Shown here: positions 1-64,000 of the stretch, piece by piece
Layout of the letters: every line of letters begins with the position of its first letter
How positions within the stretch are numbered: position 1 is the stretch's first letter
NCBI GenBank assembly: GCA_026391255.1
Contig: JAPLDU010000087.1
Location: 348 to 64,347, forward strand
Source of the DNA: Bacteroidia bacterium
Lineage (GTDB): Bacteria > Bacteroidota > Bacteroidia > Bacteroidales > JAPLDU01
DNA: 64,000 bases
Reading direction: 5' to 3'
Translations under genes and position numbers: made by a program
The notes under the pieces: generated by a model
What the model was told of the DNA's origin: nothing
Database searches by the model: none
What the model saw: the letters and a program-made list of their open reading frames with translations, nothing else

Positions 1-68
1 TAACATCATAAATCTAAAATCGTTAATCGATATTCGTCAATAATAATTTTGAATATTATGGACAGTCT
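1..68 (-). mobile_element. Window-truncated copy of the ~160-bp palindromic MITE-like element, family 2
   Basis: The reverse complement of 1-68 aligns with the left half of the copies at 25495-25656 and 30605-30764 (gtctgtccataat...ttgacgaatatcgattaacgattttagattt). Confidence 0.7.
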
Positions 69-96
69 CAAATCAGAACAAGAAGGAATATTCATT

Positions 97-1023
97 TTAT
101 TGAGGCCTTACAAGCGACTTGATATAATCAGAAATCTTATCAATATCCTGGTCGCTTATTTTATTTTTGAACGATGGCATGATGCCGAGATTGAAACCTT
201 TTACTATATCAGCATTGGGATCAACAATTGATTTGTAAATATAGTCTTTGTCAACGGTGATCTCATGTTCTTTACCTGCCGAAATCACTGTCTTTTTCAC
301 CCCGAAGGATCCTCTGAAACTCGGGCCGACTAATTTTGTGCCGTCGGTTGAATGACATCCTATACATCCGTTGTCTTTGATCAGTTGGTATCCCTGTTCA
401 ACAGGACTGGCACTGGCGCTTGCCCCGGCGTTCAGCCAGATATTGAATGAATCCTCGGGCATTACATTTACCTGGGTGATCATGTAAGAGTGACGCATCC
501 CGCAATATTCAGCACACATAACATCATACGTGCCCGGATGTTCAGGTATGAACCACAGGTAATTGTTTTTGCCGGGAACCGCATCTTCTTTTATTCTGAA
601 TGCAGGAATGTACAGACTGTGTATCACATCTTCCGACATCAGGTTAATTTTTACCGGTTTACCAAATGGAACATAAAGCTTGTCGCTAACCTTTCCGTTG
701 TTATAGGCAAACGACCAGGTCCACATTCGCCCGATGGCTTTGATCTCCATGGCATCTTTGGGTACATTCCGCATAGGTTCAAAACCTGTCCAGCCATAAT
801 AGAACATGATCATCACAAGAATGATGGGCACCAGTGTCCAGGTAATCTCCAGGGCATTGCTGCTTTTCACCTGAGTGGCAACAGGGTTTCTTTTCCTGTT
901 GTACCTGATCAGGAAATATATCATAATGCTAGTGATCAGTACCAGCAGGAACAGTGAAATACCGAATATAATGGTGAAAGCAAGGTCGGTACTTCTTACA
1001 TAATTTGATGCACCTGAAAACAT
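97..1023 (-). CDS. coxB: Cytochrome c oxidase subunit II with fused C-terminal monohaem cytochrome c domain (caa3-type)
   Basis: Two N-terminal TM helices. CuA motif HSLYIP...CAEYCGMRHSYM. C-terminal CIGCH haem motif. Confidence 0.9.
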   Translation of the reverse strand: MFSGASNYVRSTDLAFTIIFGISLFLLVLITSIMIYFLIRYNRKRNPVATQVKSSNALEITWTLVPIILVMIMFYYGWTGFEPMRNVPKDAMEIKAIGRMWTWSFAYNNGKVSDKLYVPFGKPVKINLMSEDVIHSLYIPAFRIKEDAVPGKNNYLWFIPEHPGTYDVMCAEYCGMRHSYMITQVNVMPEDSFNIWLNAGASASASPVEQGYQLIKDNGCIGCHSTDGTKLVGPSFRGSFGVKKTVISAGKEHEITVDKDYIYKSIVDPNADIVKGFNLGIMPSFKNKISDQDIDKISDYIKSLVRPQ

Positions 1024-1063
1024 AGATGTCAGATTAATATATTAGTAAAACTCATGTTATTTA

Positions 1064-1412
1064 GAATCAGGAATCAAGTATCAGGATTTGATACCAGTTA
1101 CTTCATCACTTCATCACCTCATCACTTCATCACCTCATCACTTCGTCTCTCAGTCTCTTCGTCTCACAATCGCCCATTCGCTTAGTTCGCTTAGTTCGCC
1201 CCGTCTCTCAGTCTCTCAGTCGCCCATTCGCTTAGTTCGCTTAGTTCGCCCCGTCTCTCAGTCTCTTCGTTTCTCAGTCTACCCGTTGCCCCATCGCTTA
1301 GTTCGCTCAGTTCGCCCCGTCGCTCAGTCTCTTCGTTTCTCAGTCTACCCGTTGCCCCATCGCTTAGTTCGCTTAGTTCGCTCAGTTCGCCCCGTCGCTT
1401 CGTTCGCCTTCT
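1064..1412 (+). repeat. Composite minisatellite, locus 1 (ATCAGGA/ATCAAGT, TCATCAC, TCTCTCAGT, CGCTTAGTT/CGCCCCGT modules, with 66-75-bp higher-order duplications)
   Basis: Visible tandem words. The unit ccgtc.ctcagtctcttcgtttctcagtctacccgttgccccatcgcttagttcgc occurs twice (about 1251-1316 and 1317-1391). Confidence 0.9.
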
Positions 1413-1414
1413 GC

Positions 1415-1699
1415 CTATCTCGCTGAATAATCTAGAAATAATGCGATCAGTATAAGAATGAAAATTACCCCGGCGATTCCAACCATTAACTTCAGCATCC
1501 TGCTTTCAAATTTCAGATGCATGAAGTTTGTAATTACCAGGTAGCTTTTTGTAGAAGCTATCAGCAGTGCAATGATCACTGTCACTGATCTGAAATTGAA
1601 TTGGGCAACGCTGATGGTCACAAATGTAAGTATCAGCAGATCAATCCAGATAAGAGTATTTTTATCCAGACCGACAATATGTCTTTTTTCTTCTTCCAT
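1415..1699 (-). CDS. Prokaryotic cytochrome c oxidase subunit IV family protein (CtaF/CyoD-like)
   Basis: 94 aa with 3 predicted TM helices. Motif IASTKSYLVITNFMHLKFE resembles the IAxxKAxLVxxxFMHL signature of the COX4_pro family. Sits in a cox context. Confidence 0.6.
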   Translation of the reverse strand: MEEEKRHIVGLDKNTLIWIDLLILTFVTISVAQFNFRSVTVIIALLIASTKSYLVITNFMHLKFESRMLKLMVGIAGVIFILILIALFLDYSAR

Positions 1700-1822
1700 T
1701 GTTCTGAAAGTTTAAACTGTTTTGAATTTATTTTTCAGTCCTGTCAGGCATGAGCCGAATCATTGCAGTCTGTGGTTTTATAAAAATATGAACTCTTAAA
1801 ATTAAAACATAGTTATTCAATT

Positions 1823-3943
1823 CTATTCTTTCACAAACCTTGTAACTTCTATCTTGTCGTTAAAATTCAACTTTAAGATATAAATACCTTTTGCAAACCG
1901 GCTTGTATTGATCTCAGTAATTTGCTTTTGAGTAACTTGTTGCAATATCATTTGTCCCTGAATATTATAAACTGAAATGAGAAAATCTTTGATCGGAAGT
2001 AATGTCTCAATTGTAATATTATTTTCTGTTGGATTAGGATAAATAATAGTGCTGTTGTTGTCAGAAATCTCTTCAATTGAAATATCCGTAATAGTAATAA
2101 TATTGGATGTATCGGATATGCAACCGCTGATAGTAACAATATCAGAATAGTCACCATTTGTTACGGGAGTATAATTTTGACCCGTAGCAGCCATAATAGC
2201 GCTGTTATTCAGGTACCATTGATTACCCACCACAGAGTTGGAATGAAGTTGTATTCCGTTAATGCTTATTACCGGTGCTGCAGGAACTGGGTTCACGGTC
2301 ATATAAACAGCATTTGATGTGGCAGGCGAGCCAGTTAAACAGGGTGTGGCATTGGAAGTCAGCATACAAGTGATAATATTCCCATTTGTAAGTGCAGTAC
2401 TGTGGTAGGTTGTAAGTGTAGCACCGTTGATATTTATCCCGTTCTTCTTCCATTGATATAATGGTGCTGTGCCTCCGTTCACCGGGGTTGCAGTGAATAC
2501 AACGTTGGTGCCGGCACATATCGCTCCTGAAGGTGAAGAAGAAATACTCACACTTGCAACTGTTGCAGAAGTTACTATCATGTTTATTGGATTTGAAGTT
2601 GCAGGACTTCCCAGTGTACAAAAACTATTAGATGTTAATAAACAGGTAATACTATTACCGTTTGTCAGGCTGTTGCTGCTATATGTTGATCCTGTGGCCC
2701 CATTGATATTGGTGCCGTTTTTCTTCCATTGATATAATGGGGTCGACCCTCCGTTTACCGGAGTTGCTGTAAATGTTACATTAGTACCAGGACAAATGGC
2801 ACCTGTTGGATTTGCCGAAATGCTGACACTTGCTGTAACGGGTTGAATTATTGTTATTATTACAGGATTGGAAGTGGCGGGTGATCCTGTAAGGCATGGA
2901 CCGGAATCTGACGTCATTATGCAGGTTATAATGTCACCGTTTGAAAGTAATGCACTGCTATAATCAGCATTTGTTTCACCGTTAATTACCGTATCATTTT
3001 TCAGCCATTGATACGTAGGAATTCCCCCATTCACAGGTGTGGCAGTAAATGTAACCAGTGTTCCCACACAAACAATATCACCGGGGTTTGCCACAATGGA
3101 AACATCAGCAGGTAATGAAGGACTAACTGTAACTGTTATCGTATCGGAAGTTGCAGGTGAACCTGATATACAGAATGCATTACTGGTAACCACACAGGTA
3201 ACTAAATCATTGTTAACCAATGTTGATGAATTGTACGTTGAGTCAGTGGCACCAGAAATGATAATACCGTTTAATATCCATTGGTATGTTGGCGAATTTC
3301 CGCCATTGATATCATTGGCAACAAAATGTACATTTTCCCCTTCACATATCGGTCCGGTTGGATTAGCCTCAATGTTTACAGTTAATGGTAAAGGATCAGT
3401 GACAGTTGTAAAGATTGTATCTGAGATGGCTGGAGAACCCGTCACACAGGCAGCATTGCTTGTAATTATACAAACAATTGCATCATTGTTATTGAGTGTT
3501 TGTGAAGTAAAAGTTGAATTTGTTTCTCCGGAAATGAGATTTCCATTTTTTGCCCACTGATAAGTTGGTGAATCGCCACCATTAACCGGTGATGCAGTGA
3601 AAGAAACACCGGACCCTGCACATATGACACCGCTTTGGTCCTGAGAAATACTAACCCCTGCAGTTAAAATTGGATTCACAGTGATTGAGGAATTTGATGA
3701 CGCTCCTTCACCACAGGCGTTTGAACCTTTTACAACTAAGTTACCTGAAACAGCAGTCAATTCATAGTCTACACTAATGCTGTTGGTTGTGCTGCTTCCG
3801 GAAGCACCGGCAAGGAAGTAATTTGATAAGCCACATTGGTTTGTCCCTGGCACATAATAGTATCGCCAGTGATCAGACCCGGCTGGGAAGGAGGATAATT
3901 CCCGACGGTCACGGAAAATGATGATGGTGTGCCGTTTCCACAT
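1823..3943 (-). CDS. C-terminal portion of a giant T9SS-secreted adhesin-like protein (five or more ~82-aa Ig-like repeats plus T9SS C-terminal sorting domain); probably one gene with 3769-7014
   Basis: Repeats of the type SPTYQW.KNG..I.G.T...Y.S..L.N.D.I.C..TS...C..GSPA.S. C-terminus IYPNPTENNITIE...KGIYILKLNF is T9SS CTD-like. The first ~60 codons of this ORF overlap the end of the upstream ORF in another frame. Confidence 0.75.
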   Translation of the reverse strand: MWKRHTIIIFRDRRELSSFPAGSDHWRYYYVPGTNQCGLSNYFLAGASGSSTTNSISVDYELTAVSGNLVVKGSNACGEGASSNSSITVNPILTAGVSISQDQSGVICAGSGVSFTASPVNGGDSPTYQWAKNGNLISGETNSTFTSQTLNNNDAIVCIITSNAACVTGSPAISDTIFTTVTDPLPLTVNIEANPTGPICEGENVHFVANDINGGNSPTYQWILNGIIISGATDSTYNSSTLVNNDLVTCVVTSNAFCISGSPATSDTITVTVSPSLPADVSIVANPGDIVCVGTLVTFTATPVNGGIPTYQWLKNDTVINGETNADYSSALLSNGDIITCIMTSDSGPCLTGSPATSNPVIITIIQPVTASVSISANPTGAICPGTNVTFTATPVNGGSTPLYQWKKNGTNINGATGSTYSSNSLTNGNSITCLLTSNSFCTLGSPATSNPINMIVTSATVASVSISSSPSGAICAGTNVVFTATPVNGGTAPLYQWKKNGININGATLTTYHSTALTNGNIITCMLTSNATPCLTGSPATSNAVYMTVNPVPAAPVISINGIQLHSNSVVGNQWYLNNSAIMAATGQNYTPVTNGDYSDIVTISGCISDTSNIITITDISIEEISDNNSTIIYPNPTENNITIETLLPIKDFLISVYNIQGQMILQQVTQKQITEINTSRFAKGIYILKLNFNDKIEVTRFVKE

Positions 3944-6900
3944 TGATTACTTCCGCTCACGGTAATATTCCCGGATTGGGCAGAGGAGCTGAAATTGACC
4001 GGAATACTAACGGTATTTCCTGAACCGGTCACACCAGACGGGAATGTCCATGTATATGAATTCACATCTGTTATAGGTGAAGTATTGTATTGTAACCCGT
4101 TAAGTCCGGGACAAATCTCAGAGTAGCCGGTGATTGGGTTTGCTGTACCAGGTACAGTGTGAACATTAAGTTGTACTGAATTGCTGTTAGTTGTGCCATA
4201 TGCATTGGTGACCTTACAGAAATAATAACCTGAATCCTGATATTGAATATTGTTTAAATTCAGGATGTTACTGGTCTGTCCTGTGATTTCGTTACTATTC
4301 TTTACCCACTGGTATGATAAACCTGATCCATATGATCCCACTGAGAAACCAGCTGAATCACCCAGGCATTTAACAATGGCAACAGGTTGTAAGGTAATGA
4401 TAGGTAACATAGTAACATAGATTGTCACTTTTTTGGCGAAAGGCTGAGGATTAGGAAATACTGTACTGTTATGGACAGTAATATAATAGAAATAATTTGA
4501 ATTTAAAACAGGAGTGGTAAATGAACTGCCGGTAAATACATGAGTGGTAAGGGCAAGATCTGAGTACCACTCGAAAACAGGGCTGGATATGGTTGAGCTT
4601 TGGGCTGTAAGTGTTACGGCGCTTCCAGCATAAATTGTAGTATCATTGATTAATATGTTGGATGCAATTGCATATGGGACCTCCACAGCCCCCACACAGG
4701 GAGGATTGGCCCTGACAACCCCTCTTTGATCAGTGAGACCAGCATAGGCAGGGTTTCCTTTTCCTACAGCCGGGTTTTGAAAATTATAAACTGTTAACAT
4801 ACAAGTCTTTGAATGCCCGCCATTATCGGACAGATTGCTGATCCAGTTTGACATTCCTGGCAACCCTGTTGTTGTTGTACCATTATCATCGTAATATGTT
4901 GAAGATGAACCGGAATTTAATATTGAATTCCTGATGTTATTTGGGATACCAGGTATATAGTTATATATCAATGAATTATAAAGATATAGTTGTGCACCTC
5001 CATTATTAACTAATTGCGATATTGTCGAATTCGATATCCTGAGCAAATAATTAGTTGAGTTATATATTTGAATGTCCGTACTATTATTATTATTCCAAAA
5101 AGTGCAGTTATCAATTGAAAGGGTAGCAGAAGTAACGTATAACGTACTTAAATAACCCGAATGATTACTTATAGTACTGGATATGAGTTCAAGAGAACCA
5201 AAAGCCGCATAAATAGCATTTGCATCAATAGTAGAACCATTCAATGTTAAGGTACAATGAGATATAGTCAAGTTGCAATTATAAGAATAAATTGCCCCTC
5301 CATGCCCCGACCCTAATATATATGAATGGCAATAATTTCTTTCTAAAATGGAGTTTTGTATTACAAGTGAGCAGTTAATGGCATATATTCCTCCTCCATT
5401 GTAATCAGTAGTTTCAGTACCACTAGCATATCCAAGTGTTATTTTAAAACCGTCTACCAAGGATGGACCACCATTCCCTGAAATTGCCCAAACCACATGA
5501 TAACAATTATCAAGACTGTCACCAGGGCCAATGTTTCCGCTCATGATAGTCAGGTTAGAATAAGGATCACGGGTGACTGATAATGATGTGCTGAGATTAT
5601 TCCCGTTAGCCGTAGCCGGATATCCTCCTAATAGTTTGACTCCCTGAATCAGATGAAAACAGTAGGTTCTGACATCAGTAGGTGAGGTATTATTATTATT
5701 ATCACGTGTTGGTAAATATGTTCCGGCGGCAATATGAACAGTATCACCAACGGCAACATTGAAAAGTAAGGCAGACAGGTCCTGTACCGCATTATTCCAG
5801 CAGTTTCCGCTTGCTGTATTATTTCCGTCTGATTTTACAAACCAGTGGTCCGTATGTCTGGTAGTGAAAGATATTGTGGAACATCCTGTACCGAATCCTG
5901 TTGGATTTTTTGGAACTATTTTCCAATAATAAGTTGTATTGGACAACAGATCAACAATATTATAACTGGTATTTGAAGTGCTGTCATAAAAAGGAGGGTC
6001 GGGACTTGTTCCAAAATACAGGTAATAATAAGTAGTGTATGGAACAGAGCTCCAGCTCAAATTCTGGTACGTAAGTGCATTGATTGTGGAATCAGGTGGT
6101 GTGTAGGTGGCAGGACAAGCAGAACCCGTGGTAAATGTACGGGTGGTACATCCGTTGGCTGTGCCGTTGGAGTTTCTGGCTACGATCTTCCAGTAATAAG
6201 TGGTGAATTCTGAAAGCATTCCTGTATTGTAAGTGAGGCTGGTCTGATTGATGATGAAAGGAGATGTGGGATTTGTTCCGAAATATACATCATAACTGGT
6301 GGCATTACCTCCATTTGTCCATGAAAGAGTTGTATTTATTGGTAAAGAAATTGCATTATCTGCCGGTGCAGTTAAATTGGCGCAGGATGGCAGGTTGGCT
6401 GAAATTGAAAATCTGACTGTCGGCCGTTCATAAGTATAGGTTGAAACAGTTGAAGCACCGCACTGATTCACCGTATTATCTACTCCTATTACATAGCTTG
6501 TGAAACCGGGATCATTAATGTAAATGGAAGCATTGGGGTTAGTTGCACTGGGAGTAGTGATACTATTACAAATATCAATGATTATATTCGAAAAACCATC
6601 CCATTGGAATGATGTTGAAAATGTATGTGTGTTCCAGCCGGTACTAACCGAATACGAGGCATATGTCTTGACTTGCGTTAATCCTGTATTGGAAAAAGTT
6701 GAAATCCAGGTAGATGATGTCTGTTTCATTTTAATAGTATAACCGGGAAGCGGACTACTATTATTTATTGCCACCACATCAAAAGCTATTGAGGTGATAT
6801 TTCCCCCGACAGGAGCACCAGCACTGATTAATTCAGATGCCAGTACCAGAATCTGCTGGTGTGTACTGGCATATTGCCTGGAATATGCAGTCGGAATTTG

Positions 6901-7014
6901 TGTACCGGTATTATAGCTGATAGTTGAACCTACAGTGACTGTCTGGGATTGCACAGTATTAGTGCAGCATATTATAAATAAGAATGCAGTTAAGGAAACA
7001 ATAATCTTTTTCAT
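3769..7014 (-). CDS. N-terminal portion of a giant secreted adhesin-like protein (signal peptide, two FN3-like modules, parallel beta-helix repeats, Ig I-set-like and PKD-like modules)
   Basis: Signal peptide MKKIIVSLTAFLFIICCTNTVQSQ. Two FN3-like modules of the form SW......Y.VYFGT.P.........Y......TTYYWKIV..N. Beta-helix-type repeats GGGIYAINCSLVIQNSILERN / GGAIYSYNCNLTISHCTL. Ig-like YQWVKNSNEITGQT...DSGYYFCKVTNAYG. Confidence 0.75.
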   Translation of the reverse strand: MKKIIVSLTAFLFIICCTNTVQSQTVTVGSTISYNTGTQIPTAYSRQYASTHQQILVLASELISAGAPVGGNITSIAFDVVAINNSSPLPGYTIKMKQTSSTWISTFSNTGLTQVKTYASYSVSTGWNTHTFSTSFQWDGFSNIIIDICNSITTPSATNPNASIYINDPGFTSYVIGVDNTVNQCGASTVSTYTYERPTVRFSISANLPSCANLTAPADNAISLPINTTLSWTNGGNATSYDVYFGTNPTSPFIINQTSLTYNTGMLSEFTTYYWKIVARNSNGTANGCTTRTFTTGSACPATYTPPDSTINALTYQNLSWSSVPYTTYYYLYFGTSPDPPFYDSTSNTSYNIVDLLSNTTYYWKIVPKNPTGFGTGCSTISFTTRHTDHWFVKSDGNNTASGNCWNNAVQDLSALLFNVAVGDTVHIAAGTYLPTRDNNNNTSPTDVRTYCFHLIQGVKLLGGYPATANGNNLSTSLSVTRDPYSNLTIMSGNIGPGDSLDNCYHVVWAISGNGGPSLVDGFKITLGYASGTETTDYNGGGIYAINCSLVIQNSILERNYCHSYILGSGHGGAIYSYNCNLTISHCTLTLNGSTIDANAIYAAFGSLELISSTISNHSGYLSTLYVTSATLSIDNCTFWNNNNSTDIQIYNSTNYLLRISNSTISQLVNNGGAQLYLYNSLIYNYIPGIPNNIRNSILNSGSSSTYYDDNGTTTTGLPGMSNWISNLSDNGGHSKTCMLTVYNFQNPAVGKGNPAYAGLTDQRGVVRANPPCVGAVEVPYAIASNILINDTTIYAGSAVTLTAQSSTISSPVFEWYSDLALTTHVFTGSSFTTPVLNSNYFYYITVHNSTVFPNPQPFAKKVTIYVTMLPIITLQPVAIVKCLGDSAGFSVGSYGSGLSYQWVKNSNEITGQTSNILNLNNIQYQDSGYYFCKVTNAYGTTNSNSVQLNVHTVPGTANPITGYSEICPGLNGLQYNTSPITDVNSYTWTFPSGVTGSGNTVSIPVNFSSSAQSGNITVSGSNQCGNGTPSSFSVTVGNYPPSQPGLITGDTIMCQGQTNVAYQITSLPVLPEAAQPTALV

Positions 7015-7319
7015 AATTATTGAGTATTAAATAAGCTAATACAAATAAACTTAAAATTTATCAAATCGTGAAAAGTAAAAATTCAAAAAGGTGTATTAAA
7101 TAATCAGGGATTGCTACTAATCAGATAATTTAATTTTTAACTCAAAGGACGCAATTGACGCAATAGTAATTTGTATAAAAATCTAACATACAATATTATA
7201 TATCATTATTAACACTTCTAATCTCTGTTATTAATCATTAGCGCCTTTGGCGTCTTTTGCGTTAAAATTTATTGATAAAATTGTAATAGATAATTTAAGT
7301 TGACAAATTTAACCGTCTT

Positions 7320-7946
7320 TTAAATGATTAAATAAAACAAAGGGAACAGGAAAATCCAGATAATATCTACCAGGTGCCAGTACAGGCCGCTGTTTTCGAG
7401 CAAAGTATATCTCACCGGGTTCACTTTACCTTTCTTAATATACCTGAGAATGAACCCGATAAAAACAGCTCCTACGATTACATGCACACCATGCAGACCT
7501 GTCATGAAAAAGTACAGGATAAAGAACAATGATTCACCATGACTGAGTTTATAGAATTCTTCCATTCCGGGAAACAGGCCGTGATGAAATTTTGTTTGCC
7601 ATTCAAAAAATTTATTCACAAGAAAAATAATGGCACATAAAATGGTTAAGAGTAACAGGGTCCTTGCCTGCTTTACTTTACCTTTCTGCATTGACGACAC
7701 AGCCATTGCCACGAAGTAACTACTGGTCAGAAGGATAATTGTATTGATGGCGCCGATTACCACATTCAGTTTGATTGATCCTTCGTGAAAATCAACCGGG
7801 TGCATATTTCTGTACACAGCGTAAACCAGGAATAATCCTCCGAAGAGGATAACCTCTGTGAACAGGAAAATCCACATTCCCATCCTTTGTCCTTCATCAT
7901 CGCGATGTTCAGTCAAATGAACATGATTTGACGGTTCAATTTCCAT
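7320..7946 (-). CDS. coxC: Cytochrome c oxidase subunit III
   Basis: Five TM helices. Typical motifs GLHGVHVIVG and YWHLVDIIWIFLFPLFYL. Confidence 0.9.
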   Translation of the reverse strand: MEIEPSNHVHLTEHRDDEGQRMGMWIFLFTEVILFGGLFLVYAVYRNMHPVDFHEGSIKLNVVIGAINTIILLTSSYFVAMAVSSMQKGKVKQARTLLLLTILCAIIFLVNKFFEWQTKFHHGLFPGMEEFYKLSHGESLFFILYFFMTGLHGVHVIVGAVFIGFILRYIKKGKVNPVRYTLLENSGLYWHLVDIIWIFLFPLFYLII

Positions 7947-8124
7947 TTCTTTACCTGATATTTATTGATTCATATTATTGCAGTCTTTCTGATAGGCTTA
8001 TTTCAATTCTTTGTCTTTGTCCTTGTTCTAGTCTTTGTCCTTGTCTGTTTTCTGACTAAGTCAAAGACTAAGATTAAGACTAATTTTATTCATTTTTAAT
8101 CCCCCTGGCGATTTGATTCATTGA

Positions 8125-9732
8125 TTAATAGTTGTACGGTGCTTCGGTAACAGTTGGTATGGTTTCAAAATTTTCTTGTGATGGAGGTGATTCCGTTTGC
8201 CATTCAAGTGTTTTTCCATTCCATATGTTATCTGTGGCTGGCTGTCCTTTTCTTACCCCTTTCACCAGGTTATAAAATATTATAAATAGACCAGTTGCCA
8301 GTATCCATGAACCAACAGTAGAGAGCCTGTTGAGGTTGGTGAACTGAGGCAGATAATCATAATAACGACGGGGCATTCCTTCGATACCCATGATGAACAT
8401 AGGAATGTAAAGCAGGTTAAAACCAACAAAGAGGATGGCCCAACCAATGATGGCAGTTTTAAAGTTGTAAATCTTGCCGTAAATTTTGGGAAACCAATAG
8501 TGAACGGCTCCCAGGAAAGCAAATCCTGTTCCTCCGAACATGGTAAAATGAAAATGTGCTACCACAAAAGAGGTTGCATGAACATGAATATCGGTAGCCA
8601 GCGCTCCCACAACCAGACCGGTAAGTCCGCCAATCATAAACAGAAAAATGAAAGACAGGGCGTAAACAAGAGGCGGTTTCAGATCAATGGAACCTTTGTA
8701 CATTGTGGCAACCCAGTTAAAAATTTTAACACCGCTTGGAACAGCAACCAGGAATGTGATAAATGAAAAAACAACTCTGGCGGTATCACTCATACCTGAT
8801 GTAAACATGTGATGACCCCAGACAAAATAACCTACAAAAGCAATGGCAAGTCCTGAGACCACGATAGCTTTGTACCCGTAAATATATTTACGGACAAACA
8901 CCGGTATGATTTCCGAAACAACTCCCATGGCAGGTAAGACCATTACATAAACCGCAGGATGTGAATATATCCAGAACAGGTGTTGGTAGAGGATAGGGTC
9001 GCCGCCAATGGCCGGGTCGAAAAAGCCGACACCAAGTGTACGTTCCACAACGATCATCAGAAGGGTGATCCCGACAATGGGAGTGGCAAGCACCTGTATC
9101 CAGGCGGTGGCATAAAGCGACCATGGAAAAAGAGGCATTTTGAACCAGCTCATACCCGGGCAACGCATGCGGTGAATGGTGGTGAGAAAATTCACACCGG
9201 TGAGGATGGATGAAAATCCGAGAACAAACGCAGCAAGTACGGCAACTGTGACATTAGTGCCTGTTTTAATGCTGTAGGGAGCATAAAAAGTCCATCCGGT
9301 ATCGGCAGGTCCATGTCCGAACAATAAGGTTGACAAAGCAAGTAATCCACCAAGGACATACAGGTACCATGACAAGAGGTTTATTTTGGGAAATGAAACA
9401 TCCTTTGCCCCGATCAGCAATGGTAGGGTGAAATTACCGATGGATGCTGGAATTCCGGGAATAATAAACAAAAAGATCATGATAACACCATGCAGGGTGA
9501 AGACCTGGTTGTATGTCTGTGCTTTCATGATGGTCTCACCAGGGGCTATCAGTTCAAGTTTCATGGCAAGTCCGAGTAAAACACCAACTATAAAGAAAGT
9601 GGCTATTGAATACAAATATAATAGCCCAATTTTCTTGTGGTCGGTTGAAGTTATCCACGACAGGATTCCTGTGTATTTACCGGTAGGCTCGCGAAAACTT
9701 GGCTGTTTTCTTATGGCAGCTTGTTCTGTCAT
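8125..9732 (-). CDS. ctaD: Cytochrome c oxidase subunit I (haem-copper oxidase catalytic subunit)
   Basis: 535 aa with 12 TM helices. Motifs LFWIYSHPAVYVMVLP, WGHHMFTSG and VAHFHFTMFGG (haem a/a3 and CuB His ligands). Confidence 0.95.
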   Translation of the reverse strand: MTEQAAIRKQPSFREPTGKYTGILSWITSTDHKKIGLLYLYSIATFFIVGVLLGLAMKLELIAPGETIMKAQTYNQVFTLHGVIMIFLFIIPGIPASIGNFTLPLLIGAKDVSFPKINLLSWYLYVLGGLLALSTLLFGHGPADTGWTFYAPYSIKTGTNVTVAVLAAFVLGFSSILTGVNFLTTIHRMRCPGMSWFKMPLFPWSLYATAWIQVLATPIVGITLLMIVVERTLGVGFFDPAIGGDPILYQHLFWIYSHPAVYVMVLPAMGVVSEIIPVFVRKYIYGYKAIVVSGLAIAFVGYFVWGHHMFTSGMSDTARVVFSFITFLVAVPSGVKIFNWVATMYKGSIDLKPPLVYALSFIFLFMIGGLTGLVVGALATDIHVHATSFVVAHFHFTMFGGTGFAFLGAVHYWFPKIYGKIYNFKTAIIGWAILFVGFNLLYIPMFIMGIEGMPRRYYDYLPQFTNLNRLSTVGSWILATGLFIIFYNLVKGVRKGQPATDNIWNGKTLEWQTESPPSQENFETIPTVTEAPYNY

Positions 9733-9783
9733 ATATTCATGTTTTTAATTTCTGGATTTAAAGCTCAAAACCATAAATATTAG

Positions 9784-10542
9784 CTAATTGTTCACATTTT
9801 TCTTCTTTGAAAATACAAGGTAAAGAAAGAAAATTGCAATGAGGGATAAGATAATGGTGGCCGATACTTTCATGATATTAAACACGTACTTTTTCCCCTG
9901 CGGGTCGAAGCTGAAACAATACTGTAATACTTTGTTGATGGTAGGTGATGATTTGCCTTTTGCTGATTCAATGATTGCCATCTTCAAATCGAAGGGAAGA
10001 TAGGTTGTGCCATACAGGTAACGGGTTATTTTACCTGCCGGGCTCAGAACAATGAGTGTTGCGGCATGAATAAAATCCCTTCCCTGTTTTTTATATTTAA
10101 AACCAACACCATCGGTCAGCCTGGCAATGTTTGAACTATCAGCGGTAAAGAAACGCCATCCGTCATCCGGTACAGGTTTGGTCACCTGTTTTACATAATT
10201 CTTCCTTTTTGCTTTTGCCAGGTCTGATTTTTCAGAAGAGTTAAAACTGACAGACAGAACCTGGTAATCTTTACCTAACTTCAGGTCGCATCTGCTGATC
10301 ACTTCAGCCACACCGTCAAGCAGGGGGCTGCATATTCCAGGGCAGGTAAAATAAACCAGCGTCAGCACAGTAGGTTTATCGACCAGTTCGCCAAGCCTTA
10401 CATCCTTTCCGTTTTCATCCTGTAAAACAATATCCTTGGCTACAAACTGGTCCAGTTTTTCATAGATACCGATTTCCTGCTCCTGAGCCCGTAAGGAGTA
10501 CACGAGCAATATAGTCAGGCCGAAAAGAAATGGTTTTTTCAT
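9784..10542 (-). CDS. SCO1/SenC family copper chaperone (thioredoxin fold) with C-terminal TM anchor
   Basis: Signal peptide. Motif FTCPGICSP (CxxxC) and a downstream His (FIHAATLIVL). Directly upstream of ctaD. Confidence 0.85.
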   Translation of the reverse strand: MKKPFLFGLTILLVYSLRAQEQEIGIYEKLDQFVAKDIVLQDENGKDVRLGELVDKPTVLTLVYFTCPGICSPLLDGVAEVISRCDLKLGKDYQVLSVSFNSSEKSDLAKAKRKNYVKQVTKPVPDDGWRFFTADSSNIARLTDGVGFKYKKQGRDFIHAATLIVLSPAGKITRYLYGTTYLPFDLKMAIIESAKGKSSPTINKVLQYCFSFDPQGKKYVFNIMKVSATIILSLIAIFFLYLVFSKKKNVNN

Positions 10543-10584
10543 AGAAATAATTTTTACTATTCTGGTTTTTAAATCGCTAAATTT

Positions 10585-10923
10585 CAGGAATCAGGATGAA
10601 TTATGAGTTATGAGTTTCAGAGTTTCAGAGTTCCAGAGTTCCAGAGTTTCAGTGCTTCAGAGTTTCAGAGTTTCAGAGTTTCAAAGTTCCAGAGTTTCAA
10701 ATGTCACTTCGTCACTCAGTCGCCCCATCGCTTAGTTCGCTTAGTTCGCCCCGTCACTCAGTCACTTCGTCGCCTTATCGCTTAGTTCGCTTAGTTCGCC
10801 CTGTCGCTTAGTTCGCCCCGTCCCTCAGTCACTTGGTCGCCTCGTCGCTTAGTTCGCCCCGTCGCTTAGTTCGCTTCGTTCGCCTCGTCTCTTCGTCACA
10901 CTGTCTCTCAGTCACTCAGTCAC
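10585..10923 (+). repeat. Composite minisatellite, locus 2 (ATCAGGA; TTATGAG; CAGAGTTT/CAGAGTTC x~10; CGCTTAGTT/CGCCCCGT; CACTCAGT)
   Basis: Direct reading of tandem words. Fills the entire SCO1/OMP intergenic gap. Confidence 0.9.
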
Positions 10924-11724
10924 TTATTTAATCCCGATCATCACACCCAGCTTGACCGAGCCGCTTTGGTTTTTCAGGTTATATAGTGTGGCATCTTTAT
11001 AGATATTATTAAGCCCTGTCGTTAATCTCAGGTCGCAGAATATGTTTGCATCAAATGAACCAGATTCAAGTACAGGGTATGTATATCCGCAGCCAAATGA
11101 AAAACCAAAATCAGTAGAGTTCATGGAACTTTTAATGTCGTTATCAGAGCTTTGTGATCCCGGGATGGTGGATGATATTGTATTGACAGCCTTATTCAGG
11201 ATTCCGATGCATGGTCCTCCGTTTACGTAAAAATGATTGCTGCCGCCAAGGAAATATTTTACCATCACAGGAATGGTAATATATGTGAGTACGATATTTT
11301 GCTTTACATCATAACTGGGTGGAACATCTGCATAAGTTGTCTTTATGGTAAATCCTTTGGTTTCAAGATTCAGGTCGAGCTGAAATCCCAGTTTCTGGTC
11401 GATCATATATACCCCGAAAATGCCCATGTTGTACCTTGACCCGATGCTCCGGTGTTCAAGGACTCCCGTGACAATGGAAATAGTATAACCTCCCTGTATA
11501 CCGGCAAGTATTTTAGGTCCTTTTTTGCTGGAATGGCGTTTTTTTAATAATGCCTGGTCGGACAGAAAATTACTTTCCGCAATAGTCTTAATAAGGTTGT
11601 TGTGTGTAGTTAATAATGTAGATTTATCATTTCCTGACCCGGTCCCGGTTCCGGCGCTAAGTCTTAATGAGGATGAAGCCATTATTATAAGACAAAGCAC
11701 AGATAAAGAAATTATTTTTTTCAT
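10924..11724 (-). CDS. Outer-membrane beta-barrel (porin-family) protein
   Basis: Start chosen at the internal Met giving signal peptide MKKIISLSVLCLIIMASSSLRLSA. Alternating amphipathic strands and a Gly/Tyr-rich pattern. The track ORF extends to 11802. Confidence 0.6.
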   Translation of the reverse strand: MKKIISLSVLCLIIMASSSLRLSAGTGTGSGNDKSTLLTTHNNLIKTIAESNFLSDQALLKKRHSSKKGPKILAGIQGGYTISIVTGVLEHRSIGSRYNMGIFGVYMIDQKLGFQLDLNLETKGFTIKTTYADVPPSYDVKQNIVLTYITIPVMVKYFLGGSNHFYVNGGPCIGILNKAVNTISSTIPGSQSSDNDIKSSMNSTDFGFSFGCGYTYPVLESGSFDANIFCDLRLTTGLNNIYKDATLYNLKNQSGSVKLGVMIGIK

Positions 11725-12095
11725 ATTCCTTGATTTTATGTTTTGCCTCAAAAATAATAGAATTATGTTGCAAAACTTATTGATGGCTGAAAATTTTCGC
11801 AAAATGCTTCATTAGTTATTGTTCAGTTTATTTAGATTGGCGCTGAAGACTTTTTGCTTTTCAGTTTTCTTACCGCAGTCTTATGGCCTTTAGCATTTTT
11901 ACCGGATTTATCTTCATAAAATTATTTGCGGCGTTAGCGACTTTTGCGTTTAAATATTAAAGCGAAAGATGACAGGTTTCAATATTATCCCAGGTCTGCA
12001 ATAATAAAATTAGTTATTTTGTCAATTATTGATGTTATTCGAACACCATGATTTGATTTTACAAAGGAAATGCTCCTGAAACCCCCGGAATACCT

Positions 12096-13508
12096 ATGAG
12101 CAAAAAAGATCATCGTCCTCAGCAAATCATTGAGAAGGTGGAGATACTGGATGCAGTAGCCGAAGGTAAATCCATTGCAAGAATAGATGAGATGGTTGTA
12201 TTTGTGACAAATGCTGTTCCGGGTGATGTGGTTGACATTCGTATTACCAGAAAGAAAAAGAACTATATTGAAGGTATCCCTGTGAAATTTCATCATTATT
12301 CTGACATCAGGACAGAACCGAGGTGTGAACATTTTGGTCTTTGCGGAGGATGCAAATGGCAGAATATGATTTATTCCGAACAACTGCGCTATAAACAAAA
12401 ACAGGTACTGAGCGATTTTCAGCGTATTGGTAAGGTTGAGATGCCCGATGTAAAGCCTGTTATTCCTTCTCAGGATATTTACTTTTACCGGAACAAGCTC
12501 GATTATGCTTTCTCAAATTACCGTTGGATATATGAAAATGAGAACACTGAAAATTTTGCCCCCGAAGAATTTAATGCCCTGGGATTTCATATTCCCGGCC
12601 GTTTTGACCGTGTGTTTGACGTAAAATACTGCCATCTTCAGCCTTCGCCATCCAATGAGATCAGGCTTGCCATTAAAGATTATGCCGTTCGTAACCGGCT
12701 CACTTTCTTTGACCTGAAAAGAAATAACGGCTTCCTGAGAAATATTGTGATTCGAACTACCACCATTGGGGAAACCATGCTTATCGTGGCTTTCTATTAC
12801 GAGGACAAAAATGAAATTGACAAATTGATGGGCTTTATTTCCGGAGGATTTCCTTCAATCACTTCATTGATGTATGTGATCAACCCCAAAGGCAATGATA
12901 CTTTCTTTGACCTTGAGGTAAGACTGTTTGCAGGTCATGATTACATAACCGAGGAAATGGAAGGTCTAAAATTCAGGATAGGACCCAAATCTTTTTATCA
13001 GACCAATTCAATGCAGGCTCTCAGGTTGTTCTATGTCGCAAGGGAGTTTGCCGGATTGAGTGGCGCTGAAACTGTGTACGACCTGTATTCCGGTACCGGT
13101 ACGATTGCTAATTTCATTTCATCTGATGCAACTAAAGTGATCGGTGTAGAAAATATTCCCGAAGCAGTGGAAGATGCCCGTGTCAATTCCCGGATCAATG
13201 GAATTCAAAATACTACGTTTTTTAAGGGAAATATTGAAGATGTGCTCACCGATCAGTTTTTCTCGGAGAATGGATTCCCTGATGTGATCATTGCGGATCC
13301 ACCGAGGGTTGGCTTACATCCGGCGGTAGTGAAAGCTCTCCTGAAATCATCCGCACCTAAAATAGTCTATGTCAGTTGTAACTCTGCCACCCAGGCCCGC
13401 GATGCATCAATGCTCAACGAAAAATACAGGCTTACAGCCATTCAGCCCGTCGATATGTTTCCTCATACTCATCATGTAGAAAATGTCATTCTCCTTGAGA
13501 TGAAATAA
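12096..13508 (+). CDS. rlmD: 23S rRNA (uracil-5-)-methyltransferase RlmD/RumA family (TRAM domain, 4Fe-4S Cys motif, SAM-MTase)
   Basis: N-terminal TRAM-like region. Cys motif CEHFGLCGGCKWQ. SAM motif YDLYSGTGTI. Also DPPR.G and the catalytic region YVSCNSATQARD. Confidence 0.85.
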   Translation: MSKKDHRPQQIIEKVEILDAVAEGKSIARIDEMVVFVTNAVPGDVVDIRITRKKKNYIEGIPVKFHHYSDIRTEPRCEHFGLCGGCKWQNMIYSEQLRYKQKQVLSDFQRIGKVEMPDVKPVIPSQDIYFYRNKLDYAFSNYRWIYENENTENFAPEEFNALGFHIPGRFDRVFDVKYCHLQPSPSNEIRLAIKDYAVRNRLTFFDLKRNNGFLRNIVIRTTTIGETMLIVAFYYEDKNEIDKLMGFISGGFPSITSLMYVINPKGNDTFFDLEVRLFAGHDYITEEMEGLKFRIGPKSFYQTNSMQALRLFYVAREFAGLSGAETVYDLYSGTGTIANFISSDATKVIGVENIPEAVEDARVNSRINGIQNTTFFKGNIEDVLTDQFFSENGFPDVIIADPPRVGLHPAVVKALLKSSAPKIVYVSCNSATQARDASMLNEKYRLTAIQPVDMFPHTHHVENVILLEMK

Positions 13509-13525
13509 TCCCGGAATTTTTTTGG

Positions 13526-13936
13526 AATCAGGTATCAAGTATCAAGTATCAGGATGAGGAATGAGTGAAAAAGTTCCAGAGTTCCAATGTTTCAGAGTTC
13601 CAATGTTTCAGTGTTCCAATGTTTCAGTGTTCCAAAGTTTCAGTGTTTCAGAGTTTCAAAAGTCTCTTTGTTACTTAGGCGCTTAAGACAGCAAACTTAC
13701 CAACATGTTGTCGCTAATCTTATTCCCGTGAAACGGATTTAATTTTCAAATTTGCACATTTTCAAATTAATTTAGTCCCTTCGTCCCTCAGTCTCCCCGT
13801 CCCTTCGTTCGCCCCGTCGCTTCGTTCGCTTCGTTCGCTTCGTTCGCTTCGTTCGCTTTGTTCGCTTCGTTCGCTTCGTTCGCTTCGTTCGCCCCGTCGC
13901 TTAGTTCGCTTCGTTCGCCATGTCGTCACCTCATCA
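13526..13936 (+). repeat. Composite minisatellite, locus 3, with a unique ~120-bp core (13670-13790) between the CAGAGTT-type and CGCTTCGTT-type arrays
   Basis: (ATCAAGT)n, (TTCCAATGTTTCAG)n, the core, then (CGCTTCGTT) x~10. The core recurs at 18735-18850. Confidence 0.9.
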
Positions 13937-14012
13937 CAAAACCAATTTCGGTTTGATAAATAACAATGTTGCTGATAAAATTGTAATTTTGCACTTTAAA
14001 TATATTAGGAAT

Positions 14013-15737
14013 ATGAAAAAAGTTTTATTTTTTTCCTGCATGATTCTGCTTCCCTGGTTCATACGGGCACAGAGCATAGTAATCAATGAACTGATGGCAA
14101 AAAACAATTCCACGATTACGGATAACATGGGTGAATACGATGATTGGTTTGAAATTTACAATTATGGTCTTACAACGGTAGATATCGGAGGTTTTTATGT
14201 GACCGACAGTTTGCCGGACCCAAGTAAGTATTTGATCCCTACCGGGAATGATGCCACAAAAATTGCTCCGGGCGGATTCCTGCTGATATGGGCCGATAGT
14301 CAGCCTGAACAGGGGGTGTTGCACGTTGGTTTTAAATTAAGCGCTTCCGGCGAACAGCTTGGTATCTTCAAACCGGATCTGACGGTAATTGACCAGGTAA
14401 CATTCAGCGCCCAGAATGCTGACGTTTCTTACGGAAGGCTCACTGATAATTCGCCCACCTGGGGATTTCTGCCAAGCCCGTCGCCGGGCTGGTCCAATAA
14501 CCCGGATTATATTTATCTTTCAACCGATTCAGTAAATCTGAGTTCGGTGAATGGGAGTAATGCTGTGATTGTGGTTCATTCCAATGTTGCATGGACTGCT
14601 TCGTCAAACCAGGGCTGGCTGAGTGTTGCACCATCAGGTGGTACCGGTATTTTACAGGTTACTGTGACTGCCACGGCCAATACTTCTGTCAGTTCACGTA
14701 CTGCCACAGTCACATTCCAGGCTTCCGGCGCAACTACGCAAATACTTACAGTCAACCAGATCGGTGACATTCCCTTACTGGAAGTATCTGACAATTCTGT
14801 GACGTTAGATTATCATGCCAACAGTACAGCGACCGTTGACATCTTTTCAAATATCAGCTGGACTACCAGCAGTGACCATGCCTGGTTACAGGCTACGCCT
14901 TCAGGCGGATCTAACAGCGGGACTCTTACACTGACAATTACTTCCCAGAATCCTGCAAGTATCAACAGGGTGGCAACTCTTACCATTTCCGGGCCAGGTG
15001 TGACTGACAAAACAATATCGGTTACCCAATTAGGTACACCTGCCCTTCCTACGATTGTTATCAATGAGCTTATGTCAAGTAATAGCAGTGTAATTACCGA
15101 TAATCACGGGGAATACGAAGACTGGGTAGAAATATTCAACTTTGGCTCAGCGCCGGTCAACCTGGCCGGACTGTATTTTACCAATAACCTGCTGGAACCG
15201 CTCAAATACCAGATGCCTTCAGGGAATGATTCCACAATTCTGGCCGCGGGAGAATTCAAAGTGCTTTGGGCTGACAATAATACAGCACAGGGAATTCTTC
15301 ACCTCAATTTCAAGCTGAGCCAGAGTGGCGATTATTTTGGCATCTATCTTTCTGCAGATTATGTGATTGACAGTATTAGTTTTCCATTTATTGCAACCAA
15401 TACTTCCTACGGAAGATATCCGGACAACTCAGGTACCTGGTATGGATTTTACGATCCGACACCAGGCGCTACCAATATCTTAAAAGTTGAAGAATACAAG
15501 GGCAGCGACCTCAGATTATTTCCTGATCCGGTAAGCGAAAACCTGAATATTGACATGGGAAATGCATCAGACGCAACAGTTGAGATTATAGATTTTTCAG
15601 GTAAAACAGTCCTTTCAGGAAATTACCATGAAAACCTGGTTCAGGTCAATGTCAGCAACCTTACCGGCGGAATCTACATGATCAGGATAAAAAATGCCGG
15701 GACCATTTATTGTGGGAAAATCATCATTGACAGGTAG
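14013..15737 (+). CDS. Secreted protein with two lamin-tail (LTD) domains, two BACON-like domains and a T9SS C-terminal sorting domain
   Basis: Signal peptide at the internal Met (MKKVLFFSCMILLPWFIRAQS). LTD signature INELM..N......D..GEY.DW.EI.N occurs twice. BACON-like W.ASS...WL...PSGG.G...L.V.... occurs twice. CTD LFPDPVSENLNIDM...GGIYMIRIKN. Confidence 0.75.
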   Translation: MKKVLFFSCMILLPWFIRAQSIVINELMAKNNSTITDNMGEYDDWFEIYNYGLTTVDIGGFYVTDSLPDPSKYLIPTGNDATKIAPGGFLLIWADSQPEQGVLHVGFKLSASGEQLGIFKPDLTVIDQVTFSAQNADVSYGRLTDNSPTWGFLPSPSPGWSNNPDYIYLSTDSVNLSSVNGSNAVIVVHSNVAWTASSNQGWLSVAPSGGTGILQVTVTATANTSVSSRTATVTFQASGATTQILTVNQIGDIPLLEVSDNSVTLDYHANSTATVDIFSNISWTTSSDHAWLQATPSGGSNSGTLTLTITSQNPASINRVATLTISGPGVTDKTISVTQLGTPALPTIVINELMSSNSSVITDNHGEYEDWVEIFNFGSAPVNLAGLYFTNNLLEPLKYQMPSGNDSTILAAGEFKVLWADNNTAQGILHLNFKLSQSGDYFGIYLSADYVIDSISFPFIATNTSYGRYPDNSGTWYGFYDPTPGATNILKVEEYKGSDLRLFPDPVSENLNIDMGNASDATVEIIDFSGKTVLSGNYHENLVQVNVSNLTGGIYMIRIKNAGTIYCGKIIIDR

Positions 15738-15883
15738 ACTATTAGGCTGAAGACTTTTAGACTGTAGGGTTTTCATTTAAGGATTTTATTAAACCTAACA
15801 GCCTACAGTCTTATAGTCTAAAGTCTAAATGACCTGAATATCTAAAAGTTTACAAGTTAATTAATTCAATAGGAGAATCAATC

Positions 15884-18703
15884 ATGGCAAAAGATAAAGA
15901 GAAAAGCAAAAAAAGAAAGTATGTTTATTATTTCGGCGGGAAAAAAGCAGAAGGTGAAGCCGGAATGAAAAACCTTTTGGGCGGCAAAGGCGCAAATCTT
16001 GCAGAAATGGTAAATATCGGACTTCCCGTTCCTGCAGGATTTACCATCACTACCGAAGTATGTACAGCCTATTATGATAACAATAAAAAATATCCTTCAG
16101 AACTTAAAAAACAGGTACTGGATGCTTTAAAAATGACCGAGGCAGAAATGGATGCAAAATTTGGAGATAAAAAGAATCCCCTGCTTGTATCTGTCCGTTC
16201 CGGAGCCCGCAGTTCCATGCCGGGAATGATGGAAACCGTCCTGAATGTAGGTTTGAATAATGAAACCCGCGAGGGACTGATAAAGAAGACAAATAATGCC
16301 CGCTTTGTATATGACAGCCAGCGCAGACTGATACAGATGTACAGCGATGTGGTCATGGAAAAAGCTGCAGGCATAGAAACTGAAGAAGGTAAAGGAGTGA
16401 GAGTTCAGTTAGAACATGAACTGGAAAAAATGAAAAAGGCCCGCAAGGCTAAAGACGATACTGATCTTACGGCAGATGATCTGAAGGCGCTGATTGAGAT
16501 TTACAAGAAAAAAGTAAAACAGGTATTAGGAAAACCATTCCCGGAAGATCCCATGGAGCAATTGTGGGGCGCCATTGGCGCTGTGTTCCAGAGCTGGATG
16601 GGCAGGCGTGCTATTGCCTACAGGCGTATCGAAAGTATTCCAGATAACTGGGGTACTGCAGTTACCGTTCAAAGCATGGTTTTCGGAAATATGGGCGATA
16701 CATCTGCAACCGGTGTTGCTTTTACCCGTAACCCCGCCACCGGTGATAATTATTTCTACGGTGAATGGCTGCCCAATGCACAGGGAGAGGATGTGGTGGC
16801 AGGTATCCGCACTCCCAACCCGATCAACGAAATTGGGAAATCAGAACATACCGGCCACCTCAAATCCCTGGAAAAAGCCATGCCAAAAGCATATAAACAG
16901 CTTGATGCAATCCAGAAATCACTTGGAATTCATTACCATGACATGCTTGATATTGAATTTACCATACAGGACCAAAAGCTTTATATGTTACAATGCCGTA
17001 TCGGCAAACGAAACGGGACGGCTGCTGTGAAGATGGCCCTTGATATGCTGAAGGAAAAACTGATTGATGAAAAAACAGCCGTAATGCGTGTTGCTCCTTC
17101 CCAGTTGGAAGAGTTGCTTTTTCCTCTGCTTGATCCAAAAGCAGAAGTCAAAGCCGGCGCTCTGTGCAAGGGATTGCCAGCCGGCCCGGGCGGTGCAGTG
17201 GGGAAAATCGTTCTTACCGCAGCCGACGCAGTGGAAGCAGTAAAGAAAGATAAATCGGCAAAAGTGATATTAGTCCGTGAAGAAACCAACCCGGAAGATA
17301 TTGAAGGGATGCGTGCTGCACAGGCAGTTCTTACTGCCCGCGGGGGAATGACATCACATGCCGCACTGGTAGCCCGCGGATGGGGTAAATGCTGTATTGT
17401 CGGCGCTGCCGATGTTAAGATTGATTTTACTACCCGTACAGTACACATTAAGGGCGAAGTGCTGAAAGAAGGCGACTGGATTTCACTCAATGGTACCAAA
17501 GGTACTGTTTACAAAGGACAACTTTCGACAGTGAGCGCTACCGAGAACCAGGACCTCGTGAAATTCATGAAAATAATTGATAAATACCGTCGCCTTAAAG
17601 TACGTACAAATGCTGATACTCCTGAAGATGCAAAGAAAGCACGCGAATTCGGCGCCGAGGGAATTGGTTTGTTCCGTACCGAACACATGTTCTATGGAAA
17701 ACACAGCGAGAAACCCCTGTTTTTCCTGCGTAAAATGATTATTTCTTCTACCGAGGCAGAAAGACGTGCAGCCCTTGATGAGCTTTTCCCATATGTTAAA
17801 AAAGATGTAAAAGGAACGCTGATAGCCATGGACGGACTCCCCGTCACTTTCCGCACTCTCGATCCTCCGCTTCATGAATTTGTTCCGGAACAAAGAGCAG
17901 AACGTGAAAAACTTGCCAGAGCGCTTAAAATCAGTATGAGCCAGTTTCGGGAAAGAGCTGATAAACTTCACGAAGTAAACCCGATGATGGGACACCGCGG
18001 TGTGCGGCTCGGTATTACCTATCCTGAGATTACTGAAATGCAGATCAGGGCAATATTTGAAGCAACTGCTGAACTGCTTATCGCTGGTAAGAAGCCCTTC
18101 CCCGAGATCATGATCCCCGTTACCTGCATTGAAACTGAACTTGCCCACCAGTACGAAATATTCAATAAAGTATACCCCGAGGTTTGTAAGAAATTCAAAT
18201 TAAAGGAAATACCACATCTGATCGGAACTATGATTGAAATTCCGCGTGCAGCGCTGGCCGCAGCTAAAATTGCTGAATATGCACAGTTCTTCTCCTTTGG
18301 TACCAACGATCTTACCCAGATGACCTTTGGCTTCAGCCGCGATGATGTGAGTTCATTTATGGGTGATTACCTCAGCAAAAAGATTCTCAAAGTGGATCCA
18401 TTCCAGATTCTCGACCAGGACACTGTGGGTGAACTGATGAAAATCGCCTGTGATCGCGGACGTAAAACACGGCCGGGTATTAAATTAGGTATTTGTGGTG
18501 AGCATGGAGGCGAACCTTCTTCTGTTGAGTTCTGCCATCGCTTGGGACTTACATACGTGAGCTGTTCACCATTCCGTGTGCCTATTGCCCGCCTGGCCGC
18601 TGCTCAGGCTGCCATCAGGGACTTACCTGCCGGTAAAGATCCAGCATCAAAAAAGAATAAAAAAGCAAAATCAACTGGTAAGATAAAATCAAAGAAAAAA
18701 TAA
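15884..18703 (+). CDS. ppdK: Pyruvate, phosphate dikinase
   Basis: GGKGANLAEM, catalytic His loop GGMTSHAALVARGWGKCCIVG, PEP-utilising C-terminal motifs (FFSFGTNDLTQ, GICGEHGG). Confidence 0.95.
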   Translation: MAKDKEKSKKRKYVYYFGGKKAEGEAGMKNLLGGKGANLAEMVNIGLPVPAGFTITTEVCTAYYDNNKKYPSELKKQVLDALKMTEAEMDAKFGDKKNPLLVSVRSGARSSMPGMMETVLNVGLNNETREGLIKKTNNARFVYDSQRRLIQMYSDVVMEKAAGIETEEGKGVRVQLEHELEKMKKARKAKDDTDLTADDLKALIEIYKKKVKQVLGKPFPEDPMEQLWGAIGAVFQSWMGRRAIAYRRIESIPDNWGTAVTVQSMVFGNMGDTSATGVAFTRNPATGDNYFYGEWLPNAQGEDVVAGIRTPNPINEIGKSEHTGHLKSLEKAMPKAYKQLDAIQKSLGIHYHDMLDIEFTIQDQKLYMLQCRIGKRNGTAAVKMALDMLKEKLIDEKTAVMRVAPSQLEELLFPLLDPKAEVKAGALCKGLPAGPGGAVGKIVLTAADAVEAVKKDKSAKVILVREETNPEDIEGMRAAQAVLTARGGMTSHAALVARGWGKCCIVGAADVKIDFTTRTVHIKGEVLKEGDWISLNGTKGTVYKGQLSTVSATENQDLVKFMKIIDKYRRLKVRTNADTPEDAKKAREFGAEGIGLFRTEHMFYGKHSEKPLFFLRKMIISSTEAERRAALDELFPYVKKDVKGTLIAMDGLPVTFRTLDPPLHEFVPEQRAEREKLARALKISMSQFRERADKLHEVNPMMGHRGVRLGITYPEITEMQIRAIFEATAELLIAGKKPFPEIMIPVTCIETELAHQYEIFNKVYPEVCKKFKLKEIPHLIGTMIEIPRAALAAAKIAEYAQFFSFGTNDLTQMTFGFSRDDVSSFMGDYLSKKILKVDPFQILDQDTVGELMKIACDRGRKTRPGIKLGICGEHGGEPSSVEFCHRLGLTYVSCSPFRVPIARLAAAQAAIRDLPAGKDPASKKNKKAKSTGKIKSKKK

Positions 18704-18734
18704 TATTCCATCGAAACAAAGGCACCTTTACAGG

Positions 18735-18850
18735 TACTTAAGACAGCTAACTTACCAACATGTTATCGCTAATCTTTTTCCCGCGAAAAGATTTTAATCC
18801 GCCTCAGGTGGATCAAATTTTCAAATTAATTCAGCGCCTAAGTTGCATAA
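18735..18850 (+). repeat. Second copy of the ~115-bp core element seen inside minisatellite locus 3
   Basis: cttaagacagc[t/a]aacttaccaacatgtt[a/g]tcgctaatctt..ttcccg.gaaa...attttcaaattaatt aligns with 13680-13785. Terminal gcgcctaagt is the inverse of acttaggcgc at 13671-13680. Confidence 0.7.
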
Positions 18851-18938
18851 TACGCAACCATTAATCGTCTATTATTGTTATTGGTTTATTGAATTGATCG
18901 GAATGCATTAATTTTGATGTTTATTATTTTTTTTCAGG

Positions 18939-20591
18939 ATGAAAAAAATATTATTTTTTATATTACTGATAATTATACAACTACAGGTATTTTCTCAATA
19001 TCCGCCCTGGCATTTTATCAATACAGCCGGGAATTCACATATTGTGGGGGTTCCCGATACAATTCCTATCACTATTGATGGATTACAAATGCAACCCGGC
19101 GATTATATCGGAGCATTCTATTATGATGAATCAGGAAACCTGAAATGCGGTACAGGTTCAGGCTCAGCACCTTTTATAGGAGGAATGGTTCTTACTGGTT
19201 CATTCAATGCTGCTACTATTTGGGGATCTGAGCCCGATGTTTCTGATGGGTTTCAAATCGGAGAAGAATTTAAATGGAAAGTTTGGAGAGCCTCGGACGG
19301 CAGTGTATTTGACGCAGAAGTCTCCTACAATCATTCAATACCGGCAATTCCTGATTCCCAGTTTTTTGAACCCAACGGGTTAAGTTTGCTTTCTTCACTT
19401 ATATCATTTAGTATCCCGGGCATTGACATGAGCCTGAATACTATCCTGACACCTCAGTCAGGATGCGGTCAGTTACAGGAACCTGTCTCTGTTCTTCTGG
19501 AAAACCATGATACTGTATTTGCCACCGGATTTGATGTGTCTTATATTTTTATGGGCGATACCATTTCCCATCTGTTTACGGATACCCTCTGGCCTCATAC
19601 CACCGTGGTATATACCTTTTCACAGACGGTTGATATTTCAGTGCCGGGCGATTATTACATTCAGGCATTTGTAAACATGCCTGGGGATGTGAATCCTACC
19701 AACGATGCGAAAGACAAAGATGTAATAGTTTCGTCATTTCCCGTGGTAACCATCGGGGGGGATAAAACCATCTGTGACGGACGGTTCCAGATGATATACA
19801 CAGATTCGCTTTTTACCGCTTATCTCTGGAGCAACGGGAGCACCGACAACAGGATATTTGCTTATGACCAGGGATATTATTCCGTAACAGTTACTGATGC
19901 ATCCGGCTGTCATGCCACCGACAGTATGTTTCTTACCGTTAATCCCAACCCTGTTATTGATTTAGGCCCTGATTCGAGTTTCTGTGAAGGAAACAGCCTG
20001 GATATTTTCATTAACGGGAACTTTGCTAATTATCACTGGAACGATAATACCAGCCTGCCAAACCTGCATGTTACCAATCCCGGAATTTACAGTGTGACTG
20101 TGACCGATCAGAATGGTTGTTCCGCTTCCGACTCCATTCATATTCTTGAGATTCCTTTGCCTGTTCCTGCAATCCATGATACGGTATACACACTATTACC
20201 GGATACACTTTTAAATGCCGGACCAGGCTTCTCTACATACCTGTGGTCAGACGGATCCACCAAACGCACATTACCTGTTAATTACTGGGGAACTTACTCT
20301 GTAACTGTTACTGACCATGATTGTACCGGTTATGGGTCTGTAACTCTGGTACAGGCTGCTTCAAATGCGATTTTCCCTAATCCTGCAATAGGTATCGTTC
20401 ATCTGGTTTTTACCAATGACAGTATCATGCAAGTGAAAATATACAACAGCGTAGGACAAATTGTCCTGAGTTACAGGATAAGTAAAATTAACCGCTACGA
20501 TATTGATTTCAGCGATTTAAGCAAAGGATTATATATCATTGAAATGATGACAGCTCATAGCAAAGTCACAAAAAAACTGATAAAAATTTAA
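18939..20591 (+). CDS. T9SS-secreted protein: N-terminal uncharacterised DYIGAFY/WKxWRASDG domain, CARDB-like module, three YxWSxGST...VTVTDxxGC repeats, T9SS CTD
   Basis: Signal peptide. The domain is shared with the 60155 gene. Repeats YLWSNGSTDN...YYSVTVTDASGC. CTD IFPNPAIGIVHLVF...KGLYIIEMM. Confidence 0.7.
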   Translation: MKKILFFILLIIIQLQVFSQYPPWHFINTAGNSHIVGVPDTIPITIDGLQMQPGDYIGAFYYDESGNLKCGTGSGSAPFIGGMVLTGSFNAATIWGSEPDVSDGFQIGEEFKWKVWRASDGSVFDAEVSYNHSIPAIPDSQFFEPNGLSLLSSLISFSIPGIDMSLNTILTPQSGCGQLQEPVSVLLENHDTVFATGFDVSYIFMGDTISHLFTDTLWPHTTVVYTFSQTVDISVPGDYYIQAFVNMPGDVNPTNDAKDKDVIVSSFPVVTIGGDKTICDGRFQMIYTDSLFTAYLWSNGSTDNRIFAYDQGYYSVTVTDASGCHATDSMFLTVNPNPVIDLGPDSSFCEGNSLDIFINGNFANYHWNDNTSLPNLHVTNPGIYSVTVTDQNGCSASDSIHILEIPLPVPAIHDTVYTLLPDTLLNAGPGFSTYLWSDGSTKRTLPVNYWGTYSVTVTDHDCTGYGSVTLVQAASNAIFPNPAIGIVHLVFTNDSIMQVKIYNSVGQIVLSYRISKINRYDIDFSDLSKGLYIIEMMTAHSKVTKKLIKI

Positions 20592-20593
20592 GG

Positions 20594-20800
20594 GTATCAG
20601 GTATCAGGATGAATAATAAGTTATGAGTTATAAATTATGAGTTATGAGTTATGAGTTTCTAAGTTTCATTAGTCTCCCCATCCCTTAGTCGTTCTATCGC
20701 TTAGTTCGCCCCATCGCTTAGTTCGCCCCATCGCTTAGTTCGCCCCATCGCTTAGTTCGCCCCATCGCTTAGTTCGCCTGGTCTCTTAGTCACTCAGTCA
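20594..20800 (+). repeat. Composite minisatellite, locus 4 (ATCAGGT; TTATGAG x~5; 17-mer ATCGCTTAGTTCGCCCC x4.9; CACTCAGT)
   Basis: Perfect 17-bp tandem copies from 20696 to 20763 plus a partial fifth. The right end overlaps the last codons and stop of the 20790 gene. Confidence 0.9.
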
Positions 20801-22427
20801 GTTCCGGTAACGGATCACTGGTACAACCATCAGGCTTCCTGATATTCAGAAAATTTGAAATAGTCGGTGCAATACTGGTTTGGGACACATGGCGGCTTAC
20901 CGTGACACGGTTAAGTTTCCAACCGTACCAGATCAGCGGAACAGAGGGACAGTCAACTGTCGATATTTCTTCAGGCATATCATTCACTTCAGAACAACCC
21001 GGTTCGAGTAACAGAAAAATATCACCACATCGTTTTGAATAATAATTGGACTGTACAGCCATGAGTCCTGAAATACCGCTCAGACCATTGAAAATCCTGC
21101 GGGAAGGGATAGCCGCTGAAATACCTGAAAATTGCGACATGAACCTTGCTGCTTCTTCCTCAAAATCAGCAAGTGATATTTTCGAATCTTCAATCTGTAT
21201 CTGATTAAGGAATAACTGACGGTTGAAGTACTTCTTCACCCAGTCGCCCGGGTGGTAAACGGCATTTAGGTAAGCTTTTAGCAGGATCATGGCCCTGTCC
21301 GGATCGAAAGTACCGGCTGGAATTTTATTACTGCTGATCAGCTTTGCATCAACCGGTGAGCCATGCATGGAAGTAAGAAATAATACCAGGTTTTCTTTTC
21401 CTACCTGCTCATCCAGGAATTGCAGAAAATGAGCTATTTCCTTATCGAGCCGTAAAAAGGCATCTTCCTTTTCAGCCGATAATTCACCGTACTTACGGCT
21501 GATAAGTCCTGGAGAAGAAAAATTGATGTATAGGATATCCGGATCATTGTCCTTGCCAAGGGTTTCGCTGACAATGGTTTCGAGGGCAAAATCCTTTACA
21601 AGATTATTGCCAAACGGTGTTACAGCCAATGATTCATATGATGTGACTTTAGCTTCATTTTTCCTGAATGAACAGGTGAAATATGCGGGATCCTCCTTAC
21701 ACGGACTATGATCACTCTCAATGCTTTCAGTATAAGCAGCCAATGGTAACAGGGATTTCCATTCTTTATTAAGATACAGGGAGGGTAAGTTCTTTCTGTT
21801 AAACCCGGCAGCCCAGGATGGAATATTTTCCATGTAATATGTGTTGCTTATCCAGCAGCCGGTGGAAAAGTCGAACCACCATACTTCATCGGCAGCATGC
21901 CCGCCTAATATTACGGAGGTTTCAGGAAAGAGGGAAATACTGATCACACGTGATTTGTTCCTGCCTGATAATTTCATCTCATCACCGGTGGTTTTGCTTA
22001 CCAGGTTGGCAGGGGAATATGATTTAATTGCCGGACTGCTTCCGACCGGTTGATAATTCCCGGTTTCACAACAGTTAACTATTTTATTCATGGTTGGATC
22101 ATACCATGAATCCGATACGATACCATGTACCTGAGGGTTACAGCCGGTAGCTATGGTTGCTGCACCGGCTGCAGTACCGGTAAGCAGGTAATCATATTCA
22201 GCGTTTTTATAATTGCCTCCTTCGTTTACCAGTCTTTTAAAACCGTTATCATCCAATTTATCCCAGTAGCGGTATAATTCATCACTGTTCATCTGCTCAA
22301 TAATCAGTCCGATCACAAGCCTGGGCTTTTCAGGGGGAATACGCTTCTGAGCACCGGCAGTCAGAGAAAATACAGTGATCAGGAAAATGGTGAAAAAAAC
22401 TGATGTCCGGCCGGCAGGTATTTGCAT
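20790..22427 (-). CDS. Alkaline phosphatase superfamily protein (nucleotide pyrophosphatase/phosphodiesterase-like), secreted
   Basis: Start chosen at the Met giving a signal-like MQIPAGRTSVFFTIFLITVFSLTAGAQ. Motif TGTAAGAATIATGCNPQVHGIVSDSWYD is typical of the family. The track ORF's 5' extension runs into the MITE. Confidence 0.7.
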   Translation of the reverse strand: MQIPAGRTSVFFTIFLITVFSLTAGAQKRIPPEKPRLVIGLIIEQMNSDELYRYWDKLDDNGFKRLVNEGGNYKNAEYDYLLTGTAAGAATIATGCNPQVHGIVSDSWYDPTMNKIVNCCETGNYQPVGSSPAIKSYSPANLVSKTTGDEMKLSGRNKSRVISISLFPETSVILGGHAADEVWWFDFSTGCWISNTYYMENIPSWAAGFNRKNLPSLYLNKEWKSLLPLAAYTESIESDHSPCKEDPAYFTCSFRKNEAKVTSYESLAVTPFGNNLVKDFALETIVSETLGKDNDPDILYINFSSPGLISRKYGELSAEKEDAFLRLDKEIAHFLQFLDEQVGKENLVLFLTSMHGSPVDAKLISSNKIPAGTFDPDRAMILLKAYLNAVYHPGDWVKKYFNRQLFLNQIQIEDSKISLADFEEEAARFMSQFSGISAAIPSRRIFNGLSGISGLMAVQSNYYSKRCGDIFLLLEPGCSEVNDMPEEISTVDCPSVPLIWYGWKLNRVTVSRHVSQTSIAPTISNFLNIRKPDGCTSDPLPELTE

Positions 22428-22453
22428 ATTATGAAAGTATTTGTAAATTACCA

Positions 22454-22651
22454 TCTTATTCCTGAAATCTTGACGCGTTTTGGCAAAAAATTCCAAAAGA
22501 CAAAAGACAAATAACAAATAATAAACAATATCAAAATTTCAAATACAAAACAGACTATTTTGAATTTGTCATTTTGTTGATTGATATTTATTTGTAATTT
22601 GTATTTTGAGATTTGTGATTTCTTGTTTGGTTCTGGCTTGTCCAGGTTAGG
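22454..22651 (+). mobile_element. MITE-like element family 1, copy 1 (~200 bp, long A/C-rich then T/G-rich hairpin arms)
   Basis: Conserved ends cttatt.ctgaaatcttgacgcgttttggcaaaaaattccaaaa ... gagatttgtgatttcttgtttggttctggct.gtccaggttagg are shared by 4 copies. Confidence 0.85.
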
Positions 22652-22711
22652 GTTTAATGCTATTTGAATAATTGAACAGACGAACAATTGAACATTCGAA
22701 CATCTGAACAA

Positions 22712-23950
22712 TCAGAAAAAATAATATACAGCCAGCAGTGCCCGCAGGTTGCCGACTTCCTTGGTATTCAGTACTTTTCCCTGGGGATCGGAATGGCCAT
22801 AGGCAGCAACAGTATATTCCAGTTCGCCTGCAAACCGCATCCTGCCTGAGTTGACAATAATACGCGGAGATATTCTGTACAAGTATTTTATATCTATACC
22901 ACGGATGAAATCACCACCGGTAAAATAATCTACAGCTCCCAGGTTTTCAGTGTACCCAAGGAACAAACCTCCCTGTATCTTTTCGCCGTTTGTATTCATA
23001 TCTGCCCATACAGAAAAGCAGTTAATGGTAGTGTATTCAAGGTCATTGTGATTAATTCTGATGGTATCGTTGGGATCGGGAGTTTTAAAGGCATATCCTC
23101 CGAGCATGGTCAGGTCATAGAGATTCTGACCGGTCACTCCCATACATTTGAAAGTGAGAAAAGGTGACTTATATTTGAGATAAGCCAAATATGAAATTCC
23201 TTTAACTTTTTCCCGGGTCATATAAAAGCTGTCGGTTTCAAGCCGGGGTAAAAGTTCCTTGTATCCACCGCCAATACCGGCCAGAAATTCAGTTCCTGTT
23301 TCTTTGTCGGTGAGTTTATATTGCAGTTGAAGCTGAATATCCGGTAACCCTGAGTTTCTCAGGGACGCAGATCCTCCGGGGCTGGTAAAATCACGCTGTG
23401 AGAGTAAGGCAGCAAGAAATGTGATATCACCTAATGACTGGTTCAGCCTGATTTGCGGGTTTCGGGAATAAGGCTGGAAAGGAGCTCCGTTATTGAAGGA
23501 AATTACTCCGGGCATACAATCGGTATTGAACATCGGGTGCCATGTCTGACCAATGAGTAATTCTGTAGTTTTCCAGTTCAGTTTTACATATGCTTGTCTC
23601 AGACTGAATGTATTGATGCCGGCATCTGAGGTACCGGAATATTCACCTTCTATCAATGCAGAAGTCTTTGCCCCGAAAGCATCAGGACCGGTGATATTAC
23701 CGGTAATTCCTGATTGGATGGAAAGCATATTGAAACCGGCTGTTGCATTTGCATCTTTACCATTCACATCAAGTAATTCGTTCCTGGGATACAACAGGAA
23801 CTCACCCTCACGAAAGTTCACAGTCTGACGGCTGTCAAAGAAAATATCATTTTTCACATAGCCGCTGAAACTGATCCCGAACTTTTTTTCTTCCTGCGAA
23901 AACAGCCAGAGCGGAAGCATAAAAACAATAATAAAAAATAGTTTTTTCAT
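22712..23950 (-). CDS. Outer-membrane porin-like beta-barrel protein
   Basis: Signal peptide MKKLFFIIVFMLPLWLFSQ. Long alternating-strand pattern. C-terminal LLAVYYFF (aromatic terminal residue typical of OMPs). Confidence 0.6.
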   Translation of the reverse strand: MKKLFFIIVFMLPLWLFSQEEKKFGISFSGYVKNDIFFDSRQTVNFREGEFLLYPRNELLDVNGKDANATAGFNMLSIQSGITGNITGPDAFGAKTSALIEGEYSGTSDAGINTFSLRQAYVKLNWKTTELLIGQTWHPMFNTDCMPGVISFNNGAPFQPYSRNPQIRLNQSLGDITFLAALLSQRDFTSPGGSASLRNSGLPDIQLQLQYKLTDKETGTEFLAGIGGGYKELLPRLETDSFYMTREKVKGISYLAYLKYKSPFLTFKCMGVTGQNLYDLTMLGGYAFKTPDPNDTIRINHNDLEYTTINCFSVWADMNTNGEKIQGGLFLGYTENLGAVDYFTGGDFIRGIDIKYLYRISPRIIVNSGRMRFAGELEYTVAAYGHSDPQGKVLNTKEVGNLRALLAVYYFF

Positions 23951-24036
23951 CATTAATAGTTTATTGGTTATTTGAATTGATTGCAATTGCGTCTGTTGCG
24001 TTTTTAGCGTTAAATAAATAGGAATGTCAGGTCAAT

Positions 24037-24771
24037 TCATGATTTTGACCTGCGGAACCGTGTCCTGGTTTTGGCATCCATCTTTTCCGTTGCATATTGT
24101 ATGATCAGGCGGGGAGCAGTATCTTTCCATTTGTACAGGAAATCTTCGGTCAGAACGGGATGTATTTTCCATGCCTCGCGCAGGAACCAACCCATTCCCT
24201 GGTGAACCACTCTCTCTTTGTCCATCATCAGTGGTTCGGTGAGTTTAAGGAGTTGACCGCATTCAGCTCCAGATTTTAAATGTTTGATCAGGCTTACCGG
24301 GACAGCCCTTCTCCTGAACCTGGATGCAGAGGTGACCCAATCACTGAAATCTATCGGAACAATTATTGATTTTTTCAGGAATACAGATAATATATCACCG
24401 CAAATGGCATCGCAATGGGCCCAGTTGTTTACCCCGTGTTCAAACCATGAAGCAATCCCCTGAAAAACCGTTTTATCATATTTTTTTGGTATTGACCGCA
24501 ACAGGCAGAGTGCCATGGAACCTTCTTCATACCTGCCATTACGGAATAAGTGGTCACCCGCCCTGAGGATGACTTCAGGGATCAGATCATTGTTATCGAG
24601 AATTCCGGCACATTCCTGTTCCAATAGTTCCCGGGATACCCCCCAGGCATTGTATTCTTCCTTAAAATACCGGGAGTACTTTTTTACCAGTGCAATATCT
24701 CCGTGAGTACTGCAGAAAGCATTTATTTCAGCCGATAATTGATGTTCATTCATAACCGGAATTGAAATCAA
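24037..24771 (-). CDS. DNA alkylation repair enzyme family (AlkD-like HEAT-repeat) protein
   Basis: NWAHCDAICGDIL, RFRRRAVPVSLI and HQGMGWFLREAWKIHP...FL resemble conserved blocks of the PF08713-type family. Overlaps the upstream fnr-like gene by 4 nt. Confidence 0.6.
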   Translation of the reverse strand: MISIPVMNEHQLSAEINAFCSTHGDIALVKKYSRYFKEEYNAWGVSRELLEQECAGILDNNDLIPEVILRAGDHLFRNGRYEEGSMALCLLRSIPKKYDKTVFQGIASWFEHGVNNWAHCDAICGDILSVFLKKSIIVPIDFSDWVTSASRFRRRAVPVSLIKHLKSGAECGQLLKLTEPLMMDKERVVHQGMGWFLREAWKIHPVLTEDFLYKWKDTAPRLIIQYATEKMDAKTRTRFRRSKS

Positions 24772-25445
24772 CCTGCAATGCTGATCTTCTCAAGACGCTG
24801 AAAGTCAACTATCTCAATTTCTTTATTGTTAATGTTGATGATGCCTTCGTTCTTGAACTCGATGAGTATCCGGGTGGTCCATTCTTTTGAAAGTCCGGCC
24901 AGTTCAGACAGCTCCTGCCTGGTAAGTACCATATTAAATAAGGGTTTCTGAAAAACAGCTTTTGATAAATACAGCAGTGATTCTGCAATCCTTCCATGCA
25001 TCTGTTTACTTGACAGACTCATGAACTTATTATAAATACCAATGGTTCTTATTGAAAAATCCCTGATGAACTCATTGGCAAATAACCTGTTTTTATAGAC
25101 TAATTCCTTGAATGCTTCCATCTCGATCATACAGGCGCTGGAATCAGTCAGGGTTGCCAGGGAAAAGTGATGTTTTTTATCAACGTACATTCCAGGTCCT
25201 GCAATTAATTCAAAGGGTTGAATAATTTTGAGGATCAGGTCCCTTGAATTATACCCTTCCAGGTAAATCTTGGAAAGACCGGATGTGAGGATTAAAACAT
25301 GAGTGGAAGGTGACCCTTGTTTGAAAACCACTTCTTTTGCATGATACCTGACTTCAATTTTATTTTTCATGATCATTTCCAGGTCTTCAGGATTTAACAA
25401 CCTGAAAACAGAACACTTGGAAACACAATCAGTACAATATTCCAT
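24768..25445 (-). CDS. Crp/FNR family transcriptional regulator with N-terminal Cys triad (FNR-type Fe-S sensor candidate)
   Basis: cNMP-binding-like beta-roll. C-terminal HTH RQELSELAGLSKEWTTRILIEFKNEG. Cys4/7/11 (CTDCVSKC) plus Cys in SSACMIEME, at the position of E. coli FNR Cys122. Confidence 0.8.
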   Translation of the reverse strand: MEYCTDCVSKCSVFRLLNPEDLEMIMKNKIEVRYHAKEVVFKQGSPSTHVLILTSGLSKIYLEGYNSRDLILKIIQPFELIAGPGMYVDKKHHFSLATLTDSSACMIEMEAFKELVYKNRLFANEFIRDFSIRTIGIYNKFMSLSSKQMHGRIAESLLYLSKAVFQKPLFNMVLTRQELSELAGLSKEWTTRILIEFKNEGIININNKEIEIVDFQRLEKISIAG

Positions 25446-25458
25446 TCACTAAATACGA

Positions 25459-25472
25459 TTGATAAAGAACAA
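25459..25472. promoter_or_regulatory. FNR/CRP-type palindrome candidate TTGAT-AAAG-AACAA
   Basis: 9/10 match to TTGAT-N4-ATCAA, 14 bp upstream of the fnr-like start codon. Confidence 0.3.
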
Positions 25473-25494
25473 AATAACAGGTAATTACTATATA

Positions 25495-25656
25495 GTCTGT
25501 CCATTATTATATTAAATATTTTGATTGACGAATATCGATTAACGATTTTAGATTTTTGACGTTATCATTAAATCAGATGATTACACATACTTCATAAATC
25601 AAAAATCGTTGATCCTTGTTCTTAAATCAAAAAAGAACGACTTTAAAGACAAACAC
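25495..25656 (+). mobile_element. MITE-like element family 2, copy B, flanked by 6-bp direct repeat TATATA
   Basis: Imperfect terminal inverted repeats gtctgtcc.../...gacaaacac. TATATA at 25489-25494 and 25657-25662. Internal TTGAC-GAAT-ATCGA at 25535-25548. Confidence 0.8.
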
Positions 25657-25879
25657 TATATAGTTATTTTCAGCAGCAAAATTAATAAGATTTACAAAAA
25701 AATGACATATGTTCTGGTTTTTTATGAAATCGATCAAGCTTATCACAAAATAATCCATTAAAACCAGTAACAAATATTCATATTTCATTATGTAGATATA
25801 TAGAAGTTAGTTATATTTTTACCGCTCAGATTTTTCAATAGAATTTATACAGAAAATTATTAATTTAATACCTTAAAAA

Positions 25880-26962
25880 ATGAGAAGGATTTTATACCTG
25901 GTTTTAGCCAATGCTGTGATGTTGCTGATGGTTTATTCATTTTCAGCGTCATTGTCAAGCTGTACAAAAGAAGGACCTACCGGAGCAAATGGTCAGAACG
26001 GAACTGATGCAAATTCATGGTGTGTGATGTGTCATACTACTGCAAACATGGATGCGGTTCAAGCAGAATATGTCACATCAAAACATGGTATTGCTGCAAC
26101 AGTTGCTGAAGGCAACCGCAATACATGCGCAGCATGTCACTCCAACGAAGGATTCAATGAAGTATGGAGAACCGGATGGGATACCACGGCTGTTAATAAT
26201 GCCATTGCCACCCCGATTGGTTGTCCGACATGTCACGGTGGTGTTCATTTGAATTTTGACACTACCCAGGGATTCGACTATGCTCTTCAGTTTACTGATC
26301 CATTCAGGGAGAGGTTCGATTCATCAACGATCAGTAACCTGCATGGAACCAGCTACCTGTGTGCAAAATGTCACCAGGCAAGACTTCCATCTCCATTCCC
26401 TACATCACTGTTACTGACCGATTCACTTAAGCCTTCCAGTTACCGTTACGGAACCCATTATGGTGTTATGGCAAATATGTTGTCAGGTCAGGGCCCCTTC
26501 AAATTCCCCGGTAGTTTGCCTTATGATAATGATCAGCATACCTCTGTTGCCCAGTGTGCTGACTGCCACATGGCAAAAGCAAACGGAACCCAGTCAGGAG
26601 GCCATACCTGGAGAATGAAAAATGACGATGGCAGCGAACATCTTGATGGTTGCAAAAAATGTCACCCCAGCGCTACAAGTTTTGATATCAACGGCAAACA
26701 GACTGAAATCGCCGCCCTGATCAAACAACTGGGAGATAAACTCCACGCCATTACCGTTAATGGAGTTACTTTACTTGAAGTTGACAATACTGGTGCATAT
26801 ACAGGTCAGATATGGCCAAGTACTACTACAGCTGTTATGATACCTAACAAATATGCTGCAGCAATGCTCAATTTCCAGTTTGCCATGAGAGACAAGAGTA
26901 ACGGAGTTCATAATTATAAATTTACCAAAGCTTTACTTCAGAATACAATCGATGCCATATAA
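25880..26962 (+). CDS. Hexahaem c-type cytochrome lipoprotein
   Basis: Lipobox SLSSC. Six CXXCH motifs (CVMCH, CAACH, CPTCH, CAKCH, CADCH, CKKCH). Gly-rich GPTGANGQNGTD linker after the lipid Cys. C-terminal NFQFAMRDKSNGVHNYKF helix resembles the NrfA/multihaem-family ENSxGFHN element. No CXXCK. Confidence 0.85.
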   Translation: MRRILYLVLANAVMLLMVYSFSASLSSCTKEGPTGANGQNGTDANSWCVMCHTTANMDAVQAEYVTSKHGIAATVAEGNRNTCAACHSNEGFNEVWRTGWDTTAVNNAIATPIGCPTCHGGVHLNFDTTQGFDYALQFTDPFRERFDSSTISNLHGTSYLCAKCHQARLPSPFPTSLLLTDSLKPSSYRYGTHYGVMANMLSGQGPFKFPGSLPYDNDQHTSVAQCADCHMAKANGTQSGGHTWRMKNDDGSEHLDGCKKCHPSATSFDINGKQTEIAALIKQLGDKLHAITVNGVTLLEVDNTGAYTGQIWPSTTTAVMIPNKYAAAMLNFQFAMRDKSNGVHNYKFTKALLQNTIDAI

Positions 26963-26983
26963 TCTGAAAGTACAATAATAAAA

Positions 26984-27017
26984 AAGGCTTTAGCTTACCG
27001 AAGTTAAAGCCTTTTTC
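26984..27017 (+). terminator. Rho-independent terminator-like hairpin after the hexahaem gene
   Basis: 13-bp stem aaggctttagctt / aagttaaagcctt (one G-U pair), loop accg, followed by tttcattt. Confidence 0.55.
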
Positions 27018-27053
27018 ATTTAACTATTAATTTGATAAAAAAAACTTACTAAA

Positions 27054-27413
27054 ATGAAGAAATATAGATACTTAATTCTGTTTGTATTCATATTACCGGT
27101 GATAATTGTGTCCTGCGAATATGAATTTGTTCAGCCGATAAAGGTCACACTGCCTAATAGTGTCAGCTATGCTACTGATATTGCACCTATTTTTGATGCA
27201 AATTGTACGGCTTGTCATAATGGCAGTTATAAGTTTGATCTCCATACAGCAAATTCTTACAACAACCTGAAAAATGGCGGTTATATCACTCCGCCTGATG
27301 CTACCTGCCAGCTTTATGTAAATGTAAGTACCGGCCATAGCGGTGTTGAACTCAGCGCTGCCGACAAAGCATTAATTCTTAAATGGCTTCAGGACGGCGC
27401 TCTGAATAATTAA
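27054..27413 (+). CDS. Small monohaem cytochrome c lipoprotein (PSCyt1-like domain)
   Basis: Lipobox IIVSC followed by EYE. Single CTACH inside the pattern IAPIFDANCTACH...LILKWLQDGA, reminiscent of the Planctomycete cytochrome C (PSCyt1) domain. Confidence 0.7.
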   Translation: MKKYRYLILFVFILPVIIVSCEYEFVQPIKVTLPNSVSYATDIAPIFDANCTACHNGSYKFDLHTANSYNNLKNGGYITPPDATCQLYVNVSTGHSGVELSAADKALILKWLQDGALNN

Positions 27414-27496
27414 TTTCAGAAGAATAAATAATGTCAATTATTAACAATTGCCTGACTATGATGGAAAATCAGCAGCCGGGCTATAAAGATATTAAA

Positions 27497-28369
27497 ATGA
27501 AAACAAGAAAAAATATTTTGTTATTTCGGGTGATATTCAGCGTGATGCTCGTCGTGTCTTCTTTTCGGGGCTTTAGCCAGGATGCAGGGGACGATGGGAA
27601 AAAACCCGTTCGTGATATGTATTCCTGTACAATGCTGGGTGATAACCAGACCACCATAAATCCTGTTAAAGGTGCATTTGAACTGTTGATTCAACACAGG
27701 TTCGGGCAGATAAAACAACTGACCGATTTATATGGCATTTATGCGCCGTCAAATATCCGTGTCGGATTCGACTATGGACTCAGCGATAAGGTAATGGTTG
27801 GGTTCGGAACTGAGAAAAACAACAAACTGCAGGAATTCGACCTGAAATGGGCTATTCATCAGCAAAACAGAGATGGCAGCATGCCGGTGTCTGTTTCATT
27901 ATTTGTGAACACCGCAATTGATGCCCGGAGTAAAGATGCGTTTGGGAGCAATTACGATTTTACACACAGGTTTACTTATTTCAGCGAATTAATCATTGCC
28001 AGGAAATTCAATGATATCTTATCCCTGCAGATAGCGCCCAATTTCTCCCATTTTAACTCGGTGGATTCATTATACGAACATGATGTAATAGGCACATCCA
28101 TTGGCGGCAGAATTAAATTTTACAATGAAATGTCTTTGATTTTCGAATATGATCAACCTTTTAATATTAAAGGATTACATGAAAGTCTGAATCCGTTGAA
28201 TCCTTATAAACCGGATATGGTGTTTGGATTTGAAGTTGCCACCAGTACTCATACATTCCAGGTGTTCGCAACTACTGCTGATAATATCGTAGCTCAGAAA
28301 AATTATGCATATAATTCCAAAGAGTTCAAAGATCTTATGTTAGGATTTAATCTTACAGTAAGACTGTAA
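27497..28369 (+). CDS. Outer-membrane beta-barrel protein (~290 aa, roughly 12-16 strands)
   Basis: Signal peptide at the internal Met (MKTRKNILLFRVIFSVMLVVSSFRGFSQ). Repeated amphipathic strands (IRVGFDYGLS, VMVGFGTE, VSVSLFVNTAI, LSLQIAPNFSHF, MVFGFEVATSTHTFQVFATT, LMLGFNLTVRL). Confidence 0.65.
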   Translation: MKTRKNILLFRVIFSVMLVVSSFRGFSQDAGDDGKKPVRDMYSCTMLGDNQTTINPVKGAFELLIQHRFGQIKQLTDLYGIYAPSNIRVGFDYGLSDKVMVGFGTEKNNKLQEFDLKWAIHQQNRDGSMPVSVSLFVNTAIDARSKDAFGSNYDFTHRFTYFSELIIARKFNDILSLQIAPNFSHFNSVDSLYEHDVIGTSIGGRIKFYNEMSLIFEYDQPFNIKGLHESLNPLNPYKPDMVFGFEVATSTHTFQVFATTADNIVAQKNYAYNSKEFKDLMLGFNLTVRL

Positions 28370-28377
28370 AACTTTTG

Positions 28378-28494
28378 GTATCAGGTATCAAGTAGCAGGT
28401 ATCAGGTATCAGGATTAGTTATGAGTTATGAATTATGAGTAAACATTGTATTTACTGCTTACTATTCACTATTCACCACTCACTATTCACTACT
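28378..28494 (+). repeat. Composite minisatellite, locus 5 (ATCAGGT/ATCAAGT x5; TTATGAG x3; CACTATT-type x5), inside the cytochrome operon
   Basis: Direct reading. Lies between the barrel gene stop and the heptahaem gene start. Confidence 0.9.
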
Positions 28495-28549
28495 TGTGTC
28501 TATAGCCAAATACCTGAATAGTCAGAAAAAAATATTATATACAGTAAAT

Positions 28550-29548
28550 ATGAAAATTCTATATGAGAAGTGCCCTAACGCAACTTCGGGTTTGATTACG
28601 GCATTCCTCGTATTCTCTTTTTTTGCTGCCTGGTCACAGAATAATTCCGGAACAGTCAGGAAATTCGAAAACAAAGAAGATAACAGCAAGTGTTTCAAAT
28701 GTCACTTTAATAATAATTATACCGTAACAAGTCCTGACTCAAGCAAGATCATTACACGTAAAATGTACATGGATCTTCAGATTGACTCAAATGTTTATTA
28801 TCATTCTAACCATCGTTATTTCAAATGTATTGACTGTCACTCGGATGAGTATTTTACTTATCCCCATAATAACGACCTCAGGTTTGAGGATATCTCGACC
28901 TGTCTTGATTGCCATGGGGGTGATCCGAAATTTGAGAAGTTTAATTTTGAAAAGATCACAGAGGATTTTAAATATAATGTGCATTCTGAGAAACACAACA
29001 GTACATTTTCCTGCTGGAGTTGCCATGATCCTCATACCTATACTACTCATGCCCGTACAGACAAAAATATTTTAGAAGTAGTGGCATATGATAACAATCT
29101 CTGCCTTCAATGCCATGCGAACAAACGAAACTACCGGCTGATCATCGATAAAGATAATCCGAACCTGGTACAGAAACACGACTGGCTACCCAATCAGGCA
29201 CTTCATTTTAAGAATGTCAGATGTATTGAATGCCACACAAAGAAAAGCGATACCCTGCTTGTTTCACATCATGTGATGGAAAAGAAAGACGCAGTTCGTG
29301 CCTGTGTTGAATGCCACAGCCGGAATTCGTTGCTCATGGCAACATTGTACAAATACCAGTCAAAGGAAGAAATAAGCAGGAATGGTTTTCTAAATTCCAT
29401 CATCCTGAACAGATCATACGTTATTGGTGCCAACCGCAACTATTACCTTAACATGATCAGTCTTGCAATTCTCTACATGGTTATATCGGGGATCATTATT
29501 CATGCACTGCTGAGAGTAAAAGCATATAAAAGATACCATGGAAAATAA
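28550..29548 (+). CDS. Heptahaem c-type cytochrome with C-terminal TM anchor
   Basis: ATG at 28550 gives a signal/anchor GLITAFLVFSFFAAWSQ. Seven CXXCH (CFKCH, CIDCH, CLDCH, CWSCH, CLQCH, CIECH, CVECH). C-terminal helix YYLNMISLAILYMVISGIIIHALL. Confidence 0.85.
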   Translation: MKILYEKCPNATSGLITAFLVFSFFAAWSQNNSGTVRKFENKEDNSKCFKCHFNNNYTVTSPDSSKIITRKMYMDLQIDSNVYYHSNHRYFKCIDCHSDEYFTYPHNNDLRFEDISTCLDCHGGDPKFEKFNFEKITEDFKYNVHSEKHNSTFSCWSCHDPHTYTTHARTDKNILEVVAYDNNLCLQCHANKRNYRLIIDKDNPNLVQKHDWLPNQALHFKNVRCIECHTKKSDTLLVSHHVMEKKDAVRACVECHSRNSLLMATLYKYQSKEEISRNGFLNSIILNRSYVIGANRNYYLNMISLAILYMVISGIIIHALLRVKAYKRYHGK

Positions 29549-30155
29549 GATATATTTTTATCCTGTGTGGCTGCGTTTGTGGCATTGGTCAAATGCCTTG
29601 CTAATCCTGGTATTGATTGTGACCGGGTTAAGCATGCAGTATTCTTCTTTTGAATCTCCTCATATTCCATTCAGTCTGGCTGTCACAATTCATAATATAT
29701 GTGGCATAATACTTGTTTTCGGCTATCTGGTTTTTATCACGGGAAATATCATTTCAAAAAACGGAAGATATTACAAAATGAATTTAAAAGAGATTGGCGG
29801 ACAAATTCTGGTGCAGTTCAGATATTACCTGTACGGAGTTTTCAAAGGAGACAAAGTTCCTTTTCCGGTGAACATTGAAAGAAAATTTAACCCCTTGCAA
29901 AAGTTTTTTTATGTAATGATCATGTACATCGGAATACCTTTACTGATCATATCCGGGATAGGACTAATTCTTCCGCAGTTCATTGTCAGCCGGGCGCTTG
30001 GTGTAAGCGGCCTTCTTCTTACCAGCCTATTACACATATGTGTCGGATTTTTTGTTTCCATATTTTTGATGATTCATATTTATTTTTGCACTTTTGGAGC
30101 CAGCATCACCAGTAATTTCAAAGGGATGTTCAACGGATGGCAGGAAACACATTAA
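29538..30155 (+). CDS. Dihaem b-type cytochrome, FdnI/HydC/PhsC-like (4 TM)
   Basis: RLWHWSNALLIL (TM1 His), TIHNICGIIL (TM2 His), LLHICVGFF...MIHIYF (two His in TM4): the FdnI-type four-His pattern. Overlaps the heptahaem gene by 11 nt. Confidence 0.8.
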   Translation: MENKIYFYPVWLRLWHWSNALLILVLIVTGLSMQYSSFESPHIPFSLAVTIHNICGIILVFGYLVFITGNIISKNGRYYKMNLKEIGGQILVQFRYYLYGVFKGDKVPFPVNIERKFNPLQKFFYVMIMYIGIPLLIISGIGLILPQFIVSRALGVSGLLLTSLLHICVGFFVSIFLMIHIYFCTFGASITSNFKGMFNGWQETH

Positions 30156-30206
30156 TATTCAAAATAAAAAATTAATTTTTAAATATTTAAATAATCAGGA
30201 GGTAAT

Positions 30207-30605
30207 ATGAAATCATTAAAAGTGTTATTTGTTATGTTAACAGTGAGTGCATTTACTCTTGCACTTGTTTCATTTGTTCCCGGTAAACCATGGGAAGTTC
30301 CAAAGGAATATAAAACAATGAAGAACCCGGTTAAAGCCGGTGACGAAGCAATTAAAGCAGGAAAAGCAAAATACAGCACAACCTGTAAATCCTGCCATGG
30401 CCCGAAAGGTCTTGGAGATGGTCCCAAATCCAAAACACTTAAAACTCCATCAGGTGATTTTTCAGTTGACCTGAAAGGACAAGCAGATGGCGAACTTTTT
30501 TACAAAACAAAAACAGGACGTGGTGATATGCCAGCTTATGATAAGAAAGTGACCGACGAAGACATCTGGAGCATCGTTCATTACCTGAGAACATTTGCTA
30601 AATAG
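30207..30605 (+). CDS. Periplasmic class I monohaem cytochrome c
   Basis: Signal peptide. CKSCHGPKGLGDG. Distal Met motif GRGDMPAY. Paralogue of 32954-33376. Confidence 0.85.
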   Translation: MKSLKVLFVMLTVSAFTLALVSFVPGKPWEVPKEYKTMKNPVKAGDEAIKAGKAKYSTTCKSCHGPKGLGDGPKSKTLKTPSGDFSVDLKGQADGELFYKTKTGRGDMPAYDKKVTDEDIWSIVHYLRTFAK

Positions 30606-30764
30606 TGTCTGTCCATAATATTCAATATTTTGATTGACGAATATCAATTAACGATTTTAGATTTTTGATGTTATCATTAAATCAGATGATTACACATACT
30701 TCATAAATCATAAATCGTTAATCCTTGTTCTTAAATCAAAAAGAATGACTTTAAATACAAGCAC
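30605..30764 (+). mobile_element. MITE-like element family 2, copy C, flanked by 6-bp direct repeat TAAATA
   Basis: TAAATA at 30599-30604 and 30765-30770. The element's first base completes the TAG stop of the cytochrome c gene. Internal TTGAC-GAAT-ATCAA at 30634-30647. Confidence 0.8.
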
Positions 30765-30811
30765 TAAATAATTTTCAGGCATTGATATCCCTGGATCTTT
30801 CATGATCTGAT

Positions 30812-30845
30812 AAAAAACCTGGTTGTTTCAGCCAGGTTTTTTTTA
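30812..30845. terminator. Bidirectional terminator-like hairpin (A6-cctgg-loop-ccagg-T8)
   Basis: aaaaaacctgg ttgtttcag ccaggtttttttt, between the two convergent cytochrome gene sets. Confidence 0.5.
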
Positions 30846-30880
30846 TAAATGTATATTTGTTTTTATTATTGAATTAGTAT

Positions 30881-31087
30881 TGTATTTCTGAAATCTTGAC
30901 ACGTTTTGGCAAAAAATTCCAAAAAACAAATCACAAATCACAAATAAATATCAATCAACAAAATAACAAATTCAAAATAGTTTGTTTCGTATTTGAAATT
31001 TTGTCCGCCGTGGCGGATTGTTTCTTATTTGTGATTTGTTTTTTGAGATTTGTGATTTCTTGTTTGGATCTGGCTCATCCAGGTTAG
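30881..31087 (+). mobile_element. MITE-like element family 1, copy 2 (core inverted relative to other copies, extra tccgccgtggcgga mini-hairpin)
   Basis: Same termini as copies 1 and 4. The internal ~64 bp caaataaatatcaatcaacaaaataacaaattcaaaatagtttgtttcgtatttgaaattttg is the reverse complement of the copy 1 core. It abuts the stop codon of the 31089 gene. Confidence 0.85.
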
Positions 31088-31088
31088 G

Positions 31089-32594
31089 TTACTGGTATAA
31101 ACTTGCATGGCAATCGGAACAGGGAGAAGTTCTCCATTCATCTTTGATATCAACAGGATGCCGGAACTCAAGGTTATCAAGCACTGAAACAGATTGTAAT
31201 GAACCTTTATTCCCCTGGGCAAAAATGGTATGGCATAAATTGCAATCCTTTGAAATGATCTTCCCGTTATCTCCTTTCATGGTACCGGAGTGGCACCTGA
31301 AGCAACCCTTTGATTCTAAGTGGCCGATATGGTCGGGATATTTATCATAGCTGACCTTCATTTTGGGAAATGTATTACTGGAAAATCCATCCTGGACTGC
31401 AGCTATGGCATTGTTAATATCTGTCTTCCGGCTATTGTAAATATCAGCGTGATTCGCATGATAGAAACCATTGATACTATCTGCAATGAAAGCTAATGCA
31501 GAATCTTTATTGGTAAAGGGATTCTTGAGAACCTGCATAGAAATGTATTTGATAAATGGAATATCCGTGGCAATGCTCCCTGATACAAGGGCATTATCAA
31601 CATAATACGGAGGTGATTTATATTTATGAGATGGTCTGTTATGACAATCCATGCAATCCATTACCCTTGCATTCAGGGTATTTTTAAGACTATCAGCCAG
31701 GGGCTCTTCCTCATCATTATAAATCGTCACTTTGCCGGTTTTAAGATTGGTATATTTTACCCATGAAATGCTTTCGCGGGTCGGATCGGCAGTCATATAT
31801 TCAATCTTCACGTCCTGGTTGATATGCCAGTGAATTCCTTCGTTCAGGCCAAGGGCGCTAAACTGGGGACCAATCTTCATCTGCATATATATATCCCATT
31901 CAGTGTTCAGAGAATCAGCAAGAAAATTCTTCTGGATTTGTAACTTACGGGCATAAAATTTCTGTGGCCAGTGACATTTTTCGCAGGTCTCCCGTGCCGG
32001 ACGCAGATTAACCAGTGGTGTCTCAATCGGACGGGGATATTTGTTAAAAATAGCTGCATAAACCTGGTATAACCCCGATAATTTGGAACGTACATACCAG
32101 TCGGCTCCTTCTCCCACGTGGCATTCAACACAAGCAACCCGGGCATGCGACGAATTCTGGTAAGCCGTGAATTCAGGCTCCATAATATTATGACAGAGTT
32201 TGCCACAGAACTGGACAGATTCGGAATAATGAAATGCTTCGTAACTGCCAATACTTGAAGTAATAAGAAATACCGCAGTTGAAACAGTAAAAATGATAAA
32301 TGCATTGCGGTGTCTTTTATCGTTCAGATCAATCGAAGGCAATGACCTGCCATACCTGTCCTGCTCAATTCTTTTATCCTTCTTTCTCTTGATCAGCATT
32401 CCGATCGGGATCAGTACCAGCCCGGTAACTAAAAATCCCGGGATAACCAGGTAGAGAAATAAACCCAGGTAAGTGTTTCCTGTCTTAAATATCTCAAGAA
32501 TAACAAATAAAATAATGATAAGCAGGAAGCTGATTGCAGCAATGGACGAACCAATAATGGTGATCCAGTTGTATACTGATTTTGGTAACTTCAT
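31089..32594 (-). CDS. Membrane-anchored multihaem cytochrome, NapC/NirT-like with 3 N-terminal TM helices (ImcH-like architecture)
   Basis: Three TM helices in the first ~117 aa. NapC-like FCGKLCHNIMEPEF...HARVACVECH. Six CXXCH (CVECH, CEKCH, CMDCH, CFRCH, CNLCH, CSDCH) plus one CX3CH (CGKLCH). Confidence 0.8.
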   Translation of the reverse strand: MKLPKSVYNWITIIGSSIAAISFLLIIILFVILEIFKTGNTYLGLFLYLVIPGFLVTGLVLIPIGMLIKRKKDKRIEQDRYGRSLPSIDLNDKRHRNAFIIFTVSTAVFLITSSIGSYEAFHYSESVQFCGKLCHNIMEPEFTAYQNSSHARVACVECHVGEGADWYVRSKLSGLYQVYAAIFNKYPRPIETPLVNLRPARETCEKCHWPQKFYARKLQIQKNFLADSLNTEWDIYMQMKIGPQFSALGLNEGIHWHINQDVKIEYMTADPTRESISWVKYTNLKTGKVTIYNDEEEPLADSLKNTLNARVMDCMDCHNRPSHKYKSPPYYVDNALVSGSIATDIPFIKYISMQVLKNPFTNKDSALAFIADSINGFYHANHADIYNSRKTDINNAIAAVQDGFSSNTFPKMKVSYDKYPDHIGHLESKGCFRCHSGTMKGDNGKIISKDCNLCHTIFAQGNKGSLQSVSVLDNLEFRHPVDIKDEWRTSPCSDCHASLYQ

Positions 32595-32812
32595 TTGTGT
32601 AAAATTATAGATATCAACTAATTATAGATTGTTGAAAATAAATTACGTACAAAAGTCAAAAATCTGGTTAATGAAATAATTATCTGTGTTTTACTATAAA
32701 TAAGAGTGTAAAAATAAATATTAATAATATAACATCATATGATCTGTTAAATGTTTGAAAACCTGATTTGATCTGATCATTCTGATGAAGTGAAATTTAC
32801 AATGTAACTGAC

Positions 32813-32840
32813 AAAAAAAAGACGCTTTGATGAGCGTCTT
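32813..32840 (-). terminator. Rho-independent terminator after the monohaem cytochrome gene
   Basis: The minus strand reads aagacgct-catcaa-agcgtctt followed by T8. Confidence 0.6.
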
Positions 32841-32953
32841 CTTTTTACTGACATTAATCCCCAATGTTATTGCCTTACAAAGGATATTCAGATTAAGATT
32901 CCAATATCTTGTGTTAAATATTCATTGGCTGATCAGATCAGGAATTAAATAGA

Positions 32954-33376
32954 TTAAAGTGACCGGATATAATTGACCAGGAGCCAGATATCCGTTTCAT
33001 CAGCCATCTTTTTCTCAAAGGCCGGCATTTCACCTTTTCCGGTTTTTGTCTTGTAGAAAATCTCACCATCAGTCTGAGCCTTAAAGGTTTTAGCTGAGAA
33101 ATCACTGCAATGTGTTTTCAGGGTAGCTGCCTTTGTGCCATCGCCCAATCCTTTTTTACCGTGGCATGAAACACAATGTTTATCCCACAGGCTTTTGCCG
33201 ACTTTAAGATTTGCCGGATCTGACTTGGTTGGGTTTTTCATGTTTTTATATTTGTCGGGTACTGTCCATCCTCCGGGTTGCTGATAAGACGCGACAAATG
33301 ACATCAGGCCAATGTTAACCAACAGGATAGCAAAGATCCTGAATAAGTTACTTTTTAATACTGTTTTCATATTCAT
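32954..33376 (-). CDS. Periplasmic class I monohaem cytochrome c (paralogue of 30207-30605)
   Basis: Signal/anchor. CVSCHGKKGLGDG. GKGEMPAF. Shared blocks W.VP..YK.MKNP.K and GE.FYKTKTG.G.MPA..KK. Confidence 0.85.
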   Translation of the reverse strand: MNMKTVLKSNLFRIFAILLVNIGLMSFVASYQQPGGWTVPDKYKNMKNPTKSDPANLKVGKSLWDKHCVSCHGKKGLGDGTKAATLKTHCSDFSAKTFKAQTDGEIFYKTKTGKGEMPAFEKKMADETDIWLLVNYIRSL

Positions 33377-33440
33377 TATTATTTAAGTGAAACATTAATC
33401 GTTACCTTACTGACTATTTATGTTTTTAAGACAATAAAAT

Positions 33441-33505
33441 TAAGTTATAAGTTATAAGTCATAAGTAATAAGTCGTAAGTCATTAGTTAAACTCATAACC
33501 CATAA
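33441..33505 (-). repeat. Short-period array (TTATAAG/TTATGAC/TTATGAG-type heptamers), inverted orientation, inside the operon
   Basis: Plus strand: gttataagttataagtcataagtaataagtcgtaagtcattagtt...aactcataaccc. The minus strand carries the gttatgagtt word of the other loci. Confidence 0.8.
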
Positions 33506-33506
33506 T

Positions 33507-34439
33507 TTACACAGCCTCCAGCTTTTCTACCTGAGAAATTTCTTTTAACTTTTCTATCTTTTTTCCTTCTCTTCTGATTCTTGAAATGTTAAAAACCACG
33601 TAAAGGTAATGAGCCCAGACACCGGTAAGCATTATTATCAGGGTAACGATCATCCAGATGGGAGCAATTTCAGTCCACAATTCTCTTTTAACAAACGGAC
33701 TGACAGGGTTTGTCGGAACTCCCCATTTTTTTATTTCGCCGGATTCAACATTACCATAATCGTCATTATCATCTACCCTGGCCAGCAAAAAAATATTACC
33801 CAATGAATCTCCGGGAAATACTCCTTTAAAATCCATGCTGCAATAACCTTTTGGGTCAGTTGTGCCATCTCCGATCTTCAGGTTAGTAAACATTCTTTTG
33901 ATCATAAAGTTCACAGGCAGTTCATTTACTGGTAAAGTATCTCCTTTTTCACCCAGCTCAAAGGCATGCAGGCTGATTGATTTAATGGAATCTTTTTCAG
34001 AAAATTTCAGGAGAAGGTTGAGATCTCTGACTGATATTGAAGATTCGGTCTTTTCGACGGAATCACAGCCTTCATATACATTTCTGAATAATAAAGTGCC
34101 CTTTTCATCTTTTGGTAATTTTACAGCGGGTTGAATAATGAGCTTAGCGGATCCTTGTTTATCACTGGTCAAAATTCCAAGTTCCTGCTCTCCGCAATAG
34201 AATTTTAGCTTACAGTATGACAATGGGAATATCTGCCTGTTAATAATAAAAGAGGCAGTGGCAGACAAAGTTTTAGATCCGTCCGGGTTTTTCAGATAGG
34301 TAAATGCAAGAATAGGAGAATGTTTTTCTGTTTTTTCCTTATCCTGGCCGGATGCTGAAAACCCCGGCCAAACCAGAAAAGCCAGCACCATGGCTGAAAT
34401 GATATATATCGTTTTCATTGCTGATAATAGGAATTTCAT
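33507..34439 (-). CDS. Orphan bitopic protein (N-terminal signal/anchor, ~230-aa periplasmic domain, C-terminal TM and charged tail), no haem motif
   Basis: MKTIYIISAMVLAFLVWPGFSASG. C-terminal IAPIWMIVTLIIMLTGVWAHYLYVVF followed by RIRREGKKIEKLKE. Start overlaps the NrfD-like stop by 4 nt. No family recognised. Confidence 0.55.
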   Translation of the reverse strand: MKFLLSAMKTIYIISAMVLAFLVWPGFSASGQDKEKTEKHSPILAFTYLKNPDGSKTLSATASFIINRQIFPLSYCKLKFYCGEQELGILTSDKQGSAKLIIQPAVKLPKDEKGTLLFRNVYEGCDSVEKTESSISVRDLNLLLKFSEKDSIKSISLHAFELGEKGDTLPVNELPVNFMIKRMFTNLKIGDGTTDPKGYCSMDFKGVFPGDSLGNIFLLARVDDNDDYGNVESGEIKKWGVPTNPVSPFVKRELWTEIAPIWMIVTLIIMLTGVWAHYLYVVFNISRIRREGKKIEKLKEISQVEKLEAV

Positions 34440-35761
34440 TCACTTAATAATATTTCATCATTTGTATCTTCGCTTTCATCCACTATCTCAGAGATTGAAA
34501 CAATAGGGACTATCTTTGATGCAAGCATAAACAGCATGCAAAAAACTGATACGCCCGCGCCGGTAAGGGATAGTTCCACCCAGGTGGGCTTATAAAGATT
34601 CCATGCAGGACGGATATCCTGGATGGGCAAATAAGGTGTTTCAAGTGTGGGAATAACAATGAGGTAACGGTTCACCCAAAGACCCAGTAATGCTATAACA
34701 GCCGCGATACTGATATTTCTGATAGTTCTCAGTCGTGGAAATCCAACCACAATCAGTGGTACAATGATCCCAATGTAGTTGGAAAAAATAAATAACCAGT
34801 AAAAATCGGAAAACAATTTATCTATCAGTATTTTATCCATTCTTACAGATCCATACCATTTGGTCAGGTAGTCGCTGAAGGTGAAATAACCATAAAAAGC
34901 AGCAACCACAAGCAACAACACGCCAACATTGATAAAATGTTTTTTTGTGATATATTCTTCAAGATGGTAAACTTTGCGGAAAATCCACATTAAAATAATT
35001 ACAACACCGGTACCGGAATACACGGCAGCAATAACAAAGTACGGTCCGAAAATGGTACTGTGCCAGCCGGGCTGAAGTGTAACACCGAAGATCCAGGCCA
35101 GCACGGAATAAACGATGATTGCAATGGCAATGATCATGGCCGCCATTACATTCTTTGAAAATTCAATAATGTGACGCTGGCTGGGAGTATCATAATATCC
35201 CAAGGCAAGGGTTTTGTAAATTTTCTTTCTTGATGGACTTACTTTAAGCCCATCGAAATCACGCAGTTTGGCAAAATCCTGGATAAACGACAAATAAAGA
35301 AAGATAAGACATCCGACAATATCGGTAGAAATTGCAATCACGTCCCAGGTAATCGGAGACTGAATTCTTGGATATAATATCAGATAACCAAGGCGGTCGA
35401 GTCTTCCGATGCAGAACAGGATGAAAACCGGGCCTATGAACAGCGAAATAACGGTTGTAAGTTCTGTGATCCTGATAATGGGTTTACGCCATTCTGCCTT
35501 AAAAAGATGAAGTACTCCGGAAATCAGGGCGCCTGCATAGCTCAGTCCCATAAAAAAAATAAAATTAACGATATATAAGCCCCACACAACATTATCCCGC
35601 ATCCCGGTGACAATATGACCTTTGGTGATCTGGGTGATAAGACCAAATATACCCAGTGCGAAAAAGGACAGGAAAACAGCAAACAGTAATTTCCATGATT
35701 TGCTGGTATTTTCAATCTCTGGGGTTAAAGCTTTAATATGTTTTTCAAGATTATTTGTCAT
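34436..35761 (-). CDS. NrfD/PsrC-family integral membrane quinone-interacting subunit
   Basis: 441 aa, about 10 TM helices, polytopic pattern typical of NrfD/PsrC/ActC. Overlaps the upstream FeS gene by 11 nt. Confidence 0.75.
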   Translation of the reverse strand: MTNNLEKHIKALTPEIENTSKSWKLLFAVFLSFFALGIFGLITQITKGHIVTGMRDNVVWGLYIVNFIFFMGLSYAGALISGVLHLFKAEWRKPIIRITELTTVISLFIGPVFILFCIGRLDRLGYLILYPRIQSPITWDVIAISTDIVGCLIFLYLSFIQDFAKLRDFDGLKVSPSRKKIYKTLALGYYDTPSQRHIIEFSKNVMAAMIIAIAIIVYSVLAWIFGVTLQPGWHSTIFGPYFVIAAVYSGTGVVIILMWIFRKVYHLEEYITKKHFINVGVLLLVVAAFYGYFTFSDYLTKWYGSVRMDKILIDKLFSDFYWLFIFSNYIGIIVPLIVVGFPRLRTIRNISIAAVIALLGLWVNRYLIVIPTLETPYLPIQDIRPAWNLYKPTWVELSLTGAGVSVFCMLFMLASKIVPIVSISEIVDESEDTNDEILLSE

Positions 35762-36722
35762 TTTTCAGCTTTTTTTGATTTTTCATATAAGGAGTGTTTT
35801 TATAACGTGCCAGTACCTTTTTGTCAAGATCATCAAGCCCGCTTTCAAAGGGGAAAAGTCTTTCGGTAGGTGGCAGGTAATACACGCTTGGTTCAGTTCC
35901 GAGTTGTTCAAGGTAACGGAATGCACTCCTGTCCTTTACCAGCTGGCTAAATGGGATGGTATCGGTACCGTTTGTCACGGTATCTTCAATGATATCGCCA
36001 AAGAAAATAACTCCCATCGGGCAGGCCTGTACGCAACGCGGAAGCTCATTTTTCCTGAGTAAGTCCGCGCAGAAAATACATTTACCAACGGTGCCTTCAA
36101 CTTGCGGAATTCCTGTTTCGGGAGAATATTTGACTTTCTTGTCCTCTTCAGAAACTTCCGGATCTTTCCAGTTAAAAACCCTGACAGAATAGGGACAGCC
36201 AGTCATGCAGAATTTACATCCGATACAGCGCCCGGAATCAATAAGAACAATACCATCACTCCTTTTATAAGTGGCTCCTACCGGGCAGACACTGGCACAC
36301 ATGGGGCTGTCGCAATGAAAACAGGGGCGGGGAAACCAGTATGGACTCTGTTTGGAGCTGTCCTGCATCAGGTACACTTTCATCCATTCATGATCACTGG
36401 GTAAATGATGTCCAACCTTACAGGCTTCAACACATTTCCGGGCATTTTTGCACCTGGAAAGATCAATGACCATCACAAACTTACGATGCGGAATTCCCTG
36501 GTGCGAAGCTTTGGGAGAAACATATTCTTTGCCCGCTTTAATACTGGCCTTGCTTATTTCAACTAATTTTCCGTCAGGAGTCAGCACTTTAATATTGCTC
36601 CCCGGATCATTTTCAGGGGTCTCGGAAAGGGCAGTCTTGATCATTGATCCGGTTACCAGTGTCCCTCCTGCCAAAAGTCCGAGCTTCAGAAAGTCCCTCC
36701 TGCTATTTTTGTTTTTACTCAT
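35751..36722 (-). CDS. Tat-exported four-cluster iron-sulfur protein (NrfC/HybA/PsrB-like)
   Basis: Twin-arginine signal SRRDFLKLGLLAGG. Four Cys groups, including CFHCDSPMCASVCP, CIGCKFCMTGCP and CIFCADLL...CVQACP. Confidence 0.85.
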   Translation of the reverse strand: MSKNKNSRRDFLKLGLLAGGTLVTGSMIKTALSETPENDPGSNIKVLTPDGKLVEISKASIKAGKEYVSPKASHQGIPHRKFVMVIDLSRCKNARKCVEACKVGHHLPSDHEWMKVYLMQDSSKQSPYWFPRPCFHCDSPMCASVCPVGATYKRSDGIVLIDSGRCIGCKFCMTGCPYSVRVFNWKDPEVSEEDKKVKYSPETGIPQVEGTVGKCIFCADLLRKNELPRCVQACPMGVIFFGDIIEDTVTNGTDTIPFSQLVKDRSAFRYLEQLGTEPSVYYLPPTERLFPFESGLDDLDKKVLARYKNTPYMKNQKKLKNDK

Positions 36723-36956
36723 TGATTATTATTATGTTAATATATTCCATGTTTTCACTTTATCCTCCCTCATCACGGTTATTTAAACTTCCACATCTTC
36801 CGGTTGGTCCGAATGAAATTTTAACCCTAAGAATAAAAGAAGAGGTCGCCCGGTAATTGTTTCGCCTGACAACCTCTCTGATCTGACCTAAAATTAGTGT
36901 TTGATAAAAGAGGAACGTAACGATAGATTATAAAAATTAAGTTAAAAACTGATTAA

Positions 36957-37150
36957 AGTCTGTCTTTAAAGTCAATAATACTGATTTAAGAATATCGATT
37001 ACTCACAAATATTTATTATTTTTTAAGGTGTTCATGAGATCGCTTCGCTAAGTTAACGAATTATGATTTTAGAAGTAGCTGATAATCTTAAATCTAAAAT
37101 CGTTAATCCTTGTTCTGAAATCAAAAGTACTGACATTATGGACAAAAACT
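36957..37150 (-). mobile_element. MITE-like element family 2, copy D (diverged, opposite orientation)
   Basis: Ends agtctgtctttaaagtc... and ...aatctaaaatcgttaatccttgttctgaaatcaaa...ggacaaaaac match the reverse complement of copies B and C. The centre has diverged. Confidence 0.65.
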
Positions 37151-37262
37151 AATTAATAATAAGATATTTATCAGTCGTCAAAGTAACTGAGCTTTTTACT
37201 TGTAACCATTAAAAATGACATGACAATTGAAAGTGATTTGCAATAAATATATCAGTCAAAAT

Positions 37263-37276
37263 ATGATTTAGATCAA
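37263..37276. promoter_or_regulatory. FNR/CRP-type palindrome candidate ATGAT-TTAG-ATCAA
   Basis: 9/10 match to TTGAT-N4-ATCAA, ~60 bp upstream of the second fnr-like ATG. Confidence 0.3.
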
Positions 37277-37336
37277 TAAAATTACGACTTATGTCATTAA
37301 TTCTTAATTTTGCAGAGTACTTTAGTATATCTGAAT

Positions 37337-38038
37337 ATGGTCGGAATTTTCAATAAAAAGGATTGTAATAATTGTGATGAATGCAACATAAAATCACCTA
37401 TATTCAGTATCCTGAATAGCAAAGATTCAGAGTTTTTGAATTTCGACAGGTATTCAGTAAGCTATAAACCAGGTGAGCTTATTTATAAACAGGGATCATC
37501 GTATACTCATTTAATTAATCTTACTTCAGGGCTCGTTAAACTTTACCTGGAAGGAAATCAGAAGGAACTGATTACCCGCATATGCAAACCCTTTGAAATC
37601 ATTGGAGGTTCCGGTGTGTACATCGATAATAAGCATCATAACTCTGCGGCAGCCATTACTGAAGTAAATGCCTGCTTTGTTGATGTGAAGCGGTTTAAAG
37701 AGATTATCAGAAAAAATGCGTTGTTTGCCGAGGAATATATTAAAATAATATCTGAAAGGAGATTGTATTCATTTGAACGACTGGGTAGCGTAATGCAGAA
37801 ACAAATGCCCGGTATTGTGGCAGAAGCAATCATTTATTTATCGGAAAAGATATTTGATTCTGCCCGGTTTGATATTCAGCTTTCCCGTCAGGAACTGGCC
37901 AATTATTGTGGCATTACTAAAGAGGGACTTATCAGGACCATGAAAGAATTTAAAGACGAAAAACTGATTACCCTTGAAGGAAATATTCTTGAAATTCTGG
38001 ATGGAAAAACACTACATAAAATAAGCGCTCTGGGTTAA
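37337..38038 (+). CDS. Crp/FNR family transcriptional regulator with N-terminal Cys triad (paralogue of 24768-25445)
   Basis: ATG at 37337. CNNCDEC (C-x2-C-x2-C) plus Cys in VNACFVDV. Shared blocks GL.K.YLEG and PFE.I.G.G.Y.D.KHH. HTH RQELANYCGITKEGLIRTMKEFKDE. Confidence 0.8.
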   Translation: MVGIFNKKDCNNCDECNIKSPIFSILNSKDSEFLNFDRYSVSYKPGELIYKQGSSYTHLINLTSGLVKLYLEGNQKELITRICKPFEIIGGSGVYIDNKHHNSAAAITEVNACFVDVKRFKEIIRKNALFAEEYIKIISERRLYSFERLGSVMQKQMPGIVAEAIIYLSEKIFDSARFDIQLSRQELANYCGITKEGLIRTMKEFKDEKLITLEGNILEILDGKTLHKISALG

Positions 38039-38201
38039 CTGCTCATGTGAGCAGGCTATCAGCTTTCAGGCTATAGACTGTGATGATTTGCGGAGATTAT
38101 TTTTTTATTAACAATACTGTTTTGTCAGTTCAAATCATTTATTTTTATCAGAGTTTATTTACTTTATTAATGATTTATAATTAATTGTATATTAAAACAT
38201 C

Positions 38202-41200
38202 ATGATCAACTTTACCCATCTTCATGTACATACCCAATATTCGATCCTTGACGGTGCATCGCCACTTGATAAACTGATAGCCAAGGCAAAAAAGGACGGA
38301 ATGACCGCACTTGCCATCACTGATCATGGTAACCTGTTCGGAGCAAAAGATTTTCACAAACTTGCAACAACAGCTGAGTTAAAACCCATCATCGGCTGTG
38401 AAGTATACGTGGCAAAAAACAGCCGTTTCTCGCGTTCTGATAAGGAAGACAGGGGCGATCACATGATCCTTCTGGCAAAGAACATGATTGGTTATAAGAA
38501 CCTGATCCGGATGATTTCCCTTGCCTGGATTGAAGGACAGTATTATAACCCGCGGGTTGACATGGAATTACTGCAGCGTTACCATGAAGGCATCATTTGC
38601 TCGACGGCCTGCATTGGCGGAGTAATTCCGCAACTGATACTGAAGAATGATGAAGCAAAGATTAAGGCTACCATCACTTTACTGAAAAACATATTTGGTG
38701 AGGATCTGTACTTTGAACTGATGCGTCATAAGACCGGGGATCCGGTGGTAGACCAGGATGTATATGCAAGACAGGAGATCATCAACAACAAACTACTGGA
38801 ATTATCTGCAGAATTTGACGTAAAATGCATTGCCACAAATGATGCTCACTTTATTGACGCTGAAGATGCTGAAGCACATGACAGGTTGATATGCATCAAT
38901 ACCGGTAAGGAAGTTGACGACCCCGACAGGATGTCATATACTAAGCAGGAATATTTAAAAACACAGGCTGAAATGAATGAACTCTTTGCCGATATTCCTG
39001 AAGCGCTTTCTAATACCTGTGAACTTGCGGAAAAAGTTGAAAATTACATATTGAAACAACCGCCGGTTATGCCGGATTTTAAAATACCGGATAACTTTTC
39101 TGATGGTGACGAATATCTGAGGTATATTGCATATGAGGGTGCTAAAACACGCTATCCGGAAATAACTGAACAAATAAGCCGTAGGATAGATGATGAGCTT
39201 GAAGTTATAAAGACGATGGGTTATCCGGGATATTTTCTGATCGTAAGGGAAGTATTGAATGAAGCAAGAAAAATGGGAGTTTCAGTGGGTCCGGGACGTG
39301 GTTCAGCCGCCGGATCTGTAGTGGCTTATTGCTTAAATATTACTAATATCGATCCTCTCAAGTACAACCTGCTGTTCGAGAGGTTCCTGAACCCCGACAG
39401 GGTTTCCCTGCCCGATATTGATATAGACTTTGATGAAGACGGCAGGGAAAAGGTGCTTAACTGGGTGGTGAATCAGTATGGATTTAACCGTGTGGCACAG
39501 ATTGTGACTTTTGGCACCATGGCAGCTAAAATGGCAATCAGGGATGTCGCCCGTGTGCAAAAGCTTCCTCTTAGCGAAGCAGACCGTTTGTCGAAATTAG
39601 TGCCTGAAAAACCTGGTACTACACTGCATTCAGCTTACAAAGAAGTGAAAGAGCTGAATGATGCAAGAAAATCTGATAATAAACTTGTAGCCGAGACTCT
39701 GAAATATGCTGAAATATTGGAAGGTTCGGTCAGACATACCGGCCTGCATGCCTGTGGTATCATTATCTGCCGTGACGAATTAATAGAACATATTCCTCTC
39801 TTTAAAACCAAAGAATCCGAATTGCTTGTTTCCCAGTATGAAGGAAAGATTATTGAAGAAGTAGGTATGTTGAAAATGGATTTTCTGGGACTAAAAACAT
39901 TGTCAATTATCAGCGATGCTGTCGAAAATATCAGGACATCCACGGGGAAGCTGATAGATATCGAAACCCTGCCACTGGATGACCCTGAAACCTATCATCT
40001 GTATAGTCACGGTGAAACTACCGGCCTTTTTCAGTTTGAATCGGATGGCATGAAGAAATATCTGAAGGAACTTAAACCCAACCGTTTTGAAGACCTGATC
40101 GCAATGAACGCTCTGTACAGGCCTGGTCCCATGGAATATATCCCCATGTTTATCAATCGTAAGCATGGTAAGGAAAAGATCAATTATGATTTTCCGGTCA
40201 TGGCCGAATATCTTGAAGAAACTTATGGTGTAACAGTTTATCAGGAACAGGTGATGCTTCTCTCACAGGCGTTGGCTAACTTTACTAAGGGAGAAGCTGA
40301 TAGTTTACGTAAGGCGATGGGAAAGAAGGATTTTGATCTTATGACCAAAATGAGGGAAAAATTCCTGAGTGGTTGTAAAGCTAATAACCTGGAAGAATCC
40401 AGGGTTCTGAAAGTCTGGAACGACTGGGAAAAATTTGCGGAATATGCTTTTAATAAATCACACTCTACATGTTATTCATTGGTCTCCTATCAGACAGGAT
40501 GGCTGAAAGCCCATTACCCGGCTCAGTTCATGGCCGCAGTGCTAAGTCGTAATCTCAGTGATATTAAAAGTATTACCAAGTATATGGATGAATGCAAAAG
40601 GATGGGTTTACTGGTACTTGGCCCAGATGTAAATGAAAGTTTCCTGAAATTCAATGTCAATAATAAAGGCCAGGTGCGATTCGGACTGGCAGCCATTAAA
40701 GGAGTGGGAGAGGCTGCTGTACTTAATATCATTGAGGAGAGGGACAAGGGTGGTACTTTCACCGATATTTTCAACTTCGTGGAGCGTGTAAATCTCAGGT
40801 CAATCAATAAAAGAACGATGGAAGCACTGGCATTGGCCGGCGCTTTCGATAGTTTTAACAATGTGAAGCGACACCAGTACTTTGTTCCTTCCGGTAACGA
40901 ATTTTCTTTTATTGAAACACTCATCAGGTACGGCACAAAAGTACAGGAAGAAAGAAATGCACCGCAGCAATCCCTGTTTGGACTTACTTCAAGCATGGTA
41001 ATTTCAAAGCCTGATATACCAGTGGCTGAAGAATGGTCTGATTTTGAGAAACTGAATAAAGAAAGAGAACTGATTGGCATCTATCTATCTGCCCACCCTC
41101 TTGATAAATTCAAACTTGAAGTAAAAAGCCTGAATCCTTATTCGTTAGATGATCTGTCTAATCTTGAACCACTTACAGGAAAGAAAGTTATAATTGCGGG

Positions 41201-41705
41201 AATTGTGAAAAATTTCAAGACAGGTACAACAAGGAACGGTAATCCATATGGCTCAATTATGCTCGAGGATTACAGAGGATCATACACTTTGATGCTTTAT
41301 GGAAACGATTATGTAAATCACAGCAAATACTTTGTAAAAGGATATTCACTGATTGTAAGAGGTAAGGTCCAGTACAGACAATCATATGGGAAACAGGACA
41401 ATTCGATAAAAGAACTGGAATTCAGAATTGAAAATATCGAAATGTTATCAGAATATAGAAAGAAAGTCAGGAAAATCAGACTGGTATTATCATTGGACGA
41501 TATTGATGAAAACTTTGGGTCGAATCTTGTGACATTCACAGAATCAAACAAGGGGAATGTACTTATTGAGTTTAAAATTTATGAGCACCAGGAAAACCAG
41601 GAACCAAACATTGTTTTATTTTCAAGAAAATATAAAGTCTCCCTGAATGATGAAACGATTAGTTTTTTTGAGAAATACCCGGATATTAAAGTATATTTGA
41701 ATTAG
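38202..41705 (+). CDS. dnaE: DNA polymerase III alpha subunit
   Basis: PHP domain FTHLHVHTQYSILDG. Polymerase core motifs (GPGRGSAAGS, LPDIDIDF, LKMDFLGLKTL). 1167 aa. Confidence 0.95.
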   Translation: MINFTHLHVHTQYSILDGASPLDKLIAKAKKDGMTALAITDHGNLFGAKDFHKLATTAELKPIIGCEVYVAKNSRFSRSDKEDRGDHMILLAKNMIGYKNLIRMISLAWIEGQYYNPRVDMELLQRYHEGIICSTACIGGVIPQLILKNDEAKIKATITLLKNIFGEDLYFELMRHKTGDPVVDQDVYARQEIINNKLLELSAEFDVKCIATNDAHFIDAEDAEAHDRLICINTGKEVDDPDRMSYTKQEYLKTQAEMNELFADIPEALSNTCELAEKVENYILKQPPVMPDFKIPDNFSDGDEYLRYIAYEGAKTRYPEITEQISRRIDDELEVIKTMGYPGYFLIVREVLNEARKMGVSVGPGRGSAAGSVVAYCLNITNIDPLKYNLLFERFLNPDRVSLPDIDIDFDEDGREKVLNWVVNQYGFNRVAQIVTFGTMAAKMAIRDVARVQKLPLSEADRLSKLVPEKPGTTLHSAYKEVKELNDARKSDNKLVAETLKYAEILEGSVRHTGLHACGIIICRDELIEHIPLFKTKESELLVSQYEGKIIEEVGMLKMDFLGLKTLSIISDAVENIRTSTGKLIDIETLPLDDPETYHLYSHGETTGLFQFESDGMKKYLKELKPNRFEDLIAMNALYRPGPMEYIPMFINRKHGKEKINYDFPVMAEYLEETYGVTVYQEQVMLLSQALANFTKGEADSLRKAMGKKDFDLMTKMREKFLSGCKANNLEESRVLKVWNDWEKFAEYAFNKSHSTCYSLVSYQTGWLKAHYPAQFMAAVLSRNLSDIKSITKYMDECKRMGLLVLGPDVNESFLKFNVNNKGQVRFGLAAIKGVGEAAVLNIIEERDKGGTFTDIFNFVERVNLRSINKRTMEALALAGAFDSFNNVKRHQYFVPSGNEFSFIETLIRYGTKVQEERNAPQQSLFGLTSSMVISKPDIPVAEEWSDFEKLNKERELIGIYLSAHPLDKFKLEVKSLNPYSLDDLSNLEPLTGKKVIIAGIVKNFKTGTTRNGNPYGSIMLEDYRGSYTLMLYGNDYVNHSKYFVKGYSLIVRGKVQYRQSYGKQDNSIKELEFRIENIEMLSEYRKKVRKIRLVLSLDDIDENFGSNLVTFTESNKGNVLIEFKIYEHQENQEPNIVLFSRKYKVSLNDETISFFEKYPDIKVYLN

Positions 41706-41751
41706 TGTAACTAATCAGTTATATAGGCAGTAGGCCATTATAATACATAAC

Positions 41752-41790
41752 AAGTATCAAGTATCAGGTATCAAGTATCAGGAATATCAG
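41752..41790 (+). repeat. Heptamer array (ATCAAGT/ATCAGGT x5), locus 6, directly abutting MITE family 1 copy 3
   Basis: aagtatcaagtatcaggtatcaagtatcaggaatatcag. Confidence 0.85.
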
Positions 41791-41804
41791 AGAAAGATAA
41801 TTTT

Positions 41805-42000
41805 CCCAATCTGGCCAAGCCTGAACCAAACAAAAAATCACAAATCTCAAAATACAAATAACAAATAAAATCAAACAGTAAAATTACAAATTCAAAGTAG
41901 TTTGTTTCGTATTTGAAATTTTTATATTGTTTATTATTTGTTTTTTGTGATTTGTATTTTGTAATTTTTTGCCAAAACTCGTCAAGATAACAGAAATAAG
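41805..42000 (-). mobile_element. MITE-like element family 1, copy 3 (reverse orientation)
   Basis: The reverse complement begins cttatttctgttatcttgacgagttttggcaaaaaatt and ends gagatttgtgattttttgtttggttcaggcttggccagattggg. Confidence 0.85.
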
Positions 42001-42216
42001 TTCATAAGAACCTTGCAGTCATTAATCTACACAACCTAACGGGTACCAATCAGAACTTATCATAATGACTTGGCTGCCGGGAAACACATTTTTTTCAAAC
42101 AAAAGACCCTTCGATGTTATATTAAATAATCTATCTTTGCTGCAATATTATGATGAAATAATATATTGTCTATAATTAACAGGATCAGAACATTACTAAT
42201 ATTTAATTTGTACAAT

Positions 42217-42534
42217 ATGACAATAGATGTAAATGATGCTAATTTTGAGCAAACGGTACTATCGGCTGATAAACCTGTTTTGCTGGATTTCTGGGCAGAA
42301 TGGTGCGGACCATGCAGAATGATCACTCCGATTGTTCACGAACTGGCCGATGATTATGAAGGCCGCGCAGTTATGGGTAAAGTTGATGTTGACAGCAATC
42401 CCGGGATAGTCGGAAAGTATGGAATCAGAAATATTCCGACCATTCTTTTTTTTAAGGGTGGACAGGTTGTAGACAAACAGGTAGGAGCTGTTCCAAAGGT
42501 TCAGTTATCAAAAAAAATTGACGCACTTTTATAA
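42217..42534 (+). CDS. trxA: Thioredoxin
   Basis: WAEWCGPC active site. ~105 aa from the ATG at 42217 (the track ORF has an N-terminal extension). Confidence 0.9.
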   Translation: MTIDVNDANFEQTVLSADKPVLLDFWAEWCGPCRMITPIVHELADDYEGRAVMGKVDVDSNPGIVGKYGIRNIPTILFFKGGQVVDKQVGAVPKVQLSKKIDALL

Positions 42535-42562
42535 TTTTAGCGATTTTATAAAGTTTTATAAG

Positions 42563-42595
42563 GCACCTGTTTTAAACAGGTGCTTTATTTTTTTA
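42563..42595 (+). terminator. Rho-independent terminator after trxA
   Basis: Perfect palindrome gcacctgttt/aaacaggtgc followed by tttattttttt. Confidence 0.7.
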
Positions 42596-42596
42596 T

Positions 42597-43520
42597 ATGA
42601 ACGGAATATTTGACATACAACAACTACAACAATTTGATAACCTTGAATTCATTGCCCGCGAGGTGGTGGAAGGATTCATCACCGGTCTTCACAAAAGCCC
42701 TTTTCATGGATTTTCCGTTGAATTTGCCGAACACAGGCTTTATAACAGCGGTGAGTCAACCCGCCATATAGACTGGAAACTGTATGCCAGGACTGAGAGA
42801 CTGTACGTAAAAAGATATGAGGAAGAAACCAATTTGAGGAGTCATATTGTCATTGATAACTCGTCGTCTATGCTCTTTCCGCAGACCGATAATATAACTC
42901 AGACAAAACTGGCTTTTTCGGTCTATTGTGCAGCTTCTCTTATTTACCTTTTAAGGAAGCAAAGGGATGCCGTAGGACTTACATTATTTTCCGATGATAT
43001 AGAAATTTCGACCCAGGCGAAGCTGGCTGCAGTGCATGCCAAATTGTTATATGCCGAGTTGAACAGGCTGCTCAACTCCGACCAGTCTGAACAGAGAAAA
43101 TCAACCAATGCACCAAAGGTACTGCATTATCTGGCTGAAAATCTTCATAAACGCTCACTTATCATCATTTTCAGCGATATGCTCGATAACGGGGATCCTG
43201 AAGACATTTTTTCTGCATTACAGCATCTGAGGCACAACAAGCATGAGGTAATACTGTTTCATGTTACCGATCATAAAAGAGAAAAGGAATTTGATTATAA
43301 TAATATTCCGCATAAGTTCATTGATCTGGAGACAGGAAATGAAGTGAAATTCAATCCCAATGATGTGAGGGAATTTTATACTGAATCAATGCGCAATTAT
43401 TTTAACAGCATCAAGCTGAAATGCGGTCAGTATCATATTGACCTCGTGGAAGCGGATACCAACGATGAATTCAGGAAAGTACTGCTTCCATTCCTCATCA
43501 AAAGGAGCAAGTATTTTTAA
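42597..43520 (+). CDS. DUF58 domain protein (vWA-like, MoxR/Bat-operon type)
   Basis: HKSPFHGFSVEFAEHRLYNSGESTRHIDWKLYARTERLYVKRYEEET is the characteristic DUF58 block. Confidence 0.8.
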   Translation: MNGIFDIQQLQQFDNLEFIAREVVEGFITGLHKSPFHGFSVEFAEHRLYNSGESTRHIDWKLYARTERLYVKRYEEETNLRSHIVIDNSSSMLFPQTDNITQTKLAFSVYCAASLIYLLRKQRDAVGLTLFSDDIEISTQAKLAAVHAKLLYAELNRLLNSDQSEQRKSTNAPKVLHYLAENLHKRSLIIIFSDMLDNGDPEDIFSALQHLRHNKHEVILFHVTDHKREKEFDYNNIPHKFIDLETGNEVKFNPNDVREFYTESMRNYFNSIKLKCGQYHIDLVEADTNDEFRKVLLPFLIKRSKYF

Positions 43521-43627
43521 ATACCTCTTAAATAATAACAATTAAGGTTATTGCACCATTAGCGATAATTTATTATCGCAAGCGATACAATAATAATTCC
43601 AAGAATTTAAACCACTAATTATTAGTA

Positions 43628-43825
43628 TCTTATTTTTGAAATCTTGACGCGTTTTGGCAAAAAATTCCAAAAAACAAAAAACAAATCACAAATAATAAAA
43701 AATATCAAAATTTCAAATACGAAACAAACAACTTGGAATTTGTCATTTTGTTGATTGATATTTATTTGTTATTTGTATTTTGAGATTTGTGATTTCTTGT
43801 TTGGTTCTGGCTCGTCCAGGTTAGG
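43628..43825 (+). mobile_element. MITE-like element family 1, copy 4; overlaps the 3' end of the SDR gene
   Basis: Same termini and core orientation as copy 1. The last ~19 codons and the stop of the 43769-44830 gene lie inside it. Confidence 0.85.
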
Positions 43826-44830
43826 CAAGTCTTTCCTGTACAATCCTGCAAGTTCAGAGATCGTTTGTTGTAAGGGAATAAAATCCCATTTCAGCAGATC
43901 CTGGATTTTCTTATTTGAATATGTCGAGATATTTCCTGCTGAACGAACCGATTCAGGGCTGATAATTGATTTATTACGGATAACTACTGATATTACTTTA
44001 TCAATATTAGCTGTCCATTTCAGAATATATTCAGGAACACAGTAACGTGGGCTTTTCCTGTTCAGGTAAAAAGCAATCATGTCCAATAACTGGCGGTAGG
44101 AAAGATTTTCAGAACTGATGCAGAACCTATTGCCCTGAACCGGGCTGTTCATTAACTTTATCATGATGTCAACAACATCTTTTACATCCACGAAACCTGT
44201 CATGCCTTTTGTATAGAACATCAGACCCTTGTCAACAGTACTGAAAATGCGTGAAGACCCTTTGTCCCATGGCTGATAACCCAGGATTACGGATGGATTT
44301 ATTATAACAGCATTTAACCCTTCATGAATACCCCGCCAGACTTCAAGTTCAGAATTGTACTTACTTATTGAATATGCTGAGTAATCATAACCGGGTATAC
44401 GCGTGGTTTCTTCGTCAACAGGCCCATCCTCTTCCGGTTTCCCAAAAGCTGCAATAGAGCTGACATGACAAAACTTTCCGACATTATTTTCAAGGGCCGC
44501 ATTAATAATGTTGGAAGTCCCGGTAATGTTAGTCTTCAGCATATTCGACCGGTCTGCCGGATGAAATGATACCTGTGCGGCAGTGTGATAAATCTGATCG
44601 GTATTCCGGGTTGTTTCAAGCAAAAGAAAATAATCGAGGATATTTCCTTCAATCCATTGAATATTATCGACCAGTCGTGAATCACCCTCATGGTGGAGAT
44701 CAAATACCTTACGGACAAAGGACAAATCACCATATGGTCTTTTTAATGCACTTACTGTTTCTCCCGAAATAATCAGCCTGTATAATAAATGCGAGCCGAC
44801 AAGTCCTGTTCCGCCTGTAACAAATATCAT
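43769..44830 (-). CDS. NAD-dependent epimerase/dehydratase family (extended SDR) protein
   Basis: Start at MIFVTGGTGLVGSHL (Rossmann GxxGxxG). YSISK catalytic Tyr-x3-Lys. C-terminal LPNLDEPEPNKKSQISKYK is encoded by the MITE. Confidence 0.8.
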   Translation of the reverse strand: MIFVTGGTGLVGSHLLYRLIISGETVSALKRPYGDLSFVRKVFDLHHEGDSRLVDNIQWIEGNILDYFLLLETTRNTDQIYHTAAQVSFHPADRSNMLKTNITGTSNIINAALENNVGKFCHVSSIAAFGKPEEDGPVDEETTRIPGYDYSAYSISKYNSELEVWRGIHEGLNAVIINPSVILGYQPWDKGSSRIFSTVDKGLMFYTKGMTGFVDVKDVVDIMIKLMNSPVQGNRFCISSENLSYRQLLDMIAFYLNRKSPRYCVPEYILKWTANIDKVISVVIRNKSIISPESVRSAGNISTYSNKKIQDLLKWDFIPLQQTISELAGLYRKDLPNLDEPEPNKKSQISKYK

Positions 44831-44852
44831 AGAAATTAGATTGTTCAACAGT

Positions 44853-45311
44853 TCATTTTGATTTTCCGGAAAAAAAAGATTCTTTCCCTTTTTCCCAGAC
44901 AAGCTTTCTGCCTATTCCAAATCTGTTATCAGTCATTTTAATAAAATATGGTTCAACTGCCCAGAATGTAGTATCCATAAGCAGTGCAACAGGGAAGCGC
45001 ATTATATATGCAGCTCGTATTCTGGCCAGCAATTCATCACCTGGTTCAAAAATAACACCTGTAAACTGAATACCCTGAATCTTTCCGATTATGAGAGTGT
45101 CAACATATACAGTACCTGCCACCTTGTTCATTTCAGAGATTTCCCTGATGTGCCTTGTTTCTTTATCAGAAGTAAATGCAAAAAGATTCTTTTCTTTCAG
45201 ATATATATAAAAACAATTTGCACAATAAGGCCCGTTAATGCTTGCTGTAGCAAGTGTCAGCACATGATGTTTATTAATGAAATTTATTATTTTCTTATCT
45301 GGGAAAGTCAT
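44853..45311 (-). CDS. Pyridoxamine 5'-phosphate oxidase-like (YhbP/UPF0306-type) protein
   Basis: ~150 aa. The N-terminal block HHVLTLATASINGPYCANCFY...FTSDKETRH resembles that family. Weak call. Confidence 0.5.
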   Translation of the reverse strand: MTFPDKKIINFINKHHVLTLATASINGPYCANCFYIYLKEKNLFAFTSDKETRHIREISEMNKVAGTVYVDTLIIGKIQGIQFTGVIFEPGDELLARIRAAYIMRFPVALLMDTTFWAVEPYFIKMTDNRFGIGRKLVWEKGKESFFSGKSK

Positions 45312-45355
45312 TCCTAAAAGTCTTGCAGTCTATAGTCTTAATAACCTGAATAGTT

Positions 45356-45916
45356 TCATTGATACAAATGTTCAAGCAGGATCTTAAGCCCCGTGGCAAT
45401 TAATATGATGCCTCCCAGTATTTCCATTTTCCTGCCGAATTGGGAACCGGTCTTCTTTCCTGCCAGTATTCCAAGCATGGATATGATGAAAGTAATAATT
45501 CCGATGATGAGAACAGAAATAATAATAGGAAAATCAAGAAAAGCAAAACTGAATCCTACAACCAGGGCGTCGATACTGGTAGCTAAAGAAATACCAAGTA
45601 GATAGTATGAATTTAACGGATCTTTGGTTGAAGGCTTTTTTTCTTTTCTCAGACTTTCATAAATCATCTTTATTCCCAGCAATCCCAGGAGTGTAAATGC
45701 TATCCAATGATCTACGGATTTAACAGATTCCTTTATTCCGGAACCTGCAAACCAACCAATCAGTGGCATTAAAGCCTGAAAAAAGGCAAGAGAAAAAGCT
45801 ATCCGGACTGCATGGCGGAACAGTATATCTTTTTTGATTAACCCACTGGACACGGAAACAGCAAAAGAATCAAATGACAAACCAATGGCAATAAAAATAA
45901 TCGTCAGGTAATGCAT
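45356..45916 (-). CDS. mntP: Manganese efflux pump MntP family
   Basis: 186 aa, 6 TM. Duplicated DUF204 motifs LSFDSFAVSVSSG and LATSIDALVVGFSF. Confidence 0.85.
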   Translation of the reverse strand: MHYLTIIFIAIGLSFDSFAVSVSSGLIKKDILFRHAVRIAFSLAFFQALMPLIGWFAGSGIKESVKSVDHWIAFTLLGLLGIKMIYESLRKEKKPSTKDPLNSYYLLGISLATSIDALVVGFSFAFLDFPIIISVLIIGIITFIISMLGILAGKKTGSQFGRKMEILGGIILIATGLKILLEHLYQ

Positions 45917-46005
45917 GATGTGCTTATTGTATCAATAAAAATACCAGCTATAAACAGAACAAAACGATAACTTTCGTACTTTTATAGTCGGACAAAATTA
46001 GTAAA

Positions 46006-47931
46006 ATGAAAATATTATTTTTCACTGGCTTCTTCCTGGTTATTTATACAGTTACTTACGAGCAGGTGATTATGTCGGATTCTGAACATTCCATTATGAA
46101 GTCTGAAAAATCGGCATTTCTGCAGCAAACCAAGGGGCTTAATACATATGCCGGTGAAAATATCAATATTACATATCAGAAAATGCAATGGTTGGTAGAC
46201 CCGTCTGTTGATTTTATCACGGGTACTGTTTTTACTATTTTTAAAACGACACAGGATAATATTACTTCAATTTCTTTTGATATGGCCGATAACCTTTCAG
46301 TAGGGGATATTCATTACCATGGTCAGTCTCTGGGTTATCTTCATACAGGAGATATTATTACTATTACTTTACCGGCTTCCATTACAATAAATACTACCGA
46401 TTCAATAAGTATACTTTACAGCGGTACACCGGATCCTCTTGGAACAGGTTCCTTTGTACAATCAAATCATAATGGCACACCAATCATCTGGACGCTATCA
46501 GAACCATATGGGGCAAAAGTCTGGTGGCCTTGCAAACAGGATCTGTCTGATAAAATCGATTCTGTTGACATTTATGTGACCGCTCCTGCCCAATACAAAA
46601 CTGCATCTAATGGCATATTGGTCTCCGAACAGATTTCCGGTACACAGAAAATTGCACATTGGAAACACAGGCATCCTGTTGCAGCTTACCTGATTGCTTT
46701 TGCGGTAACTGATTATTCAGTATATTCGGATTATGTTTCATTGACAAATGGTGATTCAGTGCAGGTTTTAAATTATGTTTATCCTGAGAACCTAACGAAT
46801 GCACAGTTAAGCACACTTGATGTCATTCCCGTTATGCAGTTGTACGATAGTATATTCATGAATTATCCCTTTGCTGATGAAAAGTACGGTCATGCACAGT
46901 TTGGACAGGGAGGAGGTATGGAGCATCAAACCATGACATTTGCCACAAATTTTGATCATGAATTGATTGCTCACGAACTGGCTCATCAGTGGTTCGGAGA
47001 TTATATCACTTGTAAGAGCTGGCATGAAATATGGCTTAATGAAGGTTTCGCGGTTTATCTGGTTGGACTGACCTATGAACATTTGTTTAATTCGTCATAC
47101 TGGATGCCTTGGAAGACTATGCAGATTGACGATATTACCAGCCAGCCTGATGGTTCAGTGTATGTGGCTGATACGGCAAATGTTGATAGGTTGTTTGATC
47201 AGAGATTGACCTACCATAAGGCTGGTATGCTTTTGCATATGTTAAGATGGGAGTTGGGTGATTTGGCTTTTTTTAATGCTTTGCGCAGCTATCTTCAGGA
47301 TCCCTCACTTGTGAACGGATTCGCCACAACCAATGATCTGAGATCACATCTTGAATTTGAAAAAGATACCTCGCTAACTGAATTTTTCAATGACTGGTAC
47401 TATGGCGAAGGTTATCCATTGTATACAATCGACTGGACACAGAGCGTTACGGGCAATATTAATATTAAGATTGACCAGCAAACCACCAATTCTTCAGTTG
47501 AATTTTTTGAAATGACAGTACCATTAGAGTTTAAAGGCAATGGACAAGATACAATTATCAGGTTTAAAAATACATATTCAGGAGAGGAGTATAATATTCA
47601 TTTAGAATTTCCAGTAAGTGATGTAGTTTTTGATCCTCAAAAATGGTTAATAACAAAAAATCCAGTTATTAATGAGGTACAGAGAATTAACCAGCTTGAT
47701 TCATTGGTAATATATCCGAACCCGGCCATGAGTACATTGATTATTTACGGGGCAAATGAACTTGTAATTAAAGAGATTGAAATGTACGATATACTTGGTA
47801 GAAAACGTATGGATACCAGTAGAATTGATTCGTCTCCTGTTAAAATTAATATTCGTGATCTGCCAGAGGGGATTTATTACCTAAAGATGTCCGGTAAATC
47901 TATTTATATGAGATCATTTATTAAAATTTGA
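46006..47931 (+). CDS. M1 family zinc aminopeptidase with T9SS C-terminal sorting domain
   Basis: GGGMEHQ (GAMEN-like), HELAHQWFGD...WLNEGFA. C-terminal VIYPNPAMSTLIIYG...EGIYYLKM. Confidence 0.85.
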   Translation: MKILFFTGFFLVIYTVTYEQVIMSDSEHSIMKSEKSAFLQQTKGLNTYAGENINITYQKMQWLVDPSVDFITGTVFTIFKTTQDNITSISFDMADNLSVGDIHYHGQSLGYLHTGDIITITLPASITINTTDSISILYSGTPDPLGTGSFVQSNHNGTPIIWTLSEPYGAKVWWPCKQDLSDKIDSVDIYVTAPAQYKTASNGILVSEQISGTQKIAHWKHRHPVAAYLIAFAVTDYSVYSDYVSLTNGDSVQVLNYVYPENLTNAQLSTLDVIPVMQLYDSIFMNYPFADEKYGHAQFGQGGGMEHQTMTFATNFDHELIAHELAHQWFGDYITCKSWHEIWLNEGFAVYLVGLTYEHLFNSSYWMPWKTMQIDDITSQPDGSVYVADTANVDRLFDQRLTYHKAGMLLHMLRWELGDLAFFNALRSYLQDPSLVNGFATTNDLRSHLEFEKDTSLTEFFNDWYYGEGYPLYTIDWTQSVTGNINIKIDQQTTNSSVEFFEMTVPLEFKGNGQDTIIRFKNTYSGEEYNIHLEFPVSDVVFDPQKWLITKNPVINEVQRINQLDSLVIYPNPAMSTLIIYGANELVIKEIEMYDILGRKRMDTSRIDSSPVKINIRDLPEGIYYLKMSGKSIYMRSFIKI

Positions 47932-47933
47932 TC

Positions 47934-49094
47934 CTAATCGATAAATAAATCTGAAATAATTTTATCGGAAATAAACATTCCCTGAACGGATAATACCAAT
48001 CGGTTATCCATTAGTACAATATGCCCGGATTGTAAATATCCTTTTATTGATCTTTGTAAATCAGAATGAATAATGTCCCCGAAAGCAGATTTAATATAGC
48101 TTAGATTCACGCCATGGCTGGTACGGAGTGATATCATCAGGTACTCGTTGTACTTGTCTTTTTCAGAAAGTGTTTCAGCTTTATATGGTACAATTCCCTG
48201 GGTTAAAGCGTCAATATATTTTTGATTGTCGGAGATGTTCCATTGTCTTGATATTTCATTAAAGGAATGAGCCGATGGACCGATACCCAAATATTTTTTA
48301 CCTGTCCAGTAATTCGAATTGTGCCTGGATTGGTAATTTTCTTTAGCAAAATTAGATAATTCATAATGAACGAACCCATTTTTTTCTGTTTCTTCAACTA
48401 GTGTAATGAATTGATTATAACTCTCTTCTTCAGTGGGTAAAAATAGTTTGTTCTTCTGTGTTAAAAACCTGAAAACTGTGTTTCCTTCCAAGCTGAGATG
48501 ATAGGCCGATAAATGCTGAATATTAAGGTCGAAAGCTGTCTCCAGGTTTTGTCTCCATTTTTCTGCCATTGACTGATTAGGAGGATGTTCATGTGAATCA
48601 ACACTGGCAGGAAGACCATAGATGAGATCAATACTGATATTGTTAAATCCTGTTTCCTGGCTCCGGAGGACGCATTCGACAGCCTGCTTTGCGTCATGAC
48701 GCCGGTTCATCAACTTCAGATCATCATCAAAAAATGATTGTATTCCAATACTGAGGCGGTTAATTCCTGATTTGTAAATAAAATTCAAAAGTTCAATATC
48801 AAGATCATCCGGATTTGCTTCTATTGTAATTTCAGAATTAGGTGACACATTAAATTGTGAATGGATTTTATCTAAAATTGAGGAAAGATGGCCGGGAAGA
48901 AGAAGAGATGGTGTGCCCCCTCCAAAATAAATTGTTTCAATCGTTTCTCCTGCAAGGTATTCAGACCTGAGCTCGAATTCTTTGATTATAGACGCGATCA
49001 TCGACTCGGGATAGGTCTTAACAGGGTTTGAATGAAAATCGCAGTAATAGCATTTTTGCCTGCAAAAAGGAATATGTACATAAATACCTGCCAT
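47934..49094 (-). CDS. hemW: Radical SAM haem chaperone HemW (HemN-like)
   Basis: YVHIPFCRQKCYYCDF CX3CX2C motif, GGGTPS, HemN_C-like C-terminus. 386 aa. Confidence 0.85.
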   Translation of the reverse strand: MAGIYVHIPFCRQKCYYCDFHSNPVKTYPESMIASIIKEFELRSEYLAGETIETIYFGGGTPSLLLPGHLSSILDKIHSQFNVSPNSEITIEANPDDLDIELLNFIYKSGINRLSIGIQSFFDDDLKLMNRRHDAKQAVECVLRSQETGFNNISIDLIYGLPASVDSHEHPPNQSMAEKWRQNLETAFDLNIQHLSAYHLSLEGNTVFRFLTQKNKLFLPTEEESYNQFITLVEETEKNGFVHYELSNFAKENYQSRHNSNYWTGKKYLGIGPSAHSFNEISRQWNISDNQKYIDALTQGIVPYKAETLSEKDKYNEYLMISLRTSHGVNLSYIKSAFGDIIHSDLQRSIKGYLQSGHIVLMDNRLVLSVQGMFISDKIISDLFID

Positions 49095-49336
49095 TTTTAA
49101 TAATGAAAGTCTAAATTTGCCTTTTTAACAGAGAAACATCGATCTGTATTGTTTGTTATATAAGAATAGAATTATCATATATTTTTATTTCAAAGTAATA
49201 TTAATTGTTAATGAAATATACATTCATTAATAATCAGGAATATTACATGAGGATTTATTTCTGAAGATTTATGTGTATTAATAATTTTCATAGAATTATA
49301 TGTTGTTAAATGGTAATTGATGGAATATAAAGAAAA

Positions 49337-51211
49337 ATGACTCCAAAATATGATATCATCGTGGTGGGAGCGGGACATGCTGGTTGTGAGGCAGCAGCAG
49401 CAGCTGCTAATATGGGTTCAAAAGTACTGTTAGTAACGATGGATATGACCAAATTTGCCCAGATGTCCTGTAACCCGGCGATGGGAGGTATTGCAAAGGG
49501 TCAGATAATAAGGGAGGTTGATGCACTTGGAGGATATTCCGGTATTGTCACGGACGGGACAATGATTCAGTTCAGGATGCTGAATAAATCAAAAGGCCCA
49601 GCAATGTGGAGCCCCAGGGCACAATGCGACAGATCTAAATTTACAATTAAATGGAGGATAATACTTGAAAGTTTAAAAAATCTTGATTTTTGGCAGGATA
49701 CGGTTGTAAATTTGATCATTGAAAACAAAAAAGCCTGTGGGATAATTACTGCACGTGGAATTATTATCCGGTCAGAGTCGGTTATCCTCACCAATGGTAC
49801 TTTTCTCAACGGACTCATACATGTTGGCAAAGCCCAGGTTTATGGTGGCAGAGATTCAGAAATGCCAAGTTATGGAATTACAGAACAATTAGTAAAGTCT
49901 GGATTTATAACCGGCAGACTGAAGACTGGGACACCTGCCCGAGTTGACGGACGCAGCATTGATTTTTCAAAAATGACAGAACAACCCGGAGATGATAATC
50001 CGGGTAAATTTTCATTCTTGCCCGGATCATCTAAGCTGAGAAAGCAGCAAAGTTGTTTTATTACCTATACGGATAAGAATGTTCATGATACATTGAGAAA
50101 AGGGTTTAAAGATTCACCATTATTTAACGGCGATATTAAAGGACGTGGTCCCAGGTATTGCCCAAGCATTGAAGACAAGGTGGTGACTTTTGCCGGAAAA
50201 GAAAGACATCAGTTATTCCTTGAACCGGAAGGAAATTCCACCGTTGAGTTTTACCTGAATGGTTTTTCGTCTTCACTTCCATGGGAAATTCAATATGAGG
50301 CAATTAAAAAAATACCAGGATTGGAAAATGTAAAATTATTCAGACCGGGTTATGCTATTGAATATGATTATTTTGATCCCACTCAGCTTACAGCTGCACT
50401 GGAAACAAAGTTAATCTCAAATCTTTATTTTGCAGGGCAGATCAACGGCACTACAGGTTATGAGGAAGCAGCGGCACAAGGCATAATGGCTGGAATCAAT
50501 GCAAATTTGAAATTGCGTAACATTCCTCCATTGGTATTAAATAGGAATGAAGCGTACATCGGTGTATTGATTGACGATTTAATCACCAAAGGCATTGATG
50601 AGCCTTATAGAATGTTTACATCCCGGGCAGAATATCGCATATTGCTAAGACAGGATAATGCTGATTTCAGACTAACGCCGATAGCATACGAGATTGGTTT
50701 AGCCAAAAGATCACGATTCGACTGGATGAAAAAGAAATATAAGTACGTTGATGATCTGAAAAATGAATTCAAAAAAATTAGTCTTTATCCTAAGGATGTA
50801 AATGATATGTTGATCAGACTCGAAACCAACCCAATAAAGCAGAAAGTCAAAGCAGTTGATATATTATTGAGGCCACAGGTTGCAATAAATGATATTATTC
50901 AATTATCCGATTATCTGAAACGTATTGTTCCTGATCATGTTCGTCAAAAGAATGAGATTATTGAAGCGGCAGAAACCGAAATGAAATATGCTGGTTATAT
51001 TGAAAGAGAAAAAATCGTTGCCAGGAAAATAAAGAGGTTGGAAAATCTTGAACTTTATAATGATTTTGATTATAGTAAAATTAATTCAATTTCAACAGAA
51101 GCACGGCAAAAGCTTATAAAAATTAAACCCAGGAACATTGGACAAGCTTCCAGAATTCCCGGCGTTTCACCATCTGATATTAATGTTTTATTGGTCTATT
51201 TAGGAAGGTAA
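49337..51211 (+). CDS. mnmG: tRNA uridine-5-carboxymethylaminomethyl modification enzyme MnmG (GidA)
   Basis: YDIIVVGAGHAGCEAA FAD motif, GPRYCPSIEDK, 624 aa. Confidence 0.95.
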   Translation: MTPKYDIIVVGAGHAGCEAAAAAANMGSKVLLVTMDMTKFAQMSCNPAMGGIAKGQIIREVDALGGYSGIVTDGTMIQFRMLNKSKGPAMWSPRAQCDRSKFTIKWRIILESLKNLDFWQDTVVNLIIENKKACGIITARGIIIRSESVILTNGTFLNGLIHVGKAQVYGGRDSEMPSYGITEQLVKSGFITGRLKTGTPARVDGRSIDFSKMTEQPGDDNPGKFSFLPGSSKLRKQQSCFITYTDKNVHDTLRKGFKDSPLFNGDIKGRGPRYCPSIEDKVVTFAGKERHQLFLEPEGNSTVEFYLNGFSSSLPWEIQYEAIKKIPGLENVKLFRPGYAIEYDYFDPTQLTAALETKLISNLYFAGQINGTTGYEEAAAQGIMAGINANLKLRNIPPLVLNRNEAYIGVLIDDLITKGIDEPYRMFTSRAEYRILLRQDNADFRLTPIAYEIGLAKRSRFDWMKKKYKYVDDLKNEFKKISLYPKDVNDMLIRLETNPIKQKVKAVDILLRPQVAINDIIQLSDYLKRIVPDHVRQKNEIIEAAETEMKYAGYIEREKIVARKIKRLENLELYNDFDYSKINSISTEARQKLIKIKPRNIGQASRIPGVSPSDINVLLVYLGR

Positions 51212-51500
51212 TGTTCCACGTGAAACAGAAATGATAATTCACACAAGATTAAGCAGATATCAAGGTATTATTTGGTAGGATTAAATTATTATTACGGGTT
51301 TATTGAAAAATATCAGGTGAACCGTACCAGCAATGTTAAAACGGTATTAACCAGGCAGATTGCAATGGTATTTCGGTATACAGTCATATCGGGAAACGGG
51401 ATTCTTTCTTTTGAATAAAGCTTATTCTCAAATGTAAATTGTTCCACGTGGATCAATAGTATCCATCTAATTGATTTATCGAAATATAATATTATTTATT

Positions 51501-53126
51501 ATGAAATTGTCAGGAAATATTGTTGATGTAATATCCCGTAAAATATTTAAAGGCGAAATAGAAATCATAAATGGAAGGATTTCCGATATCAGGCAGACAT
51601 TAGTCGCGAAGGATATTTTCATCATGCCTGGATTGATAGACTCGCATGTACATATTGAGAGTTCTATGCTTGTTCCATCACGGTTTGCAGAAATCGTGGT
51701 GAGGCATGGTACAATCGCGACTGTTTCTGATCCTCATGAAATTGCAAATGTAATGGGAATTGATGGCATAGATTTCATGATAGGGGATATCCGCAACTGC
51801 TATTTTAAAATGTACTTTGGTGCTCCCTCCTGTGTGCCGGCAACTGGTTTTGAAACTTCCGGCGCAGTTATTTCAGTGGAAGACATAAAACATTTATTGG
51901 CCAGGGATGATATTTATTATCTTTCTGAAATGATGAATTATCCCGGAGTAATTTTTAACGATCCGGAGGTTTTGGCAAAGATAGACCTCAGTAAAAAGGC
52001 AGGAAAACCTGTCGATGGCCATGCCCCCGGGCTTACAGGTGATGACCTTGTGAAATATGTTTCTGCCGGTATTGAAACAGATCATGAATGTTTTACTCTA
52101 CATGAGGCAATTGAAAAAATTAATCTTGGGATGAAAATACTGATACGGGAAGGCAGCTCTGCCCGTAACTTCGGTTCTTTATACAGATTAATTGATGATT
52201 ATCCCGATATGGTAATGCTATGTACTGATGATGCTCATCCTGATGATCTGGTAAAGGGACATATCAATAAATTGATAAAAGCAGGAATAGAAAAGAATAA
52301 TGAATTTTTTAATTTAATCAGAGCAGTTACCTGCAACCCGGTAAAACATTATGGTTTACCTGTCGGCCTTCTGCAAATTGGTGATCCGGCCGATTTCATC
52401 CTGGTTGACGACCTGACTAATTTTAATATTCTGAAAACATATATTAACGGACATGAAGTATTTGATGGGGAATTTGTAAACATAGGCATCGGAAGTCAGA
52501 TTTGCCCGAATAAATTTTTCAGCAACCGGGTTGCTATGTCGGACCTGAAGGTAAAAGGAGAGAAAGGAAATTTAATAAAAGTTATTGTGGCAATTGATGG
52601 TGAACTCATTACAAAGACATTAGTAACAGAAGCAAAAATTGAAAATGAATGCATTATTCAAGATATTGAAGACGATATTTTAAAAATTGCAGTGTTGAAC
52701 AGGTACGAGCCAGCCAACCCTGTAAAAGGATTTATTAAAAACTTCGGGCTGAAAAATGGAGCCATAGCAGGCAGTATTGCACATGACAGTCATAATGTTA
52801 TTGCTGTTGGGACAAATGATGAAGATATTATGAATGCTATGAATATGATCATTGAAGCAAATGGAGGTATTTGTTTTTGTGCAGGAAATGACAGGGAAAT
52901 ATTACCATTAGAAGTTGCCGGACTTATGACAAATCAAAATGCCAATATTGTAGCCGAAAAGTACAAACACCTTGAAAATAAAGCCAGGCAGAATGGAGCA
53001 TCTTTAAAATCACCTTTTATGACACTTTCGTTTATGGCTTTACTGGTCATTCCCGAATTGAAAATTGGTGATAAAGGTTTATTTGACGGAATTAAATTTT
53101 CACTGACAAATTTGCTGGCAGAATAA
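51501..53126 (+). CDS. ade: Adenine deaminase
   Basis: GLIDSHVHIESSML metal motif, DPHEIANV, VDGHAPG, SIAHDSHN. ATG at 51501 preferred over the TTG at 51471. Confidence 0.85.
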   Translation: MKLSGNIVDVISRKIFKGEIEIINGRISDIRQTLVAKDIFIMPGLIDSHVHIESSMLVPSRFAEIVVRHGTIATVSDPHEIANVMGIDGIDFMIGDIRNCYFKMYFGAPSCVPATGFETSGAVISVEDIKHLLARDDIYYLSEMMNYPGVIFNDPEVLAKIDLSKKAGKPVDGHAPGLTGDDLVKYVSAGIETDHECFTLHEAIEKINLGMKILIREGSSARNFGSLYRLIDDYPDMVMLCTDDAHPDDLVKGHINKLIKAGIEKNNEFFNLIRAVTCNPVKHYGLPVGLLQIGDPADFILVDDLTNFNILKTYINGHEVFDGEFVNIGIGSQICPNKFFSNRVAMSDLKVKGEKGNLIKVIVAIDGELITKTLVTEAKIENECIIQDIEDDILKIAVLNRYEPANPVKGFIKNFGLKNGAIAGSIAHDSHNVIAVGTNDEDIMNAMNMIIEANGGICFCAGNDREILPLEVAGLMTNQNANIVAEKYKHLENKARQNGASLKSPFMTLSFMALLVIPELKIGDKGLFDGIKFSLTNLLAE

Positions 53127-53139
53127 TACTCTCAGATCA

Positions 53140-54954
53140 TTGAAGAAGAATAAAAAGAATATTGATTTTAATGTTATAATTTCTGGCTTACCTGATAGCC
53201 CGGGTGTTTATCAGTTTCTTGATATAAATGGGAAAATCATTTATGTAGGAAAAGCGAAGAATCTCAAAAAAAGAGTAAGTTCTTATTTCCAGAAAACACA
53301 TGACAATGCCAAGACTGACATTCTTGTTAATAGAATAGCTGAAATCAATCATATCGTTGTCGGTTCCGAGCAAGATGCCCTGCTTCTTGAGAATAACCTG
53401 ATAAAAAAGCTTCAGCCAAGGTACAATGTGTTGTTGAAAGATGATAAAACATTTCCATGGATTTGTATTAAAAACGAAAAATTCCCCCGTGTTTTTCTAA
53501 CCAGAAATATCATCAAAGATGGTTCCCAATATTTCGGACCTTATACATCTGCAAGAATGGTAAGGGTAATTCTGGAAATGATCAGGCACTTGTACAATCT
53601 CAGAACATGCAGTCATCTGCTTTCATCTCAAAATATTGAGAACCGGAAATTCAAAGTATGTCTCGAATATCATATCGGTAACTGTAAAGCTCCTTGTATC
53701 GGAAATCAAAGTCTTGAAGAATATGACCAATCTATTGATCAGATAAGAAATCTATTGAAAGGAAACATCAACTCGGTCAGCCAGTTTCTTAAGGAAAGGA
53801 TGAAAGGATTATCGGAAGAGTACAGGTTTGAAGAAGCCGAACAAATCAAAGAGAAAATCCTGTTACTTGAAAAGTTTCAGAGTAAATCAACCATTGTAAA
53901 TCCTTCTATCAATAATGTTGATGTATTTTCAATTGTCGATGATGACAAAAGAGCCTTTGTAAATTTTATGAAAGTAATGAATGGAGCTATTATTCAGGCA
54001 CATACAATAGAGATGGTAAAACGTCTGAATGAATCAAAAGAAGAACTTCTTCCCATTGCTATAATTGAAATATGGCAAATGATTCAAAGCAGGGCAAATG
54101 AAATAATATTACCATTTGAGATTGAGTTTCTGCCGGGTGAGATAACAATTACAGTACCTAAAATCGGAGATAAGAAAAAACTTCTTGATCTGTCACAAAG
54201 AAATGCAAAACACTATCAGGCAGAGGTAAACAGGATGCTTGAGGAGCAGAAAAAACCGGACCGCACATTACAATTAATGGAAATTATAAGGAACGATCTT
54301 CGACTCACAGAGTTACCTTCTCATATTGAATGTTTTGACAATTCTAACTTTCAGGGAAAAGAGCCTGTTGCAGCCTGTGTGGTTTTTAAAAATTTAAAAC
54401 CCAGCAAAAATGATTACCGTCATTTCAACATAAAAACAGTCAGGGGGATTAATGATTTTGAATCAATGGAAGAAGTCGTGTATCGCAGGTATCTGAGATT
54501 GACAGAAGAAAAGACTTCTTTACCACAACTGATTATTATAGACGGAGGGAAAGGACAGCTGAGCTCTGCTCTAAAGGCACTTGAAAAGCTGAATCTAAGG
54601 GGAAAAATTTCAATCATTGGTATTGCAAAGAGACTTGAAGAGATTTATTATGCAGATGATCCAATCCCCTTATATCTGGATAAGAAATCTGAAACACTGA
54701 AACTTATTCAAAGAATCAGGGATGAAGCCCACAGATTTGGTATTGGTTTTCATCGTGATAAGAGATCAAAAAGTTTCATCAATTCGGAACTTGAAAATAT
54801 TAAAGGGATAGGTGAAAATACTATACAACTATTATTTTCTGAGTTTAAAACAATTGAAACGATCCTTAGTAAATCTACAGACGAACTTTCCGGAATTATT
54901 GGTAAATCAAGAGCATTATTGATCAAAGACTATTTTAATAAAAAATTAATGTAA
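53140..54954 (+). CDS. uvrC: Excinuclease ABC subunit C
   Basis: GIY-YIG (PGVYQFLD...IIYVGKAKNLKKRV), UvrBC-interaction region, endonuclease V-like and HhH C-terminus. The start appears to be TTG. Confidence 0.9.
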   Translation: MKKNKKNIDFNVIISGLPDSPGVYQFLDINGKIIYVGKAKNLKKRVSSYFQKTHDNAKTDILVNRIAEINHIVVGSEQDALLLENNLIKKLQPRYNVLLKDDKTFPWICIKNEKFPRVFLTRNIIKDGSQYFGPYTSARMVRVILEMIRHLYNLRTCSHLLSSQNIENRKFKVCLEYHIGNCKAPCIGNQSLEEYDQSIDQIRNLLKGNINSVSQFLKERMKGLSEEYRFEEAEQIKEKILLLEKFQSKSTIVNPSINNVDVFSIVDDDKRAFVNFMKVMNGAIIQAHTIEMVKRLNESKEELLPIAIIEIWQMIQSRANEIILPFEIEFLPGEITITVPKIGDKKKLLDLSQRNAKHYQAEVNRMLEEQKKPDRTLQLMEIIRNDLRLTELPSHIECFDNSNFQGKEPVAACVVFKNLKPSKNDYRHFNIKTVRGINDFESMEEVVYRRYLRLTEEKTSLPQLIIIDGGKGQLSSALKALEKLNLRGKISIIGIAKRLEEIYYADDPIPLYLDKKSETLKLIQRIRDEAHRFGIGFHRDKRSKSFINSELENIKGIGENTIQLLFSEFKTIETILSKSTDELSGIIGKSRALLIKDYFNKKLM

Positions 54955-55210
54955 TCCCTGTTTTTTTAACACAAAATTAAAATATACAATAATCCATTGT
55001 ATACCAAATTATTTTGTTCTTTTTCACAAATATGTGAAGCTTTGAGAACTGTATAGTTTATCAGCTGTGAGCAATATTTTTTGTAAAATTTATAAAATCC
55101 ACCATTCTCTATTTGAATATTAAATTAGTTACTATATTTACTGATTAATTTTGGCAAAGAAATAACATGTAAATTAGTTGGTAAAGCATTAAATTTTATC
55201 ATTTTATAAA

Positions 55211-58200
55211 ATGAAATATATTTTCCGGAAAGTGACAATGAGTTTCATTGCTGCTTTGTTGTTTTCTTTTTGTTCGTTTTCTCAGGTTTCCGTGACTGTG
55301 CAGGTATATTATGGAGGATACGGTGAGGAATGTTCATGGAATATTACCCGCAACTCCGATAGTTTTATTGTTCTGAGCGGTAATGCCGGTACAAGCAATT
55401 CATTTTCGTATAATGGAAATATTAACCTTCTTCCGGGCTATTATACTTTTAATGCATTCGATTCTTATGGTGACGGCTGGACTGATCCTAACGGCTGGTA
55501 CCAGATAACACCTGCTTACGGTATTTCCACAGGGCAGGTATATTTTTCAAACGGCAGTACACAATCCACCCCATTTGCAGTTTACTATTATTCAGCCATT
55601 GATCTGGGTGTCAGCTCATGGATTTCTCCTTTATCAGGACCATCACTTTCCAATTCTCAGCAGATAACCATTGCCGTTAAAAATTATGGAACGAATTCGG
55701 TCAGTAGCTATTCAATTTCATATTCAATCAATAATGGTTCCAGTTTTATTACACAGTCAATCAGCTCATCATTATCACCGGGTAGTACGGTAAATCAAAC
55801 TTTTACACAAACAGCTAATTTTTCCAATCCCGGTGTTTACCATTGTAAAGCTGTAGTTCATGTCAGCGGAGACTCTGATTACATCAATGATACCTTGTCA
55901 GTAGATGTCAATTCTATCCAGACTGTAAGTACATTTCCCTGGAACGTGACTTTTAATTCATGGCCATTGTCAGGTTGGTCACAGCAAGGAGGAAGCCATA
56001 ACTGGGCATTATATACCAGCGGTTCACTATCCTGTGTCTTCTGTAATTTTTATGTATGGCCAAGTGGAAATGCAGTAATGATAACACCTCCTATAAATCT
56101 TTCCACCCCGTCAAATTTAAAGTTTAACTGGTCAAAAGGGTTCGACCAGAATTATCTGAATGATGAACTGAACGTCTCTGCTTCTATTGATGGAGGACTG
56201 TCATGGACAACAATCTGGGATAAAGCAGGGGCTGACCTGAATTCAAATGATGGTGCAACAAGTACTGCTCCCGGAACTTTTACACAGATGGAGGTTATTG
56301 ACCTTTCACAGTTTTCTAATCACATTGTATATATTAAGTTTAATGGCATTTCGGGTTATGGTTATAATCTTTTTCTTGACAATGTAAGTATTTCCACATA
56401 TCCGCCAGGCGATATGGCAGCTGTTCAATGGATTTCTCCTCAAAGTACAAGTTGCGGACTAAGTTCCTCTGAACCGGTTGTTGTCAAAATACAGAACCTC
56501 GGATCACAGACAGTCAATAATTTTGTGATGGGATATTCAATTAACGGAGGATTGACTTATACAACTCAACCGGTTTCTGTTTCAGTAACGCCCGGAGCCT
56601 ATTACACTCATACATTCACCCAGCATGCTGATTTTTCTGCACTTGGTATTTACAATTGTAAGTTTTTCGTACATGTGGCGAATGATAGTAATTCAGCCAA
56701 CGATACTCTTTCAGGCGTTATAGTGAAGAACCTTAGTTTGATCAGTACATTTCCTTTTACAGAAAATTTTGAATCCGGAACATCTAACTACTTTAATATC
56801 CAGGCCAATGAATATGCATTAGCAAGCATTGTGCAGGATGGGTCAACCAAAGCACTTAAGCTTGAAGGAAATTCTGAAACAGCCGGTTGGATTGGCGGCT
56901 ATTCCGGTTCAGGTATCACTACACATGATAACGCATGGATTAATAATATCAGTCATCAGTCATGGGGAATAACCTGTAATGTTGACGCAAGCTCATTATC
57001 TACATGTGAATTATTAATTAATCTGAAACAATACTATAAATACGGTCCTAAATACAGTTGGTTCCGGGTACTTGTCAATAATGTCCAGATTGCGGATATG
57101 AACGGTACAGAAGATTTTAATCCTGTAACGTCATACAGTGATCCATATACGACGAGGTATTTTAACCTGAATGCATATGCAGGAACGCAGTTTACACTTA
57201 CTGTCCAGGGATCTAATAAGCTCAGTTCGGCTTCTTATCCTCCGGGAAATGTTGCCCTGATTGATAACATAACTATTCAACAGGCGCCGGGAAATGATCT
57301 TGCTGTAACCGGGCTTGTTTCTCCACTTTCAGGGTGTTCATTATCTTCAAACGAGCATTTTACAATTGCCATACATAACAATAGTTCAGTATCAATGTCC
57401 AATTTCCCGGTATCATTCAGTACCAACGGAGGAAGTTCATATACTAACGAAACAGTTACCACTTCAGTCAACAGTGGAGCAACTCTTAATTATACCTTTA
57501 TTCAGGCAGTAAATTTATCTGCCACAGGAACTACTAATGTAATTTTTTCAGTGAATTTACCCGGAGATGTTAATACAGTGAATGATACACTGGTCACCTC
57601 AGTTACTCATTATCCTTCCACTTCAGTTAATTTTACAGGATTGGCCGCATCTTATTGCATCAACAGTAATCCGGTTATCCTGACCGGTAGTCCATCCGGG
57701 GGCACATTTACCGGACCCGGTGTGGCCGGAGGCTCTTTTTATCCGTCAAATCTTGTGGCAGGCAATTATTCGATTGTTTATTCTTATACCAATTCTTTCG
57801 GATGTACCAGCCAGGCAGTACAATCTGTCACTGTAAACGGAGTAGCGTCTTCGTTTTCCGGATTAGCCAGTCAGTACTGTATTAATTATGCAAGCGTTAC
57901 CCTTAGCGGAACCCCTGTTGGCGGGTCCTTTAACGGTACTGGCATCAGCGGTCAGACATTTACTCCATCTGTTGCCGGCACAGGAAATTTTACAATCTCA
58001 TATTCTTATACCACAGCAGGATGTACCACAACTTCTAATCATCAGGTTACTGTCAATTCCCTTCCTGTTCCAACCATCAGTCAAAACCAGAATGCATGTA
58101 TCGGGAACGCAGTAACATTATCTACAAGTCAGACATATAGTTTATATTACTGGAGTAATGGGGCAAGTAATTCATCTATTAACGTTACTCAATCAGGGAC

Positions 58201-60064
58201 ATATTCGGTTATTGTTACTGACTCAAACGGATGTACGGGATATGCCCAGCTTAATGTTGCTTTTTCTCCTTTACCGGTAATTGATTTAGGGCCGGATATT
58301 ACTGCGTGTAATGGCAATCCGGTATCAATTTCTGCCGGCTTTGCTAATTCTTATCTCTGGTCAGACGGATCAACAAGTCAGGGTATTACAGTAACCACTG
58401 CCGGTAATTATTCGGTTACAATAACAAACAATGGTTGTTCAAATAATGATAATATCAATATTTATTTTCATACGGTCACTGTAAATCTTGGAAATGATGC
58501 TTCAAAATGTCAGGGTAGCACAATTACAATCAGCCCCGGGGTTTACAATTCTTATCTCTGGTCAAATGGTTCATCTGGTCAGAGCCTGGTTGTTTCTCAA
58601 CCTGGCCTTTATTCCATCACTGTGACGGATGCTTCAGGATGTTTTGCATCTGATAATATTATAATTTCAGATTTTCCTGTTCCTGCTGTAAACGCAGGAC
58701 AGGATATCAGCATATATGATAATCAACCGGCCACACTGAGTGCGACTCCTGGTTTTGTCTCTTATCACTGGTCTAACGGAGCAACAACTCAGTCGTTGAA
58801 TATTACCGGAAGTCAACTGGGGGTTGGTGCTCATTCTTTTTGGGTAAGTATTACCGATTCCAACGGTTGTTCAAATTCTGACACAGTAGTAGTTACAGTA
58901 CTTTCATCATTGATTACCCAAACTCTGACATTAAATTCAGGATGGAGTATGTTCTCATTTTATCTGTCTCCTGTAAATCCCTCAATGGCTAGTTTATTTG
59001 CTCCGGTCGTTAGCAATGTAAGTATAATAAAGGATGGAATCGGAAGAGTTTACTGGCCGGTTTATGGAATTAACCAAATAGGAAATGATACAACCGGAGC
59101 AGGCTACCAGTTGAGAATGACAGCGGATCTGCAATTGCAGGTGACCGGAAACATCATCATTCCGGAATTGACTCCTCTTACTATTTTGCAGGGGTGGAGC
59201 ATTATGGGTTATCTGAGAACCACACCAGCTTTAATTACCAGTTTACTTAGCAGTATTGTGAATCATGTTAATATTGTGAAGGATGAATCAGGGCAGGTTT
59301 ACTGGCCATTTTACGGGTTCAATAACATTGGGAATATGCTGCCAGGGAAAGCCTACCAGTTTAATATGATAAGCACACAAACCTTGATTTATCCTCCAGA
59401 TGGATCTTCGGTTCCGGCCCTGAAAGATATTTATAAGAAAGTGCCTGTTCATTACGCTGTGCATGCTTCAACCGGAAACAGTATGACATTAGGAATTCTG
59501 TTTTATGATAATATGCCAATTAATAAAGAGTACGAAGTGGCCTTATTTGATGAAGACGGGATTTGCATTGGTTCTGCAGTATCTGATGAAAGGTTTATTG
59601 CAGTAACTGCCTGGGGTAAGGATGAAATGACCAGGTCTAAAGATGGCCTGTTGTCTAATGAACAAATAACAGCCCGTTTATGGGATGGAAATAAGGAATG
59701 GACATTGTTTTTATTACCGGAGAATCGTGGGGATGATCGCTATACACCGGATAAGATATCAGTAATAAGATGTGATAATCTCACCACATCTTTGAGCTCA
59801 CTATCCCTGACAATAATCAGCTGTACTCCTGACCCATTCATCCTATCAACCAGTCTTCGGGTATTCTTACCGGTACGGAATGATTTAACTATTGAAATTT
59901 ACAATATGCTGGGTGATTTGCAGTCAAAAAGAACATACGGTGAATTGCCTGCAGGCATAAACCAGATAACAATATCCAGAGGGAATATGGATAGTGGAAA
60001 CTATCTCTTCAGGGTAGTTTCAGGGGGAAAGTATGTATCAAAAGTTTTAACCGTTGAAGATTAA
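55211..60064 (+). CDS. Giant (1617 aa) T9SS-secreted multidomain adhesin-like protein
   Basis: Signal peptide. N-terminal DSYGDGW-motif module. Three CARDB-like modules (G.Y.C...V...D.N..ND). Ig-like YCIN... modules. Five YxWSxG.....I.V...G.Y.VTVTD.NGC repeats. Two ~75-aa GWS(M/I)...V.I.KD..G.VYWP.YG.N.IG repeats. A divergent WGKD...ARLWDG module. CTD at the C-terminus. Confidence 0.8.
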   Translation: MKYIFRKVTMSFIAALLFSFCSFSQVSVTVQVYYGGYGEECSWNITRNSDSFIVLSGNAGTSNSFSYNGNINLLPGYYTFNAFDSYGDGWTDPNGWYQITPAYGISTGQVYFSNGSTQSTPFAVYYYSAIDLGVSSWISPLSGPSLSNSQQITIAVKNYGTNSVSSYSISYSINNGSSFITQSISSSLSPGSTVNQTFTQTANFSNPGVYHCKAVVHVSGDSDYINDTLSVDVNSIQTVSTFPWNVTFNSWPLSGWSQQGGSHNWALYTSGSLSCVFCNFYVWPSGNAVMITPPINLSTPSNLKFNWSKGFDQNYLNDELNVSASIDGGLSWTTIWDKAGADLNSNDGATSTAPGTFTQMEVIDLSQFSNHIVYIKFNGISGYGYNLFLDNVSISTYPPGDMAAVQWISPQSTSCGLSSSEPVVVKIQNLGSQTVNNFVMGYSINGGLTYTTQPVSVSVTPGAYYTHTFTQHADFSALGIYNCKFFVHVANDSNSANDTLSGVIVKNLSLISTFPFTENFESGTSNYFNIQANEYALASIVQDGSTKALKLEGNSETAGWIGGYSGSGITTHDNAWINNISHQSWGITCNVDASSLSTCELLINLKQYYKYGPKYSWFRVLVNNVQIADMNGTEDFNPVTSYSDPYTTRYFNLNAYAGTQFTLTVQGSNKLSSASYPPGNVALIDNITIQQAPGNDLAVTGLVSPLSGCSLSSNEHFTIAIHNNSSVSMSNFPVSFSTNGGSSYTNETVTTSVNSGATLNYTFIQAVNLSATGTTNVIFSVNLPGDVNTVNDTLVTSVTHYPSTSVNFTGLAASYCINSNPVILTGSPSGGTFTGPGVAGGSFYPSNLVAGNYSIVYSYTNSFGCTSQAVQSVTVNGVASSFSGLASQYCINYASVTLSGTPVGGSFNGTGISGQTFTPSVAGTGNFTISYSYTTAGCTTTSNHQVTVNSLPVPTISQNQNACIGNAVTLSTSQTYSLYYWSNGASNSSINVTQSGTYSVIVTDSNGCTGYAQLNVAFSPLPVIDLGPDITACNGNPVSISAGFANSYLWSDGSTSQGITVTTAGNYSVTITNNGCSNNDNINIYFHTVTVNLGNDASKCQGSTITISPGVYNSYLWSNGSSGQSLVVSQPGLYSITVTDASGCFASDNIIISDFPVPAVNAGQDISIYDNQPATLSATPGFVSYHWSNGATTQSLNITGSQLGVGAHSFWVSITDSNGCSNSDTVVVTVLSSLITQTLTLNSGWSMFSFYLSPVNPSMASLFAPVVSNVSIIKDGIGRVYWPVYGINQIGNDTTGAGYQLRMTADLQLQVTGNIIIPELTPLTILQGWSIMGYLRTTPALITSLLSSIVNHVNIVKDESGQVYWPFYGFNNIGNMLPGKAYQFNMISTQTLIYPPDGSSVPALKDIYKKVPVHYAVHASTGNSMTLGILFYDNMPINKEYEVALFDEDGICIGSAVSDERFIAVTAWGKDEMTRSKDGLLSNEQITARLWDGNKEWTLFLLPENRGDDRYTPDKISVIRCDNLTTSLSSLSLTIISCTPDPFILSTSLRVFLPVRNDLTIEIYNMLGDLQSKRTYGELPAGINQITISRGNMDSGNYLFRVVSGGKYVSKVLTVED

Positions 60065-60154
60065 CAAAGAAAGAATTATTAAGATATTTTGTTTGAGATA
60101 TTTGTGAAAATTTGATAATAATTTAATGCAATATATTAACTAAAACACTTGGTT

Positions 60155-63100
60155 ATGAAGCAAAATTTACTTTTAAAAAGGTTAGTGATGCTGGTATTCT
60201 CAGTATCTTTTAGTACGATGGTTTTTGCAACAGGTCTTCCCTGGACCTTTAATAGCACAAGCCTGATAAGTTTTATAACAATTAATCCTGGTACTGTAAC
60301 CATCAATGGATCTGCAATTTCAACTAATGATTACATTGGTGCTTTCTACAACCTGACAGGTGGAGGTCTTGCATGTGGAGGTTATGCGCAATGGACCAGC
60401 AGCGGCATATCTACATTCCTTGCGTATGGATCAACTGGTACAAACAATGGGTTTGCAGCAGGAGAGGCATTTAAATGGAAGATATGGCGTGCATCAGATG
60501 GACTTGAAATCACTGCAACCGCCACATACAGCGCTGGTGGAACATTCGTAAATTATAATTTTCCCCCCAACCAAACTATTATAGCCACTCTTTCCGGTAC
60601 TGTACAGACAGGATTATCGGCTACTGCAACCGGTACTAATATTAATTGTTATGGTAATTGTAGCGGTTCAATTCTGTTGGCTGCAACCGGAGGTACTACA
60701 CCCTATACATATGCCTGGTCAAATGGAGCGACTACCCAGAATCTGTCGGGTCTCTGTGCAGGTACTTATACTGTTACTGTCAGTGACGCTGCAGGTGGTG
60801 GTGCTGGCAGTCCATTTAACTGGACCTATATAAATTCAGGTAACAATGAAAGTGTTCTGGTACAAACCGGAGTGGTAACCATTAACAGTAACCCTATATC
60901 CATTGGTGATTATATTGGTGTTTTTTATACAGCTACCGGTGGAGGTATAGCTTGTTGCGGTTACGCAATGTGGACTAATGCAAATACTAATATCGTAGTC
61001 TGGGGTGATGATTCTATGACCCCTGATAAAGAAGGTTATTCTCCGGGAGATACTATTAAATATAAAGTTTGGAGAACATCAAACCATCATACTATATCTA
61101 TGACCGCTACCAATTTCTCAGGACCAATTACCTATGGCGCTAATAATATGGTCGTTCTTGCCACACTTACGGGCACAGATGCTTCCGGTTCTCCAAATAC
61201 TGCCACAGCTTCTGCCACCATTACCCAGCCGGCTGCACCTTTAGCATTGACACCAACTGTTTCTACTTATGGGTCTTATAATGTAAGTATTAACGGTGCA
61301 ACTGACGGATACATCAACCTGGCAGTCGCCGGAGGTACTACACCATATTCCTTTTTATGGACGGGAGGTGTAACAACTCAGAACAGAACCAACCTGGGAG
61401 CAGGAACTTATTCAGTCACAGTTACTGATAATAAACAGTGCATTGTTACTGCATCGATCATCCTTACCCAGCCACCTAGTCTTTCAGCAAATATAAACGG
61501 TACAAACGAAAGTTGTTTTGATCAATGTAATGGTGCAGCCAACCTGACCGTTACCGGAGGTACTACACCATATCATTATATGTGGTCAAACGGAACAACT
61601 ACCCAGAATCTTTTAAATCTGTGTCCTGGCAATTATAGTGTTACTGTAACTGACTCATACGGGGCTGGTAGTAGTTCTTTACCATTTACATATATTATTA
61701 CCAGCAGTAATGCAACAGTTCTCATACAGCCAGGTGTTGTCACCGTAAGTGGGAATCCGATCTCAACAGGAGATTATGTTGGAGTCTTTTACGTAGTGAA
61801 TTCAGTACTTACCTGTGGTGGGTATGCGAGTTGGCCGGGTATTCAAACGGCAATCGCTGCCTGGGGTGATGATTCCCAGACTACTGTTAAAGATGGATTT
61901 AGCGAAGGAGATCCATTTAATTGGAAATTATGGCGCGCATCCGACGGCCAGGTTATTACGATGACCGCTACTTACCAGACAGGTTTTCCTAACGCTGGAA
62001 CATTTACTAACAATGGTATGAGCGCTCTGGCAACACTGACCGGAACTGCTATTACACCAAATCATACAACAGCCAGTGTTACCATTACACAACCCACTGT
62101 ACTTGCTTTATCAGCCAGCGTGGTTGATGCAAGCTGTGGTGTTTCAGGTTCAATAGATCTGACTGTTACCGGAGGTACCACTTCGTATTCATATTATTGG
62201 TCAACCGGGGCAACTGTTCAGGATCTGTTTAATATTCCTGCCGGAACATATTCTGTTACTGTGACTGATGCAAATCAGTGTACTGCAACAGGAAGTTATA
62301 CCGTTGGACAGGGTGGAGGTTCACAGGCCAGTCTTACAGCAAATGTTCTGAACGTGAATTGTCCGGGTTCCATGACAGGAGCTATTGACCTGACGGTTAT
62401 CGGAGGAACTACTCCGTTTATCTATATTTGGAGCAATGCAGCTACCACACAGGATTTATTCAATATTGGTGCCGGAACATATACAGTAACAGTGACTTAT
62501 TCAGGAGGATGTACTGTGACCGGAAGTTATACGGTTACACAACCATCGGCTTTTACAGCCAATGCTTCCTATTCATCAATATTGTGCCATGGAGGTTCAT
62601 CTACAGTAACAGTGACAGCTTCCGGAGGTACATCACCTTATAACGGAACAGGCAACTTCAGCAGGACAGCCGGTACATACAGCATGACGGTGACTGATGC
62701 CAATAGTTGCGTTGCTACAACCAGCGTCACAATTACCGAACCATCTGTACTTTCAGCTTCTGCAAGTTCAACATCTATCCTGTGCCATGGAGGTTCATCC
62801 ACTGTTACAGTGACAGCTGCCGGAGGTACAACACCTTATAATGGAACAGGTAACTTCAGCAAGACCGCCGGTACATACAGTCTGACAGTAACTGATGCCA
62901 ATGGATGCATGGCAACAACCAGCATCACAATAACCGAGCCATCTGTACTTTCAGCTTCTGCAAGTTCAACATCTATCCTGTGCCATGGAGGTACATCTAC
63001 AGTTACTGTGACCGCTGCCGGAGGTACAACACCTTATAATGGAACAGGCAACATTAGCAAGACAGCCGGTACATTCAGTCTGACAGTGACTGATGCCAAT

Positions 63101-64000
63101 GGATGCATCGCAACAACCAACATCACGATTACCGAACCATCTGTACTTGCTTTATCAGCCAATGTGGTTAATGCAAGTTGTAGTGTTTCAGGTTCAATAG
63201 ACCTTACCGTGACTGGAGGTACCACTCCTTATTCATATTATTGGTCAAATGGGGCAACTGTTCAGGATCTTTTTAATCTTGATTCCGGAACATATTCCGT
63301 TACTGTGACTGATGCACATCAGTGTACCGTAACAGGAAGTTATACCGTTGGACAGGGTGGAGGCCCACAGGCCGATCTTTCCGCAAGTGTTTATAACGTG
63401 ACTTGTTTCGGTTCGATGAACGGAGCTATTTATCTTACGGTTTCCGGAGGAACTACTCCGTATTTTTATATCTGGAGCAATTCAGCTACTTCAGAAGATT
63501 TAATCAACATTGGTGCCGGAACATATTCAGTAACGGTGACTTATTCAGGCGGATGTACTGTAACCGGAAGTTATACAGTTACACAACCACCAGCTTTTTC
63601 AGCCAATGCTACCTATTCAACAATACTATGCCATGGAGGTACATCTACAGTTACAGTGTCAGCTACCGGTGGTACCACACCTTATAACGGGACAGGCAAC
63701 TTCAGCAAGACAGCCGGTACTTATAGCTTTACTGTGACTGATGCCAATGGATGCATGGCAACAACCAGCATCACGATTACCGAACCATCTGTACTTTCAG
63801 CTTCTGCAGGTTCAACATCTATTCTGTGCAATGGAGGTTCATCCACTATTTCAGTGACAGCTGCCGGAGGTACAACACCTTATAATGGAACAGGCAACTT
63901 CAGCAAGACAGCCGGTACTTATAGCTTTACTGTGACCGATGCCAATGGATGCATGGCAACAACCAGCATCACGATTACCGAACCATCTGTACTTTCAGCT
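60155..64000 (+). CDS. Partial (5' end, at least 1282 codons, runs off the window) T9SS-type adhesin with three DYIGAFY/WKxWRASDG domains interleaved with SprB-type repeats, then a long SprB-like repeat array
   Basis: Absent from the ORF track because there is no stop in the window. Hand translation from the ATG at 60155 (MKQNLLLKRLVMLVFSVSFSTMVFA) stays open to 64000. SprB-type units C.G..NG.I.L.V.GGT.PY.Y.WSNGATTQ.L..L..G.Y.VTVTD. Confidence 0.8.
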   Translation, partial: MKQNLLLKRLVMLVFSVSFSTMVFATGLPWTFNSTSLISFITINPGTVTINGSAISTNDYIGAFYNLTGGGLACGGYAQWTSSGISTFLAYGSTGTNNGFAAGEAFKWKIWRASDGLEITATATYSAGGTFVNYNFPPNQTIIATLSGTVQTGLSATATGTNINCYGNCSGSILLAATGGTTPYTYAWSNGATTQNLSGLCAGTYTVTVSDAAGGGAGSPFNWTYINSGNNESVLVQTGVVTINSNPISIGDYIGVFYTATGGGIACCGYAMWTNANTNIVVWGDDSMTPDKEGYSPGDTIKYKVWRTSNHHTISMTATNFSGPITYGANNMVVLATLTGTDASGSPNTATASATITQPAAPLALTPTVSTYGSYNVSINGATDGYINLAVAGGTTPYSFLWTGGVTTQNRTNLGAGTYSVTVTDNKQCIVTASIILTQPPSLSANINGTNESCFDQCNGAANLTVTGGTTPYHYMWSNGTTTQNLLNLCPGNYSVTVTDSYGAGSSSLPFTYIITSSNATVLIQPGVVTVSGNPISTGDYVGVFYVVNSVLTCGGYASWPGIQTAIAAWGDDSQTTVKDGFSEGDPFNWKLWRASDGQVITMTATYQTGFPNAGTFTNNGMSALATLTGTAITPNHTTASVTITQPTVLALSASVVDASCGVSGSIDLTVTGGTTSYSYYWSTGATVQDLFNIPAGTYSVTVTDANQCTATGSYTVGQGGGSQASLTANVLNVNCPGSMTGAIDLTVIGGTTPFIYIWSNAATTQDLFNIGAGTYTVTVTYSGGCTVTGSYTVTQPSAFTANASYSSILCHGGSSTVTVTASGGTSPYNGTGNFSRTAGTYSMTVTDANSCVATTSVTITEPSVLSASASSTSILCHGGSSTVTVTAAGGTTPYNGTGNFSKTAGTYSLTVTDANGCMATTSITITEPSVLSASASSTSILCHGGTSTVTVTAAGGTTPYNGTGNISKTAGTFSLTVTDANGCIATTNITITEPSVLALSANVVNASCSVSGSIDLTVTGGTTPYSYYWSNGATVQDLFNLDSGTYSVTVTDAHQCTVTGSYTVGQGGGPQADLSASVYNVTCFGSMNGAIYLTVSGGTTPYFYIWSNSATSEDLINIGAGTYSVTVTYSGGCTVTGSYTVTQPPAFSANATYSTILCHGGTSTVTVSATGGTTPYNGTGNFSKTAGTYSFTVTDANGCMATTSITITEPSVLSASAGSTSILCNGGSSTISVTAAGGTTPYNGTGNFSKTAGTYSFTVTDANGCMATTSITITEPSVLSA
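62097..64000 (+). repeat. Nested in-frame tandem repeats inside the SprB-like gene: 198-bp (66-aa) units organised in a 1044-bp higher-order unit
   Basis: ccatctgtac recurs at 62741, 62939 and 63137, with a diverged ccatcggctt unit at 62543 (spacing 198). ctgtacttgctttatcagcc occurs at 62097 and 63141 (spacing 1044). Confidence 0.9.

Follow-up and report, generated by a model that had tools for sequence, protein, structure and literature searches.

The window, i.e. the whole 64,000-nt stretch of DNA that was analyzed, has, within 7.5 kb, six genes for cytochromes c, which together encode 22 CxxCH motifs and one CX3CH motif (Table 1). Among them a small gene for a monohaem lipoprotein is followed on the same strand by the gene for an outer-membrane β-barrel, and a sequence-only reading had taken these two for a possible split version of the cytochrome-porin Cyc2. 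Both ORFs, the 119-aa lipoprotein with its single CTACH and the signal-peptide barrel of ~290 aa, were found where that reading had placed them. The gap of 17-83 nt that it had given also holds: the genes are 17 nt apart if the barrel starts at the first ATG (27431; 312 aa), and 83 nt apart if it starts at 27497 (MKTRK...; 290 aa), which is the start favored by gene callers and by homologues (P0001). The two genes lie in different frames with a stop codon between them.

Table 1. Genes and modules of the cytochrome cluster, in order of position in the window
Feature	Coordinates	Strand	Basis or characteristics
CRP/FNR-family regulator, divergently transcribed	24768..25445	-	Pfam cNMP_binding and HTH_Crp_2; NCBIfam FNR-like
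Hexahaem c-type cytochrome lipoprotein, 360 aa	25880..26962	+	Six CxxCH; lipobox ...LSSC, then Gly-rich linker
Monohaem c-type cytochrome lipoprotein	27054..27413	+	119 aa; ORF and sequence
Outer-membrane β-barrel, DUF5777, 290 aa	27497..28369	+	Pfam PF19089; AlphaFold2 model
CbcA-like heptahaem cytochrome c	28496..29548	+	Seven CxxCH; N-terminal signal and one C-terminal TM helix (seen in translation)
CbcB-like dihaem cytochrome b ("thiosulfate reductase cytochrome b"-like)	29538..30155	+	Pfam Ni_hydr_CYTB 8.7e-24; NCBIfam PhsC-type 9.4e-51
Periplasmic class I monohaem cytochrome c, 132 aa	30207..30605	+	Pfam Cytochrome_CBB3/Cytochrom_C
ImcH-like inner-membrane cytochrome, 501 aa	31089..32594	-	Pfam Cytochrom_NNT; NCBIfam NrfH-like
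Second class I monohaem cytochrome c, 140 aa	32954..33376	-	Pfam Cytochrome_CBB3/Cytochrom_C
Second quinol module	33507..36722	-	Pfam Fer4_11 and NrfD
Conserved 310-aa protein, no family named	33507-34439	-	Part of second quinol module
NrfD-like membrane protein	34436-35761	-	Part of second quinol module
NrfC-like 4Fe-4S protein	35751-36722	-	Part of second quinol module

The lipoprotein signal of the small protein ends at ...IIVS-C21, and its haem motif is C51-T-A-C-H55. Because C21, C51, C54 and H55 are invariant across 77 syntenic homologues, the CTACH is not a chance occurrence of CxxCH. A word-index homology search with the 119-aa protein alone returned only the protein itself; the small family was gathered as syntenic ORFs from related loci and then searched with their profile. 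The profile matched the haem domain of hydrazine synthase alpha (2.6e-6), PccH (4rlr, 2e-4) and FoxE (5mab, 3.6e-4), and remoter relatives carry the Pfam PSCyt1/PccH domains. The window protein itself fell below every Pfam cut-off (PccH, PF22297, 16.6 bits against 24.4; PSCyt1, PF07635, not listed). At the level of profiles, and through distant homologues that carry these domains, the lipoprotein is thus of the PSCyt1/PccH/FoxE type. It shares with those monohaem domains the ...F..DI.PI....C..CH start and the ...WI..GA end (its own C-terminus is ...LKWLQDGALNN), but it is lipidated and tethered, and where PSCyt1 has the Met ligand of its MPP motif the lipoprotein has a His, rarely replaced by Met. 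This residue, His95 in the window, is the likely distal haem ligand (His in 73 and Met in 4 of 77 homologues), and the conservation of a sixth ligand fits an electron carrier rather than a catalyst.

In the AlphaFold2 model the haem domain with the CTACH forms four helices (pLDDT 90). It is joined to the lipobox Cys21 by a Pro/acidic tether of ~18-19 aa (C-E-Y-E-F-V-Q-P...), which is recognizable throughout the family (76 homologues: Glu at +2 in 59, Tyr at +3 in 54, Ile at +6 in 57 and Pro at +8 in 57). The C-E-Y-E after the lipobox had been read correctly, but its proposed resemblance to the surface-export signals of Bacteroidota was not borne out: although acidic, C-E-Y-E-F matched none of the tested signals C-X-K-(D/E)2, SDDDD and SDDFE. 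In view of this mismatch the lipoprotein may face the periplasm, and any side of the outer membrane assigned to it below is putative.

The protein encoded downstream belongs to Pfam DUF5777 (PF19089): the match has an E of 2.8e-67, scores 227 bits where 23.1 suffice, and spans positions 4-244 of the 247-position profile. Its signal peptide is followed by an invariant Gln, the predicted first mature residue (probably Gln28), and its C-terminus carries a ...GFNLTVRL β-signal (F in most homologues). The ~263 mature residues were modelled by AlphaFold2 as a barrel of 12 strands (pLDDT 86, pTM 0.81), too small to sheathe a multihaem protein, as the sequence-only reading had argued for a decahaem one. 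The 20 residues preceding strand 1 were placed outside the barrel wall with a pLDDT of 93-95, and in this model they suggest a plug rather than an open pore. Fold neighbours in the PDB were generic 12-14-strand outer-membrane proteins only (NanC, FapF, Tsx, OmpG, oligogalacturonate porin, COG4313 and the like); OprO and OprP were absent from the top 50 fold matches, and no sequence relative was found in the PDB. Conservation is marked in the N-terminal segment (PVR, L-x-D-N-Q-T) and in the extracellular loops L1-L4, which in the conservation map equal the strands in this respect; the residues that face the lumen are polar or charged. The DUF5777 family comprises 1889 cluster representatives, the barrel is carried by at least 545 species genomes, mostly of Bacteroidota, and a literature search found no paper mentioning DUF5777.

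To learn how constant the pairing is, we compared related loci. In all 52 fully flanked loci the barrel gene has the small gene as its immediate upstream neighbour, so that the pair, for which the sequence-only reading had proposed a synteny check, is a conserved one. The 86 lipoprotein/barrel pairs have a median gap of ~19 nt and are all separate genes; no fusion between lipoprotein and barrel was found, since PF19089 occurs in none of 93 small-family proteins, and CxxCH is absent from 268 of 270 barrel-family proteins. That reading had also stated that membership in a barrel family normally unlinked to cytochromes would refute it. This objection does not apply, for linkage to c-type cytochromes was observed in three of the four DUF5777 subfamilies sampled, among them a further one with a class I cytochrome c directly downstream; one subfamily adjoins YceI and has no cytochrome. 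Judging by the YceI-linked subfamily, the core function of the barrel may be that of a haem-unrelated channel. The invariant motifs HRF and G-x-H-x-F-Q span the whole family, including the YceI-linked members. His67, His185 and His252 of the barrel were considered as haem or metal ligands and dropped as unsupported; His67 and His252 are kept in the cytochrome-free, YceI-linked subfamily.

A natural fusion was nevertheless detected, P0361/P0362, a 407-aa protein present on two contigs and composed of a signal peptide, one cytochrome c domain with CTACH and a DUF5777 barrel. Its barrel half is homologous to the window barrel (E 8e-30). Its haem half (residues 6-127) is a homologue of the class I cytochrome c encoded two genes after the barrel's next neighbour in the window, at 30207-30605 (32% identity, E 9e-24), and not of the lipoprotein. 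A fused version, for which the sequence-only reading had proposed a check, thus exists, but with a different cytochrome. Against NCBIfam the haem domain of P0361 scored 5e-18 with cytochrome 579, and the class I cytochromes of the window 1e-6 to 1e-5. The neighbours of the fused gene encode a small-family lipoprotein and a T9SS-sorted Reeler-domain protein with a CALCH motif, and the locus is a minimal all-monohaem set. A metagenome scan revealed no close relatives of P0361, whose independent support is the second contig in its 90% cluster only.

Homology to Cyc2 was judged via the published signature motif, the strand number and the fold class. According to Keffer et al. 2021 (PMC8406198), Cyc2 is a single polypeptide of at least 365 aa in which an N-terminal cytochrome with a single CXXCH is fused to a porin of 16 predicted strands and OprO/OprP-like fold, and the Cyc2-specific motif (A-x-)P-x-F-A-R-[Q/K]-[T/Y] lies 5 aa upstream of the CXXCH. 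The pair resembles Cyc2 (Acidithiobacillus, Mariprofundus, Gallionellaceae) in having one c-type haem, bound by its one CTACH, and a small outer-membrane barrel, with the haem part first. As had been pointed out, its summed size is also Cyc2-like (119 + 290 = 409 aa, against ~400-450 aa), and the single-chain version in the DUF5777 family, P0361, is of this size as well. However, the pair consists of two ORFs, its haem part is a PSCyt1/PccH-type lipoprotein, and its barrel is 12-stranded and unlike OprO/OprP in predicted fold. The PXFAR[Q/K][T/Y] motif was found in none of 130 small-family proteins, in none of 48 class I cytochromes of the cluster, and not in P0361; what comes nearest to it in the window lipoprotein is P-I-F-D-A-N-C, with 3 aa between motif and Cys. 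Pfam and NCBIfam scans gave no Cyc2-named match. Also in contrast to Cyc2, the context in the window is typical of outward extracellular electron transfer (EET), with the class I cytochrome c and the hexahaem protein as third and fourth cytochromes of the unit. By the published criteria (PMC8406198), as applied to sequences and a predicted fold, the pair falls outside the Cyc2 family. Of the split-Cyc2 proposal there remain the conserved unit and a natural fusion with Cyc2 layout; the missing signature, the strand number and the type of the lipoprotein speak against the rest, and the pair is probably a new, very small cytochrome-plus-barrel unit, not a split Cyc2.

The genes around the pair were analyzed in the same loci. 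Directly upstream lies the hexahaem lipoprotein, a candidate terminal or surface reductase, which was found in the cluster at 42 of 52 loci; six CxxCH are also seen in 51 of its 65 homologues. Its family profile matched OcwA (6i5b, 1.8e-14; 6qvm, 1.6e-12), NrfA (2e-11) and MtrC (7e-6). It is thus a distant member of the family of NrfA, ONR and OcwA of Thermincola potens, the last being a cell-surface terminal reductase, but it differs in its haem number (six against nine or five) and in its lipid anchor in a diderm, and lacks the CXXCK catalytic haem motif. A role as nitrite reductase was rejected, since there is no CXXCK and the best solved match is the EET reductase OcwA.

Downstream of the barrel, the heptahaem gene (possible alternative start, ATG 28550) overlaps the CbcB-like gene by 11 nt. 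Seven CxxCH are found in 54 of 55 homologues of the heptahaem protein, and the two genes are paired in 37 of 52 loci. By architecture and from the literature this pair is likened to Geobacter CbcBA, in which a seven-haem CbcA with a C-terminal TM helix stands beside a dihaem b-type CbcB with four TM helices; the order in the window is A then B. Joshi et al. noted that CbcB homologues are annotated as "thiosulfate reductase cytochrome b"-like and occur in Bacteroidetes, where cbcBA homologues, as they pointed out, might serve as a marker of EET. On the same grounds the ImcH-like protein, with three N-terminal hydrophobic helices, a NapC/NirT domain, and six CxxCH plus one CX3CH, is likened to Geobacter ImcH, which has the same three TM helices and seven haems; its gene is present in 10 of 52 loci. 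In 13 of the 52 the trio of NrfC-like, NrfD-like and 310-aa proteins replaces the CbcBA-like pair directly after the barrel. A homologue of the first class I cytochrome c is in the cluster in 29 of 52 loci, in 14 of them directly after the barrel. The FNR-like regulator, present in 44 of 52 loci, has an N-terminal C-x2-C-x3-C motif that recurs in homologues, and is probably a redox or oxygen sensor. A search for FNR boxes (TTGAT-N4-ATCAA) performed no better than chance, and neither did sigma-70 promoter and terminator scans, the sigma-70 consensus being unsuited to Bacteroidota.

We propose that lipoprotein and barrel form the two fixed subunits of a module for electron transfer at the outer membrane, within a widespread EET respiratory chain of Bacteroidota, a reading that we favor while giving it about an even chance. 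The synteny of their genes suggests that the two proteins are in physical contact. The FNR-type regulator, the CbcBA- and ImcH-like quinol oxidases and the OcwA-like hexahaem protein argue for reduction of outside acceptors more than for Fe(II) oxidation, and this is the preferred direction of electron flow. On the other hand, the class I cytochromes weakly resemble cytochrome 579 from the Fe(II)-oxidizing chain of Leptospirillum, so that the flow could be inward.

A putative mechanism and substrate for the module would be as follows. Three inner-membrane systems are candidates for the oxidation of menaquinol: the CbcBA-like pair (28496-30155), the ImcH-like cytochrome (31089-32594) and the NrfCD-like module (33507-36722). 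From there the class I cytochrome c (30207-30605) would ferry the electrons over the periplasm and dock on the periplasmic face of the DUF5777 barrel, which would keep it in register with the monohaem lipoprotein; the conserved tether and the conserved barrel loops may form the contact between lipoprotein and barrel. The electrons could next pass to the OcwA-like hexahaem lipoprotein (25880-26962), or straight to small dissolved acceptors, e.g. chelated Fe(III), able to enter the polar 12-strand pore. The logic of the module is Cyc2-like, with one haem at the mouth of a small barrel, and its parts are without homology to Cyc2 in the tests run.

More tentatively, the DUF5777 barrel with one monohaem cytochrome on each face (the periplasmic class I cytochrome c and the tethered PSCyt1-like lipoprotein) might be a minimal outer-membrane conduit without a sheathed multihaem wire, which would supply the missing outer-membrane step of metal or electrode respiration in Bacteroidota and some neighbouring phyla; this we consider possible but somewhat improbable. 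As a counter-point both to this conduit and to the module proposed above, two haems placed at the two ends of a 12-strand barrel would as a rule be too distant for fast tunnelling, unless there is deep insertion or a bridging substrate or cofactor.

To our knowledge, the well-studied electron routes over the Gram-negative outer membrane are of two kinds, a large barrel sheathing a multihaem wire, as in Mtr and Pcc, and the fused Cyc2. As in MtrCAB, PioAB/MtoAB, Geobacter OmaB-OmbB-OmcB and Ext, the barrel gene lies beside genes for periplasmic and lipoprotein cytochromes, the multihaem lipoprotein in 42 and the periplasmic cytochrome in 29 of the 52 loci, and inner-membrane quinol oxidases could feed the system as they feed porin-cytochrome conduits. 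In contrast to those conduits, whose barrels of 20-26 strands sheathe a multihaem wire, the 12-strand barrel cannot sheathe one, and its tightest-linked cytochromes are monohaem.

An alternative is that the barrel is a solute channel only, admitting a soluble acceptor (chelated Fe(III), sulfur species or a small redox shuttle), and that the cytochromes, including the lipoprotein on the inner leaflet of the outer membrane, act in the periplasm. The polar and charged lumen, the specific channels among the fold neighbours (NanC, Tsx, oligogalacturonate porin, COG4313), the YceI-linked subfamily without a cytochrome and the lack of a match to the tested export signals are all consistent with a channel. 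However, a covalent cytochrome-barrel fusion is hard to square with passive transport, the one-to-one pairing with a specific lipoprotein is invariable, the extracellular loops are conserved to an unusual degree, which suggests a conserved partner or site, and the modelled N-terminal residues suggest a plug. We therefore regard a channel-only role as unlikely.

The barrel could also be an export or anchoring device for the lipoprotein, comparable to Slam or to the passage of RcsF through OmpA/C/F: the C-E-Y-x-x-I-x-P tether would run through the lumen and present the haem domain on the cell surface, and electron transfer would need other components. The tether is strongly conserved, Pro/acidic-rich and long enough to span the barrel, whereas degeneracy would be expected of a generic export signal; the lumen of a 12-strand barrel has room for an extended chain and not for a folded domain; and Slam-substrate gene pairs are matched one by one as the lipoprotein and barrel genes are. 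Nevertheless, some DUF5777 subfamilies have no lipoprotein partner at all, and in the natural fusion (locus L086) the barrel is joined instead to a periplasmic-type cytochrome c. Slam combines a DUF560 barrel of 14 strands with periplasmic TPR; neither a Slam/DUF560 nor a TPR domain was detected here, DUF5777 being the only Pfam match of a 12-strand barrel without any extra domain. We judge export or anchoring quite improbable, although it overlaps the proposed electron-transfer module and is not fully exclusive of it.

Still slightly less probable is a split Cyc2-type Fe(II) oxidase, in which Fe2+ would enter the DUF5777 pore and be oxidized by the monohaem cytochrome at its mouth, the electrons flowing inward via class I cytochrome c and ending either at a terminal oxidase or, uphill and through the CbcBA- or NrfCD-like modules, in the quinone pool: in its favor are the Cyc2 layout of the 407-aa fusion, the cytochrome 579 scores, the profile matches to the Fe(II) oxidase FoxE and the electron-uptake cytochrome PccH, the Cyc2-like genes reported from Bacteroidota MAGs and the aerobic Saprospiraceae that carry the cluster, but the Cyc2 signature is missing wherever tested, the barrel, with 12 strands where 16 are predicted for Cyc2, gave no OprO/OprP-like fold match, the scores with cytochrome 579, FoxE and PccH are all far below the family cut-offs, the cluster contains no oxidase genes, and the regulator, the hexahaem protein and the ImcH/CbcBA-like quinol oxidases are characteristic of electron transfer in the outward direction.

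If the proposed electron-transfer module is correct, a 12-strand barrel in constant association with monohaem cytochromes would add a third, far smaller solution to crossing the outer membrane, and a function would be assigned to the unstudied DUF5777 and its ~1,900 sequence clusters. Reduction of Fe(III) and Mn(IV) is on record for Marinilabiliales relatives, and the module would then provide the missing outer-membrane genes behind this reduction in fermentative sediment Bacteroidota. The small gene together with the barrel would also be a compact metagenome marker for electroactive Bacteroidota. Besides the Saprospiraceae, the carriers of the cluster include cultured Carboxylicivirga species, which make the idea of a module directly testable. 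In six loci the small gene is present in a tandem, two-haem version.

The sequence-only reading had described a 119-aa lipoprotein with a single CTACH motif adjoining a signal-peptide beta-barrel of ~290 aa, and had interpreted the pair as a split version of the fused cytochrome-porin Cyc2. The ORFs and an AlphaFold2 (AF2) model confirmed the two genes, and the ORF coordinates bore out an intergenic gap of 17 or 83 nt, since there are two candidate barrel starts, 27431 and 27497. Synteny in other genomes was analyzed with the window proteins as phmmer queries against all ORFs of 85 loci, and 86 lipoprotein-barrel pairs were found. The lipoprotein gene lay directly upstream of the barrel gene wherever upstream DNA exists, with a median gap of ~19 nt. 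We conclude that this cytochrome-barrel unit is conserved, widespread and undescribed, that its design principle resembles that of Cyc2, and that it lies in a cluster of the extracellular electron transfer (EET) type.

Features in the window and in related loci of other genomes (L numbers)
Feature	Position	Strand	Description
T9SS sorting domain	18939-20591
424-aa protein	22712-23986	-	Signal peptide; C-terminal ...AVYYFF
Hexahaem lipoprotein	25880-26962
Monohaem lipoprotein	27054-27413	+	119-aa ORF; signal ends at Cys21; single C51-T-A-C-H55
Barrel ORF	27431-28369	+	ATG at 27497 gives 290 aa (gene callers and all homologues)
7-nt tandem-repeat arrays	28377-28492		GGTATCA x5.3, AGTTATG x3.4, ACTATTC x4.6
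CbcBA-like pair	28496-30155		Seven-haem cytochrome with C-terminal membrane helix; four-helix dihaem b protein
Class I cytochrome c	30207-30605
ImcH-like cytochrome	31089-32594		501 aa; three N-terminal hydrophobic helices, NapC/NirT domain, 6 + 1 haem motifs
~290-310-aa protein	33507-34439	-	Signal peptide; C-terminal membrane helix in the window copy
128-nt element	25506-25633; 30615-30742; 37086-37171		Three copies
~200-nt element	22438-22651; 30864-31088		Inverted and direct copies
CX4CH lipoproteins	L001 5604-5990; L003 5589-5999; L016, L019, L024, L029, L031, L069, L078
Two-haem lipoproteins	L035 7351-7983; L058 5402-6040; L066, L081, L083, L084		~210 aa, two domains in tandem
Paralogous second pair	L043 2718-5219; L047 164-1559		A few kb upstream of the main pair
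Three-gene set with fusion	L086 5433-7947		Reeler protein with one CALCH and T9SS C-terminal sorting domain; fusion; 136-aa lipoprotein with Met (MPLG) ligand motif
YceI-DUF5777	L087 392-2035		DUF5777 gene directly after YceI-family (polyisoprenoid-binding) gene

The barrel belongs to Pfam DUF5777 (PF19089; 227 bits against a cut-off of 23.1), a family with 1,889 cluster representatives at E <= 1e-3 and 578 at E <= 1e-30, of which no mention was found in the literature searched. NCBIfam has no model for it, and a PDB sequence search found no relative. Comparison of homologues revealed a signal peptide followed by an invariant Gln at the predicted mature start; the C-terminus carries the beta-signal ...GFN(I/L)TVR(F/L). 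The AF2 model, built from a 38-row alignment, has 12 transmembrane strands (pLDDT 86, pTM 0.81). Its fold neighbours were generic 12-14-strand barrels only, namely NanC (TM 0.68 on target), FapF, Tsx, COG4313 and OmpG; MtrB and OprO/OprP were not among the top 50 structural matches. In the usual barrel topology the N-terminus is periplasmic, so that short turns face the periplasm and long loops lie outside. Conservation of loops L1-L4 equalled that of the strands (mean column identity 0.63-0.86), L5 being the only variable loop, and the inward-facing residues were polar or charged. Residues 41-60, ahead of strand 1, carry a conserved L-x-D-N-Q-T and were modelled with a pLDDT of 93-95 though outside the wall; they may form a plug or rim element. 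One homologue, P0237 (615 aa), consists of two DUF5777 barrels in tandem in one chain.

For the lipoprotein, no Pfam family scored above its cut-off. A profile of 77 syntenic homologues matched the C-terminal haem domain of hydrazine synthase alpha (2.6e-6), PccH (2e-4) and, across the whole domain, FoxE (3.6e-4), and remoter sequence relatives bear Pfam PSCyt1 and PccH. In the AF2 model (pLDDT 90) an unstructured tether (residues 21-38) precedes four helices, and the only fold matches, both weak, were the hydrazine synthase haem domain and PccH. C21, C51, C54 and H55 are invariant among the homologues, and the position of window His95 is occupied by His in 73 of the 77 and by Met in 4. Such a pattern would be expected of a sixth haem ligand, which makes an electron carrier the best reading of the lipoprotein. 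Its tether (consensus C-E-Y/W-x-x-I-x-P; median 19 residues, 16% Pro, 21% acidic) is far better conserved than expected of a generic sorting signal. Its C-E-Y-E had been likened to surface-export signals; the acidic character held, but C-E-Y-E-F matched none of the tested signals C-X-K-(D/E)2, SDDDD and SDDFE, and the lipoprotein may sit on either side of the membrane. Homologues from Saprospiraceae and some other lineages have CX4CH (e.g. C-N-Q-S-G-C-H) instead of CXXCH, and in a few of these Met replaces the candidate distal His. In six loci a two-haem version occupies the same site upstream of the barrel, and the proteins P0122 and P0123 resemble it. Ahead of the paralogous pair in L043 is a 324-aa protein whose three haem domains, two with CX4CH and one with CXXCH, are PSCyt1-like.

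As judged by published criteria, the pair is not Cyc2. Keffer et al. (PMC8406198) require a Sec signal, one CXXCH, a fused 16-strand porin like OprO/OprP and at least 365 aa, and place a Cyc2-specific PXFAR[Q/K][T/Y] motif 5 aa upstream of the CXXCH. This motif was found in none of 130 sequences of the small lipoprotein family, 48 class I cytochromes of the cluster, and P0361, a fusion protein. Unlike the Cyc2 porin, the DUF5777 barrel has 12 strands and other fold neighbours, and the haem protein of the pair, unlike Cyc2, is lipidated; for these reasons membership in the Cyc2 family was abandoned. The split-Cyc2 interpretation was nevertheless supported in part: the functional analogy to Cyc2, which is separate from membership, gained support from a natural fusion. 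CxxCH occurs in 2 of 270 barrel-family proteins, P0361 and P0362 (407 aa, two contigs), in which a signal peptide and a class I cytochrome c domain precede a DUF5777 barrel. Their haem half is 32% identical to the window class I cytochrome c (E 9e-24), and their barrel half 27% identical to the window barrel (E 8e-30). The domain order reverses that usual for the genes, and an internal signal peptide is lacking, so the fusion is not a read-through artefact. At the fusion locus, L086, a T9SS-sorted Reeler-domain protein with CALCH is followed by the fused gene and a 136-aa lipoprotein of the small family; this minimal set lies amid housekeeping genes. Fused versions thus exist, but the partner demonstrated is the periplasmic class I cytochrome and not the lipoprotein. 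In another DUF5777 subfamily the barrel is followed directly by the same class I cytochrome c, and NrfCD is close by; a third adjoins YceI and has no cytochrome nearby. Taken together, this indicates that in most of the lineages sampled the DUF5777 barrels act in physical association with monohaem cytochromes.

A genome scan found the barrel encoded in at least 545 species-representative genomes. The best 80 of these were nearly all Bacteroidota (Bacteroidales, Marinilabiliales, Saprospiraceae, Lentimicrobiaceae), with a few labelled Chlorobiota, one Verrucomicrobiota, and a single cultured strain, Carboxylicivirga linearis FB218. The T9SS sorting domain in the window is consistent with a Bacteroidota origin. 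The window neighbourhood recurred in three genomes that are complete or nearly so and in a contig of 127 kb. Among 52 loci with full flanks, the small lipoprotein was present in all 52, any quinol module in 48, a CRP/FNR regulator in 44, the hexahaem lipoprotein in 42, the heptahaem-cytochrome b pair in 37, a class I cytochrome c in 29 (directly after the barrel in 14), the NrfC/NrfD/310-aa trio in 13 and the 500-aa NapC-like cytochrome in 10. The window holds every component counted, and its 25880-33376 stretch encodes six c-type cytochromes bearing 22 CxxCH and one CX3CH. The conserved ~290-310-aa protein, for which neither a Pfam family nor a haem motif was found, was always behind the NrfC/NrfD-like pair in those 13 loci. 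The 424-aa protein is probably another outer-membrane barrel; it had no Pfam match and was not kept beside the cluster in the other loci surveyed.

The hexahaem family profile matched OcwA (6i5b; 1.8e-14), 6qvm (1.6e-12), probably OmhA of Carboxydothermus, several NrfA and octahaem nitrite reductases, and MtrC. OcwA is a cell-surface terminal reductase of Thermincola. In the window protein and its homologues a collagen-like Gly-x-x run stands right behind the lipidated Cys (C-T-K-E-G-P-T-G-A-N-G-Q-N-G in the window, C-E-G-P-x-G-P-x-G-K-D-G-x-N-G-T... in many homologues). The CRP/FNR regulator scores as FNR-like and bears a C-x2-C-x3-C motif at its N-terminus. By architecture, the published description of Geobacter CbcBA fits the window pair, and ImcH, which is widespread in Bacteroidota according to the literature, matches the 501-aa cytochrome. 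The b protein matched 'thiosulfate reductase cytochrome b' (9.4e-51), the annotation that CbcB homologues typically carry according to Joshi et al., who saw a possible EET marker in the cbcBA clusters that occur in Bacteroidetes (Prolixibacter, Marinilabiliales, Labilibaculum).

Taken together, the pair sits in a seemingly complete chain from menaquinol to the cell envelope, of which only the inner-membrane part had been noticed earlier. The best-supported reading is that the pair is a small outer-membrane electron-transfer module. The barrel would position the lipoprotein, itself monohaem and tethered, together with a monohaem cytochrome of the periplasm; from there electrons would go either to the hexahaem lipoprotein that resembles OcwA or to dissolved acceptors small enough to enter the polar 12-strand pore. 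That the barrel is a pure channel, or a Slam- or RcsF-like threading device, are both live rivals to this module. As to direction, the regulator, the quinol oxidases and the OcwA-like protein favour outward flow. Inward flow, with Fe(II) oxidation, is a less likely alternative, to which the weak resemblance of the class I cytochromes to cytochrome 579 and the matches of the lipoprotein family to FoxE and PccH point. Among related Marinilabiliales, Labilibaculum strains are reducers of Fe(III) and Mn(IV).

The 128-nt element lies upstream of the hexahaem gene, in a 95%-identical copy after the class I cytochrome c gene, and in a more diverged copy upstream of a second CRP-family gene; the ~200-nt element marks both edges of the plus-strand operon. 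FNR-box matches inside these elements were not above chance; the elements may represent MITE-like repeats or else regulatory sequences in shared use. The barrel and heptahaem genes are separated by a 126-nt spacer with three successive arrays of different 7-nt repeats, for which phase-variable or regulatory spacing is one possibility.
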